Positions 1 to 64,000 of a stretch of DNA of 64,000 nt are shown here, one piece after another. The position numbers were made by a program, and so were the translations under genes. Origin of the DNA: Nitrospirota bacterium. GTDB taxonomy: Bacteria; Nitrospirota; Thermodesulfovibrionia; Thermodesulfovibrionales; JdFR-85. The DNA lies in contig WFMM01000008.1 in NCBI GenBank assembly GCA_015484595.1, positions 288 through 64,287 on the forward strand. The letters are read 5' to 3'. A model generated the notes under the pieces. The model worked only from the letters and a program-made list of their open reading frames with translations. It had not been told where the DNA came from and ran no database searches. Position 1 is the first letter of the stretch, and each line of letters starts with the position of its first letter.

Positions 1-542
1 AAAACAGGAGCATTCAGGCCGACGGCCTTTTTACCTGAGTCTGACGAGGAGGTAACAGCTTTTTTGCTTCCACCGCCTTTTTTGCTTATAGAAAAGACCT
101 GATGTTTTAGTTTTTTTAGCCTTTTTACACGGCTCAGTGCTCGAAGTTTTTCTATCTCCTCTTGTACATGAGATGTATCGATGGCCTCGTCCTTTCTATT
201 ATACGATTTTTTCTTTTCTGCTTTGTATGTTTTTTTAAGTTCTTTCTTCTTTGCTTTGTATGACTTTTTAAGACTCATCATCCTTTTTCTTCGCTGAGCC
301 TTTATCCGTTTTATCTTCTTAATATCAGCCACTCCGGTGCTTTTCTGGGTTTGGGTTTTTTTTGAGGTTTTACTCTTTGCAGGGTGCTTTATCTGTTTTG
401 AAGGTGAGACCAGTTTTACGGTGTAGGTCTTATATGGATTAAGGTAGTGGGATTTTTTTATTACGGTCAGGGAAAAGAAAAACAGAAGGGCATGGATGAG
501 CACTGAAGCAATTGCAGATTCCTTTAAGGATGGCTCTCTCAC
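1..542 (-). CDS. TolA/TonB-like protein, N-terminal part (the gene runs off the window start)
   Basis: Not in the ORF track because it is cut by the window edge. The minus-strand frame starts at GTG 542-540, in a GTGA overlap with the exbD/tolR stop. It reads VREPSLKESAIASVLIHALLFFFSLTVIKK, a single membrane anchor, followed by a very Lys-rich stretch (KKIKRIKAQRRKR..KKSYKAKKKELKK). This is the usual TolA/TonB layout. Confidence 0.5.
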   Translation of the reverse strand, partial: MREPSLKESAIASVLIHALLFFFSLTVIKKSHYLNPYKTYTVKLVSPSKQIKHPAKSKTSKKTQTQKSTGVADIKKIKRIKAQRRKRMMSLKKSYKAKKKELKKTYKAEKKKSYNRKDEAIDTSHVQEEIEKLRALSRVKRLKKLKHQVFSISKKGGGSKKAVTSSSDSGKKAVGLNAPV

Positions 543-940
543 CTCAGTCTCACTATGGGTTCTGTTATCAACCCAACCTTTTCAATTCCGGCATCCTTTA
601 TCTCTGCCATAACCTTTACTACCTCCCCGTAGGGAACCCTTCTGTCTGCCTTGAGAAATACATCGGGGTTTCGTCTTCTTATTGCCCTTAGTTTGGTTTT
701 TAATTGTCCAAGGGTGATCCTGGTTTTGTTAAGGTAAAGATGGTGATTTTTAGTGATTACCACCTCGATGCGTTTCTCAGCTGGGAGTGCCTTTCCCTTT
801 GCCTTTGGAAGGTCAACATCAAGCCCCTGCTTCATAAGCGGTGCTGTGACCATGAAGATGACCAGTAACACGAGCATAACATCAACAAAGGGGGTGACAT
901 TTATCTCGCTCATTACCCTTCTATGTCTATGGGTCTTCAA
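539..940 (-). CDS. ExbD/TolR family biopolymer transport protein
   Basis: 133 aa. SEINVTPFVDVMLVLLVIFMV is the TM helix, followed by an ExbD/TolR-type periplasmic domain. TTG start with AAGGAGG 7 nt upstream. Confidence 0.85.
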   Translation of the reverse strand: MKTHRHRRVMSEINVTPFVDVMLVLLVIFMVTAPLMKQGLDVDLPKAKGKALPAEKRIEVVITKNHHLYLNKTRITLGQLKTKLRAIRRRNPDVFLKADRRVPYGEVVKVMAEIKDAGIEKVGLITEPIVRLR

Positions 941-961
941 TTAAAAACCTCCTTAAAACTT

Positions 962-3534
<2,573 letters not shown>

Positions 3535-3544
3535 AACATTTACT

Positions 3545-3680
3545 CAGGGTGTAGGGAGTAGGGGGTAGAGAATAGTTAAGAGTTTAGAATGTTGAGTGTT
3601 GAGTTGAGTTTTTTACTAAACACTAAAAACTATACACTCAAAACTAAAAATTACACCCTACTCCCTACTCCCTACCCCTG
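3545..3680. repeat. Repeat family R1, copy 2 (inverted relative to copy 1)
   Basis: cagggtgtagggagtagggggtagagaatagttaagagtttagaatgttgagtgttgagttgagttttttactaaacactaaaaactatacactcaaaac...ccctactccctactccctacccctg is the reverse complement of the copy 1 core. Confidence 0.85.
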
Positions 3681-5563
3681 TCTTTAAATGCCGGGTGACG
3701 CTTTCTCACATCCTGCACCCTCAGGGTAATCCTGTTTGAGTCCAGATGCTCAAGCATTGGAAGTGCGTACTTCCTTGTGGTGCCAAGCAGGTCCCTGAAC
3801 TGTCCTACCGTCATTGTAGGGTTCTTCTTGAAGTAATCGTCCAGTAGTTCCAACATCCTCTGGTAATCCTCTCCTGTCAGATAAAAGGAATCGGTTATCC
3901 TCTTTAAGGTGCCTTCCTGAACCATGAGCTTAAGTATATCGTCTATCTCTTTTTCTTTAAGCCCCGTCAGTTCAGCAAGCTCTTTATTTGATGGAGGCTG
4001 AAAGCCTGCCTTTTTAAGCTCCCTGAGGATGTCTTCTTTAATCTTGTTGTACTTATCTGTTACCTCAACGCTGAAGTCCCTCAGTCTGAGGATGTCTCTT
4101 TCAACCACTATCTCATCTGTAATGGACAGTATGCCCTGAAACACGGTCTGCTTTAGATTAAAAAGGTTTCGGAGGACCTCCTTTTGCATGCCTGGTTTTA
4201 GGGGATTGTTTTTGTGAAATCTCCTGAGTGTATCTATTAAACGGTCTTTTATCTTCTGATAGACCTCATAGTGAATCAGTCTTCTGTCGTATTCTAAAAG
4301 CATTCTTTCCTTTTTCAACTCTTCGATGGTCTTCCTAAGCAGGGATAACTCTCCCTTTATCCAGCCTTCAAGGCGGTTTCTTTCAATACCCCTTAACCCC
4401 ATCTTCCTGACTTTTGTAAGGAGTTTTTCTTTAAGTGTGCCGGTGTCGTAAATCAGGAGGTCCTGGATACCCTCTTTCTTCTTTCTCCTTTTTGCAAGGC
4501 TGTCAAGTATCACGCCACCACCAATGGTTATCACCGGAGAGAACCTCCTTATGACAAACCTGTCCCCGGATACAGCAACCACTGGTCTGTCCAGCCTCAG
4601 CTGACAGTAGGCCTCCTCAGAGGGTTTCAGCTCCTCTTTATCGTAGAGTATCACCCTTGCAATGGCCTCTGATGTGGCAAGATGAAAATGCACATTGGTC
4701 TTTGTCTTTATTGACGGGGCATCCTGAAGGAGACGGAGTTTTACATCAATCGTCTGTGTCACTGTAAAGCCCTCGGGTGTTACCACCACATCACCTCTTT
4801 TAAGCTGCTCCTTTTCAACTCCCTGAAGGTTTATGGCAACCCTCTGTCCTGCAAGGGCAGTCTCAATTGACCTTCCGTGACTCTGAAGTCCCCTTACCCT
4901 GGACTGAAGCCCTGAAGGTAATATCTCCACCTGTTCATCTAAGGAGAGTTTGCCTGATATAGCGGTGCCAGTGACCACAGTGCCAAACCCTTTAAGGGTA
5001 AATACCCTGTCAATGGGGAGTCTGAAAAGGCCGTCAGAGGATTTCTGCTCGGTCTCAAGGGCAAGCTGGTGTATCTTTTCCTTAAGAAGCTCGATGTTCT
5101 CCCCTGTTTTTGACGAGACCGTCACAATTTCAGCACCCTCCAGGAAGGTGCCCTTTACGAACTCCCTTACATCCTCTCTTACCAGTTCAAGCCAGTCCTT
5201 TTCTACAAGATCACTTTTTGTAATGACGATTATGCCCTTTTTGATACCAAGCAGATTACAGATTGCGAGGTGTTCTCGGCTCTGGGGCATAACGCCTTCG
5301 TCAGCGGCTATTACAAGAAGTACCATATCGATGCCACCAGCACCGGCGAGCATGTTCTTAACGAGCCTTTCGTGTCCCGGGACATCGACTATTCCAACGG
5401 TGAGTCCATCAGGGTATTTCAGGTCTGCAAAGCCGAGGTCAATGGTGATGCCTCGCTGTTTTTCCTCTTTCAGGCGGTCAGGGTCGGTGCCGGTAAGTGC
5501 CTTTACGAGGGCACTTTTACCGTGGTCTATGTGGCCAGCCGTGCCAAGGATTATGTATTTCAT
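3665..5563 (-). CDS. selB: Selenocysteine-specific translation elongation factor
   Basis: 632 aa. GTPase motifs GHIDHGKS and DVPGHE, followed by the long winged-helix C-terminal extension typical of SelB. Confidence 0.93.
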
Positions 5564-5647
5564 CAGTAAATTTTAACACAGCAGGCATGTTTTTTTTCAT
5601 TGCTCTAAACTTTCAAGAGGAGAGGTCTTATTAGTTTAATAGAATTT

Positions 5648-5857
5648 GGGGTTTCAAAGGGGCGTTGCCCCTTTGAGGGGCTTCGCCCCTCAAACTCCCC
5701 AATATGGTAAAATTATTAATCCTTATTGTGATTTCAAAGGGGCGTTGCCCCTTTGAGGGGCCTCGCCCCTCAAACTCCCCTGTAATTTGATTAATTTTAA
5801 TCCTTAATGTAGTTTCAATTGGGCAAAGCCCAATTGAAAGGCTCTGCCCCTCAAATA
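5648..5857. repeat. Repeat family R2, tandem array: two good units and one degenerate unit, period about 80 bp
   Basis: Unit: ggggtttcaaaggggcgttgcccctttgaggggcttcgcccctcaaactcccc, which forms two adjacent GC hairpins, followed by an AT-rich linker such as aatatggtaaaattattaatccttattgt. Units start near 5648, 5729 and 5809. Confidence 0.85.
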
Positions 5858-5858
5858 T

Positions 5859-6626
5859 TTACCTTATCCTAAGCTCATCTAATATGCTAAATAGAGATGT
5901 AACAGCCACTGAATCAGGGGGAAGCTCAAAGATAGGCTTACCTTCAAGGTCAAACTGAAACACCGTGGGGTCATTTGGCACTGTGCCTGCCACTTCAAGT
6001 CCCTGCTCTCTGGCATACCTAACAAGCGTATCCCTTTCCTCACCTGAGACCCTGTTTATTATGAGCACCCGTCTTTCTATGTCAAGCTTAAGCTCGTCAA
6101 TAAGGTCTGAAATCCTTCGGGCAGTCTTTATCCCCTTTACCGTAGGGTCACTTACCATTAAAAGAAGATTCACCTTGTGGGTTGTGCGACGACTGAGGTG
6201 CTCCATACCAGCCTCATTGTCAATAACCACATAGGGATACTTCTCAGAAAGGATGTCCGTGTATTTTCTGATTATGTTATTTGCCGCACAGTAACAACCA
6301 GGCCCCTCGGGCCTTCCCATCACAAGGAGGTCAAAACCCTTTGCCTCAACCAGGGCCTGGGCTATCTGATACTCAAAAAGCTCCTCCATACTCATCCCAC
6401 CAGGACGCTCAGCCCCGGAGCGGATGGTCTCAAGGGAAGACTCCCTCAGTGCACCAACAGTGGTATGAACCTCCACACCAAGGGCCTCGTTCAGACAGGC
6501 ATTGCTGTCAGCGTCAACTGCAAGCACAGGCCCCCTTCTTTTCTCAAGCAGATACCTCACGGTAAGTCCTGCTATACTGGTCTTGCCAGTTCCACCTTTT
6601 CCTGCAAGGGCTATTAAATAGGACAT
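5859..6626 (-). CDS. CooC/AcsF-family nickel-insertion ATPase (CO dehydrogenase maturation factor-like)
   Basis: 255 aa. P-loop AGKGGTGKTS and the CxC motif in GPGCYCAANN. Confidence 0.8.
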   Translation of the reverse strand: MSYLIALAGKGGTGKTSIAGLTVRYLLEKRRGPVLAVDADSNACLNEALGVEVHTTVGALRESSLETIRSGAERPGGMSMEELFEYQIAQALVEAKGFDLLVMGRPEGPGCYCAANNIIRKYTDILSEKYPYVVIDNEAGMEHLSRRTTHKVNLLLMVSDPTVKGIKTARRISDLIDELKLDIERRVLIINRVSGEERDTLVRYAREQGLEVAGTVPNDPTVFQFDLEGKPIFELPPDSVAVTSLFSILDELRIR

Positions 6627-6719
6627 ATTCCATCTCCTTTCAATACCTGAAATAGACTGATGTATTATTTTTATGGTAACATACGGAATACTTTAAAATA
6701 TAGTTCCTGGAGGCACTGG

Positions 6720-7100
6720 ATGATGATAGATGAACTCAGGTATGACCAGAATGGACTGATTCCTGCCATAGTGCAGGATGCCCAAACCGGCGAGGTGCTC
6801 ATGATGGCCTACATGAACAAAAGGGCCCTTCAGATGACCATTGAGACAGGATACACCCACTTCTGGTCCCGCTCAAGAAAGAAGTACTGGAAAAAGGGCG
6901 AGACCTCTGGGCATGTCCAGGAGGTAAAGGAGATCCTCGTTGACTGCGACAAAGACACCCTTCTTATAAAGGCCATTCAGCACGGCCCTGGTGCCTGCCA
7001 CACAGGACACAGAAGCTGCTTTTATAGAGACATAAAAGGCCAGGAGGTATCAGAGAAGGTATTCTCTGAAGAGGATGTCTATGGGAAAAACAGTTCTTGA
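6720..7100 (+). CDS. hisI: Phosphoribosyl-AMP cyclohydrolase
   Basis: The track ORF 6660-7100 is trimmed to ATG 6720, which has GGAGG 6 nt upstream. Contains [25 protein letters not shown] and [15 protein letters not shown]. Confidence 0.9.
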
Positions 7101-7401
7101 GGAACTCTACGAGGTGGTGCTTGATCGTAAATCAAATCCAAGGGAAGGCTCCTACACCTGCCAGCTTTTCTCAAAGGGCAGACAGGAGATACTGAAGAAG
7201 GTTGGTGAAGAGGCAGTGGAGGTGGTGGTTGCAGCCTCAGCAGGGGACAAGAAACAGACCATCTACGAGCTTGCCGACCTTTTTTATCACATAACGGTTA
7301 TGCTTGCAGAGTATGATATAAGGTTAGAGGATGTCTACAGAGCGCTACAGGGCAGGTTTGGCATTTCAGGGCTAAGATTAAAAAACACCCAGGGAGGGTA
7401 A
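7075..7401 (+). CDS. hisE: Phosphoribosyl-ATP pyrophosphohydrolase
   Basis: 108 aa. [25 protein letters not shown] and [12 protein letters not shown] are typical HisE. A separate gene that overlaps hisI by 26 nt. Confidence 0.88.
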
Positions 7402-7405
7402 AGCA

Positions 7406-7747
7406 ATGGATTGTATCTTCTGTAAGATCCTGAAAAAAGAGATACCTTCAAAAACGGTCTATGAAGACGAGCTCTGCATGGCCTTTGAAGACATCAATCC
7501 TCAGACGCCTGTTCACATCCTGGTAATCCCCAAAAAACACATCTCAACCGCCCTTGACATGTCCGAGGCTGACCGCGAACTAATAGGCCATCTTGTGCTC
7601 GTGGCATCAAGGATAGCCAGAGAGAAAAACATAGCAGAAAGTGGTTACCGTATTGTGCTTAACACAAACCGTGATGCAGGTCAGACCGTATTTCACATCC
7701 ATCTTCACCTGCTTGGCGGGAGGGTGATGTCCTGGCCACCAGGATAA
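7406..7747 (+). CDS. HIT-family (histidine triad) nucleotide hydrolase
   Basis: 113 aa. CIFCKI N-terminus and the HIHLHLLGG triad. Confidence 0.9.
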   Translation: MDCIFCKILKKEIPSKTVYEDELCMAFEDINPQTPVHILVIPKKHISTALDMSEADRELIGHLVLVASRIAREKNIAESGYRIVLNTNRDAGQTVFHIHLHLLGGRVMSWPPG

Positions 7748-7753
7748 TCCTTT

Positions 7754-8311
7754 ATGAAGCCACGAATCATTGAAAGCACGACCCTGTGGGAGGGTGACTA
7801 CCTCAGAATAAAAAAACTCGATCTTCTTAACCACTCAGGACGCACCTTTCACTGGGAGGTTGTTCAGCGAGTGGGTGTAAGGGGTATCGTGGCAGTAGTG
7901 CCCTTTACTTACGACCACCATGTCCTGGTGATTAAACAGTACAGACCACCTGTTGACAGGTTCGTTATAGAGTTTCCCGCAGGGCTTAACGACCGTAATG
8001 AGCCACTGGAGGAGGTTGCACGAAGGGAGCTAAAGGAGGAGACAGGCTACAGGGCTGAGAGGCTTGAGTTTCTTGCAAGAGGCCCCCTTTCATCAGGTGC
8101 CTCATCAGAGATCCTGACCGTGTTTGTGGCCCTTGATGTAAAGGAAGACGGCACTCAGCAACTTGATGAGGTTGAAGACATAGAGGTGATAAGGCTCCCG
8201 ATTGATGGGTTTACAGAGAGGCTACTTGAGTTAGAATCTGAAGACACCTTTATAGACCTTAAGATCCCTGGACTTTTTGAACTTGCAAAAAAGAGGTGCC
8301 TGTGCAGATAA
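7754..8311 (+). CDS. NUDIX hydrolase (ADP-ribose pyrophosphatase-like)
   Basis: 185 aa. Nudix box GLNDRNEPLEEVARRELKEETGY. Confidence 0.85.
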   Translation: MKPRIIESTTLWEGDYLRIKKLDLLNHSGRTFHWEVVQRVGVRGIVAVVPFTYDHHVLVIKQYRPPVDRFVIEFPAGLNDRNEPLEEVARRELKEETGYRAERLEFLARGPLSSGASSEILTVFVALDVKEDGTQQLDEVEDIEVIRLPIDGFTERLLELESEDTFIDLKIPGLFELAKKRCLCR

Positions 8312-10071
8312 ACATAAAGAAAAAGTTTGACTACTTCATGCTTTTGCTAATAGGCATCTTCCTTGTAACCCTGATTATCTCTTTTGGCGTTACCCACAAT
8401 ATGCAGCAGAAAACCGAGGAACTGGTTGACCTTTCAAAGGAGCTTGACTTTCTTACCAACCTGAGAACCACACTCCTTAACCTTAATTACAGCCTGAGTG
8501 AGTTCATCAAGTCAGGTGACGAAAAATCCAGAGTAAACATAGAAGACGGCATAAAGAACCTGCACCGTATAGTGGCAAGCTCAAAGACGCTGAGGCTTGA
8601 CCCTGACGAAATGAAGCTCATCAATTATCTCGTAAAAAACATAAACAAGTTTGACGGTTATTTTAACAGGGTCCAGTTTTCCTCCCATAAGACGGATGTA
8701 ACCCTTGCACATGAGGCACTTCAGGTGGAGCTCTTTAGCAAGACCCTTCAGCAGATAGATGAGCACTGGTATAAGGACTTTGAAAAGATATACAGGGCAC
8801 AGGTGGACTCTGAAAGGGCACAGACCTTTGTGTTTCACTTTTACACGGGATTATTCCTCTTCCTTCTTGCCCTTTTTCTCCTAATTCGTAGGTTAATTAA
8901 AAAAAGGTTTATCCTGCCGATTATTGAGCTGAGTAAGACCAGCTTCAAGATGGCCACAGGAGACCTGTCACAGAGGATATCCATAAAATCAGGAGACGAG
9001 CTTGAAGAGCTTGGTAAAAACTTCAATCTTATGGCAGAGGCACTGAAGGATAAAATCAACGACCTTGAAGCGTACATCAACAAGGAAAAAAAGATGATAA
9101 GAGAGCTTTCCATCTTAACTGAGTTCATAGGATATGTGGTAAGTGAAAAGGATGTCTCGGTTTTATTTAAAAGATTTATCGAGCGGGCAAGGGACCTCCT
9201 GAAGGCAGACAATGCAGCAATAGATGTCTATTCCCCTGAAAGTGGGGGACTCTTTTATTCAACCTCCGAACAAATAGATCTTCAAACCGTGGAGTCGATC
9301 CTTAGAAAAAGGGGAACCACCTGTGAGGATATCCTGGAGTCACAGGAACTGATAAACATGGAGATATCAAACCCCACACTGCAGCGGCTCTATGGGATAA
9401 GATATGCCGTATTTATGCCTCTTACATCTTCAACTCCTTTAAAGGCTATCATAATACTTTTCAGAAAGGATAACCCCTTTACGGAAGAGGATGAAAATAG
9501 CCTCTTCAACTTTGCCTTTCAGGCCTTTCAAACCATATCGCTTCAAAACGAACTCGCAAAGCTTGCAAAGACCGATGGACTGACCGGGCTTTACAATCAC
9601 AGGGTCTTTCAGGAAAAAATCAATGAAGAGGTAATGCGCGCCACCCGTTACAAAAGAACCCTCTTTCTCCTGATGGCTGACATAGACCACTTTAAGAAGA
9701 TAAACGACACCTATGGACATCAGGTTGGTGACATGGTCTTAAAAACAGTGGCAGATATAATTAAAAAGAATGTCCGGCAGCTTGACTTTCCAGCCCGTTA
9801 CGGTGGAGAGGAGTTTGCCCTCATACTACCTGAAACGGACTGCGACAATGCTTACAAGGTAGGTGAAAGGATACGTAGGGCTGTCCAGGACCACGAGTTC
9901 AGGCTACCAGACGGAAGAACCTTCAGCGTAACCATCAGCATAGGGATTGCATGCTTTCCCATTGACTCCAAAGACCAGGAAGAACTTATTAAGAAGGCTG
10001 ATAGTGCACTTTATCGTGCTAAGGAAATGGGCAGAAACACAGTCTGCCTTTATAACTCCATGACACAATGA
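8296..10071 (+). CDS. Membrane-bound diguanylate cyclase (sensor region, HAMP, GAF-like domain, GGDEF)
   Basis: 591 aa. Two TM segments flank a sensor region. HAMP-like segment (ATGDLSQRISIKSGDELEELGKNFNLMAEAL). GGDEF domain with RYGGEEFALILPE. Confidence 0.88.
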   Translation: MPVQINIKKKFDYFMLLLIGIFLVTLIISFGVTHNMQQKTEELVDLSKELDFLTNLRTTLLNLNYSLSEFIKSGDEKSRVNIEDGIKNLHRIVASSKTLRLDPDEMKLINYLVKNINKFDGYFNRVQFSSHKTDVTLAHEALQVELFSKTLQQIDEHWYKDFEKIYRAQVDSERAQTFVFHFYTGLFLFLLALFLLIRRLIKKRFILPIIELSKTSFKMATGDLSQRISIKSGDELEELGKNFNLMAEALKDKINDLEAYINKEKKMIRELSILTEFIGYVVSEKDVSVLFKRFIERARDLLKADNAAIDVYSPESGGLFYSTSEQIDLQTVESILRKRGTTCEDILESQELINMEISNPTLQRLYGIRYAVFMPLTSSTPLKAIIILFRKDNPFTEEDENSLFNFAFQAFQTISLQNELAKLAKTDGLTGLYNHRVFQEKINEEVMRATRYKRTLFLLMADIDHFKKINDTYGHQVGDMVLKTVADIIKKNVRQLDFPARYGGEEFALILPETDCDNAYKVGERIRRAVQDHEFRLPDGRTFSVTISIGIACFPIDSKDQEELIKKADSALYRAKEMGRNTVCLYNSMTQ

Positions 10072-10829
10072 AGGGATTTGTTAAAAAAAGGATTCTTAAG
10101 GTTACCAAAGAGGCGCTTGAGCAGGAAGACACCATTGCTCTGGAAAAAAGGCTCCGTATCCTCGTAAATGGCAAGGAAGTGCTGAAGCTCTTTTGCAGCC
10201 CCCTTATGATAAGAGAGCTGGTCGTGGGGTTTTTCATGACCGAGGGGATTATAGAGGGAAGCTGGTGCGCTGAAAGGATGGAGATAAGCTACGGCGAGGA
10301 GGTGGTTGTGGATGTGCCTGCGGAGGGCTCGGTTAATCTCGAAGGAGCCACGATCACGAGCGGCTGCGTGGGTGGGATTACCTTTAACAGGCAGAAAAAT
10401 AACAGGGTTGCCCACCCAGGAGAGATAAGGGTTACTCCTGATGAGTTAAGGGCACTGTTTAACAGGTTTCAGAAGGCATCCTCCCTTTATAACCTAACAG
10501 GCTGCATTCACAGTGCAGCGGTCTCGGATGGTAAAAACCTTATCGTCCTTGCTGAGGACATCGGAAGACACAACGCAGTGGACAAGGCCATTGGGTACTG
10601 TTTTCTTGAAAACATCCCTCTTGATGACAAGATCATGCTGGTAAGCGGAAGGCTCTCCTCAGAGATGACCTCAAAGTGCATCAGGTGGTCAATACCAATC
10701 GTGGTAAGCAGAACCGCCCCAACTGCACTTTCCGTTGAGATGGCAGAAAAAAACGGGGTTACCCTGATTGGGTTTATGCGGGGTGTGAGATTCAACATAT
10801 ACACCCATCCTGAACGGGTAAAGATTTAA
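10068..10829 (+). CDS. fdhD: FdhD-family sulfurtransferase (formate dehydrogenase accessory protein)
   Basis: 253 aa. ITSGCVGG, EDIGRHNAVDKAIG and VSGRLSSEM motifs. ATGA start/stop overlap with the GGDEF gene. Confidence 0.82.
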   Translation: MKGFVKKRILKVTKEALEQEDTIALEKRLRILVNGKEVLKLFCSPLMIRELVVGFFMTEGIIEGSWCAERMEISYGEEVVVDVPAEGSVNLEGATITSGCVGGITFNRQKNNRVAHPGEIRVTPDELRALFNRFQKASSLYNLTGCIHSAAVSDGKNLIVLAEDIGRHNAVDKAIGYCFLENIPLDDKIMLVSGRLSSEMTSKCIRWSIPIVVSRTAPTALSVEMAEKNGVTLIGFMRGVRFNIYTHPERVKI

Positions 10830-10832
10830 GCT

Positions 10833-12239
10833 TCAGTTGCGGGGGTTTATCTCCTGCTCCTCTTCCTGGCTTATGCCGTACTTGGACAGTCGGTGTCTGA
10901 AGGAACGAAAAGTCAGGTTAAGCAGTTTTGCAGCCTCGGTTTTTACCCCTCCGGTCAACTCCAGTGCCTTGCGAAGATAAGACTTTTCAATCTCCTGAAG
11001 CACACTGTCAAGGTCAAGCCCGTACTGGGTGAGCACAGGGATACGCTCACCAGTGCCCTCGAATGACCTTATCTCAAAGGGCAGGTCCTCAGGCAGGATG
11101 AACTCCCTTTCAGAAAGAAGCACGATTCTTTCAATCACATTCTGAAGTTCCCTGACATTTCCCCTCCACTGATAATCAAGCATTAGCTTCATGGCATCAG
11201 GGGAAAACTTCTTATTCTTTGCCCCTGCCTTCTCAAGGAAGTAATCTATCAACAGCTCGATATCCTCTTTCCGCTCTCTTAGAGGTGGAATATGAATGGG
11301 AATTACATTTAGTCTGTAGTAGAGGTCTTCACGGAAGATGCCTTCCTCTATGGCTGACCGCAGATTGCGGTTTGTGGCTGCCACTATCCTTACATCCACG
11401 GTGATGTCCTTAAGACCCCCAAGCCTTCGAAAGGTGCCTGTCTCTATTACCCTTAAAAGCTTTGCCTGAAGCGTAATGGGCATCTCTCCTATCTCGTCAA
11501 GAAATAGCGTTCCCCTGTCTGCTATCTCAAGAAGGCCCTCCTTGTTCTGCACCGCCCCTGTAAAGGCACCCTTCATGTAGCCAAAAAGCTCACTTTCCAG
11601 GAGCCCCTCTGGAAAGGTTGCACAGTTTATAGCCACGAACTTCTCCCTGGCCCTTGGGCTTAGGTTGTGAATAGCCCTTGCAAAGAGCTCCTTTCCTGAG
11701 CCGCTCTCACCTGTGATAAGCACATTTGCTTCACTTTGGGCAATCTTTGGTAAGGAGCTAAGGAGATTCTGCATCTTTTCGCTTTTTCCAATGATATTTT
11801 CAAGCCTGTAGTTTTCCTTTATCTCTTCCTTGAGGAGCTCAAGCTCCTTTTTAAGCCTCCTTTTTTCAAGCGCCTTGTTTATTACTATCCTTATCTCGTC
11901 CACCTGAAAGGGCTTGTGGATAAAATCGTAGGCCCCTGCCTTCATTGCCTCTATCACTCTCTCATTGGTGCCATAAGCGGTAATCATGATGACCACCGTA
12001 TCAGGTGAGAGCTCCTTTGCAGTCTTTAACACCTGAAAACCATCCACCTCAGGCATACGGAGGTCGGTTATCACGAGGTCGTAGATGTCCTTTTTCAGAC
12101 ACTCAATCCCCTCAGCACCGTCAAAGGCAGAGGTCACCTCAAAGCCCTCTGACTCAAGCAGTATCCTCAGGACCTCGTTCATGCTCTGTTCGTCTTCGAC
12201 AATCAGTATCTTTTCCTTATTGCTCATAATCGGCTTCAT
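10833..12239 (-). CDS. pilR: Sigma-54-dependent response regulator (NtrC family, PilR-like by context)
   Basis: 468 aa. Receiver domain, AAA+ domain with GESGSGKE and GAFTGA, C-terminal Fis-type HTH. Lies immediately downstream of a PilS-like kinase in a pilB-T-C-S-R cluster. Confidence 0.75.
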   Translation of the reverse strand: MKPIMSNKEKILIVEDEQSMNEVLRILLESEGFEVTSAFDGAEGIECLKKDIYDLVITDLRMPEVDGFQVLKTAKELSPDTVVIMITAYGTNERVIEAMKAGAYDFIHKPFQVDEIRIVINKALEKRRLKKELELLKEEIKENYRLENIIGKSEKMQNLLSSLPKIAQSEANVLITGESGSGKELFARAIHNLSPRAREKFVAINCATFPEGLLESELFGYMKGAFTGAVQNKEGLLEIADRGTLFLDEIGEMPITLQAKLLRVIETGTFRRLGGLKDITVDVRIVAATNRNLRSAIEEGIFREDLYYRLNVIPIHIPPLRERKEDIELLIDYFLEKAGAKNKKFSPDAMKLMLDYQWRGNVRELQNVIERIVLLSEREFILPEDLPFEIRSFEGTGERIPVLTQYGLDLDSVLQEIEKSYLRKALELTGGVKTEAAKLLNLTFRSFRHRLSKYGISQEEEQEINPRN

Positions 12240-13818
12240 CCTTTTTAAGGTAGATGCTAAACTCAGTCCCCTCGCCCTCAGAAGAGTGCACCTCTATCTT
12301 TCCACCGTGCTCCTCTACAATCCTGTAGGAGATGGCAAGCCCAAGACCTGTGCCTTCCTTTTTGGTGCTGAAAAAGGGATAGAAGATCTTTTCCCTGTCC
12401 TCCTCCTTTATTCCAGAGCCGTAATCTCTCACTCTTATATTACAGAAAAAGCCCACATCTTTTAAAGACACCTCCACCACCCCACCTTCAGGGCTTGCCT
12501 GCACTGCGTTTATCAGGACATTCCAGAGAAGCTGTCTTATCTTGTTTTCATCCACTGTGACGAAGACATCAGGCTGAATGTCTCTTTTCAGGTTTATATC
12601 CCTGTCGGTTGAGACCATGTCACACACAGAGTTTACAAGCCCCGAGAGGTCTGTCCTCTTTTTCTCAAGGGGTTTAGGATTTGAGTACATGAGGAACTCC
12701 GTCACTATGGTGTTAAGTCTGTCCATCTCCTTAATGGCAATCCTCATAAGCCGTTTTTTCGTCTCCTCTGGAAGGGTGTCTTCCTTTAGCATCTCTATTG
12801 AGTTCTTTATAGAGGCAAGGGGGTTTCTTATCTCATGTGCCATGTTGGCCGAAAGCTCACCAATTGCTGCAAGACGGTCCTTCCGCTTCATCTCCTCTTC
12901 AAGCTTAACGATGCCTGTCAGGTCCTGAAAGGTGCCTATGTAACCAAGCTCCCTTCCAGCTGAATCGCGATTAAGGGAGATGTTCATACCCACATACTGA
13001 ACCTCACCGTCTCTCTCCACCTTTCCGTTACATCTGCCAAGGCTCAGGGGAAGATCGAGAAAGGGGAACACCTCCTTTATGCTCTTCATCATAAGGGTCT
13101 CCCTGGGCTGCCCCACTATCTGCTCACCAGCCCTGTTAATAAAGGTAATCCTTCCCTGAAGGTCTGTGGTGAAAAGCCCGCTTGGTATGTTTTCTATCAC
13201 CTCGGAGTGGAATCTGGAGAGTTCCTTTAAATCTATGTCCCTTTTTTCAAGGCTTTCTGAGGTAAGCTCAAGTCTCTGCACCAGATAGCCCATCAAAAAG
13301 GCGGTGATGTAAAGCCCTGTGGTGTTAATTACCAGGTTGTAAAAAAAGTCCTTTACCTGATAGGAGGCATTGTACTTTATGGGCAGGTAATTGTAGTACT
13401 GAAGGTCGATCATGAGACCGTACAGGATGGCTCCAACAGAGGCTATAATAAAACCACCCCTCCTTCCAAGTATTATGGAGCTTCCAATAACGGCAAGTAT
13501 CAAAAGAAAGGAAAACCAGCTTTCAATCCCTCCTGTAAGCAGTATGAGTATTACAATCAGAACGGTATCTGTTATTAACTGAAGATAGGCAAAGGCTTTG
13601 TATTTCTTCAGGTCTGCTGGAAGTCTCTTAAGCAGATATAGATACCCAACCGTAAGCAGTAAGATGCCAATAATCCACCAGTTTATGTATCTGTAAAGGG
13701 GATAACCCTTTCCCTTTAGCTGGAGAAAGACCATAAGGCCAAAGAAGATTATAACTAATAAAAGGCGGAAGGCGGATAGAACCTTAAGCCCCTTTTTAAT
13801 CTGTCTCAGTCTTCTCAT
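12217..13818 (-). CDS. pilS: Sensor histidine kinase with a polytopic N-terminus (PilS-like)
   Basis: 533 aa. About six N-terminal TM helices, a PAS-like region, H-box MAHEIRNPL, and HATPase motifs (GSGI, GTGLGLAIS). Confidence 0.72.
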   Translation of the reverse strand: MRRLRQIKKGLKVLSAFRLLLVIIFFGLMVFLQLKGKGYPLYRYINWWIIGILLLTVGYLYLLKRLPADLKKYKAFAYLQLITDTVLIVILILLTGGIESWFSFLLILAVIGSSIILGRRGGFIIASVGAILYGLMIDLQYYNYLPIKYNASYQVKDFFYNLVINTTGLYITAFLMGYLVQRLELTSESLEKRDIDLKELSRFHSEVIENIPSGLFTTDLQGRITFINRAGEQIVGQPRETLMMKSIKEVFPFLDLPLSLGRCNGKVERDGEVQYVGMNISLNRDSAGRELGYIGTFQDLTGIVKLEEEMKRKDRLAAIGELSANMAHEIRNPLASIKNSIEMLKEDTLPEETKKRLMRIAIKEMDRLNTIVTEFLMYSNPKPLEKKRTDLSGLVNSVCDMVSTDRDINLKRDIQPDVFVTVDENKIRQLLWNVLINAVQASPEGGVVEVSLKDVGFFCNIRVRDYGSGIKEEDREKIFYPFFSTKKEGTGLGLAISYRIVEEHGGKIEVHSSEGEGTEFSIYLKKDEADYEQ

Positions 13819-13828
13819 AGGCCGGTAT

Positions 13829-13892
13829 CAACGCGACTAACGCAACTAACGCGATAAACGCGATAAACGCAATGAACGCAATGAACGCAATC
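13829..13892. repeat. Repeat family R3: 9-bp minisatellite (NAACGCRAY), about 7 units
   Basis: caacgcgac taacgcaac taacgcgat aaacgcgat aaacgcaat gaacgcaat gaacgcaat. It fills most of the 76-nt gap between the pilC stop and the pilS start. Confidence 0.9.
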
Positions 13893-13894
13893 AG

Positions 13895-15100
13895 CTACTT
13901 GATAAGCTGTCCCATCTTGAATATGGGCATGTACATGGAGATAATAATAAACCCAACGGTTCCACCAAGAAAGACCATCAGGAATGGCTCTATAAGGGAT
14001 GTAAGGGTTGACACTGCTGCATCCACCTCATCGTCGTAAAAGTCTGCAATCTTGCCAAGCATCGCATCAAGGGCTCCAGTGGATTCACCCACTGCTATCA
14101 TGTGGTTTACCATTGGTGGGAAAACCTTTGACTTCATAAGTGGTTCAGAGATGGTCTTACCCTCTGAAACCGCCTGTCTAACCTCGTATATTGCCCTTTC
14201 TATCACCTTGTTACCAGAGGTCTTTGCCGTGATGTCAAGTCCATCGAGTATGGGGACACCACTGCTTGTAAGGGTACCAAGGGTTCTTGTGAATTTTGCA
14301 ATGGCTGCCTTTTGGATGATAGGACCAAAAACGGGAAAGGACAGTAAGAACTTATCAATAATATACTTTCCCCTGTCGGTCTTTCTCATCTGAACGACCA
14401 GCACAGCAAGGAATACCAATATCCCCAGTATTATAAGCCCGCCAATGCCTGCAATAAAATTACTTGCTGCAACGGTTATCCTGGTTGGAAGAGGCAGTGT
14501 CCCCCCAAGGCTTGAGTACATCTTGGTAAAGGTGGGGACAACGAAAATCATTATGATGGTAACCACTGCAATGGCAACCACAGTAACCACTGCAGGATAG
14601 ACCATTGCACCCTTTACCTTCTTTTTCAGTTTCATTGACTTTTCTATATAGGCAGCAAGCCTTGCCAGAATGGTGTCAAGGATACCTCCTGCCTCACCAG
14701 CAGCCACCATGTTTACATAAAGCTCGCTGAAGACCTTCGGGTGCTTTCTCAGCGCATCTGCATAGGTTGAGCCTGCTTCCACATCAAGTTTTATCTGGGA
14801 AAGCACAGAGGCGAGCCTTTTGTTCTCCACCTGCGTTGAAAGTATCTCAAGCGCCTGCACAAGGGGCAAGCCAGCATCTATCATGGTGGCAAACTGTCGG
14901 GTAAATACGACGATGTCTTTGTCTTTTATTTTACCAAAGGACAGTGACCTCTTGGCCTTTTTTTTCTCTGTTACTGAAGTGGGGACGATGTTTCTCTTTC
15001 TTAGCTGGGCAATTACCTCTTCCTTTGATGAAGCTACTATCTCACCAGATTCTGTTAGCCCTCGGGCATTACGCCCTGACCATTGAAATACAGTGGCCAC
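13895..15100 (-). CDS. pilC: Type IV pilus assembly platform protein PilC (GspF family)
   Basis: 401 aa. Duplicated T2SSF domains, three TM helices, and the typical C-terminus GESTGALD..MPIFKMGQLI. Confidence 0.92.
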   Translation of the reverse strand: MATVFQWSGRNARGLTESGEIVASSKEEVIAQLRKRNIVPTSVTEKKKAKRSLSFGKIKDKDIVVFTRQFATMIDAGLPLVQALEILSTQVENKRLASVLSQIKLDVEAGSTYADALRKHPKVFSELYVNMVAAGEAGGILDTILARLAAYIEKSMKLKKKVKGAMVYPAVVTVVAIAVVTIIMIFVVPTFTKMYSSLGGTLPLPTRITVAASNFIAGIGGLIILGILVFLAVLVVQMRKTDRGKYIIDKFLLSFPVFGPIIQKAAIAKFTRTLGTLTSSGVPILDGLDITAKTSGNKVIERAIYEVRQAVSEGKTISEPLMKSKVFPPMVNHMIAVGESTGALDAMLGKIADFYDDEVDAAVSTLTSLIEPFLMVFLGGTVGFIIISMYMPIFKMGQLIK

Positions 15101-15149
15101 TTACCCCTCCTTTTTTCTGGAGAGAGCCTTCTCCCCGATTTTTAGAATG

Positions 15150-15172
15150 AAAAACCCGTGGCAAGACCACGG
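15150..15172 (-). terminator. Intrinsic terminator or attenuator hairpin between pilT and pilC
   Basis: On the minus strand: CCGTGG-tcttg-CCACGG followed by GTTTTTC. Stem 15156-15161 / 15167-15172; the U-run corresponds to A 15150-15154. Confidence 0.55.
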
Positions 15173-15196
15173 AGCAATCTGCTCGCTGTTTATTCA

Positions 15197-16312
15197 CTAA
15201 AATCTCCTTGATTTAATCGTGGTTCGCATCTGCGATGAAGCAGCAGCAGGGCCATTCTGAATCATATTAATCAATTCATCTGGAATCGGTGACCTTCCAA
15301 GGGCATCCTCGTAGGATATGAGTCCCCTTGTATATAACTCATAGAGTGATTGGTTCATGGTCTGCATTCCAAACTTGGACTGACCTGTCTGCATCATGGA
15401 ATAAATCTGATGTACCTTGTCCTCACGGATAAGGTTTCGGATAGCAGGGTTTGGAACCAGGACCTCAACTGCAAGCACCCTGCCCCTACCGTCCTTTCGA
15501 GGAATAAGCTGCTGGGCAATTATACCTTCAAGCACAAAGGAAAGCTGCACCCTCACCTGGTCCTGCTGGTGGGGTGGAAACACATCTATAATCCTGTTAA
15601 TGGTCTGTATGGCTGAGTTTGTATGAAGTGTTGCAAGTGTAAGGTGACCTGTTTCTGACACACGAAGTGCCGCCTCAATGGTCTCAAGGTCTCTCATCTC
15701 ACCTATCAGCACCACATCAGGGTCCTGACGTAGAATGTACCTGAGTGCATCGTGAAAAGAGGCAGTGTCAGCGGTAACCTCTCTTTGATTGACGAGACAC
15801 TTTTTATGAGGGTGTAGATACTCGATTGGGTCCTCAATGGTTATGATGTGCTCCTCTCTTTCGTTGTTAATTCGGTCAATCATGGCAGCCAGTGTGGTTG
15901 TCTTACCCGAGCCGGTAGGACCTGTAACCAGTATAAGTCCCCTTGGCTTTTTTACAAGCTCGTTTACTATCTCTGGAAGACCCAGTTCCTGAAAGGTTCT
16001 TATGTTAAAGGGAATCGTCCTGAAGGCACCTGCCACTGCACCACGCTGCATGAAGATATTTGCCCTGAAACGACTGAGCCCCTTAACACCAAAGGACAGG
16101 TCAAGCTCGTTGTTTTCCTCAAACCTGTGCTTCTGGGCATCAGTTAGGATACTGTAGCAGAGTGCCTTTGTGTCAGCAGGTGTCAGTGGTGGATGGTCTA
16201 TGGCCTTCAGCTTTCCATCAATTCTTAATCTTGGTGGGCTGCCTGTTGTGATGTGCAGGTCAGAGGCGTTTTGCTGAATCATCATCTTTAAAAAGTCATA
16301 AAGCGTTGCCAT
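15197..16312 (-). CDS. pilT: Twitching motility ATPase PilT
   Basis: 371 aa. Walker A GPTGSGKTTT, PilT-type AIRNLIREDKVHQI motif, hexameric secretion ATPase family. Confidence 0.93.
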   Translation of the reverse strand: MATLYDFLKMMIQQNASDLHITTGSPPRLRIDGKLKAIDHPPLTPADTKALCYSILTDAQKHRFEENNELDLSFGVKGLSRFRANIFMQRGAVAGAFRTIPFNIRTFQELGLPEIVNELVKKPRGLILVTGPTGSGKTTTLAAMIDRINNEREEHIITIEDPIEYLHPHKKCLVNQREVTADTASFHDALRYILRQDPDVVLIGEMRDLETIEAALRVSETGHLTLATLHTNSAIQTINRIIDVFPPHQQDQVRVQLSFVLEGIIAQQLIPRKDGRGRVLAVEVLVPNPAIRNLIREDKVHQIYSMMQTGQSKFGMQTMNQSLYELYTRGLISYEDALGRSPIPDELINMIQNGPAAASSQMRTTIKSRRF

Positions 16313-16334
16313 AGCTTCCCAACTCCCATATCAT

Positions 16335-16369
16335 AAATCTCAAATCTTAAATCTAAAATCTGAAATCAC
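16335..16369. repeat. 7-bp tandem repeat AAATCTN, 5 units
   Basis: aaatctc aaatctt aaatcta aaatctg aaatcac. Occupies the 58-nt pilB-pilT spacer. Confidence 0.85.
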
Positions 16370-16370
16370 C

Positions 16371-18191
16371 TCAGTCTCCTACCGATACCCTGAGCACCTC
16401 CTCAATGCTTGTGACCCCTTCCTTTACCTTGTTAAGTCCACTCCTTCTTAAGGTCTTCATCCCTAACCTGATAGCCACCCTCTTTATCTCCTGTGAAGAG
16501 GCACCCTCAAGTATCAGCTCCTTTATCTCCTCTTTGATTGGCATAACCTCGTAAAGGGCAACCCTTCCCTTATATCCAGAGTTATTACAGGAGGCACAAC
16601 CCTTTCCCTTAAAAACCTTTAACCCTTCAATCTCCTCTTCTGTGAAACCAACCTTTAGCAAACCATCCTTTGGAACCTTCTCCTCAACCTTGCAGTTGGG
16701 GCATATCTTTCTTGCAAGCCTCTGGGCAAGAATCAGCACAACCGATGAGGAAACCAGAAAGGGCTCAATACCCATGTTAAGAAGCCTCGTTACCGTGCTT
16801 GGGGCATCGTTTGTGTGCAGTGTGCTTAAAACCATGTGACCTGTAAGTGCTGCCTTAACAGCTATCTCGGCTGTCTCAAAGTCACGAATCTCACCAACCA
16901 TTATGATGTCAGGGTCCTGCCTTAAAAAGGACCTCAGGGCAGATGCAAAGGTAAGACCGATCTCCTCCTTCACCTGCACCTGATTGATTCCGTGGAAGTT
17001 GTACTCTACAGGGTCTTCTGCTGTCATTATATTGATACCTGGCTTATTCAGGTGGTTAAGGGCAGAATACAGGGTGGTGGTCTTACCAGAACCGGTTGGA
17101 CCTGTGACAAGAACCATTCCGTAGGGCTTTTCAATGGCCTCCATGAAGTCCTTTAACTGGTCCTGCTCAAAACCGAGCTTGGTCATGTCAATCTGCAGGT
17201 TTGACTTATCAAGTATACGAAGAACCGTCTTTTCTCCAAACAGACAGGGCAGGGTGGATACACGGAAGTCTATCTCTCTCTTTCTTCCGAGCTTAAGCTT
17301 TATCCTGCCATCCTGTGGAAGCCTCCTTTCGGCGATGTCCAGTTTGGACATTATCTTTACCCTTGATGTAAGGGCATTTTTTATCTTAATCGGAAGGTTC
17401 ATCACATTGTACAAAACACCATCAATCCTGTAACGAACCCTGAGCACATTCTCGTAGGGCTCTATATGGATATCACTTGCACCCTGCTTTATGGCGTTTA
17501 TAAAAATACCGTTAACCAGTTTAACGATAGGGGCGTCTACCTCTTTAATGATCTCCTCGTCTTCCTGCTCCTCTACGGTCTCTATGTTATCAAGCGCACT
17601 ACCAACTATCTTGTCAAACTCATCAACATCCACTGTTGGGGCATCCTCCATGTCAAATCCATCGTCGGTATCTTCCATGTCGTCATCTGTCATTGTGAAG
17701 TCCTTAGGCTGAAGCACTGTAGATGCAGACTGTGGTGCATAGGTCATTTCTTTGACCACCTTTCCCTTACCGCTATAGTACTTGGCAATTGCATTTAAAA
17801 TAGAAGACTCTGAGGCAACCACCACATCTACATTGTAACCTGTCATGAACTTAATGTCGTCAATGGCAAAGATATTTGATGGGTCAGCCATGGCAACCGT
17901 CAGGGTTGCACCCACTCGTGCAACGGGAATCATCAGATACTTGCTTGCCATTTCAGCAGGCACAAGCCTTATAACTGCTGGGTCAATCTCGTAATCGGCA
18001 AGATTTATGGAGGGAACACCGTATTGTTTGCTTAAAAAGGCAACGAGCTTGTCTTCGGTTATGTAACCGAGCTTAATCAGTTTTGAGCCAAGACGCCCTC
18101 CCTCCTTACGCTGAAGATTAAGGGCCTCCTGTAATTGCGACTCTGTCACAAGATTTGACGCCAGTAATAGCTGGCCTAACTTAGCAGCCAT
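16371..18191 (-). CDS. pilB: Type IV pilus assembly ATPase PilB (GspE family)
   Basis: 606 aa. N-terminal T2SSE_N/MshEN-like domain, Walker A GPTGSGKTTT, tetracysteine CPNC...CASC. Confidence 0.92.
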   Translation of the reverse strand: MAAKLGQLLLASNLVTESQLQEALNLQRKEGGRLGSKLIKLGYITEDKLVAFLSKQYGVPSINLADYEIDPAVIRLVPAEMASKYLMIPVARVGATLTVAMADPSNIFAIDDIKFMTGYNVDVVVASESSILNAIAKYYSGKGKVVKEMTYAPQSASTVLQPKDFTMTDDDMEDTDDGFDMEDAPTVDVDEFDKIVGSALDNIETVEEQEDEEIIKEVDAPIVKLVNGIFINAIKQGASDIHIEPYENVLRVRYRIDGVLYNVMNLPIKIKNALTSRVKIMSKLDIAERRLPQDGRIKLKLGRKREIDFRVSTLPCLFGEKTVLRILDKSNLQIDMTKLGFEQDQLKDFMEAIEKPYGMVLVTGPTGSGKTTTLYSALNHLNKPGINIMTAEDPVEYNFHGINQVQVKEEIGLTFASALRSFLRQDPDIIMVGEIRDFETAEIAVKAALTGHMVLSTLHTNDAPSTVTRLLNMGIEPFLVSSSVVLILAQRLARKICPNCKVEEKVPKDGLLKVGFTEEEIEGLKVFKGKGCASCNNSGYKGRVALYEVMPIKEEIKELILEGASSQEIKRVAIRLGMKTLRRSGLNKVKEGVTSIEEVLRVSVGD

Positions 18192-18240
18192 AGAAATAAG
18201 ATACCATATTCTTTCTAAAATTAAAAGTGTTTAGTATCAC

Positions 18241-18440
18241 AGGGCTTTGAGGGGCTCCGCCCCTCAAACTCCCCCTATATGGTTAAAGTATTATCCTTAT
18301 CGGGGTTCCAAAGGGGTGAAACCCCTTTGAGAGGGGGCGAAGCCCCCTCAAACTCCCCAATATGGTTAAATTTTTTCATTAATCTGGGGTTCCAAAGGGG
18401 TGAAACCCTTTTGAGAGGGGCTCCGCCCCTCAAACTCCCC
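18241..18440. repeat. Repeat family R2, second tandem array (one partial unit and two full units)
   Basis: ggggttccaaaggggtgaaacccctttgagagggggcgaagccccctcaaactcccc occurs twice, with linkers aatatggttaaattttttcattaatct. Same unit architecture as 5648-5857. Confidence 0.85.
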
Positions 18441-18486
18441 TATAATCCAAAAACCTAAATTCTAATATCTAAATTATAGATTTTAA

Positions 18487-18600
18487 CAGGGTGTAGTTTT
18501 TCAGTTTTGAGTGCATAGTTTTTAGTGTTTAGTAAAAAACCCTTCAATTCAACACTCAACACTCAAAACTCAACACTAACTAAACCCCCCAATCCCACCC
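18487..18600. repeat. Repeat family R1, copy 3 (shortened arms)
   Basis: cagggtgtagtttttcagttttgagtgcatagtttttagtgtttagtaaaaaacccttcaattcaacactcaacactcaaaactcaac. Confidence 0.8.
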
Positions 18601-18713
18601 AACGCGATAAACGCAAAAAACGCAACAAACGCAAAGAACGCTATAACGCAACGAACGCGATTAACTCGATTAACGCAATGAACTCGAAAAACGCTATTAA
18701 CGCAATCAACACC
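18601..18713. repeat. Repeat family R3: 9-bp minisatellite, about 12-13 units
   Basis: aacgcgata aacgcaaaa aacgcaaca aacgcaaag aacgctat aacgcaacg aacgcgatt aactcgatt aacgcaatg aactcgaaa aacgctatt aacgcaatc. Confidence 0.9.
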
Positions 18714-18811
18714 TATATTGAAAAAACACAAATAATTCTGTTAGATTTAGAGACATTGTTAAGTCTTTCTTAAATTTATAACATAAAAGCTCTGTAAATT
18801 TCACGGATAAG

Positions 18812-19900
18812 ATGTTAAAAAAACTGAGAAAAGAGATCGACCAGATAGACGAAGAGATACTTAAGCTCCTTAATCGTCGGGCTGAGGTTGTCCTTGAAAT
18901 TGCCGAAGAAAAGAGGAAAAAGAACGAGCGGTTCTATGTCCCCCACAGAGAGCACGAGATACTTCAAAGACTGACCAGGTTAAACAAGGGTCCATTCCCA
19001 AACGATGCACTCAGGATTATATTTCGTGAGATAATCTCTGCATCCCTTAGCCTTGAAGAGCCCCTTAAGGTTGCCTGTCTTGGGCCACTGGCCACCTTCA
19101 CCCATCTTGCAGCAATCAGGCACTTTGGCTCCTTTGCAAAGATAATCCCTGTTGACAGCATAAAGGATGTGTTTGAGGCAGTACTTGACAAAAGCGCTGA
19201 CTACGGTGTGGTGCCCATAGAAAACTCCAATGAAGGAGTGGTAAGCCACACCCTTGACATGTTCATGGATGTTGACCTGAAGGTCTCAGCAGAGATAATG
19301 CTTGAGGTCACCCATAATCTGCTTTCAAAATCAGGAGACATCAAAAAGATTAAAAAGATATATTCCCATCCACAGGCCTTTGCCCAGTGCAGAAGGTGGC
19401 TTGAAAGAAACATGCCTGATGCAGAGCTTGTGGATACCACGAGCACGGCAAAGGCTGCAGAGCTTGCCGCCAGGGACCCAAAAGGAGCAGCCATTGCAAG
19501 TGACCTTGCTGCAAAGATGTACGACCTGAAGTTCGTAAAAAGGAGCATTGAGGACAACAAAAACAACTACACCCGATTTCTGGTTATCTCCGAAGACTTC
19601 CCTCCACCAACAGGAAAGGATAAGACCTCAATCATGCTATCCATAAAAGATAAACCCGGTGCCCTCTTTGAGGTTCTTACCCCTTTTTATAAAGAAAAGA
19701 TCAATCTTACCAAGATTGAATCAAGGCCCTCAAAGAGAAAGGCCTGGGAGTACATATTCTTCATCGACCTTGAAGGCCATATAAATGACAAAAAGGTCTT
19801 AAAGGCACTTAAATCCATAGAGAAATACTGCATCTTTCTGAAGGTGCTTGGCTCTTATCCAAAGTCTGAGATAATGAACAAAGGAGTAGAGGTAAGATGA
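18812..19900 (+). CDS. pheA: Bifunctional chorismate mutase / prephenate dehydratase
   Basis: 362 aa. N-terminal CM helix (LRKEIDQIDEEILKLLNRR), PDT domain, C-terminal ACT domain with ESRPS. Confidence 0.92.
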   Translation: MLKKLRKEIDQIDEEILKLLNRRAEVVLEIAEEKRKKNERFYVPHREHEILQRLTRLNKGPFPNDALRIIFREIISASLSLEEPLKVACLGPLATFTHLAAIRHFGSFAKIIPVDSIKDVFEAVLDKSADYGVVPIENSNEGVVSHTLDMFMDVDLKVSAEIMLEVTHNLLSKSGDIKKIKKIYSHPQAFAQCRRWLERNMPDAELVDTTSTAKAAELAARDPKGAAIASDLAAKMYDLKFVKRSIEDNKNNYTRFLVISEDFPPPTGKDKTSIMLSIKDKPGALFEVLTPFYKEKINLTKIESRPSKRKAWEYIFFIDLEGHINDKKVLKALKSIEKYCIFLKVLGSYPKSEIMNKGVEVR

Positions 19901-20994
19901 TTACACCACCTCCATATATTCAGAGCATTAAACCCTATGTCCCTGGAAAGCCCATTGAGGAACTCCAGCGTGAACTTGGTATAAAAGAGGCAATAAAACT
20001 TGCCTCCAATGAAAACCCCCTGGGCCCATCACCAAAGGCACTAACTGCGATAAAAGAGCATATGGGAAACATAAACCGTTACCCCGAAGGCGGCGCCTAC
20101 TATCTAAGAAAGGCCCTGAGTGAAAAGATCGGCATAAAGGAGGAGTGTTTTATCTTTGGCAACGGCTCAAACGAGCTCCTTGACATAGCTGTCAGGACCT
20201 TCATGACCCCGGAAGATGAGGCTGTGATGGCCTGGCCATCCTTCATAGTTTACCCCCTGGCTGTTCAGATAATCGGAGCAAAGAGCATTAAGGTGCCCCT
20301 TACATCAGACCTGCGGCATGACCTTTCAGAGATGGCAAAGGCAATTACTGATAAAACCAAGATTATCTTCATTGCTAACCCCAATAATCCAACAGGCACA
20401 ATAAATTATGCCGACGAGTTTGAGGCATTTATGAAGGATGTGCCAGAGGATGTGCTTGTTATAGTGGATGAGGCATATTACGAATATGTAAGGGACCCCC
20501 GATACCCTGACACCCTTGAATACCTTAAGGATGGAAGAAACATACTTATACTTCGCACTTTTTCCAAAGCCTACGGGCTTGCAGGACTCAGGATTGGTTA
20601 TGGGATGACAAAACCAGAGATAGTTACAGAGATGAACAAGGTCAGAGAGCCCTTTAACACCAACTCTCTGGCACAGGTTGCTGCACTTACAGCACTTGAG
20701 GATGAAGAGCATCTGAGGAAATGCATTGAAATAAACGAGGAAGGAAAAAAATATCTCTACAGTGAATTTGAAAAACTGGGTCTTCAATATGTCCCTACAG
20801 AGACAAACTTTATCTTTGTAAAACTCTCTGGCATCACCTCACAGGAATTATATGGAAGACTACTTAAACAGGGAGTCATCATTCGTCCAATAGGTGAGGA
20901 CTCTGTCCGCATAACAATCGGTCTTCCTGAGGAAAACAGAAAACTGATTGAAGCATTGAAAAGACAGGAGGTCCTATGGACATCATCGTTTTAA
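19897..20994 (+). CDS. hisC: Histidinol-phosphate / aromatic aminotransferase (class II)
   Basis: 365 aa. [12 protein letters not shown] and the PLP-lysine motif [14 protein letters not shown]. Its position in an aromatic amino-acid operon suggests a dual role. Confidence 0.85.
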
Positions 20995-22004
20995 AACCAG
21001 GCTCAACTGATGACGACATAAAGCATGTTGTTAAAAAGCTTGAAAGCAAGGGGCTCAGGGCTCACATCTCAAAAGGCACGGAAAGAACCATCATAGGTGT
21101 AATAGGTGATACATCAAGGGTGACAGAGGATGAGGAAAACGCAATCCGTGCCATAGAGGCAGTCGAAAATGTAATGCGTATCATAAAGCCCTACAAGCTT
21201 GCAAGCCGGGAGTTTCACAAAGAGGGCACGGTAATAGATGTCAGGGGCCGTAAGATCGGGGCTCAGAAGGTTCACATAATAGCAGGTCCCTGCTCAGTAG
21301 AAAACAGGGCCATGCTTTTAAGTATTGCTGAAAAGGTACGGGATGCAGGGGCTACTCTTCTTAGAGGTGGTGCCTTTAAACCAAGGACATCTCCCTATAG
21401 CTTTCAGGGCCTCGGAGAAGAGGGGCTTCAGATACTGAAAGATGCCAGTGAGCAGACAGGGCTTCCTGTTGTGACAGAGGTGATGGACCCAAGGGATGTA
21501 GAGATTGTTGCCAGATACGCTGACATACTGCAGATTGGTGCCCGTAACATGCAGAACTTCAGACTGCTACTTGAGGTAGGCCAGACCAATAAGCCTGTTC
21601 TTCTTAAACGGGGGCTTTCTGCAACCATCAAAGAGTGGCTCATGGCAGCAGAGTACATAATGTCAAGGGGTAATCACAGGGTCATACTTTGTGAAAGGGG
21701 GATAAGGACCTTTGAGACTGCCACAAGAAACACCCTTGATCTGTCAGCAGTGCCAGTGCTTAAGAAACTCACTCACCTGCCTGTTATAGTTGATCCAAGC
21801 CATGGTGTGGGCAAATGGGATCTGGTTATACCCATGGCAAGAGCTGCAGTTGCAGCAGGTGCAGACGGGCTCATGATAGAGGTACATACAAACCCTGAAG
21901 AGGCACTTTCAGATGGTGAGCAATCCCTCAAACCCGATCTGTTTAAAACACTCGTCCAGGAGTGTAACCTCATAGCCCAAGCCGTAGGAAGAACACTTCT
22001 ATAG
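20976..22004 (+). CDS. 3-deoxy-7-phosphoheptulonate (DAHP) synthase, type I-beta, with an N-terminal regulatory domain
   Basis: 342 aa. [24 protein letters not shown] and VDPSH motifs. N-terminal ferredoxin-like domain of about 70 aa, as in Thermotoga-type enzymes. Confidence 0.9.
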
Positions 22005-22151
22005 TTTCATTGAATCTCACATCAAGCTAAATTTTTAAAATGACATACATGGATTGATTATTTTGGTCTGTATAAAACACTGTATTGGATTGGTTTAATT
22101 TATAACAAAGAAAAGGGAAGCCTAATACTATGCAAAGATCGTAATCCTTTT

Positions 22152-22907
22152 TCATAGAGCAACGATACTCCAAAGGAGTTTTGATGCCACAAATAAAAGT
22201 ATCAGGGCAAACATCTGTTTTATCCACTTTGCCTTCATCTTCTCCTTCATCACATAGGCACCTATATTTGCACCCACTATCACCGCAAGGGCTGTTGAAA
22301 GCATAAGGGGCCAGTTGAAATGCCCCTCTGATAGATGCCCTACAAACCCTGAAAAGGATGAAAATATCACCACAAAGGCACTGGTTGCCGCAGCCTTTTT
22401 TGTCGGGTATCCAATGGCAAGCATCAGGGGAACAAAAAGAAATCCACCACCGATACCAAGAAGTCCGGCAATCATGCCGATAAGGAATCCACCTGCACCC
22501 ATCAGTAGCATCCTGAGGCCTATGGAGACCTCCCTTTCGGTATCGGGCTTGTGTGCTGTAAGGAGCATCCTTCCACCTGCAAAACACATGGCAATGGCAA
22601 ACATGAGTATCAGAATCCTTGTTGGAATCATGTCAGTAAGATATGCACCCACAGGTGCACCTATGAAAGAGGACAACACAAGGGGGATTGAGCCCTTTAC
22701 ATCCACCATCTTTGCCCGGAAGTAGACAACCGAGGCAGACACCACGGTGATACCGTTAAGCAAAAGCCCCGTTGGTATCGCCTCGGTCTTGAAGTCGTAT
22801 CCAAACCAGTGAAACACAGGTATGTAAAGCATGGCCCCGCCAAGACCGAGCATGGAAAAGACAAAGGCAAGGCCGAAGATGAGCAGTGAAACAACCACAA
22901 TAGTCAT
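22152..22907 (-). CDS. TauE/SafE-family anion exporter (membrane protein)
   Basis: 251 aa, polytopic, with two repeated halves containing GLGGG/GIGGG motifs. Confidence 0.75.
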   Translation of the reverse strand: MTIVVVSLLIFGLAFVFSMLGLGGAMLYIPVFHWFGYDFKTEAIPTGLLLNGITVVSASVVYFRAKMVDVKGSIPLVLSSFIGAPVGAYLTDMIPTRILILMFAIAMCFAGGRMLLTAHKPDTEREVSIGLRMLLMGAGGFLIGMIAGLLGIGGGFLFVPLMLAIGYPTKKAAATSAFVVIFSSFSGFVGHLSEGHFNWPLMLSTALAVIVGANIGAYVMKEKMKAKWIKQMFALILLFVASKLLWSIVAL

Positions 22908-22933
22908 AATGTTCTCCTCTTATTTATTTTGGT

Positions 22934-23060
22934 CAGGATGTTATTGCCTTTTCACTCATTCTCGCAGGACATCCTGTCCTGCTCCGAAAAACCACACTGA
23001 AGCAGCCATCCAGGCTGCTTCGGGCGAGTGCTGAAGCCGTTCAAAGGCAATAACATCCTG
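22934..23060. other. 127-bp structured element closed by an 18-bp perfect inverted repeat, with inner hairpins
   Basis: caggatgttattgccttt (22934-22951) pairs with aaaggcaataacatcctg (23043-23060). Inner hairpins are gcaggaca-tcc-tgtcctgc and gaagcagcc-atcca-ggctgcttc. Lies between the FmdE-like stop and the TauE start. Confidence 0.7.
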
Positions 23061-23070
23061 TTCCCATACC

Positions 23071-23679
23071 TCACTCTCCATACCCCGAGCAGGGGATGCA
23101 TACCAGTTTATTATCTGTAGTGAGCCTGAGTTTGTTTACAAAGGTAAGTTCCCCACAACTTTCGCACCTCTTTGCCTCAAAGATACCGGATCTCTTCTCA
23201 ACGGGCACCTCCTTTATTTCACCTATCTCAAGGAATTCCTCAACCGGAACAGTCAATATCTTATCCACCAGAGGGTCTGTAATCTCAGGCGGGATGTCCT
23301 GTGGGGGCACTCCCTCCTTACGCCTTTGCACAAAGGGTGAGTTAAGGGCCTTTTCAAAGAAATCCGGCTTTACCGAGACCCTTACCGAGCGGCCTGTTTT
23401 CTGGTCAATCAGGGTAAAGGCAAGTTTGTTGTAGTAGAGTTTCTGGACATTGGACTTACCATAGGTACAGCCCGTGGCGGTCATGATGCCGTCAAGAAAA
23501 CAGCCTGCGGCATGTCCCTTGCCTGTCTCAGAAAGCACAAAGAGTTCCTTGTCCTTGGCCCTTTCCACACCAAGGACCTCCATTGCCTTAAACCCCGCCC
23601 TGAGTCCCATGGGCATTGCAGGACACCTGTGCCCGTGAAACCTCATTGCCACATCAAGGTATTCCCTAAATTCCTTCAT
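23071..23679 (-). CDS. FmdE-domain protein with a C-terminal zinc ribbon
   Basis: The track ORF is trimmed to ATG 23679, which is preceded by GGAGGTG. Contains [16 protein letters not shown] (FmdE signature) and C-terminal CESC...CIPC. Confidence 0.75.
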
Positions 23680-23945
23680 CTCACACCTCCATTTTTTTAA
23701 TATGCTCAGCGAGCGCATTCCCCTGCAGCAAGACCGCAAGGCTCTTCGTTAAACCGGACAAAGACCGACGATATTTTATAATATTTTTTACTATATAATT
23801 ATTTAGTTATATTAAAATAAAAAAATAATAATTAAAAAAATAATAATTAAAATATCCTTTGTTAACCTGACATGCATGTTTAGACATTTAAAATGGCTCT
23901 AAACTTATATATCTGCTTCTTATATAACTCCAAGTAACTGATCTA

Positions 23946-24203
23946 TCAGCAACCCATATCAACACCGTCGTCCCAGGGGTCTTCCTCTTCGGGGTCATCA
24001 TCGGTTTTTTGGGTGGCTGATTTAAGGTCCTCTACTTTTAGCCTCCGGTGATTTTTTATCTTTAAGTGCTCGGTGTCCTGTGTGCTCTGTGAAGGCTGAA
24101 GGATGGTCTTTTTTGTCTGGTTAAAGAGCGACAGGTTTCCCCCTGCAATGGCGTTTGTTGTAAGGAAAAACAAAACTAAGAGTGAAATAGTCAGGGACTT
24201 CAT
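23946..24203 (-). CDS. Small secreted acidic protein, unknown function
   Basis: 85 aa. Signal peptide MKSLTISLLVLFFLTTNAIAG, acidic C-terminal half (DDDPEEEDPWDDGVDMGC). Last gene of the ArsR-headed operon. Confidence 0.45.
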   Translation of the reverse strand: MKSLTISLLVLFFLTTNAIAGGNLSLFNQTKKTILQPSQSTQDTEHLKIKNHRRLKVEDLKSATQKTDDDPEEEDPWDDGVDMGC

Positions 24204-24209
24204 ATTCTA

Positions 24210-24812
24210 TCACCTGCCTTCAGTGACTGGTTTTAGGCCATCGGGCACCTTCTTTGCATTGAGGTTTGCGATGGCCATGATGCCACCCTTAAGGGCGTAT
24301 ACATTATTATAACCCAGGATCCTCAGAGCCGTGGTAACGATTATCGCCCTTGGGCTACTGTGACAGATAATGACCACTGTGCCATCTGTTGGAATCCTGT
24401 CAAGGTTTTTCATTATGTCGGTCATCTGTATCCTCAATGCACCTGTAACACGGGTAAGTGCCTGCTCCTCTGGTGTGCGGACATCAATAAGGGTAATTTT
24501 TTCTCCCTTCATCATTTTTTTAACAAGTGCCTTTGCTGATATCCTGATGTCTCCTTTTTTCTGAACCTCACGGGTCATGAGGGAGAGGAACTCGTCTGCG
24601 TTTTTTGCAACTGCTGCCTTTTCAAGCCTTATCCTGAGGGCAGGATTTTCTGGGTTCTTTGCCAGGGCACTCAGGTAGGCATCCATTGCCTTTGCATACT
24701 TTGCCTGCTGAAAATAGAGGTCTCCCTGTTTTAGAATCTCATCAACAGATGAAGCCACTGCGGGCATTGCCATAACCAGCAGGGCAAATAATATTATAAG
24801 TGACTTTTTCAT
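24210..24812 (-). CDS. Periplasmic TPR and rhodanese-domain protein
   Basis: The track ORF 24210-24905 is trimmed to ATG 24812 (MKKSLIILFALLVMAMPAVASS signal peptide); the upstream extension is repeat R4. Contains a TPR segment and a rhodanese domain with active-site loop CHSSPR. Confidence 0.75.
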   Translation of the reverse strand: MKKSLIILFALLVMAMPAVASSVDEILKQGDLYFQQAKYAKAMDAYLSALAKNPENPALRIRLEKAAVAKNADEFLSLMTREVQKKGDIRISAKALVKKMMKGEKITLIDVRTPEEQALTRVTGALRIQMTDIMKNLDRIPTDGTVVIICHSSPRAIIVTTALRILGYNNVYALKGGIMAIANLNAKKVPDGLKPVTEGR

Positions 24813-24833
24813 CTTGGTCCTCCTTGAAGATTT

Positions 24834-24894
24834 AACCACAGAGGGCACAGAGTAATAAATAAAAACTCTTTTTTTCTCTTTGTTCTCTGTGGTT
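24834..24894. repeat. Repeat family R4 hairpin (AACCACAGAG ... CTCTGTGGTT)
   Basis: aaccacagagggcacagagtaataaataaaaactctttttttctctttgttctctgtggtt. Intercistronic. Confidence 0.85.
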
Positions 24895-24901
24895 TTAAAT
24901 T

Positions 24902-25135
24902 TCATCCGCCAAGCAGAGACTTGATTTTCTCAAACGGCGGTAAAGGCTTTCCTGCATGAAGTAGTTTGCCATCGATTACAAGTCCTGGAGTGCTCATGGT
25001 GTATTTCATTATCTCCGCCATGTCGGTGACCTTCTCAACAGTGGCGTTAATGCCAAGTTCCTTTATTGCCTGCTCTACTCTTCTTTTCATCTCCTCACAG
25101 TTTGGGCAACCTGGACCCAAAACCTTGATTTCCAT
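24902..25135 (-). CDS. Small thioredoxin-fold protein (redox-active disulfide protein 2 type)
   Basis: The track ORF is trimmed to ATG 25135, preceded by GAGGAGG. MEIKVLGPGCPNCEEMKRRV with a CPNC motif, 77 aa. Confidence 0.85.
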   Translation of the reverse strand: MEIKVLGPGCPNCEEMKRRVEQAIKELGINATVEKVTDMAEIMKYTMSTPGLVIDGKLLHAGKPLPPFEKIKSLLGG

Positions 25136-25165
25136 ATTTAACCTCCTCGATTTTAAAATATTTAG

Positions 25166-25243
25166 AACCACAGAGAACACAGAGTACCCAGAGCACACAG
25201 AGTAATAAACAAAAACTCTTTTTTCTCTGTGTCCTCTGTGGTT
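25166..25243. repeat. Repeat family R4 hairpin, second copy
   Basis: aaccacagagaacacagagtacccagagcacacagagtaataaacaaaaactcttttttctctgtgtcctctgtggtt. Confidence 0.85.
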
Positions 25244-25247
25244 TAGT

Positions 25248-26204
25248 CTATAGTATTGCATTAAACAGATAGCCAACGCTTATTATAGTTAAAGTCATTA
25301 TGCCAATAAATACTCCGAGCATCTGGGGTTTTAGGACCTTCCTCAGGATTATCATCTCTGGAAGAGACAGTGCTGTCACAGCCATCATAAAGGCAAGCAC
25401 CGTTCCCATGCTAAGGCCCTTCTCCATCAGCGCATAGACAATGGGTATCACCCCTGCTGCGTTTGAATAAAGGGGCACTCCAAGAAGCACTGCCGCAGGC
25501 ACAGCCAGTGGGTTCCCTGGCCCTGCAATCCTTGTAAGAAAATCCTCAGGCACATATCCGTGTATAAATCCTCCGATACCAATGGCAATGAGGATAAAAA
25601 GCCAGACCCTCCGCAGGATGTCCTTAGTGTTCCACTTTGCATACTCGAGCCTCTCGCGAAAACCCTGCTTTATAACATCACTGCCCTGCCCTGTCCTTAT
25701 CTTATAGACATACTCCTCTATCCACTTTTCAAACCCGAGCTTTCCGATTATCATACCACCGAATATTGCCACCAATAGCCCAGCTCCGATATAAATGGCC
25801 GTAACCTTCCAGCCAAAAAGCCCATAAAGTAAAACCACAGCTATCTCGTTTACCATTGGAGAGGAGATAAGAAAAGAAAATGTCACACCAAGGGGCACGC
25901 CTGCTTCAACAAAGCCAATAAAAAGAGGAACTGCCGAGCAGGAACAAAAGGGTGTTACCACACCAAGAAGTGCGGCAAGGATATTTCCGATAAAGAGCCT
26001 TCGATGGCTTAGAATCTTCTTTGTCCTCTCTGGTGGGAAAAAACTCCTCACAAAGGAGACGACAAATATCACCACCGCAAGAAGCAGAAATATCTTTAAC
26101 GTGTCGTAAACAAAAAAGTGCAGGGCATCTGCAAGCTTTGTCTGAGGTGAAAGCCCAAAAAGTTTAAAGACCACCGTGTCTGCTATCCATTTAAGCATTC
26201 TCAA
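25248..26204 (-). CDS. COG0701-type permease with a vicinal-Cys motif (ArsP-like permease family)
   Basis: 318 aa, polytopic. TPFCSCSAVPLF motif. Downstream of arsR and upstream of the thioredoxin-fold gene, a common arrangement. Confidence 0.75.
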   Translation of the reverse strand: MRMLKWIADTVVFKLFGLSPQTKLADALHFFVYDTLKIFLLLAVVIFVVSFVRSFFPPERTKKILSHRRLFIGNILAALLGVVTPFCSCSAVPLFIGFVEAGVPLGVTFSFLISSPMVNEIAVVLLYGLFGWKVTAIYIGAGLLVAIFGGMIIGKLGFEKWIEEYVYKIRTGQGSDVIKQGFRERLEYAKWNTKDILRRVWLFILIAIGIGGFIHGYVPEDFLTRIAGPGNPLAVPAAVLLGVPLYSNAAGVIPIVYALMEKGLSMGTVLAFMMAVTALSLPEMIILRKVLKPQMLGVFIGIMTLTIISVGYLFNAIL

Positions 26205-26298
26205 ATCATCCTTTTAATTGTGTTCTTTTAAATTATCTATATTACTATATAGTAATAGAGTAGTGTTTGTCAAGAATGATGTTACCTTACGAAGATGT

Positions 26299-26634
26299 TT
26301 ATCTCCCCTTTTGGGTTACATTGGAGAGTGCTTTGGCAAGCTCAGCAGACTTAAGGAGTTCTTTCTGAACCATCTTTTCTACCTTATCAAGGATTTCAAA
26401 TACCACCTTATCTTTAATCTTATAATATGAGCTTACACCTACCTTTCTGAACTCCACTATACCCGTCTGCCTTAAAAGGGAAAGGTGCTTTGAAACATTT
26501 GCCTGCTCTTCGCCAAGTATGGGAAGCATCTCACAGACACAACGCTCTCCTTCTCTCAGGAGTTCTACTATCTTAAGCCTCGTGGGTTGTCCCAGTGCCT
26601 TCAGGATATCTGCCTTTCTCTGCAGGATGTCCAT
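26299..26634 (-). CDS. ArsR/SmtB-family metalloregulator
   Basis: 111 aa. LGQPTRLKIVELL HTH region and a CVCE metal/metalloid-binding motif. Confidence 0.88.
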   Translation of the reverse strand: MDILQRKADILKALGQPTRLKIVELLREGERCVCEMLPILGEEQANVSKHLSLLRQTGIVEFRKVGVSSYYKIKDKVVFEILDKVEKMVQKELLKSAELAKALSNVTQKGR

Positions 26635-26723
26635 AAAGCCTCCTCAAACAAGACTTACCCCTCTACCAGTTAATTTATTTGGTACACAACAGGTGTTTTT
26701 ATATTATAATATTTAATGTAAAA

Positions 26724-28433
26724 ATGACCAATAATTCATTAAAGAAGAGATTAATACTCGTTACCGCCCTTGTCATTTCTTTGCTATTAATTAGCAAGCT
26801 TACTCTCCATTCTGCCCAGAGACCAGTCCGCATAGGTATAGCCTCCATGATTACACCTGTTGATGCGGTGAAATACTACCAGGAGATTGTTGATTATGTG
26901 GGTGAAAGGCTTGGTATGCCTGTTGAAATGGTATTAAGAAGGACCTATGATGAGATGGATAAGTTACTTGAGAAGGGAAAGGTGGACATTGCCTTTATCT
27001 GCTCTGCACCCTATGTTAAAAACCGCAGGGAGTTCGGCGTTGAACTCCTGGTGGCTCCCGAGGTAAAGGGCAGAGCCTTTTACAAGTCTTACATCATCGT
27101 TCATAAAGACAGCCCCTTTAAAAGGTTTGAAGACCTTAAGGGACATACCTTTGCATTTACTGATCCCAAGTCAAACTCGGGCAGGCTCTATCCTGTATAC
27201 AGGCTTGCTCAAAAGGGGCTGAGACCAGAAGATTTCTTCAAAAAATACATCTACAGTTACAGTCATAACAAATCGGTTGAACTGGTTGCAAAGAGGATAG
27301 TTGACGGTGCTGCAGTTGAAAGCCTGGTTTATGAATATATGAAAAAACAGGGAAACCCCTATGTGCAGGAGACAAGAATCATAGAGAAATCCCCTGATTT
27401 TGGTATTCCCCCAGTGGTTGTATCAACAGGTGTATCCCTTTTTGTGAAGGAAAAGATAAAGGAGATACTTCTTAACATGCACAGGACAGCAGAGGGTAAG
27501 AGGATACTTTCTGCAATGAACATAGACAGGTTTGTTGAGGTTCCTGACTCTAATTATGACTCCATAAGGGAGATGGAAAGGGTAGTTAGCAAATTACGCC
27601 CACCTTCAAAAGAACAAAAAAAGGATGACTCCATCATATACTTTGGTGTAATCCCGAGGGATAACCCCCGTATAACCTACGAGAAGTATCAACCTCTGAT
27701 AGATTACCTGACCGAGACCACAGGGCACCGTTTTGAACTGAAACTTAAAAAGAGTTATGAGGAAACAGTGGTCTCTCTTGGTAATGGTGAGACAGATGTG
27801 GCAATACTTGACCCCCTTACATATCTTGAAGCGCATGCCAGATATGGGGCAGTCTGTATATTAAAGTCTGTAAACTCCAAGGGCGAACCCTTTTACTATT
27901 CCATGATTATCACAAAAAAAGACAGGCCTTTAAAGTCCCTCTCAGAGCTTAAGGGTAAGAGCTTTGCCTTTTCAGCTATTAAATCGACCGCTGGAAACCT
28001 GATACCCCGATATCTGCTTGCCGAGGCAGGCATACATCTTGGAGACCTGGGGATGTATAAAAACTTCTATTATTATGAAACAGTTGTAAAGAGGGTTTTA
28101 AGTGGCGAGTTTGATGCAGGCGCTGTAAGGGATGCAGTTGCCAACAAATACATGCCCCTTGGGATAAAGGTGATTGCCCGGTCTGAGCCTATTCCTACTG
28201 GCCCTGTGGTAATAGGCCCGAGAACATCCTTTGTTACAGGCGAGATGATAAAGTCAGCCTTGATCAATATAAACAAGACCAAAAGGGGGCAGCAGGTTCT
28301 TAAAAAACTTGACCCTGAATTCTGGGGTGGTTTTGTTGAGGCAAGGGATTCAGATTATCAGGGGATAAGGGATATGATTAACAATGTGCCAAAGACCTGC
28401 GGGATGGGATGTCATCCAAAGATAAAACTATAG
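26724..28433 (+). CDS. Secreted protein with two tandem PhnD-type (phosphonate/oxyanion) substrate-binding domains
   Basis: The track ORF is trimmed to ATG 26724 (MTNNSLKKRLILVTALVISLLLISK signal/anchor). Two homologous halves each carry F(A)FTDPKSNSGRLYP / FAFSAIKSTAGNLIPRY motifs. The C-terminus reads TCGMGCHPKIKL. Confidence 0.75.
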   Translation: MTNNSLKKRLILVTALVISLLLISKLTLHSAQRPVRIGIASMITPVDAVKYYQEIVDYVGERLGMPVEMVLRRTYDEMDKLLEKGKVDIAFICSAPYVKNRREFGVELLVAPEVKGRAFYKSYIIVHKDSPFKRFEDLKGHTFAFTDPKSNSGRLYPVYRLAQKGLRPEDFFKKYIYSYSHNKSVELVAKRIVDGAAVESLVYEYMKKQGNPYVQETRIIEKSPDFGIPPVVVSTGVSLFVKEKIKEILLNMHRTAEGKRILSAMNIDRFVEVPDSNYDSIREMERVVSKLRPPSKEQKKDDSIIYFGVIPRDNPRITYEKYQPLIDYLTETTGHRFELKLKKSYEETVVSLGNGETDVAILDPLTYLEAHARYGAVCILKSVNSKGEPFYYSMIITKKDRPLKSLSELKGKSFAFSAIKSTAGNLIPRYLLAEAGIHLGDLGMYKNFYYYETVVKRVLSGEFDAGAVRDAVANKYMPLGIKVIARSEPIPTGPVVIGPRTSFVTGEMIKSALININKTKRGQQVLKKLDPEFWGGFVEARDSDYQGIRDMINNVPKTCGMGCHPKIKL

Positions 28434-29890
28434 TTACGGGCTTTTTAAGCAGAATACCACTACAGCAGAAGTTTATCCTTATCACTTCAGTAGCCATTGT
28501 GGTGCTGATGAGTATTATAGGATACCTTGTGACCATGAGGGAGCGTCAGATAATGTATGCAGACATTGAGCGGCAAGGCAGGGTGTTTGCCGAGACCCTT
28601 GCAATACCTGTAATCAACGACCTTATTTACGAACGGATGGGGCTTGTGGAGGAGGGTGGCCTTATTGACAACTACATTCGGGGCATATTCAATAAAAAGG
28701 AGTTGAACCTTCTTTATCTTGCAGTGCTTGACGAAGATGGAAGGGTCATCTCTCATAATGACTTTAGAGAATACGGAAAGGTTTATACTGACCCCCTGAC
28801 CAGACATGCCCTCAGGGCAAACACCACGGTGGTGCAGAAGTTTCACAGCAGCAAGACAGGCCACGATGCCCTTGATTTTGCCACTCCTTTATCAATCGGG
28901 AAAAAACGATGGGGAACCCTCAAGTTTGCTATCTCCCTTGAAGAGGTGGAGCATGAGATTTCAAATATGGTAAAAGGAATACTGTTCTTCACACTTGTGG
29001 TCCTTGTCGTGGGATTTTTTATAATCATAATTCTCAGTAGAAGGTTTATAAGACCCATAACCTATCTTGCCCGAACCATGGAGCGTGCTGGCTCAGGTGA
29101 CCTTGATGTGAAGGTTCACATAAAGGGTAATGACGAGCTTGCCCTTTTAGGACAGAGTTTTAACAACATGATAGAGCGGATAAAGCAGGCAAACCTTGAA
29201 CTAAAAAGGACACATGAAAAGCTACTTCAATCAGAAAAACTGGCATCCATTGGTATCCTCGCCTCTGGCGTTGCCCACGAGATTAACAACCCCCTTGGCG
29301 GAATGTTCAACTGTGTGGATATGCTTGAACTGATGGGTGAAAATGAGGAATTAAGACAGAAGTATCTCCACCTTCTTAAAGATGGGTTAAACAGGATTGA
29401 ATCAATCGTGGGGAAACTCCTCTGGATGTCAAGAACGGGAAGCCGTAATCCAGAGGTGGTCGATGTAAAAGCCCTGCTTCAGGACATCTATAAGTTCGTT
29501 GAGTACAGGTTAAGAAATAAAGACATAAGATACAGCGTAGATATAGAAGATGGCCTGACCATAATAATAGACCCCCACGATTTTCAACAGATTATGCTTA
29601 ATCTTATAATCAATGCAATCCATGCCATCAACAATACGGGAGAGCTTACGATAAAGGGCTACAGCGAGGACGATTACAAGATTATCACTGTTACGGACAC
29701 TGGAGAGGGAATTGACAGGGAGAATCTTCCTAAGATATTTGACCCCTTCTTTACCACAAAGCAGCCTGGTGAGGGCACAGGACTTGGACTCTGGTTGACT
29801 TACGAGATTGTTAAAAACTATAATGGCGAAATCACTGTAGAAAGCCAAAAGGGAGTTGGAACCACCTTTACGCTTAAGTTTAAGAGGTGA
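28409..29890 (+). CDS. Sensor histidine kinase (periplasmic Cache-like domain, HAMP, HisKA, HATPase)
   Basis: 493 aa. TM1, a roughly 150-aa extracytoplasmic domain, TM2, HAMP, H-box VAHEINNPL, GTGLGLWL. Overlaps the binding-protein gene by 25 nt. Confidence 0.88.
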   Translation: MSSKDKTIVTGFLSRIPLQQKFILITSVAIVVLMSIIGYLVTMRERQIMYADIERQGRVFAETLAIPVINDLIYERMGLVEEGGLIDNYIRGIFNKKELNLLYLAVLDEDGRVISHNDFREYGKVYTDPLTRHALRANTTVVQKFHSSKTGHDALDFATPLSIGKKRWGTLKFAISLEEVEHEISNMVKGILFFTLVVLVVGFFIIIILSRRFIRPITYLARTMERAGSGDLDVKVHIKGNDELALLGQSFNNMIERIKQANLELKRTHEKLLQSEKLASIGILASGVAHEINNPLGGMFNCVDMLELMGENEELRQKYLHLLKDGLNRIESIVGKLLWMSRTGSRNPEVVDVKALLQDIYKFVEYRLRNKDIRYSVDIEDGLTIIIDPHDFQQIMLNLIINAIHAINNTGELTIKGYSEDDYKIITVTDTGEGIDRENLPKIFDPFFTTKQPGEGTGLGLWLTYEIVKNYNGEITVESQKGVGTTFTLKFKR

Positions 29891-31245
29891 TGATGGATAA
29901 AAAGTCAGTTCTCATAATTGAAGATGAAAGGATAATGCGCATAACCATCGAGGATGCCCTTAAGGCTAAGGGTTATGAGGTAAAATCCTTTGAAAGGGCA
30001 TCGGATGGGCTGAAGGCATACAGCGAAGAGCCATTTGATATCGTGCTTACCGATGTAAGACTGCCTGACATAAACGGTATGGAGGTGCTAAGGAGGATTA
30101 AGGAGATAGATGATTCCTCTATGGTTATCATAATGACCGCCTTTGGCACCATAAAGGATGCGGTTGAGGCAATGAAGATGGGGGCCTTTGACTACATAAC
30201 CAAGCCATTCAGCCTTGATGAACTCTCATTGATTATCAGCAGAGCGGCAGAGGTAAAAAAGATGCAGGATGAAAACCTGAGACTTAAAAAGGCCATCTCC
30301 CGTTGCTATTGTTACCCAAACATTATTGGCGAAAGCGATGCAATGAAGAATGTATTCAGGATGATAGAGAGGCTTTCGCAATCGGACTCAACGGTTTTAA
30401 TACTTGGTGAAAGCGGAACTGGAAAGGAGCTGATAGCATCCACGATACATTATCAGGGAAAGAGGAAGGATGCACCCTTTGTGATTGTAAACTGCGGGGC
30501 ATTGCCAGAAAACCTTATCGAAAGCGAGCTCTTTGGTTACGAAAAGGGGGCCTTTACAGGTGCCACCCGCCGAAAACCCGGCCGTTTTGAGCTTGCAGAC
30601 GGCGGAACCATCTTTCTTGACGAGGTCGGGGAATTGCCCCCATCAGTGCAGGTCAAGCTCTTGAGGGTGCTTCAGGATGGAACCTTTGAACGACTTGGTG
30701 GAACAGAGACCATAAAGGTGGATGTAAGGGTAATTGCTGCAACCAATCGAGACCTTGAAAGGGAGGTAAGGGAGGGAAACTTCAGAGAAGACCTCTACTA
30801 CCGTCTTGCCGTAATACCCCTGACACTTCCACCACTCAGGGAAAGACGAGAGGACATCCCTCTTTTGATTGAGCACTTTCTTCAGCGTTGTAACAGCCGC
30901 CTTGGTAAACAGATTGTCTTTTCAAAGGATGCAGTGGAGGCACTCATGGAGTATCCTTTCCCTGGAAATGTCAGAGAGCTTGAAAACATCGTTGAGCGTA
31001 TGGTGACCCTCTGTGAATCAGACAGGGTAAAACGGGAAGACCTCCCTCAGCATGTGCTTAAAAAGGGACAGAAAAAAGACACTCCTGCCCAGCCACTTAC
31101 AAAGGTGGCTCAGGAAGCTGAAAAACAATACATTATCAGGGTTCTTAAACAGACAGGTGGTAACCGAAGCCGTGCTGCCTCAGTGCTTGGCATTAGCCGC
31201 AAAACCCTCTGGGAAAAGATGAGACAGTACGGCATAAATAACTGA
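29887..31245 (+). CDS. Sigma-54-dependent response regulator (NtrC/Fis family)
   Basis: 452 aa. Receiver domain, AAA+ domain with GESGTGKE and GAFTGA, C-terminal Fis HTH. Confidence 0.92.
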
Positions 31246-31329
31246 ATGAAGAAACCTGCGGCCTTACTGTCATTAAAGGCTCCTCAGACTCTCATACCAC
31301 CACATCTCCGAGGCAGTTAAGTACAGGAT

Positions 31330-31448
31330 GATGGACATGGGATGTTATAGGGATATCATAAGTGGTTTAGGCACATGGCGGGAAGGTGGAGGTTAACAGT
31401 GTCCCTGGTGAGGGAAGTGTATTTACTGTTTATCTGCCGGGCGGGTAA
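31330..31448 (+). pseudogene. Remnant of a histidine kinase C-terminus (HATPase tail)
   Basis: GCA 31371 to TAA 31448 reads AHGGKVEVNSVPGEGSVFTVYLPGG-stop, a typical kinase C-terminus. Upstream, DMGCYRDIISGLG resembles the G2 box but sits in another frame with stops. Confidence 0.65.
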
Positions 31449-31511
31449 TCGCCTGATTTTTTATCCTGAAAGTTAGATTTGATATATGAATGATATATTT
31501 TCTGGAGGCAA

Positions 31512-31821
31512 ATGATGGAAACGCAGATGCTTATTCGTCTGAATAAAGAGACAAAATACCGGCTTAGCAGACTGGCAAGGGAAGCGGGTAAAAAGGATTA
31601 TAGACCTGTGGAAGGAAGGCACTGTAACACTCTGTATTTCCAGAGGCATACTTGATGAATATATTGATGTCCTAAGCAGGTTGGGTATGGAGGGTGAGGA
31701 GGAATTAGAGGTGATTATAACAGGGGACAGACACCTTTTATCTGTAGAGAGTTTCGGCGGAGTAGATATATTGACTCCAAGGCAGTTTCTTGAAAGGATA
31801 CGAGACCTCTTAGATGGCTGA
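31512..31821 (+). pseudogene. Decayed toxin-antitoxin locus: RHH-like antitoxin start joined out of frame to the C-terminal half of a PIN-family toxin
   Basis: Frame 1: MMETQMLIRLNKETKYRLSRLAREAGK, then nonsense and a stop at 31649. Another frame: RIIDLWKEGTVTLCISRGILDEYIDVLSRL...VIITGDRHLLSVESFGGVDILTPRQFLERI-stop, which is the tail of a TIGR00305-type PIN protein. The N-terminal PIN acidic residues are missing. Confidence 0.6.
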
Positions 31822-33202
31822 GAGGATACTTCATACCGTAACACTCCTTGGTCACTGGGGATACCTGATAATCTTCCTTGCGGCCTTCCTTGAGAGTTCT
31901 GCCTTCATGGGACTTCTGGTGCCGGGTGAGTCGGTGGTGGTGCTTTCGGGTTTTCTTGCCTCAAAGGCCGTCCTTGACATCGGCGACTGTATATGGATTA
32001 TCGCCCTTGGTGCCGTGCTTGGCGACTCGGTGGGCTACAGCCTTGGCAAGGCCCTCGGAAGGGGATATTTCCAGAGGCACAGCCGTCTCCTTCTTCTTAA
32101 AGAAAAGCACATCCACAGGGTAGAAGAATACTTTGAGCACCACGGTGGAAAGACCATATTCTTTGGCCGGTTTATCGGTCTTTTAAGGGCAATGGCTCCC
32201 TTTGTGGCAGGTATGTCTCGGATGCCCTATGGTAGGTTTTTTATTTACAATGCCTCTGGTGGCATCCTCTGGGCAGTGGCATTTACACTTCTTGGGTATT
32301 TCTTTGGCCAGAGCTGGCAGTTGATTGAGAGGTGGGCTGGAAGGGCAGGTGTATTTGCAGTCTTTGTCCTTCTGGTGATAGGTGGGTTTGGGTATATCTA
32401 CCGTAAGGCAGCAGGAAAGAGGGAGGAGATCTACCGTTGGTTTCAGGAAAGGGCAGAGAAGGTCTCACAGAGCAGGAGACTTTCAGAGTTTGTGCAGTCT
32501 CATCCCCGTATGGTCTCATTCATAAAGGAGAGGCTTTCACCCCGCAGTTATCTTGGGCTTCACCTGACTGTAGGGCTTCTCGTGAGTGTCCTTTTTGTAT
32601 GGCTCTTTGGAGGCATCACCGAGGACATCCTCACAGGAGACCCCTTTGTGCAGGTTGACCGGTGGGTGGTCTCACAGGTCTTATACTTCAGGGCAGGCCC
32701 TGTTACAGCCTTTATGAAGGCCATAACCCACCTTGGCGGAGGGGTAACCATTGCAGGGGGAAGCCTTATACTCATCGTCCTATTTCTTCTTTTTAAGAGA
32801 TGGGACTATGCAGTGGGGCAAACAGTGGCGGTTATGGGAGGAAGCATCCTTGTGTTTGTGTTAAAGGCGGCGGTGCACAGGCCAAGGCCCATAACAGAGA
32901 CCACCCTGGTTCGGGCATGGGGATGGAGTTTCCCCAGCGGACATGCTATGATGTCAGTGATCTTCTATGGGATGCTCTCATACTATCTTGTCCGTGCCTT
33001 AAGGCAGTGGAGGTTTCAGGTCCTGACGGTTACTGCCTCGGGTTTTCTGGTATTTCTGATCGGCCTTAGCAGGATTTATCTTCAGGTTCACTACCTTAGT
33101 GATGTTATAGGGGGCTTTGCAGGCGGGATGTTCTGGCTCAGTGTCTGCATCACAGGGCTTGAGGTTTACAGAAGACGGAAAAGAAGGATTACAAACCTGT
33201 AA
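31814..33202 (+). CDS. DedA-family membrane protein fused to a PAP2 lipid phosphatase domain
   Basis: 462 aa. The N-terminal roughly 200 aa are DedA/SNARE-associated (GYLIIFLAAFLESSAFMGLLVPGE). The C-terminal PAP2 domain has all three motifs: KAAVHRPRP, PSGH, SRIYLQVHYLSD. Confidence 0.85.
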   Translation: MAERILHTVTLLGHWGYLIIFLAAFLESSAFMGLLVPGESVVVLSGFLASKAVLDIGDCIWIIALGAVLGDSVGYSLGKALGRGYFQRHSRLLLLKEKHIHRVEEYFEHHGGKTIFFGRFIGLLRAMAPFVAGMSRMPYGRFFIYNASGGILWAVAFTLLGYFFGQSWQLIERWAGRAGVFAVFVLLVIGGFGYIYRKAAGKREEIYRWFQERAEKVSQSRRLSEFVQSHPRMVSFIKERLSPRSYLGLHLTVGLLVSVLFVWLFGGITEDILTGDPFVQVDRWVVSQVLYFRAGPVTAFMKAITHLGGGVTIAGGSLILIVLFLLFKRWDYAVGQTVAVMGGSILVFVLKAAVHRPRPITETTLVRAWGWSFPSGHAMMSVIFYGMLSYYLVRALRQWRFQVLTVTASGFLVFLIGLSRIYLQVHYLSDVIGGFAGGMFWLSVCITGLEVYRRRKRRITNL

Positions 33203-33250
33203 TCTTCAGGTAATCCTCCGATAATCTTTCCTTCCTATAATAGGCATACC

Positions 33251-34639
33251 ATGTTCAGTTACAGAGTGTCATTACTCCTGATATGCCTTGTGGCGGTCTC
33301 CCTCCTTCAGAGCTGTGCCACCTATCAGGCAAAGACACTAAGAAGGGCCGATATTGAGGCATCACTCAGGCCGCCTGATAACCAGACCATCCTGGTTAAG
33401 GCCGAAAGGATAAGGCATCCCATTTTAAGGCCCATCAGGATTGACCTCAAAGACGGGCTTGGCCCTGATGAGGCAGCAGTGGTGGCGGTCATTGTAAACC
33501 CTGCACTCAGGGCAGAGAGAGACAGGGCCGGTATTGCCCGTGCACAACTCATTCAGGCAGGTCTTCTGCCCAACCCTCAACTTTCCCTCAGCATGGATAT
33601 CCCATCTGGTGGTGATACAACGGACACGGTTACAGGATACGGCCTCGGGCTCGGCATTGACCTGAGGTCCCTTATCACAAGAGGTGCAAGGCGTAAGGCG
33701 GCAGAGAAAGAACTCTCCTCTGTCAACCTTGAGGTGGCCTGGAAGGAGTGGCAGGTTGCAGAGGCAGCAAAGATGCACCTGTATCACATCTATTACCTGA
33801 ACCGCCTTCGTGACCTTGCTAAAAGGGCACTAAGCCTTGCAGACGAAAACTTAAATGCCATGAAAGAGGCAGTCCTGGCAGGTGAAAGGATATCTGCTGA
33901 CCTGAGCGATATGGAGGTAAGGGTAAAAGATGCCGTGACCACCCTTACTGACATAGAGATGAAGACGAAAAAGGAAACCCTGCTTCTTAAAAGAGCCATG
34001 GGATTTCCACCTGATAGGGTTATTCCTCTACAGAAGAAGATTAAAAACCCCTTCCTCTGCAGAACTCCCGAACCGGAAGAACTTCTTAACTCCCTCTATA
34101 GCAGACCTGATATCCTTGCACTCAGGGAGGCTTACAGTGCAGAGGATGCCAGACTGAGGGAGGCCATCCTCTCACGGTTTCCTGACATAGGCATTGGGAT
34201 TGGTTATTCACGGGGAACAGACGGCCTTATCACCATCGGGCTATCTATCAGCATAGAACTGCCCCTTTTTGACCATGCCCAGGGTAGGGTCGCCCTGAGA
34301 AAGGCCACCATGAAGGAGGTCTTTGACAGGTATGTAGCAAGGGTATTTGAGGCACGCTCGGAGGTGATGGAACTTATCTCTGATATGGGTTTTATAAAGA
34401 GAAAACTCCATACCCTACGGAACCTGATTAATTACCTGAAAGGCCAGTGCCAGACATACGGGGAGTTATTGAAGGTGGGGATGACAGATAAACTCCATTA
34501 CTACGATGTCTGTAGCAGATTGATTTCTGAAGAGATAAAGGAGATAAAACTCAAAGAGTTGCTTACAGATATGGGGATTGGTATTGAGACCGCCTCTGGC
34601 AGGTATTTTCAGACAGAGGGCTGCACTTTTGATAAATAA
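33251..34639 (+). CDS. TolC-family outer membrane efflux lipoprotein
   Basis: 462 aa. Lipobox LLQSC, and the two-repeat OEP architecture typical of RND-associated outer membrane factors. Confidence 0.82.
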   Translation: MFSYRVSLLLICLVAVSLLQSCATYQAKTLRRADIEASLRPPDNQTILVKAERIRHPILRPIRIDLKDGLGPDEAAVVAVIVNPALRAERDRAGIARAQLIQAGLLPNPQLSLSMDIPSGGDTTDTVTGYGLGLGIDLRSLITRGARRKAAEKELSSVNLEVAWKEWQVAEAAKMHLYHIYYLNRLRDLAKRALSLADENLNAMKEAVLAGERISADLSDMEVRVKDAVTTLTDIEMKTKKETLLLKRAMGFPPDRVIPLQKKIKNPFLCRTPEPEELLNSLYSRPDILALREAYSAEDARLREAILSRFPDIGIGIGYSRGTDGLITIGLSISIELPLFDHAQGRVALRKATMKEVFDRYVARVFEARSEVMELISDMGFIKRKLHTLRNLINYLKGQCQTYGELLKVGMTDKLHYYDVCSRLISEEIKEIKLKELLTDMGIGIETASGRYFQTEGCTFDK

Positions 34640-34655
34640 ACACGGAGGCAAAGGC

Positions 34656-35751
34656 ATGAGAAACCCTGTAATGGCTTTCAGTATATTTATTGCCCTTCTG
34701 ATTACAATCATCGGGGGAGGATACCCCCTTTCGGCGCATGGTGAGGCTCTGGCAAGAGGGAAAGATACTCTTCAGGGATTCAGGATTAAGACATCCCGGC
34801 CCTCAAAGAGGCCATTCCGTGTCACAATCAATTTCTACGGAGGTGTTGTTAGCCAGCATAAGGTGGCACTCAGGGCACCAATTTCAGGCAGGATTATGAA
34901 GATCAGGGCCGCAGATGAGGCTGAGGTAAAAAAGGGAGACATCCTCTTTGTCATGGGTGGGCCTGAGGTTGAGAGAAAGATACAGGCCCTTAACTCGCAG
35001 GCATCCCATCTCAGGGGACTTTTATCAGAACTCAGGGGCGTGCTTAAGAGGAAGGAGAGTGCCCTTTAAGAGAAAACTCATCTCCATAGATGAACTTGAG
35101 GCAGTGAAACTTCAACTCATTAAGACAGAGAATGCCTACAACGAGAGCCTTCTTAAACTTCATCAACTTGAGGATTCCCTGAAACTCAGGGCACCACTTG
35201 AAGGTAGGTTCACGAGAAGGACAGTTTTTGAGGGCCAGGATGTGGACAGGGGCGAGGTCATTGGCTATATCGTTGATACCCGTCATCTCAGGGTGGTTGG
35301 GACGGCCTTTCCCCGGCATGAATATACAGAAATTAAAGGGAAAAAGGCGGTTATATACACCGGGGATGGTCTTTCTGTCCATGGCACTGTCAAAAATGTC
35401 CTGACTGAAAGGGCACCTTCAGGGGGTGTAAGGGTATGGATTGAGTCAGGGGATATAGACAGGGCACTCAGGGTCGGCGAGTCTGTCCGTGGCATCATAG
35501 TATTGAGGACAGACCGGAATGCCCTTTCAGTGCCTGAAAGGGCGGTGGTCTATGATGAGCATGGAAGGCCCCTTGTATTTATCAGGACAAAGGATAACCA
35601 GTATGTAAGATGGCCCATCCGTGTAGGGGTTTTATCAGGTGGGTCGGTTGAGGGCATCTCAGGCATCTCAGAGGCAGATGAGGTGGTAATAGAGGGTGCC
35701 TATGAACTCTTTTACAGGGATTTCAACCGCACCTTCAGGGTGGCAGACTGA
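34656..35751 (+). pseudogene. RND membrane fusion protein (HlyD family) interrupted by a +1 frame change at 35064-35069
   Basis: Two overlapping track ORFs (34578-35069 and 34948-35751) together make one MFP. The lipoyl half is in frame A (LRAPISGRIMKIRAADEAEVKKGDILF). The hairpin, second lipoyl half, beta-barrel and MP domain are in frame A+1 (LISIDELEAV..LRAPLEGRF..). Confidence 0.8.
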
Positions 35752-37228
35752 TGAGGACCATACTTAAAAGACTCACTGACAATCCCCTTATGATGGTATT
35801 TGCCGTGGTGGTTATCGCATTTAGCGGCATATTTGCAGCCACCCACATGCCTGTTGACCTCTTTCCCAACCTTGATATCCCTGTGGTCAATATCATCACC
35901 CACTACCCCGGGGCATCCCCTGAGGAGATGGAACTCCTGATAAGCAGGCCCGTGGAGGATGTCATGAGGGGGCTTCAGGGGGTAAAGCGTGTCTCATCCA
36001 CATCAGCACTCGGGGTCTCGGAGGTTACGGTGGAGTTTACATGGGGCACTACTGTGAGGGATGCAAGGCAGTTGGTTCAGGCAGGTCTTTCCAGGCTGAA
36101 TGGACTCCTGCCACAGGGGGTTGTCCCAAGGATGGAAAACATCGGCACCACCCTGCAGGAGGTAACAGGCTATGTGGTGGTGTTACCATCTATGGCACGG
36201 ATACTGAGCGCCTCATATCCCTTGCAGACAGGGTTGAGGGGTTAATGTCCAGAGAGCCTTCCTTATCAAACATCGTTAATAATACAAAGATAAAGGCAGG
36301 GGAGGTGGTGGTGAGGCTTAGATATCCCGACCTTGCCCGTTATGGGGTAAGCACAGAGGAGGTCTTTGATACCCTTGAGTCTGCATTTACCGGTCTTGAG
36401 GCCACGGGGATAATAAGACAGCAGGAGACGGTGGGCATTGTGGTGAAACTCAGGGGGATTGACACTCACAGGCCAGAGGATATCCGCAGGATCCCCATCA
36501 ATACAGCCACAGGGGAGGTAATACCCCTTGACAGGGTGGCCGATGTCAACCTGATACACACACCTTCAACCATCACAAGGCTCAACGGTCAGAGGGAGAT
36601 AACCCTTGTGGCAGAGGTGGAGGGCTCAATCCCCCGTGTGGTTTCAAGGTTGAGGGAGAAGTTCAGCCAGTTGAAAATCCCTGAGGGCTACTCCATTGAG
36701 TTTACAGGCCAGTTCAGGGTGCTCACAAGGACACTCTATGAACTAGTAATGGTGGTTGTGGCTGCTGTGGTTCTTATCTACCTCATAATGGCGATGCAGT
36801 TTCGCTCATTTCTCCAGCCCCTGATGATACTGACAACCATCCCACTGTCACTCGTTGGTGCGGCAGTCGGGCTTTTTATTACACATAAAGGCCCTGATGT
36901 ATCTGTTGGTATGGGCATTATCACACTTGTGGGTATTGCCGTAAACAATGCCATTATACTCGTGGATTATGCAAACAGTGAGATAAGGCGAGGAAGCCGC
37001 CCCGAGGAAGCACTCATTAAGGCATCCTCTGTGAGGCTAAGGCCCATACTGATGACAGCACTTACCACCATCTTTGCACTCATACCCATAGCCATAGGCA
37101 CAACCACTGGGTCCAATATCTTTCAGTCCTTTGCGATTACCGTAATTGGCGGGCTCCTGACCGGCACCCTCTCCACCCTCCTTGTGGTGCCTGTTTTGAT
37201 AAGTATCCTGAATAATGACAAAAACTGA
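35751..37228 (+). pseudogene. RND efflux pump (AcrB/CzcA superfamily) with a large internal deletion and a frame change
   Basis: ORF 35751-36245 gives TM1 and the first roughly 140 aa of an RND pump. ORF 36041-37228 gives the last roughly 350 aa (second periplasmic loop end and TM8-12). The total of about 490 codons compares with about 1,000-1,050 for the family. The frames differ at about 36171-36195. Confidence 0.8.
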
Positions 37229-37520
37229 AGAAACCTGCTTAACAGGGCCTCGGTATAATGCCACCTGCCGCAAGACAAGAGATGTCCGGAGGCAGAAATG
37301 AAAGTGAAGCTCCCCGGCCAAAGGTCGGGGCTTCCAATGCAAGGAAAATGAAAATTTTTATTATTATTCTTGCCTTCATCCCCGACTGTCGGGGTCCCCA
37401 AAAAGTCATAAACTTTTTGGGGTGGAGGTGTCGGGGCTTTCGGCAAGGGTCATTGTAACCGCTTTCCGTTAGTTAGAGATTTCCAGAGGACAGCCTGATT
37501 GCTCGCTGCACAATCAAACC

Positions 37521-37538
37521 TGTTACCCTTCCGTAACA
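37521..37538 (+). promoter_or_regulatory. Candidate enhancer (UAS) site 1: TGTTAC-N6-GTAACA
   Basis: Perfect 6+6 inverted repeat tgttac ccttcc gtaaca, about 210 bp upstream of the predicted sigma-54 transcription start. Confidence 0.5.
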
Positions 37539-37647
37539 ACCGATAAAATACCATCGGTTTCCTTTAATTTTTCCAGATCATCTTCCTTAACATACTGATT
37601 TTTAAGCTTATTTTGTATTTTAAAGCACTTTTTATGTCTTTAATAAA

Positions 37648-37665
37648 TGTTACTTTATCGTAACA
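37648..37665 (+). promoter_or_regulatory. Candidate enhancer (UAS) site 2: TGTTAC-N6-GTAACA
   Basis: Perfect 6+6 inverted repeat tgttac tttatc gtaaca. It is 127 bp centre-to-centre from site 1 and about 85 bp upstream of the predicted start. I found no other copy of this palindrome in the window. Confidence 0.5.
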
Positions 37666-37715
37666 GCAAGAGGTTGGGTCTTCAGAAATTCCTTTAAATT
37701 TCAATAACTTTTTCC

Positions 37716-37731
37716 TGGCACATCAATTGCT
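37716..37731 (+). promoter_or_regulatory. Sigma-54 (RpoN) -24/-12 promoter
   Basis: cTGGCACatcaaTTGCTt matches the TGGCAC-N5-TTGCW consensus exactly. It is on the plus strand, about 250 bp upstream of the Fe-S subunit start codon. Confidence 0.75.
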
Positions 37732-37778
37732 TAAATAAATTGCCAAAAGAAAACAACAGAGTAATCAATCAAATTACA

Positions 37779-37850
37779 GGGGAGTTTGAGGTGGCAGGGC
37801 TCCTCAAAGGGGCTCCGCCCCTTTGTAACCCCAATAAGGATTTTAATATA
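37779..37850. repeat. Repeat family R2, single inverted unit with linker
   Basis: ggggagtttgaggtggcagggctcctcaaaggggctccgcccctttgtaacccc aataaggattttaatat is the reverse complement of the R2 unit and linker. It lies inside the predicted 5' UTR of the Mo-enzyme operon. Confidence 0.8.
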
Positions 37851-37983
37851 AGTAAATTAATAAAAATCATTGAGTTAGAGCCTGTAGAACATGCTCTAAC
37901 AGAAAGGGAGGTGGGAGAAAGGGGGATTGAGTTATCCCTGCCAGCAGTAACATTATAATTACTTTTTAAGAAAGGAGGAGTGT

Positions 37984-38760
37984 ATGGCTGTAAACGAGAT
38001 CGTGAGAATGTATGAAGACCTCAATCGGGCTTTAAAGAAACCGGTTGAGAAGAGGTCATGGGTTATGGTCATTGATGTTAGGCGTTGTGTTGGTGACCAT
38101 GCCTGCGCCGTAAGTTGTATGGCAGAAAATGTCTGCCCACCTGGGACATCCTACCGCTGGGTTTTTGAAACCGAATATCAGAATTATCCAAAACTTGACA
38201 GGTTTTTTATGCCTGCTAACTGCCAGCACTGTGACAACCCACCCTGTCTTAAGGCTGCAAACAGACACAAAAGGGGTGCAATCACAAAAAGGCCTGACGG
38301 AATCGTGGTCTTTGACTATGAAAAACTCTCTCGTAGTTCTTCAGCCATGGATGCTGCAAAGAAGGCATGCCCCTACTATGCAATAGTTGATGACAGGGGC
38401 GACTACTATACAGAAAACACCCCAAAGCTCGAGCCCTATGAGACCAGGACATTCTTTGAATATGACAGAAAACTAAACAGAAAAAAGACAAAGGGAACTA
38501 TCCGTAAATGCCACTTCTGCCTTCACAGGCTTGAAAGCGGGATGATACCTGCCTGTGTGTCCACCTGTATCGGAAGGGCCATGTACTTTGGTGACCTTAA
38601 TGATCCCAGGTCACTGGTGTCTGAACTTATCAGGAAGGAAAAGACGCTCAGGCTGAAAGAGGCAGAGGGAACAAAACCGAGGGTTTACTACATTGGTTTT
38701 AAGGACAGGGCAAACATATCAATTAGCACACCGGCTACATGCCAGGTATGCCATCAATAA
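37984..38760 (+). CDS. Fe-S (ferredoxin-type) electron-transfer subunit of a molybdopterin oxidoreductase; variant of the DmsB/PsrB/TtrB family
   Basis: 258 aa. Cys groups CVGDHACAVSC, CQHCDNPPC, ..ACPYYA, CHFC...PACVSTC, then MYFGDLNDP. Ends in CQVCHQ. RBS AAGGAGG. Confidence 0.85.
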   Translation: MAVNEIVRMYEDLNRALKKPVEKRSWVMVIDVRRCVGDHACAVSCMAENVCPPGTSYRWVFETEYQNYPKLDRFFMPANCQHCDNPPCLKAANRHKRGAITKRPDGIVVFDYEKLSRSSSAMDAAKKACPYYAIVDDRGDYYTENTPKLEPYETRTFFEYDRKLNRKKTKGTIRKCHFCLHRLESGMIPACVSTCIGRAMYFGDLNDPRSLVSELIRKEKTLRLKEAEGTKPRVYYIGFKDRANISISTPATCQVCHQ

Positions 38761-38773
38761 ATAGGAGGTGTGT

Positions 38774-41700
38774 ATGGCTGAAAAGGACAAATCCTGTAAG
38801 ATTTCCGAGATGCTTGAATCAATACCTCAAAAAGAGGTCACCAGAAGGGGGCTTCTGAAGGCAGGTGCACTGCTTGGAAGTTCTGCCTTCCTGATGGGAA
38901 AGGTGGAGAAGGCCTTTGGACTGCTTGCCTCTGCTGAGGCTGCAACAGGTGGTGACTATCCACTTGCAAAGGCAGAAAATGTTATCTATTCTGTCTGCCT
39001 GCAGTGCCATACAGCCTGCCCTATAAAGGTGAAAATACTGGATGGCGTTGCAGTAAAGATAGACGGCAATCCCTACTCTGCCCAGAACATGATACCCAAC
39101 CTCAAGCAGAAGACCTCTCCCCATGTGGCAGCAAAGATTGATGCAAAGATCTGTCCCAAGGGGCAAGCTGGAGTTCAGAGCCTTTATGACCCCTACAGGA
39201 TAGTGAAGGTTCTTAAGAGGAAGGGCCCCAGGGGCTCAAACAAGTGGGAGGTCATCTCCTTTGACCAGGCAATTGATGAGATTGTAAACGGTGGTTATCT
39301 ATTTAAACACATCGGAGAAAACCGTTATGTGCCAGGACTCAAGGATATCTATGCCCTTCGTGACCCCAAGCTCTCAAAGGCCATGGCAAAGGATGCAAAG
39401 GCAGTGGCAAAGGGCAAGATGTCGGTAAGTGACTTTAAGAAGAAGTACAAAAACCACCTTGATGTGCTCATAGACCCCAACCACCCCGACCTTGGGCCAA
39501 AGAACAACCAGTTTGTGCTTCAGTTTGGCCGAATTGAGCACGGCAGAAAGGAGCTATGGAAGAGGTTTCTTGCAGGTGGCTTTGGCTCTGTGAATTACTA
39601 CGAACATACAACCATCTGTGAGCAGTCCCACCACATTGCCTACAAGGAGGCAACCCGTCAGCCCAAGGGTGGTAAGTGGGGAAAACCAAAATCAGAGCAC
39701 ATGAAACCAGATGCACTTAACGCCGAGTTTGCCATCTATTTCGGAACAGGTTTTGTTGAAGCAAACTTTGGCCCACCAAACATGGCTGAGAAGGTTACAG
39801 AGGGACTCCAGACAGGAAGGCTCAAGGTATGTGTTGTAGACCCCAGGATGTCCAAGTCTGCTGCAAAGGCATGGAAGTGGTTGCCTGTAAAGCCAGGCAC
39901 TGACGCTGCACTGATAATGGGAATGATAAGGTGGATAATTGAAAACAAACGGTATGATGAAAGATTCCTCTCAGCAGCAAACAAGGCTGCAGCAAAGGCT
40001 GCCGGTGAGTCATCCTGGACCAATGCAGCTCATCTTGTAAAGATTGAAAAGGATGGCCCTGGAGCACTGCTGAGGGCAAAGGACATCGGAATGGGTGGAG
40101 ATGAGTTTGTGGTGGTCAAAAACGGAGAGCCTGTGGTTGTTGGAAAGGATGCAGTTACAGGCGACCTTGACTACTCTGGCACCATAAAGGGCATCAGGGT
40201 TAAAACAGCCTTCAGGATACTGAAGGACGAGGCATTCTCAAAGAGCCTCTCCGAGTGGTCAGAGATATGCGGCATACCTGAAAACGACATCATAGATGTG
40301 GCAAGGGAGTTTACCGCTCATGGTAAGAAGGCTGCTGCAGATATGTATCGTGGAGCAGTTCAGCACACAAATGGCTACTATAATGGTCAGGCCGTTATTG
40401 CCCTTAACCTGCTTATTGGAAGCATTGACCACAAGGGTGGCCTCAGTAAGGGTGGTGGTCACTGGCATGAAGACGGTGGAAAACTGAAGAAACCCTTTTA
40501 CCTCAAGAAACTACACCCGAACAAGCTCCATGCCTTCGGGCACAAGCTCACAAGGGAGAAATCAAGATACGAGGACTCCACACTGTTTAAGAGAGATGGT
40601 GGCTATCCTGCAAGACGGCCATGGTTCCCATTTACTGGTAATGTATATCAGGAGATCCTGCCCTCTGCTGCCGATGGATACCCCTATCCAATCAAGGCAC
40701 TCTGGATACACAAAGGCACCCCTGCCCTTTCCATACCTGCTGCCAATGAGCAGGCAAGGATACTGGCAGACCCAAATATCATACCCCTTGTGTTTGCAAC
40801 AGACATAGTGATTGGCGATACCACCATGTATGCTGATTATATCTTCCCCGATACGGCGATATGGGAGCGCTGGGGAACTCCTCATACCAGCCCTGATGTG
40901 TTACAGGTCTCATCAAAGTTCCGCCAGCCCACCATAACGCCACTTACAGAGGTGGTGGAGGTGTTTGGTGAGAAACAGCACTGCTCGATGGAGGCAGTGA
41001 TGTTTGCCATTGCCGAGCGGCTCAAACTTCCTGGTTTTGGTAAAAATGGATTCGGAAACGGATACGACCTTACCCGTCCTGAAGACTGGTACCTCAAACT
41101 GGCAGCCAATCTTGCCTGGGGCGACAAGCCTGGTCAGGAAGTGCCTGATGCCTCAAGGGATGAGATAAAACTCTTCATGAGGGCTCGAAGGCACATGGCA
41201 AAGACCGTGTTTGACCCTGAAAGGTGGGAAAGGGCTGCTGGAAAGGAGAACTGGCGGAAGGTGATTTATCTTCTTAACCGTGGTGGAAGATGGGAAGACT
41301 GGAAGGATGACTTCCTTGGCTCAGGCATGCAGGTGCACAGATTTGGTAAACAGTTTAACATCTATGCAGAGCATGTGGCACTTCAGAGACACTCACTTAC
41401 AGGAAAGCGTTTCTCAGGCATAGCTATTTACGAGCCTCCAAAGGATGCAGCAGGAAGGGTGATTGACGACAGTGGATACCCGCTTCAGCTCATCACATAC
41501 AAGGACATCCTTGGTGGACAGTCAAGGACACTACCAACAGACTACTGGCTCAGTTCAATACTGCCAGAAAACTACATACTGATCAACACAGAGACTGCTG
41601 CAAAACTTGGATTCAAGGACGGAGACAAAGCAAAGATAATATCTGCTTCCTGTAGAGACGGGAAATGGCATCTTCCCAATCGTGGAACTAAGGGCGTAAT

Positions 41701-41956
41701 CGGAAAGATAAAGACAGTGGAAGGTATGAGACCAGGTGTTGTGGCGGTTTCATGGCATTACGGTCACTGGGGCTATGGTGCCTCTGATACTGTGATTGAT
41801 GGTAAGGTGATAAAGGGCGATCCAAGAAGGGCAACAGGCCTCTGCCCTAATGCAGTATTGAGGGTAGACCCTGCACTTGGAAATGCCTGTATGACAGACC
41901 CCATTGGTGGCTCTTCATCTTTCTATGATACAAAGGTGAAACTGCTCAAGGCATAA
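38774..41956 (+). CDS. Tat-exported molybdopterin (bis-PGD) oxidoreductase catalytic subunit of about 1,060 aa, Ttr/Psr/Arr-like, substrate unknown
   Basis: The track ORF starts at GTG 38768; ATG 38774 has better AGGAGG spacing. Twin-arginine signal VTRRGLLKAGALLGSSAFLMG, FS0 motif CLQCHTAC...CPKG, candidate Mo-ligand Cys in HTTICEQSHH. Continuous ORF with no in-frame TGA. Confidence 0.85.
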   Translation: MAEKDKSCKISEMLESIPQKEVTRRGLLKAGALLGSSAFLMGKVEKAFGLLASAEAATGGDYPLAKAENVIYSVCLQCHTACPIKVKILDGVAVKIDGNPYSAQNMIPNLKQKTSPHVAAKIDAKICPKGQAGVQSLYDPYRIVKVLKRKGPRGSNKWEVISFDQAIDEIVNGGYLFKHIGENRYVPGLKDIYALRDPKLSKAMAKDAKAVAKGKMSVSDFKKKYKNHLDVLIDPNHPDLGPKNNQFVLQFGRIEHGRKELWKRFLAGGFGSVNYYEHTTICEQSHHIAYKEATRQPKGGKWGKPKSEHMKPDALNAEFAIYFGTGFVEANFGPPNMAEKVTEGLQTGRLKVCVVDPRMSKSAAKAWKWLPVKPGTDAALIMGMIRWIIENKRYDERFLSAANKAAAKAAGESSWTNAAHLVKIEKDGPGALLRAKDIGMGGDEFVVVKNGEPVVVGKDAVTGDLDYSGTIKGIRVKTAFRILKDEAFSKSLSEWSEICGIPENDIIDVAREFTAHGKKAAADMYRGAVQHTNGYYNGQAVIALNLLIGSIDHKGGLSKGGGHWHEDGGKLKKPFYLKKLHPNKLHAFGHKLTREKSRYEDSTLFKRDGGYPARRPWFPFTGNVYQEILPSAADGYPYPIKALWIHKGTPALSIPAANEQARILADPNIIPLVFATDIVIGDTTMYADYIFPDTAIWERWGTPHTSPDVLQVSSKFRQPTITPLTEVVEVFGEKQHCSMEAVMFAIAERLKLPGFGKNGFGNGYDLTRPEDWYLKLAANLAWGDKPGQEVPDASRDEIKLFMRARRHMAKTVFDPERWERAAGKENWRKVIYLLNRGGRWEDWKDDFLGSGMQVHRFGKQFNIYAEHVALQRHSLTGKRFSGIAIYEPPKDAAGRVIDDSGYPLQLITYKDILGGQSRTLPTDYWLSSILPENYILINTETAAKLGFKDGDKAKIISASCRDGKWHLPNRGTKGVIGKIKTVEGMRPGVVAVSWHYGHWGYGASDTVIDGKVIKGDPRRATGLCPNAVLRVDPALGNACMTDPIGGSSSFYDTKVKLLKA

Positions 41957-41968
41957 AAAACACAATAA

Positions 41969-42008
41969 CAGAGAGAGGGTAATCCTTTGCCCTCTCTCTG
42001 TTAAATTT
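41969..42008 (+). terminator. Strong hairpin / intrinsic terminator after the Mo-enzyme gene
   Basis: cagagagaggg-taatcctttg-ccctctctctg (perfect 11-bp stem, 41969-41979 / 41990-42000), followed by ttaaattt. Confidence 0.6.
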
Positions 42009-42407
42009 ATGCAAACTTTGAAGGAGGACCTTAACATTAACATACTGGTTCTTGATGACGAGGCTTCAATTGTATCGACCCTTTTGCAATACCTTCATAA
42101 GAGAGGTTACGATATTGTTGGCACTACGAATCCTGATCTTGCTGAGTCCATAATACTTACAGGCTGTGTGGACTTCTTACTGCTTGATATAAACCTCGGG
42201 TGCACCACAGGCATTGAACTTTACAGAAGGGTAAAGGAAAAGGGCTTTAAAGGAAAGGTGCTTTTTATCACTGCCTATGACATAGGAGATTATCAGGAAG
42301 AACTGAATGCCATTGGGGTAAACCATGTCATTCAAAAACCCTTTCAATTATATACAGTGGTTGAAATGATACAGAAGATCGCCAGTAAGGAGGTTAAACA
42401 GGGTTAG
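42009..42407 (+). CDS. Stand-alone response-regulator receiver domain (CheY-like)
   Basis: 132 aa. ILVLDDE acidic pocket, phospho-acceptor in LLLDINL, conserved T (FITAY) and K (QKPF). The start is uncertain: ATG 42009 has no SD, and a strong AAGGAGG lies inside codons 5-7. Confidence 0.75.
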   Translation: MQTLKEDLNINILVLDDEASIVSTLLQYLHKRGYDIVGTTNPDLAESIILTGCVDFLLLDINLGCTTGIELYRRVKEKGFKGKVLFITAYDIGDYQEELNAIGVNHVIQKPFQLYTVVEMIQKIASKEVKQG

Positions 42408-42441
42408 CGGAGGGCATACTTTTTTCCGAAAGGTAAAAAAA

Positions 42442-42774
42442 ATGGAGACATCCGTTGCTTTTTCACAGAGGTTAAAGGAGACTAAAAAATTGAAGACAAC
42501 CCTCGTTGTTAACGAAACAGTTATACCCCTTAACGAGTTTGTACAGACCTATATTGGTAATGTATTAAGGGCCATGGTCTTGAGCCTCGGTTTTGAGGCA
42601 GAGAGGGTGCATCTCTTTATAGAATCAGGAGATATAAAGATATATGCTGATGATGAACCGGTCCCCCTGAGAAAGGACTTTGTAAAACTCCTTTTAGAAA
42701 GCACCATTAAGGGAGTGCTTTCGCCACTTAAAGGAATCTTCTGGCTTGAGAGAATAACCATAATGACCGAGTAA
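42442..42774 (+). CDS. Hypothetical 110-aa protein (no family recognised)
   Basis: An ORF with plausible codon usage and no TM or signal sequence. Follows the receiver gene after a 34-nt gap. Confidence 0.4.
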   Translation: METSVAFSQRLKETKKLKTTLVVNETVIPLNEFVQTYIGNVLRAMVLSLGFEAERVHLFIESGDIKIYADDEPVPLRKDFVKLLLESTIKGVLSPLKGIFWLERITIMTE

Positions 42775-42948
42775 AAATTTTTATACCGCTATGCATATTT
42801 GTCATAGCGATATATCTATAAAATATTAAGAAAAACCAAAGGATTTTACCGACTCAGGTCGGGAATAAATTTTACTGAAAATGTTAATAATTATGAGAAA
42901 TGAATATATAAATTTAAATAATAGAAATAATATAAATAATATTCATTG

Positions 42949-42979
42949 TTGACAAAGGAATTCTTATTGGTGTATAAAT
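42949..42979 (+). promoter_or_regulatory. Sigma-70-type promoter of the nuo operon (candidate)
   Basis: TTGACA (42949-42954), an 18-nt spacer, then tgTATAAAt (42971-42979). The nuoA ATG (42986) lies 7 nt after the -10 element and no SD is visible. Confidence 0.5.
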
Positions 42980-42985
42980 TAAGCC

Positions 42986-43357
42986 ATGCCTGGTACATAC
43001 TTACCAGAAAGCTATTTACCTATCTTTATTTTTATCATCATCGCCACCCTTTTCGGGCTTGGTGCCCTGCTAATCGGTGAAATAGTCCGTCTCAGAAGAC
43101 CCTATCATGAAAAGCTCATGCCCTATGAATCAGGCATTGACCCTGTTGGTGAGCCAAGGGTAAGGTTTTCTATCAGGTTCTATGTTATTGCAATGTTATT
43201 TGTCGTGTTCGATGTGGAGGCTATATTCCTTTATCCCTGGGCAGTGGTGTTTGATAAAATCGGGCTTTACGCCTTTGTAGAGATGGTAATCTTTATAATA
43301 ATCCTCTTTGTTGGATACATATACGCCTGGAAGAAGGATGCCTTTCAGTGGGAGTAG
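42986..43357 (+). CDS. nuoA: NADH-quinone oxidoreductase subunit A
   Basis: 123 aa, three TM helices. The PYESGIDPVG motif is typical of NuoA/ND3. Confidence 0.92.
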   Translation: MPGTYLPESYLPIFIFIIIATLFGLGALLIGEIVRLRRPYHEKLMPYESGIDPVGEPRVRFSIRFYVIAMLFVVFDVEAIFLYPWAVVFDKIGLYAFVEMVIFIIILFVGYIYAWKKDAFQWE

Positions 43358-43360
43358 GCT

Positions 43361-43888
43361 ATGAGCATGATAGTTGATACAACCACAACGCTGGTTGAGG
43401 TAGAAGAGGGGGTAAAGATAATCCCCGGTGCCAACACCATTATCACCACCCTTGACAAAATAATAAACTGGGGAAGGTACTCATCACTATGGCCTGTCAC
43501 CTTTGGTCTTGCCTGCTGTGCCATTGAGATGATGACCACAGGGTCAAGTCATTATGACCTTGACCGTCTTGGCATAATCTTCCGTGGCTCGCCACGACAG
43601 GCAGACTTTATGATAGTTGCAGGAACGGTTACAAAGAAGATGGCGCCTATAGTAAGGAGGGTTTACGACCAGATGCCCGAGCCCAAGTATGTAATATCCA
43701 TGGGAAGCTGTGCATGCTCGGGTGGGATATTTCGCTCCTACAGCACTGTGCAGGGCTGTGACAGCTTCCTGCCAGTGGATGTCTATGTGCCTGGCTGTCC
43801 GCCAAGGCCTGAGGCACTGATGCACGGGATTGTGAAGCTACAGGAGAAGATCAGGAAGGAGAGGATGCGTTGGAGCCGCTGGAGATAG
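43361..43888 (+). CDS. nuoB: NADH-quinone oxidoreductase subunit B
   Basis: 175 aa. [18 protein letters not shown] and PGCPPRPE are the N2 cluster ligands. Confidence 0.95.
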
Positions 43889-44403
43889 CCCAGAAGATAA
43901 AGGAGAGGTTTCCTGAAGAGGTAAAGGACATAAGAGAATTCAGAGGACAGGTCTCGGTAACAGTAAAGAGGGAGAGGATTGTAGAGATCTGTCGCTGGCT
44001 TCATGACGAGCCAGAGCTTGATTTTGACATGCTAAAAGACCTCTGCGGGGTGGACTACCTCGGTAAAAAGCCCATCCGTTTTGAGGTGGTCTATACCCTT
44101 TACAGCATGAATCACCACCACATGATAAGACTGAAGGCCGAGGTGCCAGAGGAGGACCCTGAGATAGACTCGGTTATAGAAGTGTGGCGTGGTGCTGACT
44201 GGCATGAGCGTGAGTGTTACGACATGTTTGGGATAAAGTTCAGGGGCCATCCAGACCTTAGAAGGATCCTGCTTCCAGAGGACTGGGAGGGACACCCACT
44301 AAGAAAGGACTATCCTGAAAAGGGGCCCGAAAAGGAGTGGAAGGGCTTTCAGGATGTGCTTGATACAGCCAGGAGATTACAGGAGTATGTATGGAAAGGG
44401 TAG
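43870..44403 (+). CDS. nuoC: NADH-quinone oxidoreductase subunit C
   Basis: 177 aa. [36 protein letters not shown]. Confidence 0.93.
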
Positions 44404-45587
44404 AAAAACCCCTTCAGACTAAAGAGATTACCCTTAACATGGGGCCACAGCACCCATCAACCCATGGGGTGCTCAGGCTGGTTTTAGAGCTTGATGGTGA
44501 GACCGTTGTAAAGTGCACCCCCTATGTGGGTTATCTCCACAGGGGTATAGAAAAGCTCTCCGAGGGAATGACCTACATGCAGGCTCTTCCACTTACAGAC
44601 CGTCTTGACTACATCTCATCAATGGCCAACAATGTGGGCTACTGCCTTGCAGTGGAAAGGCTCTTTGGCATAGAGGCACCGGAGAGGGCTAAATTCATAA
44701 GAACCATGGTCTGCGAGATGACCCGTATTTCAAGCCACATCATCTGGCTTGGAACCCATGCCCTTGACCTTGGTGCCATGACGCCCTTTCTGTATTCCTT
44801 CAGGGAAAGGGAGTGGATACTTGACCTCTTTGAAAAGCTCTGTGGTGCAAGGCTTACGGTGAGTTATCCAAGGATAGGGGGCGTAAGAAACGATGTCTCC
44901 CAGGAGTTTCTTGACAGCCTTTATAAGTTTACCGAGGAGTTTCCAAGAAGGATAGAGGAGTACGAGACCCTCATTGACCAGAACCGTATATGGTTAAAAA
45001 GGACAAAGGGCATAGGGGTTATCTCGGCTGAGGAGGCAATAAACTGGGGGCTTACAGGCCCCACATTAAGGGGCTCGGGTGTTAATTACGACATAAGAAA
45101 GAAATTCCCCTACGATGCCTATGATAGGGTTGAGTTTGATGTGCCCCTCGGGAAAAATGGCGATGTCTACGACCGTTACCGTTGCAGGATGGAGGAGCTA
45201 AGGCAATCGACCAGGATAATCAGACAGTGCATAGAAAAACTGCCCGAAGGGCCGATTATGGCACCTGATGCGCCCAAGTTTACCCTTCCACCAAAAGACA
45301 GGGTGCTTGCAGACATGGAATCACTTATTCATCACTTTGTGCTCATAACAAAGGGACCAATGGCCGCCCCTGAAGGTGAGATATATGTGGCAACCGAGGT
45401 GCCAAAGGGTGAGCTTGGTTTTTACATCGTAAGTGACGGCACGGGAAGGCCCTACAGGATGAGGGTGAGGGCTCCAAGTTTTGTGCATGCCTCGGTTCTG
45501 CCGAGGCTATGTGAGGGTGGACTTGTGGCTGATGTGATAGCAAACATCGGAACCATTGACATCGTGCTTGGAGAGTGTGATAGGTGA
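44391..45587 (+). CDS. nuoD: NADH-quinone oxidoreductase subunit D
   Basis: 398 aa. [16 protein letters not shown], and the C-terminus DIVLGECDR. Confidence 0.96.
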
Positions 45588-45590
45588 AAA

Positions 45591-45739
45591 CAGGGGGTAG
45601 GCAGTAGGGAATAGGGAACAGGGTGTAATTAGTGTTGAGTGTTGAATTTTGAGTGTTGAGTTAGTCTTTTTTATTAAACACTAAAAACTATGCACTCAAC
45701 ACTAAAAACTACTCCCTACACGCTACACCCTACACCCTG
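45591..45739. repeat. Repeat family R1, copy 4, inserted between nuoD and nuoE
   Basis: cagggggtaggcagtagggaatagggaacagggtgtaattagtgttgagtgttgaattttgagtgttgagttagtcttttttattaaacactaaaaactatgcactcaacactaaaaactactccctacacgctacaccctacaccctg. Confidence 0.85.
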
Positions 45740-45752
45740 ATAATTAAGGACT

Positions 45753-46208
45753 ATGGCATTTATGGAAGAGATAAAGGAGATACTGAAGAGATACCCTGAC
45801 AGAAGGGGGGCTCTGCTTCCGACCCTGTATATTATGCAGCGAGAGTATGGCTGGCTCAGTCAGGAGGCACTTCAGGCTGCAGCAGATGCACTGAACCTGC
45901 CGCCTGCCACTGTTAAGGGTGTGGCCACCTTTTATGCCATGTACAGACATAAACCAATGGGGCGACATCTGATCCAGCTATGCACCAATGTGGCCTGTAT
46001 GATAATGGGAGCCGAGCGGCTGGTTGACCTTCTAAAGGAGCGTTATGGGCTTGAACCAGGCGGCACAACAGAGGACGGCAGATTCTCACTTGTTATAATG
46101 GAATGCATCGGTGCCTGCGACCGTGCACCTGCCATGCTTGTGGATACAGACTTTCATGCTGACCTGAATGAGCAGAACCTCTTTGAGATTCTGGAGCAAT
46201 ACAAGTAG
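45753..46208 (+). CDS. nuoE: NADH-quinone oxidoreductase subunit E
   Basis: 151 aa. 2Fe-2S ligands in QLCTNVACMIMG and MECIGACDRAPAM. Confidence 0.94.
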   Translation: MAFMEEIKEILKRYPDRRGALLPTLYIMQREYGWLSQEALQAAADALNLPPATVKGVATFYAMYRHKPMGRHLIQLCTNVACMIMGAERLVDLLKERYGLEPGGTTEDGRFSLVIMECIGACDRAPAMLVDTDFHADLNEQNLFEILEQYK

Positions 46209-46213
46209 GAGAT

Positions 46214-47476
46214 ATGGAGATATTTCTTTTAAAAAACATTGATAACCCTGAGTCTCATCGTATCCAGGTCTATCAACAGACAGGCGGATACGAACAGCTT
46301 AAAAAGGCCCTAAGCATGAAGCCTGAGGACATCATACAGGAGGTAAAGAACTCAGGGCTTCGTGGCCGGGGTGGTGCAGGCTTTCCAACAGGTATGAAGT
46401 GGGACTTTGCCTCCCGTGACCCGAAGCTCCCCAAGTATCTTGTATGTAATGCTGACGAAGGTGAGCCTGGCACCTTTAAGGACCGCCCCATACTTGAGAA
46501 AAACCCCCATCTTTTGATTGAGGGGATGGTTATATCAGCCTATGCACTGAAGGCCGAGAGGGGTTATATCTACCTCAGGGGTGAGTATCCCCACGCAAAG
46601 GTGGTGCTTGAGGAGGCCATAAGGGAGGCATACGAAAGTGGCTTTCTTGGACAGGATATCCTTGGCTCGGGTTTCAGCTTTGACCTTTCGGTTCATCAGG
46701 GAGCAGGTGCCTACATCTGCGGTGAAGAGACAGCCCTTATTGACTCTCTTGAGGGCAGAAGGGGACAGCCTCGCATAAAACCGCCCTTCCCCGTAAATGT
46801 GGGTGCCTGGGGTATGCCCACGGTGGTAAACAATGTGGAGACCCTGTCGAACCTCCCGCTCATCATTAAGATAGGTGCCGAGGAGTATAAAAAGATAGGA
46901 AACCCCGAGTGTCCGGGGCCAAAACTCTACTGTGTAAGTGGCATGGTTGAGCGTCCGGGGGTCTATGAGCTGCCAATGGGCACTACTCTTAAAGAGATTA
47001 TTTATGAGCACTGCGGTGGTATAAAGGGTGGTGGTCAGTTGAAGGCTGTCATCCCTGGCGGTATCTCCACACCGGTGCTTACACCTGATAAGATAGATGT
47101 CCAGATGGATTTTGTGAGTCTTCCGAAGGTAGGCAGCATGCTTGGCTCAGGTGCTGTGATGGTATTTGATGAAAGCGTATGTCTCGTAAGGGTATGCTGG
47201 AGGGCAATCAGGTTTTTTGAGCATGAATCCTGTGGCAAATGCACCCCCTGCCGTGAAGGGGTGGGCTGGATGCGGACCGTGCTTGAGAGGATAGAGTCTG
47301 GTTTTGGCAGAAAGGGTGACATAGAACTGCTTCAGGACATTGCCTCAAACATTACTGGTAAGACCTTCTGTCCGCTGGGTGATGGTGCAGCAGGAGTGGT
47401 GCTTAACTTTATAAGGAATTTTCCTGAGGAGTTTGATTATCATATCCAGAACAAAAAGTGTATGGTTGAGGCATAG
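46214..47476 (+). CDS. nuoF: NADH-quinone oxidoreductase subunit F
   Basis: 420 aa. GLRGRGGAGFPTG (FMN site), NADEGEPGTFKDR, and ESCGKCTPCREG (N3 cluster). Confidence 0.96.
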   Translation: MEIFLLKNIDNPESHRIQVYQQTGGYEQLKKALSMKPEDIIQEVKNSGLRGRGGAGFPTGMKWDFASRDPKLPKYLVCNADEGEPGTFKDRPILEKNPHLLIEGMVISAYALKAERGYIYLRGEYPHAKVVLEEAIREAYESGFLGQDILGSGFSFDLSVHQGAGAYICGEETALIDSLEGRRGQPRIKPPFPVNVGAWGMPTVVNNVETLSNLPLIIKIGAEEYKKIGNPECPGPKLYCVSGMVERPGVYELPMGTTLKEIIYEHCGGIKGGGQLKAVIPGGISTPVLTPDKIDVQMDFVSLPKVGSMLGSGAVMVFDESVCLVRVCWRAIRFFEHESCGKCTPCREGVGWMRTVLERIESGFGRKGDIELLQDIASNITGKTFCPLGDGAAGVVLNFIRNFPEEFDYHIQNKKCMVEA

Positions 47477-47481
47477 AGAGG

Positions 47482-50040
47482 ATGATTAAGCTTACCATAG
47501 ACGGCATAGAGGTGGAGCTTGAAAAGCCCATAACCGTGCTTGAGGCAGCACGGAAGGCAGGTATCAAGATACCAACGCTCTGTTACTTTGAGGGGCTTAA
47601 ACCCTTTGGTGGATGCAGGCTATGCGTAGTGGAGGTGGAGAAGCTTCCAAGGCTTCAGACAGCCTGCACCATGATGGCTGCTGATGGAATGGTGGTTAAG
47701 ACAGAGACCGAAAAGATTAAGGCAGCCCGAAGGGCAATGCTTGAATTTCTTTTAATCAATCATCCCCTTGACTGTCCTGTCTGTGACAAGGCAGGAGAGT
47801 GTGAGCTTCAGGATCTGGTTGCCCGTTACGGACCGGATGCAGGCAGGTTCAGGGAGGGTAAAAGGCGACACCCCGAGAGCTTTGACGACCCCATAATCGT
47901 AAGAAACATGGAGCGCTGCGTGCTCTGCACCCGCTGTATCAGGATGTGTGAGGACCTTCAGGGTGCCTATGCAATTACTGTGACAGGAAGGGGAAGTCAC
48001 TCCTTTGTGGAGCCCTTCTCAGGTGGAAGATACGACTGCGAGTACTGCGGTAACTGTCTTACCGTATGTCCTGTTGGTGCAATCATGTCAAGGCTTCACC
48101 GCCACAGCTACCGTCCGTGGTACATACAGAACAATGTAGAGACCGTATGCGGTTACTGTGGTGTGGGCTGCACCATGATTCTTCAAATGAGGGAGGGCCA
48201 GATCGTTCGCACAATTCCAGAGATGGGCCTTGGGCTTAACAACGGACTGCTCTGTGTGAGGGGAAGGTTTGGATACGACTTTGTCCAGTCTGAGGCAAGG
48301 CTAAGGATGCCCATGATTCGTAAGGATGGTGAACTTCGTGAGGTCTCATGGGCTGAGGCACTGGATTATGTGGCAAAGAGACTGAGGGAGATATCTGAAA
48401 AACATGGTCCTCAGGCAGTTGGAGGCATTGGCTCTTCAAGGTGCACCAACGAAGACAACTACATGCTTCAGCGACTGATGAGGTTTACCATCGGGACAAA
48501 TAACATAGACTCTGCTGCAAGGCTCTATTACGCCCCGGCTCAGAGATTTCTTGAAAGGATATTCGGTCAGGGTATTACGGCAAACCTTATCCCTGGTATC
48601 AAAAACTCCGACGGTGTGCTGATTTTTGGTGGAGACCCCACACAGATAAACCCCATACTGGGGCTACAGATAAGGGCTGCTGGTAGAGAGTCTGCCACTG
48701 TGGTGACCTTTGGAAGGGCAAAGGGGCTTGAGAGGTTTGCCCATTATATGCTGCCCGGTGGTCCTTCGGTGATAGATGCAGTTACAGGGATGATTGTCCA
48801 GGAGCTCAGGGATAAGGTGCAGTTAAGTGGAGAGAATAAATGGCTTGAAGGGGAGATTCAAAAGACCAGGGTTTCAGAGGCAGTTGAGGGAGTTTCTGTT
48901 GACGAGGTGGTTGAAAGGCTTAAGGAGATGACCAATCCGGTGATTATCATTGGGCCCGAGGTCTTACAGTCTCAGAACTCTGACAGGACACTGCTACTTA
49001 TCGCCCAGATAGTGTATCTTCTTAACGGAAGGGTCTTTTTGCTTTCTGACAGACCCAACTATCAGGGCTGTATTGATATGGGAGTGCTGCCTGATATGCT
49101 TCCTGGTGGAAGACCCATCGAGATGTTCAAACACAAGGCAGAAGAGGTGATGGGCAAGGAGGTGCCCACAGAAAGGGGGCTTAACCTCTTTGAGATGATA
49201 GAGGCTGCCAGCGAGGGCAGGCTAAAGGCACTGTATGTAATGGGTGAAAACCCTGTATTCAATCTTCCAGACAGAGAAAGGGTTACCCAAGCACTTAAGG
49301 GCCTTGAGTTCCTGGTGGTTCAGGACATCTTTCTTACAGAGACTGCCCTGATGGCTGATGTGGTGCTTCCTGCAAGGGCCTGGTCTGAAAAGACAGGCAC
49401 CTTCACCAACCTTGAACGCAGGATACAGATGGTAAGGGCAGGTGCTGAGAGTGTAGAGGATATGGGTGACTGGAGAATAATTGCCGAGCTGGCTCAAAGG
49501 CTTGGTGAGGAAAAGCAGTTCAGGTCAGTGGAGGATGTTTGGGAGGAGATAACACATGTGTCCCCCCTTCACACTGCCCTTGATTACGAGGAGATATCAA
49601 AGGGTAATGCCCTCTGGCCATATAACGGTGAGCCACTGAGGGGGGTTGAGGAGGAGGTGGAGATTCAGGGGCTTGATGACATCAAACCACTAAAGGTTGA
49701 AGCAGTATTACAGCCTGACCGTCCCCTTTACCACTCAGGAAGCATGAGCCGTCACTCAAAGGCACTAAAGAGCATTGAGGATGCCCCCAAGGTGGTCATC
49801 GGAGAGGCCCTTTCTGAAAAGCTCTCCCTGAAGGATGGAGACAGGGTAAGGGTAACAACTGAGAGGGGGACTCTAAAGGCAACGGTCAGTATAGACAGCA
49901 CCCTCGGTGACGAAAGGGTCTTTTTGTCAAATACCTTTTCAGAGGGTAACTTTTCATCCCTTGCAACCTACGGTGTAAGCAGGCTTGGCTCCATGAGCCT
50001 TGATGCAAATAAAGTCAGAGTGGAGAAAGAAGAGGCATGA
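47482..50040 (+). CDS. nuoG: NADH-quinone oxidoreductase subunit G (long form with a molybdopterin-like domain)
   Basis: 852 aa. N-terminal 2Fe-2S (CYFEGLKPFGGCRLC), HPLDCPVCDKAGEC, CVLCTRCIRMC, then a molybdopterin-oxidoreductase-like fold. Confidence 0.94.
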   Translation: MIKLTIDGIEVELEKPITVLEAARKAGIKIPTLCYFEGLKPFGGCRLCVVEVEKLPRLQTACTMMAADGMVVKTETEKIKAARRAMLEFLLINHPLDCPVCDKAGECELQDLVARYGPDAGRFREGKRRHPESFDDPIIVRNMERCVLCTRCIRMCEDLQGAYAITVTGRGSHSFVEPFSGGRYDCEYCGNCLTVCPVGAIMSRLHRHSYRPWYIQNNVETVCGYCGVGCTMILQMREGQIVRTIPEMGLGLNNGLLCVRGRFGYDFVQSEARLRMPMIRKDGELREVSWAEALDYVAKRLREISEKHGPQAVGGIGSSRCTNEDNYMLQRLMRFTIGTNNIDSAARLYYAPAQRFLERIFGQGITANLIPGIKNSDGVLIFGGDPTQINPILGLQIRAAGRESATVVTFGRAKGLERFAHYMLPGGPSVIDAVTGMIVQELRDKVQLSGENKWLEGEIQKTRVSEAVEGVSVDEVVERLKEMTNPVIIIGPEVLQSQNSDRTLLLIAQIVYLLNGRVFLLSDRPNYQGCIDMGVLPDMLPGGRPIEMFKHKAEEVMGKEVPTERGLNLFEMIEAASEGRLKALYVMGENPVFNLPDRERVTQALKGLEFLVVQDIFLTETALMADVVLPARAWSEKTGTFTNLERRIQMVRAGAESVEDMGDWRIIAELAQRLGEEKQFRSVEDVWEEITHVSPLHTALDYEEISKGNALWPYNGEPLRGVEEEVEIQGLDDIKPLKVEAVLQPDRPLYHSGSMSRHSKALKSIEDAPKVVIGEALSEKLSLKDGDRVRVTTERGTLKATVSIDSTLGDERVFLSNTFSEGNFSSLATYGVSRLGSMSLDANKVRVEKEEA

Positions 50041-51074
50041 GCATACTTGAGGCCATATTTCAGCCAGGCTGGGTGGATACAGCCCTGAAGGTAGGCATAA
50101 TCGTTGTCAAGATACTCGTATTGATTGCAGTGGTTATGTTTCATGTTGCCTATGCCACTTACTTTGAGAGAAAGGTGATAGGAAGGATGCAGGTAAGGAT
50201 GGGGCCAATGGAGGTAGGCCCTCACGGGCTGCTTCAGCCTATTGCAGACATGCTCAAGCTCTTTTTCAAGGAAGACATCATACCGGAGAAGGCAGACAAA
50301 CCGATATTCTACATTGCTCCGATTATATCCCTTGCATCAGCAATGTCTGCCCTTGCGGTGATACCCTTTTATAAGGACTTCATGGTTGCCAATATAAACA
50401 TAGGGCTTTTGTTTGTGCTTGCCATGAGCTCTCTTGCCTCCTACGGTATCGTGCTTTCAGGATGGGCATCCAACTCAAAGTATGCCTTCCTTGGAGGGCT
50501 CAGGTCTTCAGCACAGGTTATAAGTTACGAGATTGCCCTTGGACTCAGTCTCGTTGGTGTGATGATGATGTCTGGTTCTTTGAACCTTAACGAGATAGTG
50601 AAGGCTCAGGCAGCCTATCCAACGGGTTTTTACGCCATACCACAGATACTTGGATTTTTCGTCTTTGTGGTGGCAGCCATTGCAGAGACCAACAGGGCAC
50701 CCTTTGACCTGCCCGAGGCTGAAAGTGAACTGGTGGCAGGGTACTTTGTTGAGTACAGTGGTATGAGGTTTGCCCTGTTTTATGCAGCAGAGTATATTGG
50801 CATGATACTGATGGGCTGTATTGCATCGGCCTGTTATCTTGGTGGCTGGACAGTACCCTGGTATCTGATAAAGATACTTCCCTTCCTGAAGTATGTGCCA
50901 GGGATTGTCTGGTTCGTAGGAAAGGTATATTTCATAGTCTTTTGCTACTACTGGATAAGGGCAACGCTGCCTCGTTATCGTTACGACCAGTTAATGAGCA
51001 TTGGCTGGAAGCTACTTATACCTCTTGCACTGCTTAACATACTGATTACTGGAATACTGAAGGTAATCTTTTAA
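50037..51074 (+). CDS. nuoH: NADH-quinone oxidoreductase subunit H
   Basis: 345 aa, polytopic. ERKVIGRMQVRMGP, LLQPIADMLKLF, and AETNRAPFDLPEAESELVAGY. Confidence 0.96.
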   Translation: MSILEAIFQPGWVDTALKVGIIVVKILVLIAVVMFHVAYATYFERKVIGRMQVRMGPMEVGPHGLLQPIADMLKLFFKEDIIPEKADKPIFYIAPIISLASAMSALAVIPFYKDFMVANINIGLLFVLAMSSLASYGIVLSGWASNSKYAFLGGLRSSAQVISYEIALGLSLVGVMMMSGSLNLNEIVKAQAAYPTGFYAIPQILGFFVFVVAAIAETNRAPFDLPEAESELVAGYFVEYSGMRFALFYAAEYIGMILMGCIASACYLGGWTVPWYLIKILPFLKYVPGIVWFVGKVYFIVFCYYWIRATLPRYRYDQLMSIGWKLLIPLALLNILITGILKVIF

Positions 51075-51086
51075 AGGACAGAGGAG

Positions 51087-51626
51087 ATGACAGTACAGGA
51101 ACTGGTAAAAAAGGTGTTTTTTGTGGAGATCCTGAAGGGCCTTGCCTTAACCCTTAGCAGGCTCTTTACAAAGCCAGTGACAAGGAGGTATCCAAAGGAA
51201 AAAAGGCCTGCAGCACTTGGCTTCAGGGGGCTACATGCCCTTGTAAGGAATCCTGCCACGGGTGAGGCAAAGTGTGTGGGTTGCGGCCTGTGTGCTGCAA
51301 TCTGTCCGTCAAGATGTATTTACATATACACCAAAGAGGGGCCTGACCACAAAAAGGTGGTAGAGCGTTACGAGATAGAGGTCTTGAGGTGTGTTTACTG
51401 TGCCTTCTGCGTTGAGGCATGCCCCTTTGGTGCAGTGGTTTTAACACCCCATTATGAGTACTCCGATTACTCAAGGGATAACCTCTACATGACAAAGGAA
51501 AAGCTGCTTCAGAACTGGGACAAATACATGGGTGAGGAAGGCTATAACTACTTTGATAAATTCTGGAATCCCAAGGCTGACCACTTCAGGACGCCAAAGG
51601 AACAACCAAAGTGGAGGAAATCATAA
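51087..51626 (+). CDS. nuoI: NADH-quinone oxidoreductase subunit I
   Basis: 179 aa. Two 4Fe-4S motifs, CVGCGLCAAICP and CVYCAFCVEACP. Confidence 0.95.
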   Translation: MTVQELVKKVFFVEILKGLALTLSRLFTKPVTRRYPKEKRPAALGFRGLHALVRNPATGEAKCVGCGLCAAICPSRCIYIYTKEGPDHKKVVERYEIEVLRCVYCAFCVEACPFGAVVLTPHYEYSDYSRDNLYMTKEKLLQNWDKYMGEEGYNYFDKFWNPKADHFRTPKEQPKWRKS

Positions 51627-51627
51627 G

Positions 51628-52137
51628 GTGGTAGAGGCATTCTTTATATACTTTGCTCTGATGGTGGTATTTTGTTCGGTTATGGTGGTTTCAAGGAAAA
51701 ACCCGGTGCACAGTGTGCTCTGGATGCTGGTGATGTTTTTCCATGTGGCAGGGCTTTATCTGATGCTTAATGCCGAGTTTCTTGCTGCCACGCAGATAAT
51801 AGTCTATGCAGGGGCAATACTGGTGCTATTTCTATTTGTCATCATGCTTCTTAACCTCAAAGAGGAGATTGCCACAGAGCACTCTGTAGGAGGTTGGCCT
51901 GGTGGGCTTGCCCTTGCGGTGAGTTTTCTTCTCTTTGCACTGCTTGCCTTTACTGGATTTACTGTAAAGGCAAGCGGCAAGTGGAGCATACAGGAGGTTT
52001 CAAGGCTTACACACACAAAGGCCCTTGGGAAGGTGCTTTATACAGAGTATCTTTTTCCCTTTGAGGTGGCATCTGTAATTCTGCTTGTTGCCATTGTGGG
52101 TGCAGTGGTGCTTGCAAAAAAGAAACTCAAGTCCTGA
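51628..52137 (+). CDS. nuoJ: NADH-quinone oxidoreductase subunit J
   Basis: The track ORF 51532-52137 is trimmed to GTG 51628, which is in frame 1 nt after the nuoI stop with GGAGGAAA about 9 nt upstream. Five TM helices. Contains QIIVYAGAILVLFLFVIMLL. Confidence 0.85.
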   Translation: MVEAFFIYFALMVVFCSVMVVSRKNPVHSVLWMLVMFFHVAGLYLMLNAEFLAATQIIVYAGAILVLFLFVIMLLNLKEEIATEHSVGGWPGGLALAVSFLLFALLAFTGFTVKASGKWSIQEVSRLTHTKALGKVLYTEYLFPFEVASVILLVAIVGAVVLAKKKLKS

Positions 52138-52153
52138 AGGAGGCTTTTAAGGG

Positions 52154-52456
52154 ATGGTTCCACTAAACTGGTACATGTGGCTTGGTGCAGTGGTTTTTTC
52201 AGTGGGAATGTTTGGCTTTCTGACAAGAAGAAATGTAATCATAATGTTTCTTTCCATTGAGTTAATGCTTAACGGCGTGAACATATCACTTGTGGCGCTG
52301 AGTCACTACATGCAGGACCTGAGGGGACAGGTGCTTACGCTTTTCATAATCGCCGTGGCTGCAGCAGAGGCTGCCATCGGGCTTGCCATAGTGATTGCCA
52401 TGTTCAGAAATCGTCAGACCGTGCATGTTGATGAAATAAAGGAGATGAAGGGATAG
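52154..52456 (+). CDS. nuoK: NADH-quinone oxidoreductase subunit K
   Basis: 100 aa, three TM helices. LSIELMLNGVN and AAAEAAIGLAIV. Confidence 0.95.
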   Translation: MVPLNWYMWLGAVVFSVGMFGFLTRRNVIIMFLSIELMLNGVNISLVALSHYMQDLRGQVLTLFIIAVAAAEAAIGLAIVIAMFRNRQTVHVDEIKEMKG

Positions 52457-52460
52457 GGTT

Positions 52461-54386
52461 ATGAAATATTATCTGCTGATACCCTTTTTGCCTCTTGCAG
52501 GCTTTTTGTTAAACATACTGCTTGGAAGGAGGCTCTTCCGCTCACAGGCTCACTGGCCCTCCACGCTTGCGGTGTTTGGCTCCCTGGTGGTGGCAGTGAT
52601 GGTGCTTATGGATGTGTTACATGGGAAAACCCTTAATCATGACCTCTACAGGTGGATAATATCCGATAAGTTCCAGGTCTCTGTTGGTTTTCTCATTGAC
52701 CAACTTACGGCCGTGATGCTTATAGTGGTCACATCGGTGAGCTTTCTTGTGCATGTCTATTCCATTGGCTACATGCACGACGACCCAGGGTATTACAGGT
52801 TTTTTGCCTACCTGAGTCTCTTTACCTTTTCCATGCTCATGCTCGTGATGGCTAACAACTTCCTTCAGCTTTACTTTGGCTGGGAGGCAGTGGGGCTCTG
52901 TTCCTATCTGCTCATAGGGTTCTGGTACGAAAAGAAGTCTGCCTCTGATGCAGGTAAAAAGGCATTTATCGTAAACCGCTTTGGTGATTTCGGGTTTGGC
53001 CTTGGCGTGATTATGATATTCCTCACCCTTGGCACCCTTCATTACATACCGGTCTTTGATAAGATTAACACCCTGACAGGACAGACCATTAACATCCTTG
53101 GTCTTCATGTAAATCTTGTAACCCTCATAGCCCTGCTTCTTTTCTGTGGTGCAGTGGGTAAGTCAGCCCAGATACCACTTCATGTCTGGCTTCCAGATGC
53201 AATGGAAGGCCCAACCCCTGTCAGTGCCCTGATACACGCTGCAACCATGGTCACGGCAGGTGTGTTCATGGTTGCCCGTTGTAACCCCATATTCAACCTC
53301 TCTCATACGGCAATGAATGTGGTGGCAGTGGTCGGTGGAGTTACTGCGCTTTTTGCTGCAACCATTGCACTTGTGCAGAACGACATAAAGAGGGTGATTG
53401 CCTACTCTACAATCAGTCAGCTTGGATACATGTTTTTAGCCTGCGGTGTGGGTGCCTACGGTGCAGGCATATTCCATCTTTACACCCACGCCTACTTCAA
53501 GGCACTACTGTTTCTCTGTGCTGGCTCTGTGATGCATGCCATGGCTGGCGAGCTTGACATGCAGAAGATGGGTGGGCTTAAGAAGTACATGCCTGTTACA
53601 TACTGGACAATGCTGATTGCCTCATTAAGTATTTCAGGCATTCCAGGGCTTGCAGGCTTTTTCAGCAAGGATGAGATCCTCTTCAGGGCCTATGCCTCTG
53701 GTGGGGTTGGCAGGTTTGTCTGGGTTCTGGGCACAGCAGCAGCTATTTTGACTGCCTTTTACTCCTTCAGGCTCATCTTCGTTACCTTCCACGGTGAGTT
53801 CAGGGGGACCGAGGAACAGAGGCATCACCTTCATGAATCCCCAAAGGTGATGACCGTGCCCCTGGTGCTTCTATGCATCGGTGCAGTTGCTGCCGGATGG
53901 GTTGGGGTTCCGCCGCTTCTTGGTGGCTCTGAGCATTTTGCCCATTTTCTTGAGCCAGTGGTGGGGCTTCCCCATGCTAAGGAGGTAAGCCACGCTGAGG
54001 AGTGGATGACCATGGGCATATCGGTGGCAGTGGCGCTGGCTGGCATACTGATAGCAGCAGTATTTTATCTTAAAAACCCTGCCATTCCAAGGCGACTTGC
54101 TGAGAGGTTTCCCTTCCTTTACAGGCTCCTCTGGAACAAATACTATGTGGATGAGCTTTATGACTATATAGTGGTAAGGCCAGCCCTGGGCATTGCAAAC
54201 AATATAATAGTGAAGTTTACTGACGGTGCAATAATAGAGGGTATAGTAAACGGTGTGCCAGCATTTATTGGCTGGCTTGGTGCACAGATGCGTAAGGTTC
54301 AGGACGGTGTGGTGGAGCACTACGCATCCATTATGGCTGTAGGAATCTTTGTGCTTTTGGCAATAGGAATGATATTTTTGATATAG
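52461..54386 (+). CDS. nuoL: NADH-quinone oxidoreductase subunit L
   Basis: 641 aa. Antiporter-like core (GWEAVGLCSYLLIGFW, WLPDAMEGPTPVSALIHAATMV) and a C-terminal lateral helix with a final TM. Confidence 0.96.
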   Translation: MKYYLLIPFLPLAGFLLNILLGRRLFRSQAHWPSTLAVFGSLVVAVMVLMDVLHGKTLNHDLYRWIISDKFQVSVGFLIDQLTAVMLIVVTSVSFLVHVYSIGYMHDDPGYYRFFAYLSLFTFSMLMLVMANNFLQLYFGWEAVGLCSYLLIGFWYEKKSASDAGKKAFIVNRFGDFGFGLGVIMIFLTLGTLHYIPVFDKINTLTGQTINILGLHVNLVTLIALLLFCGAVGKSAQIPLHVWLPDAMEGPTPVSALIHAATMVTAGVFMVARCNPIFNLSHTAMNVVAVVGGVTALFAATIALVQNDIKRVIAYSTISQLGYMFLACGVGAYGAGIFHLYTHAYFKALLFLCAGSVMHAMAGELDMQKMGGLKKYMPVTYWTMLIASLSISGIPGLAGFFSKDEILFRAYASGGVGRFVWVLGTAAAILTAFYSFRLIFVTFHGEFRGTEEQRHHLHESPKVMTVPLVLLCIGAVAAGWVGVPPLLGGSEHFAHFLEPVVGLPHAKEVSHAEEWMTMGISVAVALAGILIAAVFYLKNPAIPRRLAERFPFLYRLLWNKYYVDELYDYIVVRPALGIANNIIVKFTDGAIIEGIVNGVPAFIGWLGAQMRKVQDGVVEHYASIMAVGIFVLLAIGMIFLI

Positions 54387-54392
54387 ATTATT

Positions 54393-54620
54393 ATGGTTGA
54401 AATTATAAAAAGAGATAGAGAGTTTGAAAAAACACTATCAGAGATGTCGATGGAGCAACTGTTGGAGCTTGAAGAAATTATTATGAGGGTGATGAAGAGA
54501 AAACTTAAAAGCAGGAAGATTGATAACTGGAGAAATGATTTTTTAAAAATTTCAACCTGGTCGCACCTCAAAGGTGATAAAGAAGTAAAGGTTGATAAAT
54601 GGGAAATAGAGAAGTTTTAG
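54393..54620 (+). CDS. Putative antitoxin partner of the PIN toxin (family not recognised)
   Basis: 75 aa. Charged helical N-terminus, C-terminal WSHLKGDKEVKVDKWEIEKF. Overlaps the PIN gene by 22 nt. Visibly AT-rich compared with the flanking nuo genes. Confidence 0.55.
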   Translation: MVEIIKRDREFEKTLSEMSMEQLLELEEIIMRVMKRKLKSRKIDNWRNDFLKISTWSHLKGDKEVKVDKWEIEKF

Positions 54621-54988
54621 TTGATACAACTGTCATGATTGAATTTCTTAGAAAGAGGAAAAAAGAAAGAAGTAATTTGTGGAAATTGAAGGAGCAAGAA
54701 ATAAATTGTTTTGCTTCAACAATTACTGTTTTTGAGCTGTACGCTGGTGCAATTACAAAGAGGCATCTTGAGGATTTAAAAAGATTATTTAAATGGGTAG
54801 AGATAGTTTCTTTTTCAGGAGAGATTGCTCAGAGAGCTGCACAAATTTACAGAGATTTAAAGTCAAAAAATCAGATGATAGAGTTTAGAGATATATTTAT
54901 AGGTGCAACTGCACTTGAATTAAAGGTGCCGTTGGTGACTTTAAATAAACAGCATTTTAAAAGAATCAAGGGATTGGAATTGTTTTAA
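54599..54988 (+). CDS. vapC: PIN-domain ribonuclease toxin (VapC family)
   Basis: 129 aa. Conserved acidic residues in the usual positions (LVDTTV, TVFELYAG, FRDIFIGATA) and C-terminal LVTLNKQHF. Confidence 0.85.
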   Translation: MGNREVLVDTTVMIEFLRKRKKERSNLWKLKEQEINCFASTITVFELYAGAITKRHLEDLKRLFKWVEIVSFSGEIAQRAAQIYRDLKSKNQMIEFRDIFIGATALELKVPLVTLNKQHFKRIKGLELF

Positions 54989-55010
54989 AAAATTTTATGC
55001 AGGAGTGGAG

Positions 55011-56531
55011 ATGGAGATAGGATATCCCATACTTTCAACCGTAGTTTTTATGCCCATTGTTGGTGGGCTTCTGCTTATGCTCTTTAGCCGAAAGCAGGAG
55101 ACCCTTATAAAGTTTGTTGCCCTTGCAGTAAGCGTGATAACCTTTGTGCTTTCACTGCCGCTTTTTACAAACTTTGACAAGACCACTCACCAGATGCAGT
55201 TTGTTGAAAGGGCAGACTGGATACCCCAGTGGGGTGTGCAGTATTATCTTGGCGTTGACGGAATTAGCGTGCTATTCATACTTTTGAGCACCCTGATTAC
55301 CATCCTCTGTGTGCTTATCTCCTGGAACTCCATAACCCAGAAGGTAAAGGAGTTTTATATTGCACTGTTACTGATTGAGGGTGCCATGATCGGGGTTTTC
55401 TGCTCACTTGACCTGTTTCTGTTTTACATCTTCTGGGAGGCAATGCTCATTCCCATGTACCTGATAATCGGCGTATGGGGTGGCCCAAGAAGGGTATATG
55501 CAGCCATTAAGTTCTTCCTCTATACGCTGATTGGTAGTGTATTGATGCTCGTTGCAATAGTGGTGCTTTACTTCAAGGGGGGGACCTTCAATATCCTGGA
55601 GCTTTCAAAACTGAGCCTTCCGTACAAACTGCAGCTTATGCTTTTCTGGGCGTTCTGTGCAGCCTTTGCCGTAAAGGTGCCCATGTTTCCGGTGCACACC
55701 TGGCTTCCAGACGCCCACACCGAGGCACCAACAGCAGGCAGTGTAATCCTTGCTGCAATACTTATCAAGATGGGTGCTTACGGCTTTCTGAGGTTTTCAC
55801 TTCCCATGTTTCCTGAGGCTGCAAAGGCAATGACACCATACATGATAGCCCTTTCTGTGATAGCAATTATATATGGCGGTATCGTCTGCCTTGCACAGAC
55901 TGACCTTAAGAGGCTTATTGCATACTCATCGGTTAGTCACATGGGGTTCGTTACCCTTGGCATCTTTGCCCTTAACGCACAGGGACTTGAGGGCGGAATT
56001 CTACAGATGATAAACCACGGTGTGGTAACCGGGGCTCTGTTTCTCTGTGTTGGAATAGTTTACGACCGCACCCATTCACGCCAGATAGCTGACTATGGAG
56101 GGCTGGCAACGGTGATGCCTGTTTATGCAGGGTTTTTCATGCTCTTTACCCTCGCAGCAATAGGTCTTCCAGGGCTTAACGGATTTATCGGAGAGTTCCT
56201 GATAATACTTGGTGGTTTCAAGGCAAAGAAGCTTGCCGGTGTGTTTGCTGCCACGGGGATCATCATAGGTGCAGCCTACATGCTCTGGCTTTACCAGAGG
56301 GTCTTCTTCATGGGTGTAAATGATAAGATAAAGAACCTTGAGCCTATGAGTTTCAGAGAGTTTTTAACCCTTGCTACACTTGCAGTGTTTGTGCTCTGGA
56401 TAGGGATTTATCCTAATACATTTTTAAGCTTCATGCATGTAAGTGTGCAGCATCTTCTTGACAGGGTAAATTACGGTGCCGGTGATTCAATGGTTGCTGT
56501 AAAGACCATCTTAGGAGGACCTATTCCATGA
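55011..56531 (+). CDS. nuoM: NADH-quinone oxidoreductase subunit M
   Basis: The track start GTG 55005 is moved to ATG 55011, which has AGGAG 5 nt upstream. Contains FWEAMLIPMYLIIGVWGG and HTWLPDAHTEAPTAGSVILAAILIKMG. Confidence 0.95.
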   Translation: MEIGYPILSTVVFMPIVGGLLLMLFSRKQETLIKFVALAVSVITFVLSLPLFTNFDKTTHQMQFVERADWIPQWGVQYYLGVDGISVLFILLSTLITILCVLISWNSITQKVKEFYIALLLIEGAMIGVFCSLDLFLFYIFWEAMLIPMYLIIGVWGGPRRVYAAIKFFLYTLIGSVLMLVAIVVLYFKGGTFNILELSKLSLPYKLQLMLFWAFCAAFAVKVPMFPVHTWLPDAHTEAPTAGSVILAAILIKMGAYGFLRFSLPMFPEAAKAMTPYMIALSVIAIIYGGIVCLAQTDLKRLIAYSSVSHMGFVTLGIFALNAQGLEGGILQMINHGVVTGALFLCVGIVYDRTHSRQIADYGGLATVMPVYAGFFMLFTLAAIGLPGLNGFIGEFLIILGGFKAKKLAGVFAATGIIIGAAYMLWLYQRVFFMGVNDKIKNLEPMSFREFLTLATLAVFVLWIGIYPNTFLSFMHVSVQHLLDRVNYGAGDSMVAVKTILGGPIP

Positions 56532-57943
56532 ACATGCCAGACTTACAGCCTTTAATGCCTGAGATTGTGTTTTTGGGGCTTGCCCTTTTTGTATTACTTG
56601 CAGAGCTTTTTATCAAGAGCAAAGAGACCATTGGGCTTATGGTCATCGTATCTGTGGCTGCCACTGCCTACATGATTCCTCAGAGCTTTGGGGTGACCTT
56701 TTCAGGCATGTTCATCTCTGACGGTTACAGCAGCTTTTTTAAGTTTATCTTTCTGCTGAACCTGATACTTACGATCCTTATCTCAATCCAATACATCCAG
56801 ATTGAGAGGGCCGAGTTTGGAGAATACTACACGGTGCTTATGTTTTCCACCCTTGGCATGATGATAATGGCATCAGCAGGTGACCTGATAGTGCTTTACC
56901 TCGGGCTTGAGCTGATGGCCCTTTCCACATACATCCTTGCAGGGTTTATCCGTCACGATGCCCGCTCCACAGAGTCGGCACTTAAGTATTTCCTGCTTGG
57001 TGCATTCTCTTCGGCTATCCTTCTTTACGGGATCATGCTTCTTTACGGACTCACTGGCACAACGGATATAATGAAACTTTCAAGCCTTCTCATGAAAAAT
57101 GGGATGAGACTTCAGAGCATATTTGCCATTGTGATGGTGATGGTTGCCTTTGGTTTTAAGATTGCCCTCGTTCCCTTTCACATGTGGGCACCTGATGTTT
57201 ACGAGGGTGCTCCAACATCTATCACTGCCTTTATGTCTGTTGGGCCAAAGGCAGCAGGCTTTGCAGTAATTGGCAGGGTGTTTCTTACGGGCCTTGAGGG
57301 CTTCAGCGCAGACTGGAGGCTTCTCCTTGTGGTTTTAAGTATTGCCACCATGGCAGTGGGTAACATAATAGCCATACAGCAGCACAACCTCAAAAGGATG
57401 CTTGCCTATTCCTCCATAGCCCATGCAGGTTATGCAGTGCTTGGTGTTATTGCTGGAAACACTGAGGGGCTTTCAGCAACCATGAACTATCTGCTCATTT
57501 ATGCCTTCATGAACATTGGTGCCTTTTCAGTTCTTGTGCTTTTAAGAAATGAACAGGAACGCATCGAGACCCTTGAGCAGATAAAGGGGCTTGCAAGAAA
57601 TCATCCCTTTGCATCAGCCCTTATGCTTATATTCATGTTTTCCCTAACAGGAATTCCACCCACTGCAGGGTTTGTTGGTAAGTTCTTCCTTTTCAGGGCA
57701 CTTGTTTACTCAGGCTATACATGGCTTGCTGTGGTGGCAGTAGTATTTTCTGCCATATCTGCCTACTTTTACCTCAGGGTGGTAATGTATATGTACATGT
57801 ATGAGCCTGAGGAGGGTGTAACCCAGGACATTTCAACGGCAGCCCCTCTTGGGCTTGCCCTTTTGATAACATCCCTGATGGTAATAGCCATAGGCATATA
57901 CCCCGAGCCCTTTGTAAATTTTGCCCGCCTGGTGGTCGGGTAG
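56528..57943 (+). CDS. nuoN: NADH-quinone oxidoreductase subunit N
   Basis: 471 aa. LGLELMALSTYILAG and HMWAPDVYEGAPTSITAFMSVGPK. ATGA overlap with nuoM. Confidence 0.95.
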   Translation: MNMPDLQPLMPEIVFLGLALFVLLAELFIKSKETIGLMVIVSVAATAYMIPQSFGVTFSGMFISDGYSSFFKFIFLLNLILTILISIQYIQIERAEFGEYYTVLMFSTLGMMIMASAGDLIVLYLGLELMALSTYILAGFIRHDARSTESALKYFLLGAFSSAILLYGIMLLYGLTGTTDIMKLSSLLMKNGMRLQSIFAIVMVMVAFGFKIALVPFHMWAPDVYEGAPTSITAFMSVGPKAAGFAVIGRVFLTGLEGFSADWRLLLVVLSIATMAVGNIIAIQQHNLKRMLAYSSIAHAGYAVLGVIAGNTEGLSATMNYLLIYAFMNIGAFSVLVLLRNEQERIETLEQIKGLARNHPFASALMLIFMFSLTGIPPTAGFVGKFFLFRALVYSGYTWLAVVAVVFSAISAYFYLRVVMYMYMYEPEEGVTQDISTAAPLGLALLITSLMVIAIGIYPEPFVNFARLVVG

Positions 57944-58074
57944 AGCTATTTGATAAAGTCCGGTTTAACCCTTAAGAGATTCTTTTCCCTACGGCCAGTA
58001 AACCTGATTTTACTGAGACGACCGTTAATTCCCTGGTCCTTTTACGGCTTAAGCATTACAGGGTGCAGAAGTGT

Positions 58075-58104
58075 TTGACAATACAAAAAATCAGGTGATA
58101 GAAT
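58075..58104 (+). promoter_or_regulatory. Sigma-70-type promoter with an extended -10
   Basis: TTGACA (58075-58080), an 18-nt spacer, then TGaTAGAAT (58096-58104). About 90 nt upstream of the 58196 start codon. Confidence 0.6.
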
Positions 58105-58195
58105 ACTGGTCAATTCAGAGTTATAAGTAATAAAGGTTAGTTAATATAGAGCCCCTTTTTGAGGCTTAAAAAATCATAAAAAGGAGGACCACGGC

Positions 58196-58984
58196 ATGAA
58201 GGTATTGTATGAGTTTATCCCCAAAAAGAATTTTCTTGAACTGGCAGCAGAGATCAAGGACTTGCTTGATGGATGGAACATAACAGACAGTGCAAGCGGA
58301 ATCCCTGCCCCATCTGCAGCTGCAGTGGCATGCACCCTGAAGACCAGGTATCCTGATAAGATAGCCCTTCCAATGCTCATCACCAACTACAAGGGGCCAG
58401 TTGAGATTGCAGCAGCAGCCAAGGCCTGTGAGGCAGTTGGGATAGACGGTATGGTCCCGGATCCAGGAGATGCCCCGAGGTACGGCTATGCCATCAAGAC
58501 TAGTAAAGACGGAAGCTGTGAGCTCCTTACTGACGAGGAGCAGTTTGAGAATTTCCGCCGCTCCACAGGACCTGCTGAAAATGTGAGGGACTTCCTGAGA
58601 GAGGTTGCCAAGGTCAAAGACCTGAAGCTTGGCTGTCTCGTTACCGCCCGAAGACCTGCATCAGATGCCATTGCCCGCATAAAGGAGCCCTGGGACTTTA
58701 CCTTCTTCCTCAGACTTGACGAGGAGTCACTTCCAAAGTTAAAGGAGGTTGCCGCTGAATGTAAAAACCTGGGTAAGGCAATCTATCCCTATTTTGTGGT
58801 GGAAACACCAAAGAACAAAAAGATACTCGAAAGGATCGGCTGGACCTCCACTGCAACCATGGACAATGCCGTTGAGTTTGCAAAGAAGCTCGAAGGCGTG
58901 GTGGACGGCATCATAGCCACCTGCCTCGGAGACATAGAGGGAGACAAGGAACTGCTCAAGGTGCTTCAGGAGGTAAGGGGTTAA
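58196..58984 (+). CDS. MetF-like (methylenetetrahydrofolate reductase family) TIM-barrel protein, divergent
   Basis: 262 aa. LYEFIPKK .. ITDSASGIPAPSAAAVACTLK .. GIDGMVPDPGDAP follows the MTHFR layout (FEFFPPK .. SVTyGAGGs .. GI.n.LaLrGDpP). Weak, pattern-level evidence only. Confidence 0.4.
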   Translation: MKVLYEFIPKKNFLELAAEIKDLLDGWNITDSASGIPAPSAAAVACTLKTRYPDKIALPMLITNYKGPVEIAAAAKACEAVGIDGMVPDPGDAPRYGYAIKTSKDGSCELLTDEEQFENFRRSTGPAENVRDFLREVAKVKDLKLGCLVTARRPASDAIARIKEPWDFTFFLRLDEESLPKLKEVAAECKNLGKAIYPYFVVETPKNKKILERIGWTSTATMDNAVEFAKKLEGVVDGIIATCLGDIEGDKELLKVLQEVRG

Positions 58985-59006
58985 TCTAAGATAGTTGAAC
59001 GACTTT

Positions 59007-59041
59007 AAAAGGGGCAGGCACCTCTGTGCCTGCCCCTTTTT
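59007..59041. terminator. Bidirectional intrinsic terminator
   Basis: aaaa-GGGGCAGGCAC-ctct-GTGCCTGCCCC-ttttt. Perfect 11-bp GC-rich stem flanked by an A-run and a T-run, between convergent genes ending at 58984 and 59044. Confidence 0.85.
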
Positions 59042-59043
59042 CA

Positions 59044-60261
59044 TTATATCTTTTCCTTTCTAAGTTTCTTTGCCTCGTCCTTTATCTTCTGGAGGGTCTC
59101 TTTCATCTGTGCCCAGCCATACCAGTGCATGTAGTCAGCATTCAAGTGAAAGGCACCCTGAAAGGTCCTCATGCGGTACTCAAGAAACATCACATAAAGG
59201 TCCTGCTCAATAGCACTCTTAGCCTCGTAGAACTGAAGCAGGTCAGGGGCAAATTTCCAGCTGGCAGGTTTCTTAAGGATGCCCTCATCGTATAGAGCTT
59301 TGACCGTCCTTATGGCCTCTGCCATGAGTTTGTCAGCCTCACGGATTATCTTGTCTCCTGCCTCAAGTTGTGCCTTTGCATAAGAGGGGCTGTGGCATCT
59401 TGAGCAGATTTTTAACATCTTATTTCTTTCTGCCTGAAACTCCTCCTTTGTAAGCCTTGCCACCTTTCCTGCCTTTACGACCTCAAGTCTCTCTGTGGGT
59501 TTACCCTTTTCGTCAAGCACTCCAAGGGCCTGAAGTATTGTAACCCTGTCTTTTAACCATGCAGGGTCATCCTCTGGCAGTCTGACTGCAAGAAATCCCC
59601 AGGCAGTCATTACCCTGTGGTTGCCATCAGACATGTGGCAGGTCTGACATGTGGGTGCCCTCTTTGAGCCCTGTCCTTCTATCTGCCAGATTGTGCCGTG
59701 TTTCGAGGTTGACCACATCTCCCACTGAGGATGGTCAAAACCCATGTGGCAGGACTGACATGCCCTTGGGTCAAGGGCCTCCTTTACGTTAAAGGTGTGA
59801 CGGGTATGACAGGAGTCGCAGGAACCACTTCCGTAACGGTATTGTTTTACTTCCTCCGGAGACTTTATCCCTATCTTATGACAACCTGAACAACCCTTGT
59901 ATCCCCCTCCCACTATCATTGAAGGCTGGTGCTGAAGCATGGGCATTGACTTCATAGCTATCCAGGCAAGTGAGTGTTTTCCATCCATAAACTGGGAGAC
60001 CTTCTCGGGATGGCACTTTTTGCAGGTCTCAGGGGTGGGAAGTTTTGCAAGCTTTGCGTCTTCAGCTCCTTTTTTATGGGCACTTCCGTGACAGGTGGAG
60101 CAATCAAGCCCAGCCTTTCCCATCTTTCCACTGAGAAACTGCTCCACTATTCCAGGGGTGACCTTTTCGTGACAGCTGATACACTGTGACTTTGCAAGGG
60201 ACACTGTAGGGAGGAGCGTAATAAAAAACAGACCAATCATTGCCGATAGAAGCCTTTTCAT
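59044..60261 (-). CDS. Octaheme c-type cytochrome, hydroxylamine oxidoreductase (HAO)-like family, short form
   Basis: 405 aa. Signal peptide, then eight CxxCH motifs (CISCH, CSTCH, CKKCH, CSGCH, CDSCH, CQSCH, CQTCH, CSRCH). DHPQWEMWSTSKHG and CSRCHSPSYAKAQLEAGD resemble HAO-family spacing. Helical C-terminal domain. Confidence 0.75.
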   Translation of the reverse strand: MKRLLSAMIGLFFITLLPTVSLAKSQCISCHEKVTPGIVEQFLSGKMGKAGLDCSTCHGSAHKKGAEDAKLAKLPTPETCKKCHPEKVSQFMDGKHSLAWIAMKSMPMLQHQPSMIVGGGYKGCSGCHKIGIKSPEEVKQYRYGSGSCDSCHTRHTFNVKEALDPRACQSCHMGFDHPQWEMWSTSKHGTIWQIEGQGSKRAPTCQTCHMSDGNHRVMTAWGFLAVRLPEDDPAWLKDRVTILQALGVLDEKGKPTERLEVVKAGKVARLTKEEFQAERNKMLKICSRCHSPSYAKAQLEAGDKIIREADKLMAEAIRTVKALYDEGILKKPASWKFAPDLLQFYEAKSAIEQDLYVMFLEYRMRTFQGAFHLNADYMHWYGWAQMKETLQKIKDEAKKLRKEKI

Positions 60262-60571
60262 TTTCTAACCTCCTTTTTGGGGTTTAAGGTTTCAGGCAAG
60301 ACTAATGCCAAGGGAGATTTTCCTCATTTTCACCTCCTTTGGCACCTCGTAGATTTACCCCCCTGAGAGTATTAATAAGGCGTGAGTCAAATTGCTGATA
60401 GTTTTTTTTGATTCTATTATAAGACAAAATGGATTTATATGATTAAGGTCATAAAAAATGTAAATTTTCTGTAAATTTTAAAGGGCAAAAGGGGTACCAT
60501 CCCTGTTGATGCCTTCTAAATTATTTAAAAGAGATTGACATAAAGAGTTGGATTGTTGTTTAATTAATACC

Positions 60572-61330
60572 ATGCGTAGGCCTGTAATAGCTGCAAACTG
60601 GAAGATGCACAAGACCACGGGGGAGACAAGGGATTTTATCACCCAGTTCGTGCCTCTTGTAGAGGATGTGCAGGATGTGGAGATTGTAATTGCCCCTCCC
60701 TTTACATCTTTGGCCGTGGCAGCAAAGTTTCTGAAGGGCTCGAATGTAAAGCTTGCGGCACAGAACCTTTTTTGGGAGGAAAAGGGTGCCTTCACTGGTG
60801 AGATATCTCCAATCATGCTAAGGGATGTGGAGTGTGAGTATGTGATAGTGGGGCACTCTGAAAGGAGACAGTACTTTGGAGAAACCGATGAGACAGTGAA
60901 TAAACGAGTGAGGGCTGCCCATCAGGCAGGTCTGAAGGTTATCCTCTGCATAGGCGAGACCCTTGAGGAAAGAGAATCAGGAAAGACCTTTGATGTGCTT
61001 AAAACCCAGCTCAGCGGTGGACTAAAAGAGATAGATGCTCCTGATATGCTTGTCATTGCCTACGAGCCTGTATGGGCTATAGGAACCGGTAAGACAGCCA
61101 CTCCTGAACAGGCTCAGGAGGCACATCAGTTTATAAGAGAGCAACTCTCTGGTATTTATGGAGCTCAGGAGGCCCAGAAGATACGCATCCTTTATGGTGG
61201 AAGCGTTAAGCCCGAGAATGTGGCATCCCTTATGTCACAAGAGGATGTTGACGGTGGACTGGTGGGCGGAGCCTCCCTTAAGCCTGACAGCTTTGCAGAG
61301 ATAGTCAAAAACGCTATTAAGGAGGCATAG
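60572..61330 (+). CDS. tpiA: Triosephosphate isomerase
   Basis: The track ORF is trimmed to ATG 60572 (MRRPVIAANWKMH). Contains VGHSERR and AYEPVWAIGTG. Confidence 0.95.
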   Translation: MRRPVIAANWKMHKTTGETRDFITQFVPLVEDVQDVEIVIAPPFTSLAVAAKFLKGSNVKLAAQNLFWEEKGAFTGEISPIMLRDVECEYVIVGHSERRQYFGETDETVNKRVRAAHQAGLKVILCIGETLEERESGKTFDVLKTQLSGGLKEIDAPDMLVIAYEPVWAIGTGKTATPEQAQEAHQFIREQLSGIYGAQEAQKIRILYGGSVKPENVASLMSQEDVDGGLVGGASLKPDSFAEIVKNAIKEA

Positions 61331-61333
61331 AGG

Positions 61334-61717
61334 GTGACGACATTACTTGTGATAGTTCATATAGTAATCTGTCTTGTACTCATAGGAATTGTTCTGGTTC
61401 AGGGTGGTAAGGGTGCAGAGCTTGGCTCAGCCTTTGGAGGTGGCTCAAGCCAGACACTCTTTGGCGCCCGTGGGGCTGCAACCGTGCTTGGCAAGATAAC
61501 CACCGTCGTGGCTGTGATATTTATGATTACCTCTTTGCTTTTAACCATCGTCTCCATAAAAAGTGGCTCTGTAGTAAAAGAATCGGTGATACCTGAAAAG
61601 GTCAAGACCCAACCTGCCAAACAAAAGACTCTACCCCCCGGTGCTGGCGTAAAACCTGTTGAGCCTTCGAAAAAGGCTCCGTCTGGTAAGGCACCCGCAA
61701 AGCCAAAAACAAAGTAA
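61334..61717 (+). CDS. secG: Preprotein translocase subunit SecG with a Lys/Pro-rich tail
   Basis: 127 aa. LIGIVLVQGGKGAELGSAFGGGSSQTLFGARG is the SecG signature. GTG start. Confidence 0.88.
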   Translation: MTTLLVIVHIVICLVLIGIVLVQGGKGAELGSAFGGGSSQTLFGARGAATVLGKITTVVAVIFMITSLLLTIVSIKSGSVVKESVIPEKVKTQPAKQKTLPPGAGVKPVEPSKKAPSGKAPAKPKTK

Positions 61718-61727
61718 TCCCTACCAA

Positions 61728-62714
61728 TTGTATGCTATAGAGGTCGATAGACTTTCAAAGCACTATAACGGTCTTGTAGCAGTAGATGACATCTCTTTTC
61801 AGGTGCCTGAGGGCAGTATCTTTGGCTTTCTCGGCCCAAACGGTGCTGGAAAGACAACCACAATAAACATACTCTGCACCATTGTAAAGCCCACTTCAGG
61901 CAATGCAAAGGTTAATGGTTTTGACTGCCTAAAGGAACCTGACAGGGTCAGACAATCAATCGGCATAGTCTTTCAGGATACCACCCTTGATAAGGACCTC
62001 ACTGCTTACGAAAACCTGCTTTATCATGCCATTCTTTACAATGTGTCCCGTAGGGTTCGCAGGCAAAAGGTGGAGGATGCCCTGAGGTTTGTTGACCTTT
62101 TTGACAGAAGGGATGACTTTGTCCGTCGGTTTTCAGGTGGAATGAAACGCAGGCTTGAAGTGGCAAGGGCAATAGTGCATCAGCCAAAGGTGCTTTTTCT
62201 TGACGAGCCCACCATAGGGCTTGACCCCCAAAGCAGAAAATCCCTCTGGGACTTCATAATCCGGTTGCCCGAGGAGCAGGGGGTAACGGTATTCATGACC
62301 ACCCACTACATGGACGAGGCTGAGGTCTGCCACAGCATTGCCATTATTGATAAGGGAAAGATAATTGCCGCTGGCAGCCCTGCTGAACTGAAGAAACAGG
62401 TCGGCGGAGATGTGATATACCTTAAGACCACAGACAATCAGGAATCAATCAGGCTTATACGGAATCATAAGGGCTTTGATGCAGAGCTAAAGGATGACGA
62501 GATCTTCGTCCCTGTCACAAAAGGCGATGCCTGCATACCTGAGCTGATAAAGCTCCTTGGCGACAGGGTGACCTCTGTGAGGATGCAGCGTCCCACCCTG
62601 AACGATGTGTTCATAAAGCTTACGGGTAAAAAGATAAGAGAGGAGGTTCAGGACTCATCAGACCAGCTCAGAGAGGCAATAAGGGCGTACAGGAGGCGAT
62701 TTGATAGAGGGTAG
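61728..62714 (+). CDS. ABC transporter ATP-binding protein (ABC-2 / DrrA-like exporter)
   Basis: Walker A GPNGAGKTTT, signature FSGGMKRRL, Walker B LFLDEPT. The track start 61659 overlaps secG; an in-frame TTG at 61728 just after the secG stop is more plausible, but the start is uncertain. Confidence 0.85.
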   Translation: MYAIEVDRLSKHYNGLVAVDDISFQVPEGSIFGFLGPNGAGKTTTINILCTIVKPTSGNAKVNGFDCLKEPDRVRQSIGIVFQDTTLDKDLTAYENLLYHAILYNVSRRVRRQKVEDALRFVDLFDRRDDFVRRFSGGMKRRLEVARAIVHQPKVLFLDEPTIGLDPQSRKSLWDFIIRLPEEQGVTVFMTTHYMDEAEVCHSIAIIDKGKIIAAGSPAELKKQVGGDVIYLKTTDNQESIRLIRNHKGFDAELKDDEIFVPVTKGDACIPELIKLLGDRVTSVRMQRPTLNDVFIKLTGKKIREEVQDSSDQLREAIRAYRRRFDRG

Positions 62715-63468
62715 AACAATATATGTGATACTCATAAGGGAGATAAAGAAGTTTCTCAGGGAGCGGAGCCGTCTTTTTTCCACAGTGGCAAGACCCCTGA
62801 TATGGCTTTTCTTCGTCGGAGGTGGTATGTCAAGAGTGGTCCCCATGAAAGGCGGCGTAACCTACATCCAGTTTTTCTTCCCTGGAATACTTGCCATGAC
62901 CGTGCTTTTTAGCTCCATCTTTTCTGCCATATCCATCATCTGGGACAAGGAGTTTGGCTACATGAAGGAGATGCTTGTGGCTCCTGTGTCAAGGACATCC
63001 ATTGTGCTTGGTAAGACACTGAGCGGTACCTTTGTCTCCACCCTTCAGGCTGTGATTATACTTTTGCTGTTTCCCTTCCTGGGGTTTCGTCTGGGACCCT
63101 TGGGTTTTTTTGAGGCAGTTGCGGTGTCATCCTTTCTGGCCTTTAGTATATCTGCCATAGGGATATTTATTGCAACCTTTTATGAGAGCTTTGAGAGTTT
63201 TTCGGTGATTATGAACTTTATAGTGATGCCCATGTTTTTTCTCTCAGGTGCCATGTATCCCGTGCATTCCATGCCAGAGATACTGAAGACAATATCCCGA
63301 CTCAATCCCCTGACCTACGGGGTTGATGCCCTGAAAAATGTGATCTTTCCATCACTAAGGGCTGACATAACTGCAGACTTTCCCTTTGTGTTTGACCTAT
63401 TGGTGCTGTTGGTGGTTAGCCTTGTCTTTGTGGTGCTTGACACCCTGGCATTCAGAAAGAGGCTTTAA
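62701..63468 (+). CDS. ABC-2 type transporter permease
   Basis: 255 aa, six TM helices, overlaps the ATPase gene by 14 nt. Confidence 0.85.
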   Translation: MIEGRTIYVILIREIKKFLRERSRLFSTVARPLIWLFFVGGGMSRVVPMKGGVTYIQFFFPGILAMTVLFSSIFSAISIIWDKEFGYMKEMLVAPVSRTSIVLGKTLSGTFVSTLQAVIILLLFPFLGFRLGPLGFFEAVAVSSFLAFSISAIGIFIATFYESFESFSVIMNFIVMPMFFLSGAMYPVHSMPEILKTISRLNPLTYGVDALKNVIFPSLRADITADFPFVFDLLVLLVVSLVFVVLDTLAFRKRL

Positions 63469-63475
63469 AACCCTT

Positions 63476-64000
63476 TTACATCCGCTCGGGAGCTGTTACA
63501 CCAAGGATGGAAAGCCCCTCGTTTATAACGGTCATCACTGCCCTGCAAAGTGAAAGCCTTGCGGTGCTCAGTTCCCGGTCATCTGACACCACCCGATGGC
63601 TGCTATAATAGGAGTGAAAGAGCCTTGCAAGCTCCTGTAGATAAAAGGTTATCCTGTGGGGCTCCCTTTCCCTTACAGCACCTTCAAACATCAATGGATA
63701 AAAAAGGAGTTTCTTTATCAGTGAAAACTCCTCTTCCTCCTTAAGGAGCTCAACATTTTCTGGCTCTTTAAAGGAAAGCCCCCTCTCGGTGGCCTTTTTA
63801 AATATGCTGTTTATCCTTGCATGGGCATACTGGACATAGTAAACAGGGTTTTCCGAGGACTCTCGCTTGGCTACCTCTATATCAAAGTCAAGATGACTGT
63901 CGGGCCTTCTTGTAAGAAAGATAAACTTCGTCGTGTCTGCCCCTACCTCGTCCATCACCTCTCTTAAAGTAACAAACTCTCCAGCCCGTTTTGACATCTG
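63476..64000 (-). CDS. argS: Arginyl-tRNA synthetase, C-terminal part (the gene continues beyond the window end)
   Basis: MSKRAGEFVTL, the DALR anticodon-binding domain (NPVYYVQYAHARI) and the C-terminus GVTAPERM. The frame stays open to position 64000. Confidence 0.9.
   Translation of the reverse strand, partial: QMSKRAGEFVTLREVMDEVGADTTKFIFLTRRPDSHLDFDIEVAKRESSENPVYYVQYAHARINSIFKKATERGLSFKEPENVELLKEEEEFSLIKKLLFYPLMFEGAVREREPHRITFYLQELARLFHSYYSSHRVVSDDRELSTARLSLCRAVMTVINEGLSILGVTAPERM

Follow-up and report, generated by a model that had tools for sequence, protein, structure and literature searches.

Introduction

The locus described here finds its closest counterparts in the AioXSR, ArxXSR and ArrXSR systems, which have the same three-part design of a periplasmic binding protein (X), a histidine kinase (S) and a sigma-54 activator (R). 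TtrSR of Salmonella, by contrast, consists of a fused sensor and a regulator that is not of the sigma-54 type. AioX and ArrX share the same pocket, but bind As(III) and As(V), respectively, so that the pocket residues of the AioX family alone do not fix specificity. The nearest characterised X homologues bind As(III) only, or As(V) and phosphate, and ITC detected no binding of tetrathionate or thiosulfate to AioX, ArxX or ArrX (PMC5908839).

An arrangement comparable to the present one is found in Melioribacter roseus, where a trio named ‘ArrTSR’ lies 5′ of the ttr locus; the transcript was raised with arsenate, the induction being statistically unclear (PMC5492636). The TtrA homologues of Anaeromyxobacter PSR-1 and Geobacter OR-1 are cited as being As(V)-induced and reducing As(V) (cited in PMC11462812), and Pyrobaculum TtrA is cited as an arsenate reductase (cited in PMC7331816).

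Organization of the Sensor Trio

We analysed a 64-kb stretch of Nitrospirota DNA, hereafter the window. A sequence-only reading had described three overlapping genes for a tandem PhnD-like protein, a Cache/HAMP kinase and an activator with GAFTGA. Open reading frames, Pfam assignments and an AF2 model agree with this description, and the features are as follows:

26299..26634, minus strand: ArsR/SmtB-family metalloregulator, divergent from the trio (Pfam HTH_5, NCBIfam NF033788)
26724..28433, plus strand: X component, secreted tandem binding protein, 569 aa (two PF12974 Phosphonate-bd stretches, Pfam E 6e-134)
26823..27593, plus strand: domain 1 of X, ArrX/AioX-type, aa 34–290 (PDB sequence search, Foldseek)
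27630..28391, plus strand: domain 2 of X, second X lineage, aa 303–556 (sequence identity, PDB search)
28398..28415, plus strand: C-terminal C-G-M-G-C-H of X (CX3CH; CGxxCH; homologue survey)
28409..29890, plus strand: S component, membrane histidine kinase, 493 aa (Pfam sCache_3_2, HAMP, HisKA and HATPase_c)
29887..31245, plus strand: R component, NtrC-type sigma-54 activator, 452 aa (Pfam, NCBIfam)
31438..31465, plus strand: terminator-like hairpin followed by a T-run (consensus scan, pattern match only)

The X reading frame starts at 26679 or at the ATG at 26724, from which the 569 residues are counted. X and S overlap by 25 nt, and S and R by 4 nt. S is ordered TM1, periplasmic sCache_3_2, TM2, HAMP, HisKA and HATPase_c, and its hydrophobic segments (≈aa 22–42 and 191–211) enclose a periplasmic stretch of ≈145 aa, close to the roughly 150 aa estimated earlier. 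R comprises REC, Sigma54_activat, AAA_lid_14 and HTH_8 (Fis-type HTH) domains, with GAFTGA in the AAA+ domain. At least 762 X homologues of ≈565 aa exist, those listed having roughly 57–95% identity, and among related loci that extend far enough, S almost always lies directly 3′ of X. S shares 32–35% identity with its Deferrisoma and Geothermobacter counterparts, and R is 41–43% identical to R proteins adjoining ttrBA orthologues in isolates. The hairpin starts ≈190 nt past the R stop codon and probably marks the end of the XSR transcript.

The divergent arsR gene begins a block (22152–26634) that further encodes an ArsP_1 permease, an ArsE-type thioredoxin, a TPR-rhodanese, a small ORF, FmdE and TauE, and that is kept 5′ of the trio in L003–L006 and L011. 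The window contains a second sigma-54 activator (10833–12239, minus strand), which is a PilR that has a PilS kinase as its partner and adjoins type IV pilus genes, and is therefore no rival regulator.

Two Different Binding Modules in X

In the AF2 model of X (mean pLDDT 85), an N-terminal helix (aa 3–28) is followed by two complete binding-protein folds; residues 1–31 form a signal peptide or anchor. Domain 1 matches ArrX (E 1.4e-50) and AioX (6e-46) ahead of PtxB, HtxB and PhnD in the PDB search, and its fold has a TM score of 0.94 to ArrX and 0.92 to AioX by Foldseek. When mapped on the AioX pocket (Y88, C106, Y131, S161, S163, H192 and D210; PMC5908839), the pocket of domain 1 is formed by Y75, C93, Y120, S150, S152, H181 and E199. 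Six of the seven residues are identical, including Cys106, which is absent from PhnD (PMC5908839); the seventh is E where AioX and ArrX have D. Across 17 family members, six pocket positions are invariant and S152 is Ser or Thr.

Domain 2 has no equivalent of the AioX Cys106 and carries an (H)STSGN-type pocket motif. Deferrisoma camini and Geothermobacter hydrogeniphilus each have a single-domain X to which it is 43% identical, compared with only 25% for ArrX and AioX; HtxB and ArrX are its top PDB matches (≈1e-18). The CX3CH tail, which has low pLDDT in the AF2 model, is found in 120/120 tandem homologues and in 120/120 single-domain homologues of the domain 2 type, with C559, G560, G562, C563, H564 and P565 invariant. 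X appears to differ from its AioXSR, ArxXSR and ArrXSR counterparts in both the fusion of two modules and this tail.

Probable Regulatory Link to a Distant Molybdoenzyme Operon

Downstream on the same strand lie the following elements and genes:

37521..37538, plus strand: putative distal upstream activator site, TGTTACCCTTCCGTAACA (exact TGTTAC-N6-GTAACA palindrome)
37648..37665, plus strand: putative proximal upstream activator site, TGTTACTTTATCGTAACA (exact TGTTAC-N6-GTAACA palindrome)
37716..37731, plus strand: sigma-54 (−24/−12) promoter, TGGCACATCAATTGCT (consensus match)
37984..38760, plus strand: TtrB-like four-cluster FeS subunit, 258 aa (Fer4_11)
38768..41956, plus strand: TtrA-like Mo/W-bisPGD catalytic subunit, 1062 aa (NF011567)
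42009..42407, plus strand: stand-alone receiver domain protein, 132 aa (Pfam Response_reg)
42442..42774, plus strand: small conserved ORF, 110 aa (weak resemblance to the C-terminal part of MobB/FeS fusion proteins)

The two palindromes are the only sites with at most one mismatch in the window, where 0.10 were expected by chance and none of 100 shuffles reached two. The promoter at 37716 is the sole perfect sigma-54 consensus in the window, in agreement with the earlier claim that the only such promoter precedes the Mo-enzyme pair. From the start of the 37648 site to the start of the promoter there are 68 nt, as in L001, the family mode being 58–60 nt. In the three loci with an X that is 82% identical (L001, L002 and L007), X-S-R is followed by exact palindromes at +15 and +139 past the R stop, then by TGGCACAGCGATTGCT at +207, and then by ttrB. 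The same order is seen in L003 (X 67% identical), with slightly degenerate sites. Relatives with X identities of 82%, 70%, 67% and 65% have the trio, palindromes, promoter and ttrBA-like genes in one uninterrupted stretch, which supports the proposal that the trio acts on the 37716 promoter. More broadly, a GTTAC-N6-GTAAC site occurs past the R gene in 58 of the 71 informative related loci, whatever enzyme comes next, and also in Deferrisoma and Geothermobacter; in 37 of these related loci a GG-N10-GC promoter lies 37–160 nt beyond it, most often at the modal spacing given above. From this conservation, control of the Mo enzyme ≈6.5 kb downstream by the trio is strongly supported.

The distance reflects an insertion relative to L001, L002 and L007, in which the first palindrome is 15 nt from the R stop, as against 6276 nt in the window:

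31260..37510, plus strand: insertion of ≈6.3 kb, boundaries approximate (comparison with L001, L002 and L007; Pfam on ORFs)
31814–33202, in the insertion: DedA/VTT-PAP2 fusion, intact ORF (Pfam)
33251–34639, in the insertion: OEP gene, intact ORF (Pfam)
34578–35751, in the insertion: membrane-fusion protein gene, broken (frameshifted, two frames; Pfam)
35751–37228, in the insertion: RND pump gene, internally deleted and frameshifted (Pfam)

The intervening DNA had been described as mostly gene debris. This holds for the membrane-fusion and RND genes, but not for the DedA/VTT-PAP2 and OEP reading frames. The RND remnants are 164 and 395 aa long, compared to ≈1020 aa expected, and the 395-aa piece covers only positions 671–1018 of the ACR_tran profile. 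The insertion also holds toxin-antitoxin-like remnants. One independent ENA contig, whose TtrA is 100% identical, starts inside the RND remnant. The insertion has parted the regulator genes from their cis-elements, but the circuit should still work, since R is a trans-acting regulator and neither the sites nor the promoter are damaged. Some decay of the locus may nonetheless apply, because the insertion carries pseudogenes.

The TtrB-like subunit is 84–93% identical in L001, L003 and L008, and its DsrO, TtrB and ArrB matches all fall below their cut-offs. The TtrA-like subunit has a Tat signal (RRGLLKAG) and matches TtrA best (NF011567, 514 bits; cut-off 1750), followed by PhsA; ArrA scores 130 bits (cut-off 1600). 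No NrfD/TtrC membrane subunit accompanies the pair, leaving the enzyme without a membrane anchor. Orthologues of the catalytic subunit in Deferrisoma, Desulfuromusa and Geothermobacter are 60–62% identical, each with an XSR trio 5′ of it. Several related loci have a homologue of the receiver 3′ of the enzyme genes, irrespective of the kind of enzyme, and many loci have a homologue of the 110-aa ORF downstream of these genes (35–78% identity). A Pfam search gave no match for this ORF, and it scores 34.7 bits against NF011062, far under the cut-off.

Arsenic Context of Related Loci

We classified the downstream enzymes of 85 related loci (80 from a genome scan plus L001–L005, several being duplicates of one sequence) by their tblastn matches to five reference proteins. 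The enzyme was closest to an ArrA-like reference in 24 of the 85, ≈18 of them at ≥55% identity, and the ArrA-like references L040 and L064 score 1087–1160 bits over the full length of NF041714 ArrA. ArrA/ArxA-like enzymes are the commonest partners of the trio family. In some members the genes that follow encode multihaem cytochrome/NrfD complexes or other Mo enzymes, or are unrelated, and in L083, L061 and L079 the trio is followed by PhsA/Psr-like enzymes.

Upstream of the XSR/TtrA-orthologue cluster lie arsC-acr3-arsD-arsA-arsM in Deferrisoma and arsR-arsC-acr3 in Geothermobacter. The 95%-identical relative L006 has acr3 and arsC upstream, and in L045 arsR-acr3-arsD-arsA is 3′ of the trio. 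X proteins of the domain 2 type also occur in ars islands, as in L091, with arsR, gapdh-arsJ and acr3. Classical ars genes were found within 10 kb in 9 of 81 sequences (80 tandem-family loci and the window), and none are present in the 64 kb of the window itself.

Alternative Explanations

The same architecture might serve a sulfur oxyanion, with X sensing tetrathionate, thiosulfate or polysulfide and the enzyme acting as a tetrathionate or thiosulfate reductase or in sulfur disproportionation. TtrA-type proteins of Desulfolithobacter are specifically produced, and abundant, in thiosulfate disproportionation (PMC9751629). The sequence-only reading had pointed in this direction, and TtrS does sense through a PhnD-like domain, although NF040750 matches domain 1 only weakly (35.6 bits). 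The top NCBIfam match to TtrA, the rhodanese, TauE and thioredoxin-like gene upstream, and the PhsA/Psr-like partners in some relatives could all fit sulfur chemistry. However, the TtrA score is far under the equivalog cut-off, TtrC is missing, domain 1 is far nearer to ArrX/AioX than to TtrS (177 vs. 36 bits), and a separate X with a sigma-54 activator departs from the TtrSR design. Orthologous clusters sit in ars islands, the commonest partner enzymes are ArrA/ArxA-like, and an Anaeromyxobacter TtrA homologue is reported to be without tetrathionate reductase activity (cited in PMC9751629). Tetrathionate and thiosulfate as signals are further disfavoured by the ITC results for ArrX/AioX-type proteins (PMC5908839), and we consider the sulfur reading unlikely. 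Slightly less so is a response to selenate, selenite, antimonate, antimonite, tellurate or a similar oxyanion: the selenate reductase SrdA falls within the TtrA clade (PMC7331816), several enzyme types are coupled to the trio family, and the pocket Cys and CX3CH tail would suit thiophilic elements. X also scores 178 bits against TIGR04553 (‘putative selenate ABC transporter SBP’), under the cut-off of 250, and one homologue of the domain 2 type carries that name at NCBI. Against this, the gene context in relatives specifically indicates arsenic, with acr3, arsC, arsD/A, arsM and gapdh-arsJ, and not selenium or tellurium, the partner enzymes are most often ArrA/ArxA-like, and the nearest characterised homologues bind arsenic oxyanions.

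That X is the substrate-binding subunit of a phosphonate, phosphite or phosphate ABC importer, its adjacency to a two-component system being incidental, is very improbable. Homologues are annotated as ‘phosphonate transport system substrate-binding protein’, and X exceeds the cut-offs of TIGR01098 and of TIGR03431 PhnD (283.9 bits vs. 261, a score summed over two domains). Yet no ABC permease or ATPase gene lies within ≈10 kb on either side of the trio, as the sequence-only reading had noted, nor are there PhnC/PhnE-like genes in any related locus with listed gene calls; X, S and R overlap translationally and keep the same order in almost every related locus that extends far enough, and the Cys of domain 1 is missing in PhnD. 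The earlier view of X as a co-sensor for the kinase is supported. Finally, the system could be a decaying, non-functional relic in this genome, which is compatible with the other readings. The insertion with its frameshifted and shortened genes would agree with this, as would the absence from the window of the acr3 and arsC present in L006, and three deviations from near-invariant family residues in the pocket region of domain 2 (S423A, G363D and H451Y; the 95%-identical relative has the first two as well, but retains H451). We nevertheless think it rather improbable, considering that all five core reading frames (X, S, R, TtrB and TtrA) are full length, neither the domain 1 pocket nor the CX3CH tail is disrupted, both palindromes are free of mismatches and the promoter fits the consensus perfectly, an independent assembly contains a 100% identical TtrA, and distance is irrelevant to a regulator acting in trans.

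Discussion

On the basis of homology and gene context, we favour, with moderate confidence, an AioXSR/ArxXSR/ArrXSR-type three-component system for an arsenic oxyanion that drives the ttrBA-like operon. An arsenic oxyanion is a more likely signal than tetrathionate or thiosulfate, because domain 1 is closest to ArrX/AioX and its pocket is kept, including the Cys. Periplasmic X would take up the ligand, most likely arsenate or arsenite, and the complex would dock on the sCache domain of S, which would pass phosphate to R. R would bind the sites at 37521 and 37648 and activate the 37716 promoter, leading to expression of the ttrBA-like operon (37984–41956), which probably runs on through the receiver and small ORF genes to 42774. 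For the TtrA-like enzyme, the probable role is that of a respiratory arsenate reductase of the Ttr type.

Control of a DMSO-reductase-family enzyme by a periplasmic binding protein, a kinase and a sigma-54 activator is an established paradigm, known from arsenic-respiring bacteria. In the present system, X is an unusual fusion of two different sensor lineages with an invariant C-terminal CGxxCH, and both of these features appear to be new.

The XSR Genes and Their Neighborhood

A binding protein (X), a kinase (S) and a sigma-54 activator (R) are encoded by adjacent, co-oriented genes, both in the window and in its relatives. The positions given for these three open reading frames (ORFs) in the sequence-only reading were borne out, with overlaps of 25 nt between the X and S genes and 4 nt between the S and R genes:

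26724-28433: X, 569 aa from ATG; two Phosphonate-bd (PF12974) stretches (Pfam)
28409-29890: S, 493 aa; sCache_3_2, HAMP, HisKA and HATPase_c (Pfam)
29887-31245: R, 452 aa; REC, Sigma54_activat, AAA_lid_14 and HTH_8 (Pfam), GAFTGA present

An AlphaFold2 (AF2) model of X (17 family members, mean pLDDT 85) showed a hydrophobic helix at the N-terminus, followed by two complete folds of the binding-protein type, denoted domain 1 (aa 34-290) and domain 2 (aa 303-556). The model, with a pTM of 0.50, provided no confident inter-domain arrangement and no structure for the C-terminal CX3CH tail, and is therefore uninformative on the role of the latter.

The earlier observation that no transporter permease or ATPase stands beside the binding protein also held. 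No ABC permease or ATPase genes were found in the neighborhood of the trio in the window, nor was a cognate ATPase or permease present in those related loci whose called genes were listed, and an identity as a PhnCDE, PtxABC or HtxBCDE importer was rejected for this reason. The PhnD equivalog cut-off was barely passed, by summing the two X domains. The public label of these X proteins, "phosphonate ABC transporter substrate-binding protein", is misleading.

The genes 5' of the trio encode an ArsR-family regulator, an ArsP_1 permease, an MTH895/ArsE-type thioredoxin, a TPR-rhodanese protein, FmdE and TauE. Beyond TauE come genes for the biosynthesis of aromatic amino acids and a cluster of PilSR and type IV pilus genes:

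10833-18191, minus strand: PilR, PilS (6TM_PilS-PAS kinase), PilC and two T2SSE ATPases; type IV pilus regulation and assembly

This PilR, which has a GAFTGA motif, is the only sigma-54 activator in the window besides R. It was considered as the regulator of the sigma-54 promoter at 37716 (see below) and rejected, being a PilR encoded with PilS and pilus genes. A gene of the FdhD/NarQ family (sulfurtransferase for Mo-bisPGD enzymes) lies 16 kb upstream of the trio, at 10068-10829. At the other end of the trio there is a terminator-like hairpin at 31438, which probably ends the predicted XSR transcript.

Domain 1 Is of the AioX/ArrX Type

In a PDB sequence search, the best match to domain 1 was ArrX from Chrysiogenes arsenatis (PDB 6x6b; E 1.4e-50, 37% identity), followed by AioX from Rhizobium NT-26 (6e-46), with PtxB (3e-20), HtxB and PhnD far behind. 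ArrX was also the best structural match when the AF2 model was searched with Foldseek (TM 0.94, rmsd 1.6 Å; AioX, TM 0.92). AioX, ArxX and ArrX are the periplasmic first components of systems that also comprise a kinase and a response regulator and that govern the genes for arsenite oxidase or arsenate reductase, and sigma-54 dependence is described for AioR and ArxR (PMC5908839).

The AioX pocket is made up of Y88, C106, Y131, S161, S163, H192 and D210, and PhnD does not have the Cys (PMC5908839). According to HMMER alignments, the corresponding residues Y75, C93, Y120, S150, S152 and H181 of domain 1 are identical, and E199 replaces the Asp. Six of the positions are invariant across the family, and S152 is either Ser or Thr. 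The Cys-containing pocket that characterizes the AioX subfamily is found in domain 1 and not in domain 2, which lacks the Cys. Since the ArrX/AioX-like domain 1 belongs to a family of three-component sensors, the sequence-only reading was right in proposing X as a co-sensor for the kinase, a design that is already established.

Predicted Operators, Promoter and Target Enzyme

Within the 64 kb, the sigma-54 consensus is matched perfectly only by TGGCACATCAATTGCT, at 37716. The palindrome TGTTAC-N6-GTAACA occurs exactly twice in the window, at 37521 and 37648, compared to a chance expectation of 0.1. These elements are followed by an enzyme gene pair and a small ORF:

37984-38760: ttrB, 258-aa four-cluster FeS protein
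38768-41956: ttrA, 1062-aa Tat-exported Mo-bisPGD catalytic subunit
42442-42774: small ORF

The best model for the catalytic subunit was TtrA (NF011567), at 514 bits versus a cut-off of 1750. An ArrAB identity was rejected, as the score on the ArrA model (NF041714) was only 129.6 bits versus a cut-off of 1600, and the gene order is B then A, compared to arrA-arrB in ArrAB. There is no gene for an NrfD-type membrane subunit (TtrC) between or after ttrB and ttrA. The system was not identified as TtrABC/TtrSR either: TtrA is below its cut-off, NrfD is absent, the kinase and the binding protein are two proteins, and the activator R is of the sigma-54 type.

On both sides of the promoter region, at 37290-37450 and 37780-37850, there are short GC-rich repeats that look like hairpins, for example ccccgactgtcggggtcccc and ggggctccgcccc. 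They extend the ttrB leader to about 250 nt, versus about 60 nt in L001, one of the related loci described below. An Rfam search of 26-43 kb at E ≤ 1 returned no match to these repeats or to any other sequence; the ~250-nt leader thus contains no known riboswitch. A perfect AT-rich palindrome, TATTAC-TATATA-GTAATA, is located at 26240-26257, with the ArsP_1 permease gene on one side and the arsR-like gene on the other. With two mismatches it is similar to the R operator, but is more likely an ArsR operator.

A stand-alone receiver, an FmdE-family protein and an unannotated ORF of ~110 aa recur 3' of the enzyme genes in related loci (L003, L024, L040, L061, L062 and L079), behind Ttr-, Arr- and Psr-like enzymes alike. 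The corresponding stretch of the window (42009-42774) has the receiver and the small ORF but no FmdE copy; an FmdE gene is located upstream, at 23071-23739 on the minus strand. A complete nuo (NADH:quinone oxidoreductase) operon starts at 42986, ~200 nt past the small ORF.

Linkage of the Trio to the Enzyme Genes

Co-occurrence of the trio with the Mo-enzyme pair in related genomes had been put forward in the sequence-only reading as a test of their connection, and the result was positive. Among the closest relatives with enough flanking sequence, the trio is located directly before the same FeS and Mo genes in L001, L002 and L007 (X 82% identical), L008 (70%), L003, L004 and L011 (67%) and L015 (65%), where TtrB and TtrA are 75-93% and 75-91% identical to the window proteins, respectively. 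R and ttrB are 278 nt apart in L001, and this gap contains two exact TGTTAC-N6-GTAACA palindromes and the promoter sequence TGGCACAGCGATTGCT, and the distance from the start of the proximal palindrome to the start of the promoter is 68 nt, identical to that in the window. Because the L001 gap holds the palindromes and the promoter with the same spacing, we consider the ~6.3 kb that separate the R stop codon from the first palindrome of the window (~31260-37510) to be an insertion, with the following content:

31514-31813: toxin-antitoxin-like remnants
DedA/VTT-PAP2 fusion gene, intact
Outer-membrane factor (OEP) gene, intact
Membrane-fusion protein (MFP) gene, frameshifted
RND pump, reduced to 164 aa and 395 aa

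The TtrA encoded on an independent ENA contig is 100% identical, and this contig starts within the RND remnant; the junction on that side can therefore not be put down to a single faulty assembly. No terminal inverted repeats and no convincing target-site duplication emerged when the insertion was searched for repeats, and the label of transposon was therefore not adopted. The sequence AAACCTG is found next to both junctions, which could be by chance. A related XSR trio (L090) is followed by an OEP-MFP-RND set with full-length MFP and RND genes and the OEP gene split into two ORFs, and efflux genes may therefore be recurrent neighbors of XSR.

In the window, the five core ORFs are all intact, as are the pocket of domain 1, the tail, the promoter and both predicted operators. 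It is very probable that the trio acts through the palindromes and the sigma-54 promoter on the Mo enzyme.

The Family across Genomes

At least 762 tandem X homologues (about 565 aa) passed the E-value cut-off, and the 120 among the matches listed were 57-95% identical; single-domain homologues of the domain-2 type numbered at least 724 past the cut-off. A scan with one genome per species yielded 80 loci, all from MAGs or single uncultured isolates, chiefly of Thermodesulfovibrionia/Nitrospirota and in some cases of Desulfobacterota. The nearest is L006, from a Thermodesulfovibrio sp., with 95% identity. The order X-S-R is kept in nearly every locus whose contig reaches far enough. GTTAC-N6-GTAAC sites (≤2 mismatches) follow the R gene in 58 of the 71 informative loci, mostly as pairs about 88-91 nt apart, and a GG-N10-GC promoter is found 37-160 nt past a palindrome in 37 loci, with a mode of 58-60 nt.

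Enzyme genes downstream of the trio, typed by tblastn against five reference proteins in 85 loci (the 80 scanned loci and L001-L005, several of which duplicate one sequence). The enzymes of the ArrA-like class may be Arr or Arx.
Closest to ArrA-like reference (A then B, TorD-type chaperone): 24 loci, about 18 at ≥55% identity
Closest to window TtrA: 15 loci, 11 at 67-91% (duplicates included) and 4 at only 36-53%
Closest to more distant TtrA reference (L062): 2 loci
PhsA/Psr-like: 6 loci, three at 86-100% identity
No Mo enzyme found with ≥3 kb of flank: 14 loci

Two of the ArrA-like references (L040 and L064) scored 1087-1160 bits over their full length on the ArrA model. Some of the loci without a Mo enzyme have multihaem cytochrome/FeS/NrfD modules, and one has unrelated housekeeping genes. 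In some Nitrospirota and Desulfobulbia loci, multihaem cytochrome c genes take the place of a Mo enzyme after the tandem-X trio and palindromes (L022, 14845-18699; L049, 14708-15712; L066, 12712-13941), with FeS and NrfD genes added in L022 and an MCP further on in L049. Since the genes past the promoter vary while the trio and operator persist, the regulator and operator are a conserved cassette that is set before differing respiratory modules.

Domain 2, the Fusion and the CX3CH Tail

Three species in culture, Deferrisoma camini, Desulfuromusa kysingii and Geothermobacter hydrogeniphilus, have TtrA orthologues with 60-62% identity, and in each case genes for a single-domain X, an sCache kinase and a sigma-54 activator come before it. 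In Desulfuromusa, X resembles domain 1, with 37% identity to both domain 1 and ArrX and the Cys present. The X proteins of Deferrisoma and Geothermobacter are 43% identical to domain 2, only 27-30% identical to domain 1, and lack the Cys. Their R-ttrB spacers have the same GTTAC-N6-GTAAC pairs as the window, and a sigma-54 promoter. Desulfuromusa, in which the ttr cluster includes NrfD, has another inverted repeat of the TGTATA...TATACA type (L087, 7990-8180) upstream of the sigma-54 promoter TGGCAAGCATCTTGCT, and we conclude from this difference that operator specificity follows the S/R lineage and not the enzyme. The simplest history is that a domain-2-type X-S-R cassette gained an ArrX-like domain at the N-terminus of X.

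The domain-2 lineage also carries the tail. X ends in CGRRCH in Geothermobacter, CGGRCH in Deferrisoma and CGMGCHPKIKL in the window:

28398-28415: CGxxCH (CX3CH) tail, aa 559-564 of X

C-X3-C-H was present within the last 20-25 residues of every tandem homologue checked (120 of 120, P0001-P0120), and likewise of the single-domain domain-2-type homologues (P0241-P0360, 120 of 120), but is absent from AioX, ArrX and the domain-1-type X of Desulfuromusa. To judge by its residues, CGxxCH is similar to a variant site for the attachment of c-type haem or to a Cys2His site for a metal or metalloid. Literature searches found no description of the fused two-lineage X or of the universal CGxxCH tail.

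We considered the possibility that X is a two-input sensor, an idea that we regard as speculative and rather unlikely to be correct. Domain 1, with its Cys pocket, and domain 2, with an HSTSGN pocket, would recognise distinct ligands, which could be As(III) and As(V) or else arsenic and phosphate. CGxxCH would carry a covalent c-type haem (as a CX3CH variant site) or else form a Cys2His metalloid site that would report redox state or As(III), and the kinase would receive an integrated signal of the kind "arsenic present and conditions reducing".

At three positions, domain 2 of the window differs from near-invariant residues:

27809-27811: G363D
27990-27992: S423A
28074-28076: H451Y

S423A and G363D are common to the 95% relative (P0001), which keeps His451; H451Y is unique to the window. 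The domain-2 pocket may thus be drifting in this lineage, as far as can be read from the residues. The combination of these deviations with the insertion makes some loosening of domain-2 function possible.

The Signal

The gene context of several relatives includes arsenic resistance genes. In Deferrisoma, arsC-acr3-arsD-arsA-arsM is directly upstream of X, and in Geothermobacter, arsR-arsC-acr3-rhodanese is upstream. L006 has acr3 and arsC upstream of the common TauE-to-ArsR block, and in L045 the trio is followed by arsR-acr3-arsD-arsA. In L091, arsR, gapdh-arsJ and acr3 are located beside a domain-2-type XSR that precedes an ArrA-like enzyme (1168 bits). TtrA-type enzymes have themselves been connected with arsenate: one study summarises that in both Anaeromyxobacter PSR-1 and Geobacter OR-1, TtrA homologues are up-regulated during As(V) respiration and reduce As(V) (PMC11462812), and another cites the archaeal arsenate reductase as a Pyrobaculum enzyme of the TtrA clade (PMC7331816). 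Melioribacter roseus has an "ArrTSR" trio (PhnD-like protein, kinase and regulator) directly 5' of its ttr locus and beside arsRPCB; the ttr transcript rose with arsenate, and the authors regarded only the psr/phsA induction as statistically clear (PMC5492636). Based on its best NCBIfam match and the XSR/ars context of its orthologues, the window enzyme would fall in the clade of Ttr-type (non-Arr) arsenate reductases, which takes in those of Anaeromyxobacter PSR-1, Geobacter OR-1, Melioribacter roseus and Pyrobaculum aerophilum.

On balance, arsenic is the probable signal. We hold this assignment with reserve because of the pocket, the sparse ars genes and the other roles of TtrA. Pockets of the AioX family alone do not set specificity (PMC5908839). 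Classical ars genes occur within 10 kb in only 9 of 81 sequences (the 80 tandem-family loci and the window), and the window itself has none. TtrA-type proteins are also implicated in thiosulfate disproportionation (PMC9751629), and the TtrA clade takes in a selenate reductase (PMC7331816). Related trios precede ArrA/ArxA-like enzymes, and the enzyme in the window is TtrA-type.

Comparison with Known Systems

The window trio is similar to AioXSR (Rhizobium sp. NT-26 and Agrobacterium tumefaciens) and ArxXSR (Alkalilimnicola ehrlichii), which are arsenite-sensing three-component systems. Common to all are a periplasmic PtxB/PhnD-like protein without a transporter, a membrane histidine kinase and an NtrC-type sigma-54 activator. 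In AioXSR and ArxXSR the activator is thought to bind an inverted repeat 5' of an RpoN promoter before a DMSO-reductase-family enzyme (PMC5908839). The window shares with these systems an X of the AioX subfamily, the adjacency of X, S and R, the lack of transporter genes, and a sigma-54 activator with a predicted inverted-repeat operator. AioX and domain 1 have the fold and six of the seven pocket residues, including the Cys, in common, but identity to AioX is only 33%. The AioR site has a sequence other than the inferred GTTAC-N6-GTAAC. AioX-type proteins are single-domain (about 270-300 aa), whereas the 569-aa window X has two folds of two lineages. There are three departures from AioXSR/ArxXSR: this two-domain X, the conserved CX3CH tail, and a Ttr-type target instead of AioBA or ArxAB. 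The host also differs, being an anaerobic Nitrospirota bacterium.

The core finding is of an already known type, because an XSR-plus-ttr association has been published for Melioribacter; from the published description, M. roseus MROS_1069/1070 and the ttr locus follow the same overall logic as the window. X is single-domain in ArrXSR and "ArrTSR", compared to two-domain in the window, and ArrR of Chrysiogenes is a CitB/FixJ-type protein without an AAA+ domain (PMC5908839), whereas R in the window is a sigma-54 activator. The X-S-R-ttrBA clusters of Deferrisoma camini and Geothermobacter hydrogeniphilus, with S and R 32-43% identical to those of the window, are uncharacterised, and their X proteins are annotated as phosphonate binding proteins. 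Unlike the window, they have no ArrX-like domain 1 and no insertion between R and the promoter, and they lie inside classical ars islands.

In TorT-TorS-TorR and TtrS-TtrR/ThsS-ThsR, a binding-protein fold likewise senses and does not transport, and the system controls a respiratory enzyme of the DMSO-reductase family. The periplasmic TorT is a protein in its own right and docks on TorS, and TtrS carries a PhnD-like domain fused to the kinase; TorR and TtrR are not sigma-54 activators. Similarity of window X to TtrS is weak (NF040750, 35.6 bits). Two binding-protein folds per polypeptide are also found in BvgS (periplasmic VFT1-VFT2) and GlnPQ (SBD1-SBD2), which were matched by Foldseek (4q0c and 6h30). 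Their domains are fused to a kinase or a permease, whereas the tandem X is free-standing and joins two distinct oxyanion-sensor lineages.

Significance

Respiratory reduction of arsenate is the process on which the release of arsenic from anoxic sediments and paddy soils depends. In some soils, recent metatranscriptome work suggests, the dominant genes are of the ttrA type and not arrA, and the substrate is unpredictable from sequence (PMC11462812). X proteins have been proposed as parts for arsenic biosensors (PMC5908839). If X were indeed a two-input sensor, the CGxxCH-tailed proteins would represent a previously unrecognised class of cofactor-bearing binding-protein sensors, one whose members would regulate multihaem complexes and enzymes of the Arr, Ttr and Psr types in Nitrospirota and Desulfobacterota. 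An arsenic-type XSR with its operator (GTTAC-N6-GTAAC and a sigma-54 promoter) directly upstream would provide a genomic marker that could tell arsenic-responsive Ttr-type enzymes from true tetrathionate reductases. The XSR finding would extend arsenic-type XSR/Ttr biology to Thermodesulfovibrionia and many Desulfobacterota.

Follow-up and report, generated by a model that had tools for sequence, protein, structure and literature searches.

The window, that is, the whole stretch of 64,000 nucleotides that was analyzed, contains a three-gene X-S-R module, a segment with decayed efflux genes, an intergenic control region, and a molybdoenzyme operon. The module begins with X (26679 to 28433, plus strand), which encodes a periplasmic binding protein with two tandem PhnD-type domains (Pfam Phosphonate-bd, matched over two stretches); its likely ATG start is at 26725. 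It continues with the sensor histidine kinase S (28409 to 29890, plus strand; Pfam sCache, HAMP, HisKA, and HATPase) and with R (29887 to 31245, plus strand), an NtrC/AtoC-family sigma-54 activator with REC, Sigma54_activat (2e-75), AAA_lid, and HTH_8 domains and with the GAFTGA loop present in the alignment. R is the predicted binder of the palindromes described below. A second sigma-54 activator with the same four domains is encoded at 10833 to 12239 on the minus strand, and both activators listed by the first-pass annotation are thus real by domain content. An ArsR-family gene lies near the module, at 26299 to 26634.

The first domain of X (residues 49 to 300) has ArrX (1.5e-50) and AioX (6e-46) as its best matches in the PDB, with PtxB at 3.5e-20, and by these matches is a member of the AioX/ArrX subfamily. 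Six of the seven residues of the AioX pocket are identical in X (Y88, C106, Y131, S161, S163, and H192), with glutamate in place of D210, and the AioX-type pocket is kept in most X proteins that adjoin Ttr-like enzymes. According to the literature, a conserved pocket alone does not settle ligand selectivity.

The operon starts with the gene for a TtrB/DsrO-like 4Fe-4S (FeS) subunit (37984 to 38760, plus strand), which matches Pfam Fer4_11 and scores 136 bits with the NCBIfam model of DsrO and 133 bits with that of TtrB, both under the cutoff. Its stop is 8 bp from the start of the gene for the molybdopterin (Mo) catalytic subunit (38768 to 41956, plus strand), a protein of 1062 amino acids with a twin-arginine signal and with the SRRGLLK motif present in the consensus. 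The best NCBIfam model for this subunit is TtrA, with 514 bits (the cutoff of 1750 is not reached); the ArrA model gives 130 bits and that of the large subunit of arsenite oxidase 18 bits, and on these scores the regulated enzyme is not Aio, Arx, or Arr. No NrfD-type membrane subunit (TtrC) was found between the FeS and Mo genes or downstream of them, whereas in more distant homologues an NrfD gene sits between the two. A CheY-like receiver (42009 to 42407) and a small 110-amino-acid protein (42442 to 42774), both on the plus strand, follow the Mo gene. Both recur in this position in L004, L006, and L007, and the small protein does so in two more relatives, L001 and L003; they are probable distal members of the operon. 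Since a search for a terminator upstream of the nuo genes found none, the end of the operon is uncertain; it would comprise two genes, possibly four, with a periplasmic Ttr-clade molybdoenzyme as the predicted product, in line with the Mo-enzyme operon that had been annotated downstream of the promoter.

The first gene is preceded by a leader of about 242 nt (37742 to 37983, plus strand), which carries a dispersed-repeat insertion at 37763 to 37842 and a ribosome-binding site, AAGGAGG, at 37972 to 37978; a 5′ untranslated region of about 240 nt with a repeat unit had been predicted. The repeat has four further copies in the window, including those at 5646 to 5796 and 18293 to 18446 (minus strand), and is missing from the 59-nt leader of the closest relative, L001. 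A riboswitch or other known RNA in the leader was considered and rejected: an Rfam scan of positions 37000 to 38200 at E values of up to 1 returned no family and two sub-threshold chance matches, and the hairpin-rich segment is the dispersed repeat.

Of 80 related loci from several phyla, about 25 have X-S-R directly before the FeS-Mo pair, with S syntenic with X and R, whereas in the window about 6.3 kb of inserted genes (31246 to 37520) come between them. This segment is absent in L001 and in all other relatives, where the R gene ends 15 to 400 bp from the palindromic sites; in L001 the R stop is 15 bp from the distal site, and 281 bp separate the end of R from the FeS gene. By this comparison the gap between R and the promoter (6.7 kb here) is a lineage-specific insertion. 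It holds VTT-PAP2, OEP, and HlyD fragments and an internally deleted AcrB, the pieces of which cover only model positions 7 to 144 and 671 to 1018, and the decayed RND efflux cluster ends at 37228. The two ends of the segment were compared for a target duplication or other common sequence, and only a 13-nt chance match was found. With the regulator about 6.3 kb away and a repeat in the leader, this lineage could express the operon differently, although neither of the two sites nor the promoter has a mismatch.

The −24/−12 element and the palindromic sites upstream

The sigma-54 −24/−12 element TGGCACatcaaTTGCT (37716 to 37731, plus strand) is identified by an exact consensus match, by its score with a position weight matrix (PWM), and by conservation. 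Its GG (37717-18) and GC (37729-30) doublets are exactly 10 bp apart, on the coding strand and upstream of the gene, and transcription is predicted to start near 37742. Across both strands of the whole window, TGGCACATCAATTGCT is the sole match to TGGCAC-N5-TTGCW with zero mismatches, as the first-pass annotation had read it. Base-frequency arithmetic gives about 0.24 exact matches expected in the 128 kb scanned, so the single match is by itself just mildly unusual. On a sigma-54 PWM modeled on the published consensus, which is approximate, as are its bit scores, TGGCACatcaaTTGCT reaches 17.2 bits of a maximum possible 17.9. The second-ranked site among all positions on both strands has 13.3 bits and lies antisense within a nuo gene; this gap of about 4 bits agrees with the impression, gained by eye, that the window has no comparable element elsewhere. 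An alternative sigma-70 promoter was also considered and rejected, with two weak matches and a count not above that in shuffled sequence. No rpoN gene was found within the window; sigma-54 is deduced solely from the two activators.

Two exact palindromes lie upstream of this element. The distal site, TGTTACccttccGTAACA (37521 to 37538), is centered at about −213, and the proximal site, TGTTACtttatcGTAACA (37648 to 37665), at about −86, that is, 61 bp upstream of the −24 GG; both are predicted enhancer sites, which had been put about 210 and 85 bp upstream of the start. They are the only two copies of TGTTAC-N6-GTAACA that an exact scan finds in the 64 kb, as claimed earlier. Only about 0.004 exact palindromes are expected in this length of DNA, and a pair of them 127 bp from each other greatly exceeds chance. 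The center-to-center distance corresponds to 12.1 helical turns, close to the 12 that had been estimated. The A+T-rich tract noted between the proximal site and the promoter is likewise present: this bendable spacer (37666 to 37715) has 67% A+T, compared with 74% between the palindromes and a window average of 53%. No convincing IHF site was found in the 50-bp spacer, and because the best consensus match has two mismatches, such a site is not established. The motifs, their spacing, and the genes around them are read directly from the DNA.

Conservation and phasing in related loci

The X, S, R, FeS, and Mo genes of the window are all full length and have 83 to 94% identity to those of L001, in which the Mo subunit is 92% identical. 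The distal palindrome is kept with a changed spacer in L001 and other loci, and in general conservation is confined to the half-sites, with free variation in the 6-nt spacers. The alignment between the window and L001 is otherwise only 51% identical. In Nitrospirota and Desulfobacterota, about 19 related loci have two or three copies of the palindrome in front of a sigma-54 element, which is followed by the same FeS/Mo pair. Palindromes with at most one mismatch number 29 in 39.9 kb of DNA upstream of FeS genes and 6 in the other 1,066 kb, and each of these six is either about 1 kb before an FeS gene or about 100 bp before X. Only three of the related loci (L043, L045, and L075) have true palindromes in front of X. 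In the window, TATTAC-N6-GTAATA at 26240, with two mismatches, was considered as an autoregulatory site of X-S-R and rejected; the ArsR-like gene flanks it on one side and a permease gene, on the opposite strand, on the other.

The −24/−12 element is also kept, as TGGCACagcgaTTGCT in L001 and TGGCATatcaaTTGCT in L003. A strict promoter pattern missed most sites in the relatives, and the PWM was used instead, since several Nitrospirota relatives have TTGT or GTGC at −12. Within 110 nt downstream of the proximal palindrome, a site of at least 12 bits is present in 13 of 18 loci, compared with 0.8% of random background windows. The distances from the center of the proximal site to the GG fall into discrete classes of 30, 50 to 52, 61 to 64, 72 to 73, and 84 bp, and are phased at 10.5 to 10.7 bp (Rayleigh P of ∼2e-5). 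The 61 bp of the window, which belongs to the 61- to 64-bp cluster, is equal to the distance in L001 and in the aioBA promoter of Rhizobium sp. NT-26. An independent metagenome scan, in which any gap of 35 to 65 nt was allowed, gave clusters at 48 to 55, 61 to 64, and 69 to 75 bp (P of ∼4e-7).

The palindrome is further linked to the type of activator encoded beside it. The recognition helix ISRK[T/N]LWEK is present in 17 of 17 R proteins that adjoin a palindrome, whereas all 10 R homologues from palindrome-less loci, and also the second activator of the window, have other helices. Because the palindrome co-occurs only with an adjoining activator of the ISRK[T/N]LWEK type, the comparison points to the protein encoded at 29887 to 31245, and not to that at 10833 to 12239, as the cognate activator. 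Across these loci the comparison indicates that the sites are conserved, that they keep a fixed helical face to the promoter, and that they are tied exclusively to one type of activator. Palindrome-plus-promoter arrangements were also found before unrelated genes beside other activators, as follows: a GltD-like gene (helix ISRKTLWKK), a PstS-like gene (ISRKTLERR), and a PQQ dehydrogenase gene, for which the helix of the activator was not recovered. A shared ISRKTLW core is reported for these helices. Occurring before unrelated genes, the site marks a DNA-binding subfamily and not arsenic regulation as such.

Relation to known X-S-R and Ttr systems

The closest known design is that of the AioXSR/aioBA systems of Rhizobium sp. 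NT-26, Agrobacterium tumefaciens, and Herminiimonas arsenicoxydans, which share with the window an AioX-type protein, a HAMP kinase, an NtrC/AtoC-type activator, a TGGCAC-N5-TTGC promoter upstream of the enzyme genes, and a palindromic 5-N6-5 site. Two tandem palindromes and a −24/−12 element are reported for 12 of 12 aioBA operons that have aioXSR (PMC3834237). The motif GT[TC][AC][CG]-N6-[GCT][GTA]AAC was predicted for AioR by MEME, and binding of AioR was demonstrated by electrophoretic mobility shift assay (EMSA) and DNase footprinting (PMC5335332). The window palindrome fits this published motif; among the papers searched, none has wording of the GTTACN6GTAAC type. R is 37% identical to NT-26 AioR, AioR proteins are among the best plasmid matches to its helix-turn-helix segment, and its recognition helix, aligned with that of AioR (LGISRTTLWEKM), is one residue apart. 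Upstream of aioB, the site is GTTCG-N6-CGAAC, centered 61 bp from the GG in NT-26 and 62 bp in A. tumefaciens, so that the alphaproteobacterial half-site is GTTCG, in contrast to the GTTAC of the window. Metagenomic aioBA loci carry the exact TGTTAC-N6-GTAACA and encode an AioR with ISRKTLWEK, but their sites are 23 to 35 bp apart and those of the window 127 bp. The window also differs in its target, a Ttr-clade 4Fe-4S/Mo enzyme instead of the Rieske/Mo arsenite oxidase AioBA, in the second fused binding domain of X, in its Nitrospirota host, and in the 6.3 kb between R and the promoter.

Similar ArxXSR and ArrXSR modules adjoin the alternative arsenite oxidase and the respiratory arsenate reductase (Badilla et al. 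2018, PMC5908839). In that work the activator ArxR is of the AtoC type, and a putative RpoN promoter and a site containing gtaac go with it; some ArrR proteins belong to a non-sigma-54 family. The modules share with the window an X-S-R cassette that goes with an enzyme of the dimethyl sulfoxide reductase family, in the window at a distance of about 6.3 kb, and ArrX is the top structural match of the first domain of X, but the window enzyme is set apart by its catalytic subunit (ArrA 130 bits versus TtrA 514 bits) and by the gene order, FeS and then Mo. Palindrome and promoter are arranged in the same way at a metagenomic gene of the ArrA/ArxA clade (1100 bits with the ArrA model), whose R protein shares 59% identity with that of the window. 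Given these matches, R is assigned as the R component of an AioXSR/ArxXSR-type module, a design already known for arsenic enzymes.

With respect to the enzyme, the nearest described case is Melioribacter roseus, in which a Ttr-like enzyme has an “ArrTSR” system upstream (Gavrilov et al. 2017, PMC5492636). There too, genes for a kinase, a response regulator, and a protein of the phosphonate-binding type accompany a Ttr-clade molybdoenzyme; the paper describes no promoter or activator site. Transcripts of ttrA in M. roseus rose with arsenate, with a statistically clear effect for psr/phsA alone, and TtrA of Pyrobaculum aerophilum is cited in the same paper as arsenate induced (PMC5492636). The Mo homologues of Melioribacteraceae are 60 to 62% identical to the window Mo subunit, and the M. 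roseus enzyme is presumably orthologous to that of the window, although Melioribacter-type loci have an NrfD-type membrane subunit between the FeS and Mo genes and the window has none. Salmonella ttrBCA provides the closest named catalytic model, TtrA, and in TtrB a close FeS model, and the periplasmic domain of Salmonella TtrS is also PhnD-like (a weak match). The window score, however, is far from the TtrA equivalog cutoff (514 versus 1750), TtrC is absent, and in place of TtrS and the LuxR-type TtrR there is a separate binding protein, a HAMP kinase, and a sigma-54 activator.

The geometry resembles that of the NtrC-dependent promoter glnAp2, where tandem dyad sites lie about 100 to 200 bp upstream of a −24/−12 promoter and phosphorylated NtrC, a REC-AAA+-HTH protein, oligomerizes at the sites and loops to the closed complex. 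The window differs from glnAp2 in site sequence, signal, and regulon, and its proximal site is closer, at about −86.

Alternative readings and proposed mechanism

Positions 37521 to 37731 very probably constitute a sigma-54 control region with AioR-type activator sites, serving the Ttr-clade molybdoenzyme operon. Phylogenetic footprinting, phasing, the covariation of helix and site, and the match to AioR all support the earlier reading, in which the palindromes are paired sites for an enhancer-binding protein. That the motifs are chance matches in an A+T-rich intergenic region is effectively refuted: one exact −24/−12 match in the DNA scanned is not very improbable, but two palindromes at this expectation are, and conservation and phasing extend across phyla. 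A real promoter with palindromes bound by the second activator, or by one encoded elsewhere, might be suggested by the R gene not being beside the promoter in this genome and by the second activator being a complete NtrC-type protein with HTH_8. Its recognition region (LNLTFRSFRHRLSKYG) is nevertheless unlike the helix of every palindrome-adjoining activator, it shares only about 43% identity with the syntenic R proteins and is never found beside the FeS-Mo pair, and in relatives R is directly beside the sites, which makes this arrangement exceedingly improbable.

Only slightly less improbable is that the palindromes are operators for another regulator (the ArsR-like protein, for example, or a repressor acting on the efflux genes), with an incidental position upstream of a sigma-54 element. 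Inverted repeats of the 6-N6-6 type are also typical of dimeric repressors, the decayed efflux cluster ends at 37228, and the ArsR-family gene is in the neighborhood. The palindromes, though, are kept in relatives that have no efflux genes, stand in fixed helical phase to the −24 GG, covary with the activator helix, and match the site to which AioR binds in vitro by EMSA and footprinting. An inherited but inactive relic, with the operon silent or read from another promoter after the 6.3-kb and leader-repeat insertions, is very unlikely. The region is rearranged, the neighboring efflux genes are decaying, and a weak sigma-70-like match (9/12) is present at 37587 to 37614; against this, such matches are not commoner than in shuffled sequence, the palindromes and −24/−12 element are mismatch-free although the surrounding DNA has diverged from L001, and the five genes of module and enzyme are all full length.

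In the proposed mechanism for activation by R, periplasmic X would bind an oxyanion, most likely one of arsenic because the AioX/ArrX pocket is kept with its arsenite-binding cysteine, and would signal to S, which, judging from its family, would phosphorylate R. Dimers of R would then bind both palindromes through the C-terminal helix ISRKTLWEK, as the covariation suggests, and R would form an active AAA+ ring, reach across the A+T-rich spacer, and contact the sigma-54 holoenzyme in the closed complex at TGGCAC-N5-TTGCT. ATP hydrolysis would open the promoter, with transcription from near 37742. The inducing ligand, the start site, and the substrate of the enzyme are all inferred.

The design as such is known; what is new is the Ttr-clade target without a membrane subunit. 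This gives a concrete regulatory assignment (activator, sites, and promoter) in an uncultured Nitrospirota lineage and adds a Ttr-clade enzyme to the targets of the AioXSR-type cassette for arsenic sensing. Non-Arr arsenate reductases have long been suspected, from physiology, and the locus is a good candidate for one because X keeps the arsenite-binding cysteine pocket and Ttr-like genes are reported to be arsenate induced in Melioribacter and Pyrobaculum. More tentatively, and with a likelihood below even, the membrane-subunit-less FeS/Mo enzyme may represent an unrecognized respiratory or detoxifying family for arsenic or another metalloid oxyanion, switched on through an AioXSR-type cassette whose sensor gained a second binding domain, perhaps for the integration of another ligand (phosphate, phosphite, or a thio-oxyanion, for instance), and X-S-R, sigma-54, and TGTTAC-N6-GTAACA may form a portable cassette on at least four molybdoenzyme clades (Aio, Arr/Arx, Ttr-like, and Psr/Phs-like) across phyla. 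The sharply phased classes of site-promoter spacing are a clean natural data set for enhancer geometry, and the change of one helix residue (K or T), which tracks the half-site (GTTAC or GTTCG), is one for activator specificity.

Promoter element and paired palindromes

The first-pass annotation had claimed an exact TGGCAC-N5-TTGCW element on the correct strand, two perfect upstream palindromes and an AT-rich tract before the promoter, and all of these were recovered. The element, TGGCACATCAATTGCT at 37716 to 37731, is the sole exact match in the window on either strand. With a sigma-54 weight matrix, which is approximate and follows the published consensus so that absolute bit values are rough, it scores 17.2 of an attainable 17.9 bits; the second-best score over all window positions on both strands is 13.3 bits, antisense within a nuo gene. 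Perfect copies of TGTTAC-N6-GTAACA occur only at 37521 to 37538 (distal site) and 37648 to 37665 (proximal site), and all near matches in the 64 kb have two mismatches. About 0.24 exact -24/-12 matches are expected, so a single match is not on its own very improbable; a pair of exact 12-base palindromes at a distance of 127 bp is improbable, with about 0.004 expected per window. From the proximal site to the promoter the sequence is 67% A+T versus 53% window-wide, and this spacer contains no IHF site that can be claimed. A further perfect, A+T-rich palindrome, TATTAC-N6-GTAATA, lies at 26240 to 26257, between an ArsR/SmtB-family regulator gene and a permease gene.

Conservation, phasing and the predicted cognate activator

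A search seeded with aligned catalytic-subunit sequences gathered 80 genomic loci, whose synteny was assessed by tblastn with the window's proteins as queries. At about 25 of them, spread over Nitrospirota, Desulfobacterota and further phyla, genes for a periplasmic binding protein, a histidine kinase and a sigma-54 activator (X, S and R; 26679 to 31245 in the window) lie directly upstream of the genes for a 4Fe-4S subunit (FeS) and a molybdopterin catalytic subunit (Mo). The R-to-FeS gaps of the relatives carry the palindrome in two or three copies, with conserved half-sites and unrelated spacers. Palindromes with at most one mismatch number 29 in 39.9 kb of FeS-upstream DNA versus 6 in the remaining 1,066 kb. 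Half of these six lie about 1 kb 5' of an FeS gene, with sigma-54-like elements shortly downstream, and the background of unrelated palindromes is effectively zero. A sigma-54 match scoring 12 bits or more follows the proximal palindrome within 110 nt at 13 of 18 loci, versus 0.8% of random windows, and loci that lack an adjacent activator (e.g., the ttrBCA-like loci of Chloroflexota and Bacteroidota) have neither palindrome nor sigma-54 element.

The other half are one-mismatch copies (TGTTACAATTTCGAAACA) about 100 bp 5' of X in the Desulfobacterota loci L043 (4211), L045 (2582) and L075 (4203), which suggests that X-S-R is autoregulated in those loci; the window lacks a counterpart upstream of X. 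The -12 element is TTGT, not TTGC, in several Nitrospirota relatives, e.g., TGGCACGAAAATTGTT (L004, 406; L007, 8957; L012, 225; L020, 3975; L005, 58), and a perfect TTGC in the window.

The centre of the proximal palindrome lies 30, 50 to 52, 61 to 64, 72 to 73 or 84 bp from the -24 GG doublet among the relatives, distances that step by one helical turn (Rayleigh p ~2e-5 at 10.5 to 10.7 bp). It is 61 bp both in the window and in L001, the closest relative, and the distal site is positioned more loosely (135 to 293 bp). A metagenome scan independent of proteins, with the pattern TGTTAC-N6-GTAACA, 35 to 65 nt, TGGCA-N6-TTGC, yielded 57 stretches (45 distinct sequences), most with a second palindrome upstream. 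With any gap of 35 to 65 nt permitted, the site-to-GG distances cluster at 48 to 55, 61 to 64 and 69 to 75 bp (p ~4e-7).

Two sigma-54 activators of the window had been put forward as candidates for reading these sites, R (29887 to 31245) and a second one encoded on the minus strand at 10833 to 12239. The C-terminal helix LGISRK[T/N]LWEK is present in 17 of 17 R proteins encoded beside the palindrome, whereas other helices are found in 10 R homologues from loci with a sigma-54 promoter but no palindrome. The helix region of the second activator, LNLTFRSFRHRL, is unlike this motif. Because of the covariation of helix and site, together with synteny, the palindromes are assigned to R, and the second candidate is set aside.

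Among the metagenome matches are genuine aioBA operons, with aioXSR in divergent orientation and an AioR helix of ISRKTLWEK or ISRKSLWEK, and one contig (L120) of the same type as the window. Another match precedes a full-length ArrA/ArxA-clade gene (1100 bits with the ArrA model) followed by an FeS gene, on a contig that also encodes an R 59% identical to that of the window. Further matches are operons that start with a multihaem cytochrome gene and have X beside them, with an FeS gene downstream in two and, in L131, a Psr/Phs-like Mo subunit after it. The same palindrome and sigma-54 promoter also stand 5' of genes for GltD-like Fer4_20/Pyr_redox_2, PQQ-dehydrogenase, PstS-like and cNMP-CBS-DUF294 proteins (L091, L115 and L128; also L085/L136, L093, L111 and L125). 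Activators near the GltD-like, PQQ-dehydrogenase and PstS-like genes share an ISRKTLW core (ISRKTLWKK by the GltD-like gene and ISRKTLERR by the PstS-like gene; no helix was recovered for the PQQ-dehydrogenase activator); at some loci the site lies 43 bp past an activator gene with the helix ISRKTLWKK. The palindrome therefore marks a wider DNA-binding subfamily, and the X-S-R regulators form one of its branches.

The R of the window is 37% identical to AioR of NT-26, with recognition helices one residue apart (K versus T), and annotated AioR genes are among the best plasmid matches to its HTH segment. The AioR motif, GT[TC][AC][CG]-N6-[GCT][GTA]AAC, was predicted by MEME, and AioR binding to it was demonstrated by EMSA and DNase footprinting in Agrobacterium tumefaciens GW4 (PMC5335332); the window half-sites GTTAC-N6-GTAAC fit this motif. 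The aioR-aioB gaps of NT-26 and A. tumefaciens, read directly, contain GTTCG-N6-CGAAC centred 61 and 62 bp, respectively, 5' of the GG of TGGCAC-N5-TTGCA, which matches the distance in the window. Li et al. found two tandem palindromes and a -24/-12 box in 12 of 12 aioBA operons with aioXSR (PMC3834237), and the definition of an X-S-R family for Aio, Arx and Arr comes from Badilla et al. (PMC5908839).

The sequence and its comparison with relatives show the motifs themselves, how they are conserved and phased, and their exclusive tie to R-type activators. Conservation, phasing, helix covariation and the match to AioR systems support the proposed sigma-54 promoter with a pair of enhancer sites, and 37521 to 37731 is very probably a functional R-dependent promoter. 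The control region appears to belong to the known AioXSR/ArxXSR-type sigma-54 class; what is new is a Ttr-clade target without a membrane subunit, a two-domain sensor protein, a Nitrospirota host, and an insertion that moved the regulator gene away from its sites. By analogy with the family, X would bind a periplasmic oxyanion, most likely of arsenic, and S would phosphorylate R. Dimers of R would then occupy the two palindromes and assemble an AAA+ ring, which bending of the A+T-rich spacer would bring to the closed complex, and ATP hydrolysis would open the promoter, with a predicted start near 37742.

Target enzyme, sensor and a possible arsenic connection

The operon encodes a 4Fe-4S protein of 258 aa (37984 to 38760) and, starting 8 bp after it, a molybdopterin subunit of 1,062 aa with a twin-arginine signal (38768 to 41956). 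Among named models the catalytic subunit fits TtrA best, scoring 514 bits where the equivalog cut-off is 1750, and ArrA reaches only 130 bits; among solved structures, ArrA and polysulfide/thiosulfate reductase match best, with local matches only. The protein belongs to the Ttr clade of enzymes without being a Salmonella-type tetrathionate reductase. Neither an NrfD-type membrane subunit gene nor a cytochrome gene is present in the Ttr-like operon (37984 to 42985), whereas more distant homologues (L028 and L042) have an NrfD gene between FeS and Mo. The Mo gene is followed by genes for a CheY-like receiver and a small protein and then by the nuo operon, and no terminator was detected between the Ttr-like operon and nuoA-G in 37984 to 42985.

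X (26679 to 28433; 584 aa) comprises two PhnD-type domains, S, encoded between X and R, is an sCache/HAMP histidine kinase, and R is of the NtrC/AtoC type. The first domain of X fits the solved structures of ArrX (1.5e-50) and AioX (6e-46), with PtxB and PhnD far worse. Of the seven residues that form the AioX pocket it keeps six, among them the Cys106 that binds arsenite; at the remaining position D is replaced by E. An AioX-type pocket is retained in most X proteins adjoining Ttr-like enzymes. An arsenic oxyanion as the inducing signal is a reading to which we give about even weight.

X is a fusion of this AioX/ArrX-like domain, whose pocket is kept, with a PhnD/HtxB-like second domain whose pocket is not, an arrangement conserved among relatives in Nitrospirota and Desulfobacterota. 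In Geothermobacter-type loci (L024, L031, L033 and L047), X instead has one domain only, which is similar to domain 2 and has the pocket YGYSSHK. Directly 5' of X, on the minus strand (24210 to 26634), are genes for an ArsR/SmtB-family regulator, a SaoE-like permease, an ArsE-family thioredoxin-like protein and a rhodanese; the ArsR-family gene, permease and thioredoxin are weakly consistent with an arsenic role. Expression of Ttr-like genes is linked to arsenate in Melioribacter roseus, where a binding-protein/kinase/regulator set is adjacent (PMC5492636), and, as cited in that study, in Pyrobaculum aerophilum, which makes an arsenic role for the enzyme plausible but unproven.

Inserted segment and operon leader

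A segment of about 6.3 kb (31246 to 37520) extends from the R stop codon to the distal site and is missing in every relative. Because R lies directly upstream in relatives, e.g., L001 (92% identity), where 281 bp separate the end of R from the FeS gene, the segment is regarded as a lineage-specific insertion. It encodes a VTT-PAP2 fusion protein, an outer-membrane factor, HlyD in split pieces, and an AcrB that an internal deletion has reduced to two fragments (model positions 7 to 144 and 671 to 1018); this is an RND efflux cluster in decay. The segment showed neither terminal repeats nor a target duplication.

The operon leader is about 242 nt long, with no match to an Rfam family and no credible sigma-70 promoter in its region. 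The repeat unit noted earlier in the predicted 5' UTR is confirmed at 37763 to 37842 (plus strand), as a copy of a sequence present four more times in the window (5646 to 5700, 5718 to 5796, 18293 to 18358 and 18385 to 18446, minus strand). This intergenic, hairpin-rich repeat (GGGGAGTTTGAGGTGGCAGGGCTCCTCAAAGGGGCTCCGCCCCTTTGTAACCCC) spans about 60 to 80 nt, with copies 80 to 88% identical. It is missing from L001, where the leader is 59 nt, and from the relative L003, and the leader copy is an insertion. A small tatA-like ORF (MFGLG...LFG..KLP.LG), absent from the window, lies between promoter and FeS in the long leaders of the relatives L004 (~440 to 620), L007 (~8990 to 9170) and L008 (~9000 to 9120), which fits Tat export of the enzyme. 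A purine-rich block, GGAGGTGGGAGAAAGGGG (37903 to 37925), about 60 to 80 nt 5' of the FeS start codon, is common to equivalent positions in L003, L004, L007, L012 and L020.

Follow-up and report, generated by a model that had tools for sequence, protein, structure and literature searches.

A putative anchor-less Ttr-like arsenate reductase gene pair in a Nitrospirota genome

Arsenate reductases of the Ttr-like type have been described before, with examples reported in Pyrobaculum and Anaeromyxobacter (Degré et al. 2026). A Gly-Arg motif is reported in all arsenic enzymes (Arr, Arx, and Ttr-like Arr) and is absent from true Ttr (Degré et al. 2026). The arsRPCB-arrTSR-ttr locus of Melioribacter roseus includes a ttrA that is induced by arsenate; in that study, a Psr-type enzyme was the preferred candidate for main arsenate reductase. 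Among periplasmic sensor proteins, ArrX binds arsenate and AioX binds arsenite; AioX, ArxX, and ArrX do not bind thiosulfate or tetrathionate, and the aio and arx operons are also under XSR control (PMC5908839). ArrX binds phosphate as well, and specificity is not set by the pocket residues alone (PMC5908839). A footprinted AioR site reads GTTCGGATTTCCGAAC (PMC5335332).

Here we describe a gene pair within a 64-kb stretch of DNA from a Nitrospirota bacterium (64,000 nucleotides; hereafter, the window). On balance, and with some reservation, we favour the reading that this pair encodes a soluble, anchor-less, three-cluster form of Ttr-like (non-Arr) periplasmic arsenate reductase, as judged from sequence comparison. 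The first-pass annotation had described a B-then-A unit of the Ttr/Psr/Arr group; both open reading frames (37984-38760 and 38768-41956) were found again, and the group assignment is supported.

37984..38760, + strand: B gene, FeS electron-transfer subunit, 258 aa, with a Fer4_11 domain
38774..41956, + strand: A gene, Mo/W-bisPGD catalytic subunit, 1,060 aa, in ORF 38768-41956, with molybdopterin oxidoreductase domains

The catalytic subunit carries the features expected from its first description. Its start was corrected to ATG 38774, 7 nt past a GGAGG, which upholds the earlier length of ∼1,060 aa and replaces the longer start behind the alternative figure of 1,062; an identical database protein (P0001) has the same 1,060-aa length. 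The Tat signal (TRRGLLK) and the FS0 motif with its 44-residue spacer (C77-x2-C80-x3-C84-x44-C129) are both confirmed. The proposed Mo ligand, Cys284, lies in HTTIC284EQSHH, which lines up with the stretch around the Mo-ligand Cys of ArrA (HSSVCAEAHK). The pocket motif G254-R255 is found in window A and in all 74 other aligned family members, is missing from TtrA, and falls in a region that aligns with ArrA RGRY...HSSVCAEAHK. ArrA (6cz7_A) is the top PDB match of A by sequence and also its top fold match. The best NCBIfam model is TtrA, yet A scores only 514 bits against its cutoff of 1750 (the ArrA model gives 130 bits against 1600) and shares only 30% identity with true TtrA. Window A belongs to a tight clade separate from TtrA, with proteins of 55–92% identity in 393 species genomes; cultured carriers include Deferrisoma camini, Desulfuromusa kysingii, Geothermobacter hydrogeniphilus, and Sulfurospirillum sp. 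A query aimed at Melioribacteraceae did not name M. roseus among its top matches.

The FeS subunit departs from the four-Cys-group ferredoxin that had been proposed: its length of 258 aa stands, whereas the Cys groups are incomplete. The first three Cys of group III and the fourth of group II are missing, and the second Cys of group I is replaced by Asp. Textbook DmsB/NarH cluster assignments place the lost ligands at the distal cluster, FS4. B is thus predicted to hold three clusters, with the FS4 ligands gone and Asp as the second ligand of the proximal cluster. Among solved structures, B is closest to PsrB (2vpw_B, E 2e-33), followed by ArrB (6cz7_B, E 4e-29), and it lacks a Tat signal or other signal peptide.

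The earlier statement that the unit has no NrfD-type anchor, cytochrome subunit, or TorD-type chaperone holds for this genome region, and tblastn and HMM searches of the whole 64-kb window found no NrfD-type, TorD/NarJ-type, or porin homologues. Orthologous loci do carry an anchor in about half of cases: a dedicated NrfD gene lies between B and A in 36 of 81, and the ancestral gene order of the enzyme is B-C-A. The Cys content of B follows the anchor closely. All 16 Cys are kept in 29 of 29 NrfD-containing loci, whereas B lacks the first three group III Cys in 34 of 34 anchor-less loci and, in 28 of these, also the fourth Cys of group II. Because every one of these anchor-less loci also lacks the distal FeS cluster, the sequences argue that the anchor is genuinely lost rather than displaced. 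The suggestion that it had been simply displaced does not suit this locus, since the NrfD-facing cluster has been deleted from B itself.

Upstream of the pair lies a three-gene sensor module:

26679..28433, + strand: X, periplasmic tandem PhnD-fold binding protein, start likely ATG 26724
28409..29890, + strand: S, sensor histidine kinase, sCache_3_2-HAMP-HisKA-HATPase (Pfam)
29887..31245, + strand: R, sigma-54-dependent response regulator with receiver, AAA+ sigma-54 activator, and Fis-type HTH (Pfam, NCBIfam)

The first-pass annotation had recorded a PhnD-type module here as a mere neighbour; its presence is borne out, but its role is recast as the key to the substrate. By sequence, the N-domain of X (aa 49–300) is an ArrX/AioX-type arsenic-oxyanion sensor. 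A phmmer search of the PDB matches X to ArrX (6x6b, E 1.5e-50) and AioX (6e-46 to 7e-44) ahead of the other families PtxB (3.5e-20) and PhnD (3.9e-14). The N-domain pocket is conserved, reading Y-C-Y-S-S-H-E, compared with Y-C-Y-S-S-H-D of AioX/ArrX; the sensor domain of true TtrS has none of the ArrX/AioX-type pocket residues of X. The C-domain (aa 322–566) is divergent, with the pocket YDYSAYR. Among linked X proteins, 31 of 31 score ArrX above AioX and the Cys of the pocket is retained in 26 of 30; the signalling-loop region of X has the ArrX length. A Gly/Lys pocket variant occurs in four linked X proteins and in the X of Deferrisoma camini; this variant, and the binding of phosphate by ArrX, count against the arsenate reading.

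The module is a recurrent partner of the enzyme. Of the 48 loci whose upstream DNA reaches far enough to be informative, 31 (about two thirds) have two or all three of X, S, and R. The architecture of S recurs beside X in orthologous loci, and R immediately precedes the B gene in L001, L002, L005, and others. In the window, a 6.2-kb insertion specific to this genome splits X-S-R from the B-A pair.

The DNA just upstream of the pair, and that just past A, contain the following elements:

37522..37537, + strand: upstream activator site 1, palindrome GTTACccttccGTAAC, a GTTAC-N6-GTAAC match
37649..37664, + strand: upstream activator site 2, palindrome GTTACtttatcGTAAC, 52 bp upstream of the sigma-54 element
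37716..37731, + strand: sigma-54 -24/-12 promoter TGGCACatcaaTTGCT, the sole match in the window (chance expectation 0.07)
41966..42003, + strand: strong hairpin directly past the A stop codon, 17-bp stem, -29 kcal/mol, z -8.5

The sigma-54 element, which had already been proposed to drive the unit, is confirmed, and TGGCAC/TTGC elements line up with it in the four relatives of Nitrospirota type that were compared (L002, L005, L010, and L012). Sites 1 and 2 are the only exact GTTAC-N6-GTAAC matches in the window. In 13 related loci from different phyla, paired palindromes of this form sit shortly before the B gene; the palindromes share the 16-bp geometry of the AioR site (PMC5335332). The closing hairpin had been given an 11-bp stem at 41969-42000; the longer stem listed above replaces it. 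It is followed by AAAUUUAUG and then by the next start codon at 42009, lacks a clean T-tract, and was not called by a terminator scan. A strong hairpin of differing sequence stands right after the A stop in 4/4 relatives checked (again L002, L005, L010, and L012). The window hairpin probably acts as a partial terminator or mRNA 3′-stabiliser that divides the structural from the accessory genes.

The first-pass annotation had considered the substrate unassignable. It becomes assignable because most informative loci have an arsenic-type X-S-R module immediately before the orthologous pair, because A has the arsenic-enzyme Gly-Arg motif without true-Ttr features, and because the promoter bears two conserved palindromes of AioR-site geometry; the published Ttr-like arsenate reductases likewise contradict the earlier view.

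Genes on both sides extend this picture:

22152..26634, - strand: upstream block of TauE, FmdE, an 85-aa protein, TPR-rhodanese, ArsE-type thioredoxin, ArsP_1 permease, and ArsR/SmtB (Pfam, NCBIfam)
42009..42407, + strand: stand-alone receiver-domain protein, 132 aa, Response_reg
42442..42774, + strand: conserved 110-aa accessory protein; seven further species loci have a homologue downstream of A

The receiver and the 110-aa protein had been called ‘orphan’ and ‘unknown’, but both recur downstream of A in related loci; in L002, L008, and L010 the receiver is the gene immediately after A. The 110-aa protein belongs to no Pfam family and has one weak match (NF011062, the C-terminal part of MobB-fusion proteins, E 1e-8); it is possibly a cofactor-maturation factor. 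Beyond it, as previously noted, lies the complex I operon, whose nuo genes begin at 42986. The upstream block, in which the TPR-rhodanese is periplasmic and the ArsR/SmtB regulator has a CVCE motif, keeps its order and adjoins X-S-R-B-A in L002-L004. The arsenate reading is supported by the nearby ArsR, ArsP, and ArsE-like thioredoxin genes, and by the M. roseus precedent of the same layout with an arsenate-induced ttrA. The rhodanese, TauE, and thioredoxin genes of the block fit sulfur chemistry equally well, which counts against it. The Deferrisoma camini locus has ArsC, Acr3, ArsD, ArsA, and an ArsM-like gene nearby, and OprO/P-like porins lie near the enzyme genes in 15 related loci.

We conjecture that periplasmic arsenate binds the N-domain of X, which would signal to the kinase S; S would phosphorylate R, and R would bind both GTTAC-N6-GTAAC sites to activate sigma-54 transcription of B and A. 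The hairpin may permit some read-through into the receiver and accessory genes. B would be exported piggy-back on A. Electrons would be delivered to FS3, now terminal, by a periplasmic carrier, for which a c-type cytochrome is the most plausible candidate, and would pass through FS2, Asp-ligated FS1, and FS0 to Mo, where As(V) would be reduced to As(III); the latter would be handled by the adjacent ArsR-controlled genes. Because a quinol-oxidising NrfD subunit is absent, the enzyme itself would be uncoupled from the quinone pool.

The same enzyme and regulators could instead work in the Arx direction, as an anaerobic arsenite oxidase passing electrons from As(III) via B to a periplasmic cytochrome. 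XSR modules govern aio and arx operons too, and in nine related loci, from Campylobacterota, Calditrichota, Chloroflexota, and one Nitrospiraceae MAG, A is followed by genes for small c-type cytochromes. We consider this direction unlikely, given the uniform preference of linked X proteins for ArrX (arsenate) over AioX (arsenite), the ArrX-length signalling loop, hosts that are mostly strict anaerobic reducers, and the reduction of arsenate by the Ttr-like enzymes studied to date. The signature motifs of Arx and Arr are XGRGWG and (R/K)GRY, respectively, and A has neither. It is similarly improbable that the pair reduces another group 15/16 oxyanion, namely antimonate (AnrA-like), selenate (SrdA-like), or thioarsenate. 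SrdA is described as a member of the TtrA superclade, antimonate reductases exist in the DMSO reductase family, the Gly/Lys pocket variant and divergent second domain of X hint at different ligands, and a sister clade has ArrX-like sensors beside MtrAB-like porin-cytochrome genes; however, the ars genes and OprP-like porins better suit arsenate, a phosphate analogue, than Sb(OH)6- or selenate.

The ‘TtrA’ annotation would suggest a tetrathionate, thiosulfate, or polysulfide reductase, or a role in sulfur disproportionation. TtrA is indeed the best NCBIfam model and B-C-A the ancestral order; rhodanese, TauE, and thioredoxin genes adjoin, with rhodanese directly 5′ of B in Chloroflexota loci. 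The names or isolate labels of many carrier MAGs suggest hydrothermal or subsurface sources, and Ttr-type proteins are plentiful in sulfur disproportionators, although several of these ‘Ttr’ are potential As(V) reductases (Degré et al. 2026). The TtrA score far below cutoff, the low identity to true TtrA, the GR motif in A, the ArrX-type rather than TtrSR regulators, and a B without a Tat signal, where true Ttr has Tat signals on both subunits, make a sulfur substrate doubtful, and we give it a low probability.

The putative arsenate reductase can be set against several known systems. True TtrBCA/TtrSR (Salmonella; Klebsiella plasmid copy L086) shares B before A, a long FS0 spacer, and a Tat-exported, Cys-ligated catalytic subunit of ∼1,000–1,060 aa. 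TtrA differs beyond its 30% identity in lacking GR and in having HGAYCGLAYR for HTTICEQSHH; unlike the window locus, true Ttr has TtrC, a TtrB with a Tat signal and 16 Cys, a TtrS sensor domain without the ArrX pocket, and no sigma-54 control. ArrAB of Shewanella sp. ANA-3 (PDB 6CZ7), the best solved-structure match by sequence and fold, is likewise an AB heterodimer that is soluble in the periplasm and has no anchor of its own, with a B exported without its own signal and a Cys ligand surrounded by Arg and His residues. It is only ∼18% identical, its gene order is A-B, and ArrA has 814 aa compared with 1,060; ArrB holds four clusters and keeps the Cys in the aligned group III region that window B lacks. 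The soluble FdhAB of Desulfovibrio (PDB 1H0H, 6SDR), whose chains are among the distant PDB matches of B, is a Mo/W enzyme of the periplasm that lacks a membrane subunit and whose beta subunit has three clusters rather than four and reduces periplasmic cytochrome c; the analogy is functional only, as catalytic family and substrate differ.

The B-C-A enzyme on a Citrobacter arsenatis LY-1 plasmid is 37% identical, shares the HTxICExSHH and GR motifs, and lies inside an arsRDABC arsenic-resistance island; matches of the same identity occur on plasmids of Citrobacter freundii, Enterobacter, Salmonella, and E. coli. Unlike the window enzyme, it keeps the membrane subunit, a Tat signal on B, and 16 Cys; it lacks an XSR module and falls outside the window clade. 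AioXSR, ArxXSR, and ArrXSR share with the window a PhnD-fold periplasmic sensor with a Y-C-Y-S-S-H-D-type pocket, a kinase, a sigma-54 AtoC-type regulator, a sigma-54 promoter, and a 16-bp palindromic activator site. Window X differs in its tandem domains with a divergent second pocket, and its module, an insertion away from the promoter, would control a Ttr-like enzyme in place of Aio, Arx, or Arr. Finally, the published Ttr-like arsenate reductases are described as three-subunit, membrane-anchored enzymes, whereas the window enzyme is without the NrfD subunit and distal FeS cluster. By published description, P. aerophilum PAE1265, the Anaeromyxobacter sp. PSR-1 Ttr homologue, and M. roseus MROS_1076 share with it the Gly-Arg pocket motif and a Ttr-type catalytic subunit phylogenetically distinct from true Ttr and Arr, and the MROS_1076 locus has the same upstream order of ars genes, PhnD-like protein, kinase, regulator, and enzyme.

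Sequence comparisons suggest that the B-A pair is probably a soluble, three-cluster version of a Ttr-like arsenate reductase, controlled by a three-gene sensor module and a sigma-54 promoter. Here A is the molybdopterin catalytic subunit and B the FeS electron-transfer subunit encoded 5′ of it. Both ORFs were found as the first-pass annotation had described them:

37984 to 38760: B, 258 aa, Fer4_11 domain
38768 (GTG) to 41956: A ORF, with Molybdop_Fe4S4, Molybdopterin and Molydop_binding domains

The gap between B and A is 13 nt. Because a GGAGG lies 7 nt before an ATG at 38774 and the identical database protein is 1,060 aa long, we take this ATG as the true start of A. A carries a Tat signal (TRRGLLK), the FS0 cluster motif with its 44-residue spacer (C77-x2-C80-x3-C84-x44-C129), and a Mo-ligand Cys in HTTIC284EQSHH, which aligns with the Mo-ligand region HSSVCAEAHK of Shewanella ArrA. 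These features, together with the sigma-54 element and the missing anchor, had been read largely correctly from the start; the view that no substrate could be assigned does not stand, as arsenate is inferable from the sensor module, a Gly-Arg pair in the substrate pocket, the ars gene context and published Ttr-like enzymes. Elsewhere in the window, a SelB selenocysteine elongation factor gene (3665-5563, - strand) indicates that the organism uses selenocysteine; the molybdoenzyme nonetheless uses Cys.

Relatives 55–92% identical to A, which with it form the family discussed here, occur in 393 species-representative genomes. The family spans at least ten phyla, among them Nitrospirota, Desulfobacterota, Calditrichota, Bacteroidota, Chloroflexota, Campylobacterota and Planctomycetota, and includes one archaeal MAG; the best-matching locus is 92% identical. 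The window DNA comes from a Thermodesulfovibrio-like member of the Nitrospirota. Neighbor-joining trees group the family tightly, at a clear distance from true TtrA. The top-ranking NCBIfam model for A is TtrA (NF011567), at 514 bits against a cutoff of 1750, and the PhsA, DmsA and ArrA scores are far below this (130 bits for ArrA model NF041714, cutoff 1600). ArrA is a distant sequence match only, and its structure 6CZ7 is the best solved relative of A, both by sequence and by Foldseek with an AlphaFold model (pLDDT 70). Current annotations of family members go no further than ‘molybdopterin oxidoreductase’ or ‘tetrathionate reductase’; that of their sensor is ‘phosphonate-binding protein’. 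Nearly all sequence clusters in these clades are MAG proteins without names; searching the sister clade with a profile likewise gave no name from a cultured organism or characterised protein, and Melioribacter roseus was not among the top 120 matches to a Melioribacteraceae orthologue.

Arr, Arx and Ttr-like arsenate reductases share a pocket Gly-Arg pair (R165 of ArrA) that is absent from true Ttr (Degré et al. 2026, PMC12949373). The equivalent pair in A, G254-R255 (the GR motif), aligns to ArrA R165 and is shared by every one of the 74 other family sequences in the alignment; the corresponding TtrA residues are N-T. The same motifs recur in a 37%-identical B-C-A enzyme encoded within an arsRDABC island of a Citrobacter arsenatis plasmid, and plasmids of C. 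freundii, Enterobacter ludwigii, Salmonella and E. coli carry matches of equal identity. The C. arsenatis locus (L085; NZ_CP037863, 28794-33598), a molybdoenzyme with arsenic-type motifs on a conjugative IncFII plasmid, is annotated as ‘DsrO’ (B) and ‘molybdopterin-dependent oxidoreductase’ (A). Other relatives vary in gene order. P0136 (locus L087) and P0144 (L089), both about 44% identical, show the order A-B-TorD-like chaperone, have the GR motif and are accompanied by ArrX-like sensors; the A-B genes of L087 also adjoin those for an MtrB/PioB porin and multihaem cytochromes, which may point to an enzyme that is extracellular or of the AnrA type. The relative in Methanoperedens (L088; P0123, 52% identical) reads X-S-R-TatA-B-NrfD-A-chaperone.

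In 15 orthologous loci (L033, L034, L036, L043, L045, L046, L049, L054-L056, L059, L060, L070, L074 and L076), genes for OprO/P-like porins lie beside the pair, which fits uptake of a phosphate analogue. These beta-barrel proteins of 320–430 aa are encoded directly 5′ of B (3′ of A in L033 and L074), and one passes the Pfam Porin_O_P threshold (30.9 bits vs 20.9). No porin gene was found in the 64-kb window. In some loci, single-linkage clustering had spuriously placed a second FeS protein 5′ of B; the proteins concerned are these porins. Likewise, ORF clusters 8 and 34 are antisense shadow ORFs from high-GC genomes.

The regulatory module would give the substrate. In Deferrisoma camini and one Nitrospirota MAG, B-A lies directly behind genes for a PhnD-fold periplasmic binding protein (X), an sCache-HAMP histidine kinase (S) and a sigma-54 response regulator (R), with ars genes alongside (ArsC, Acr3, ArsD, ArsA and ArsM-like in D. 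camini; ArsR and ArsP in the MAG). ORFs were called and clustered in 81 non-redundant loci; among the 48 that extend 5.5 kb or more upstream, 31 encode at least two of X, S and R. The window has the same three genes, X being encoded with a kinase and a sigma-54 regulator and the molybdoenzyme operon having a sigma-54 promoter. The sensor genes and the block upstream of them are:

22152-26634 (-): conserved block, also present in the related locus L002, encoding TauE, FmdE, an 85-aa secreted acidic protein, a periplasmic TPR-rhodanese with the C-x4-R loop CHSSPR, an ArsE-type thioredoxin, an ArsP_1 permease and an ArsR with CVCE
26679-31245: X-S-R genes
26679-28433: X, a tandem of two PhnD-fold domains

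A sulfurtransferase, the TPR-rhodanese, is placed in an arsenic gene context at 22152-26634.

The N-domain of X matches crystallised ArrX with an E of 1.5e-50 and AioX with about 1e-45; matches to PtxB and PhnD are weaker (about 1e-20 and 1e-14). Published AioX/ArrX pockets comprise Tyr88, Cys106, Tyr131, Ser161, Ser163, His192 and Asp210, and six of these seven residues are identical in X, Asp210 being replaced by Glu. Published AioX/ArxX/ArrX work indicates that pocket residues alone are insufficient to fix ligand specificity. Each of the 31 family-linked X proteins matches ArrX, which binds arsenate, with a higher score than the arsenite binder AioX, and the pocket Cys is kept in 26 of 30. 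Tetrathionate sensing of the TtrS type by the PhnD-like domain was ruled out: identity is 22% over a fragment, and the true TtrS sensor domain shares none of the X pocket residues. NCBIfam would name X PhnD (284 bits vs a cutoff of 261). Its first domain has the ArrX/AioX-type pocket YCYSSHE and its second a divergent YDYSAYR, followed by a Cys-rich tail, CGMGCH; such tandem proteins (561–608 aa) are found in Nitrospirota-type relatives and single-domain X proteins in most other lineages. A variant with Gly for the pocket Cys and Lys for Asp (L001 5190-6071, L036, L041, L052 and L070), which includes the D. camini X, has a much lower ArrX score and may differ in ligand specificity.

The sigma-54 element proposed upstream of B was confirmed: TGGCACatcaaTTGCT, at 37716-37731, is the sole match in 64 kb, where 0.07 would be expected by chance, and the four relatives compared have an element that aligns with it. 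Exact GTTAC-N6-GTAAC palindromes, putative upstream activator sites (UAS), occur just twice in the window, 52 and 179 bp upstream of the element. In 13 related loci belonging to several phyla, B is preceded by a pair of this palindrome, whose geometry matches that of the footprinted AioR site GTTCGGATTTCCGAAC (PMC5335332). The apparently cross-phylum conservation of this UAS/sigma-54 architecture is worth keeping as a result. The promoter region is intact despite a 6.2-kb insertion; in the closest relative, L005, the insertion is absent and X-S-R is followed immediately by B-A. The insertion contains:

31246-37450: genome-specific insertion, 6.2 kb, between the R gene and the target promoter
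31814-33202: DedA-PAP2 fusion
33251-34639: outer-membrane efflux protein
34578-35069 and 34948-35751: membrane-fusion protein split over two ORFs
35751-36245: RND pump, N-terminal piece (AcrB positions 7-144)
36041-37228: RND pump, C-terminal piece (AcrB positions 671-1018)

The insertion resembles a decayed efflux operon. Repeats at its flanks that might mark it as a mobile element were sought, and none was convincing. Between the broken RND gene and the promoter (37260-37450) are repeated GTCGGGG-containing inverted segments, ccccgactgtcggggtcccc, ggtgtcggggctttcggc and aaaggtcggggcttcc. On the other side of the pair, adjacency to the complex I (nuo) operon, to which the first-pass annotation had drawn attention, is not conserved in relatives and is therefore taken to be coincidental.

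Neither NrfD-type nor TorD/NarJ-type homologues were found in the 64-kb window, in agreement with the earlier reading. A dedicated anchor does occur in orthologous loci: an NrfD gene (PF03916) lies between B and A in 36 of 81, the ttrBCA order, and is missing in the closer relatives of the window. It has not simply been displaced here, because the cluster Cys of B are lost whenever NrfD is lost. The 16 canonical Cys are complete in every one of the 29 B proteins encoded beside NrfD. Of the 34 without NrfD, all have lost group III Cys 1-3 and 28 also group II Cys 4; Asp replaces group I Cys 2 in 17 of these 34, the window included. In the standard DmsB/NarH assignment, the ligands of FS4, the distal cluster beside the quinol site of the anchor, are group III Cys 1-3 together with group II Cys 4. 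Replacement residues vary by sub-branch (FVV, LFV, ND-V, LxA), and anchor-less forms are scattered among anchored ones in the neighbor-joining tree, which suggests that the anchor may have been lost several times independently. The strict co-loss of NrfD and the predicted distal cluster is also worth keeping. With no anchor and the FS4 ligands lost from B, the enzyme is predicted to be a soluble heterodimer of A and B in which FS3 is the last cluster, and the B-A operon has no gene for its electron donor. An octahaem c-type cytochrome gene (59044-60261, - strand; eight CxxCH, Multi-haem_cyto) lies beyond the nuo operon, 17 kb from the pair; it is a conceivable electron partner, though nothing links them.

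The hairpin noted 3′ of A is present; its stem is of 17 bp rather than 11 (−29 kcal/mol, z −8.5), without a T-tract, and the next start codon lies 5 nt beyond it. Strong hairpins of unrelated sequence occupy the equivalent place in four relatives, so the hairpin is conserved, and it is more likely to act in attenuation or stabilisation than to close the operon cleanly. The receiver protein encoded 3′ of A recurs in L002, L008 and L010 and the 110-aa protein in loci of seven other species, often accompanied by FmdE, ModE-N-like and MoeA-like proteins. The 110-aa protein weakly matches the C-terminal part of MobB fusion proteins; its model has a pLDDT of 65, and Foldseek gave no match with E below 0.05.

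Other functions can be weighed against arsenate reduction. X-S-R modules also control oxidases, and small cytochromes are encoded 3′ of A in some loci, as might be expected of an enzyme working in the Arx-like oxidase direction; the ArrX-like sensors and anaerobic hosts argue against this, and we consider it improbable. We judge a sulfur substrate to be just as improbable: the TtrA annotation, the periplasmic rhodanese/TauE/thioredoxin block near the pair and the Ttr-type proteins reported in sulfur disproportionators point to one, but the window enzyme departs from true Ttr in every feature tested. Antimonate or selenate, reduced by the AnrA of D. stibiiarsenatis and Geobacter sp. SVR and by the SrdA of B. 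selenatarsenatis, respectively, is a possible substrate, though no more probable than these.

NrfD and FS4 are always lost together, apparently more than once, and for the Nitrospirota branch, Cys→Asp further predicts an Asp-ligated proximal cluster. Rather doubtfully, this could reflect a repeated switch from a quinol-coupled arsenate reductase to a soluble periplasmic enzyme served by the cytochrome pool of sulfate- or sulfur-reducers, with thioarsenate or As-S species as the Nitrospirota-branch substrate; the latter is raised because of the conserved TPR-rhodanese and the two pockets of the tandem sensor, along with a habitat that only MAG labels suggest may be sulfidic. For the Ttr-like arsenate reductase that we favour, the consequence for the window is mainly re-annotation with an inferable substrate. 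The perfect coincidence of anchor loss and distal-cluster loss offers a simple sequence rule for telling quinol-coupled from soluble complexes of this type, and it shows that the window's missing anchor has evolved rather than arisen from a gap in the assembly. Moreover, arsenate respiration in genomes and metagenomes is usually tracked by arrA alone. If the family reduces arsenate, arrA surveys underestimate the potential for arsenic mobilisation, in subsurface and hydrothermal settings to judge from MAG labels.

Comparison with known systems places the pair apart from both true Ttr and Arr. The window enzyme differs from true Ttr on every criterion tested. A genuine annotated TtrA, from the ttrRS-ttrBCA cluster of a Klebsiella plasmid, is 30% identical to A and has HGAYCGLAYR in place of HTTICEQSHH. 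In true Ttr, A and B both have Tat signals (Duval 2008; Degré 2026), the NrfD-type TtrC is encoded between B and A, and the pocket lacks Gly-Arg (Degré 2026); here only A has a Tat signal (B starts MAVNEIVRMYEDL, where true TtrB has SKRQFL), TtrC is missing and Gly-Arg is present. The pair also falls short of the ArrA equivalog score and, with B before A, lacks the arrA-arrB order, although Shewanella ArrAB follows a comparable soluble AB logic. Desulfovibrio FdhAB, a three-cluster enzyme, is likewise comparable. The NaoABC antimonite oxidase was rejected as a relative, being NapA-like with a Rieske subunit. Ttr homologues described in the literature as arsenate reductases are P. aerophilum PAE1265 and the enzyme of Anaeromyxobacter PSR-1, and the M. 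roseus locus reads arsRPCB-arrTSR-ttr, with an arsenate-induced ttrA. The window clade is likened to PAE1265, PSR-1 and MROS_1076 through their published descriptions: window A matches the Ttr-like arsenate reductases in having a Ttr-type A separate from true Ttr and Arr with a GR motif, and the window and family match M. roseus in their arrTSR/XSR and ars linkage. The window unit would then be a variant of this already described kind.
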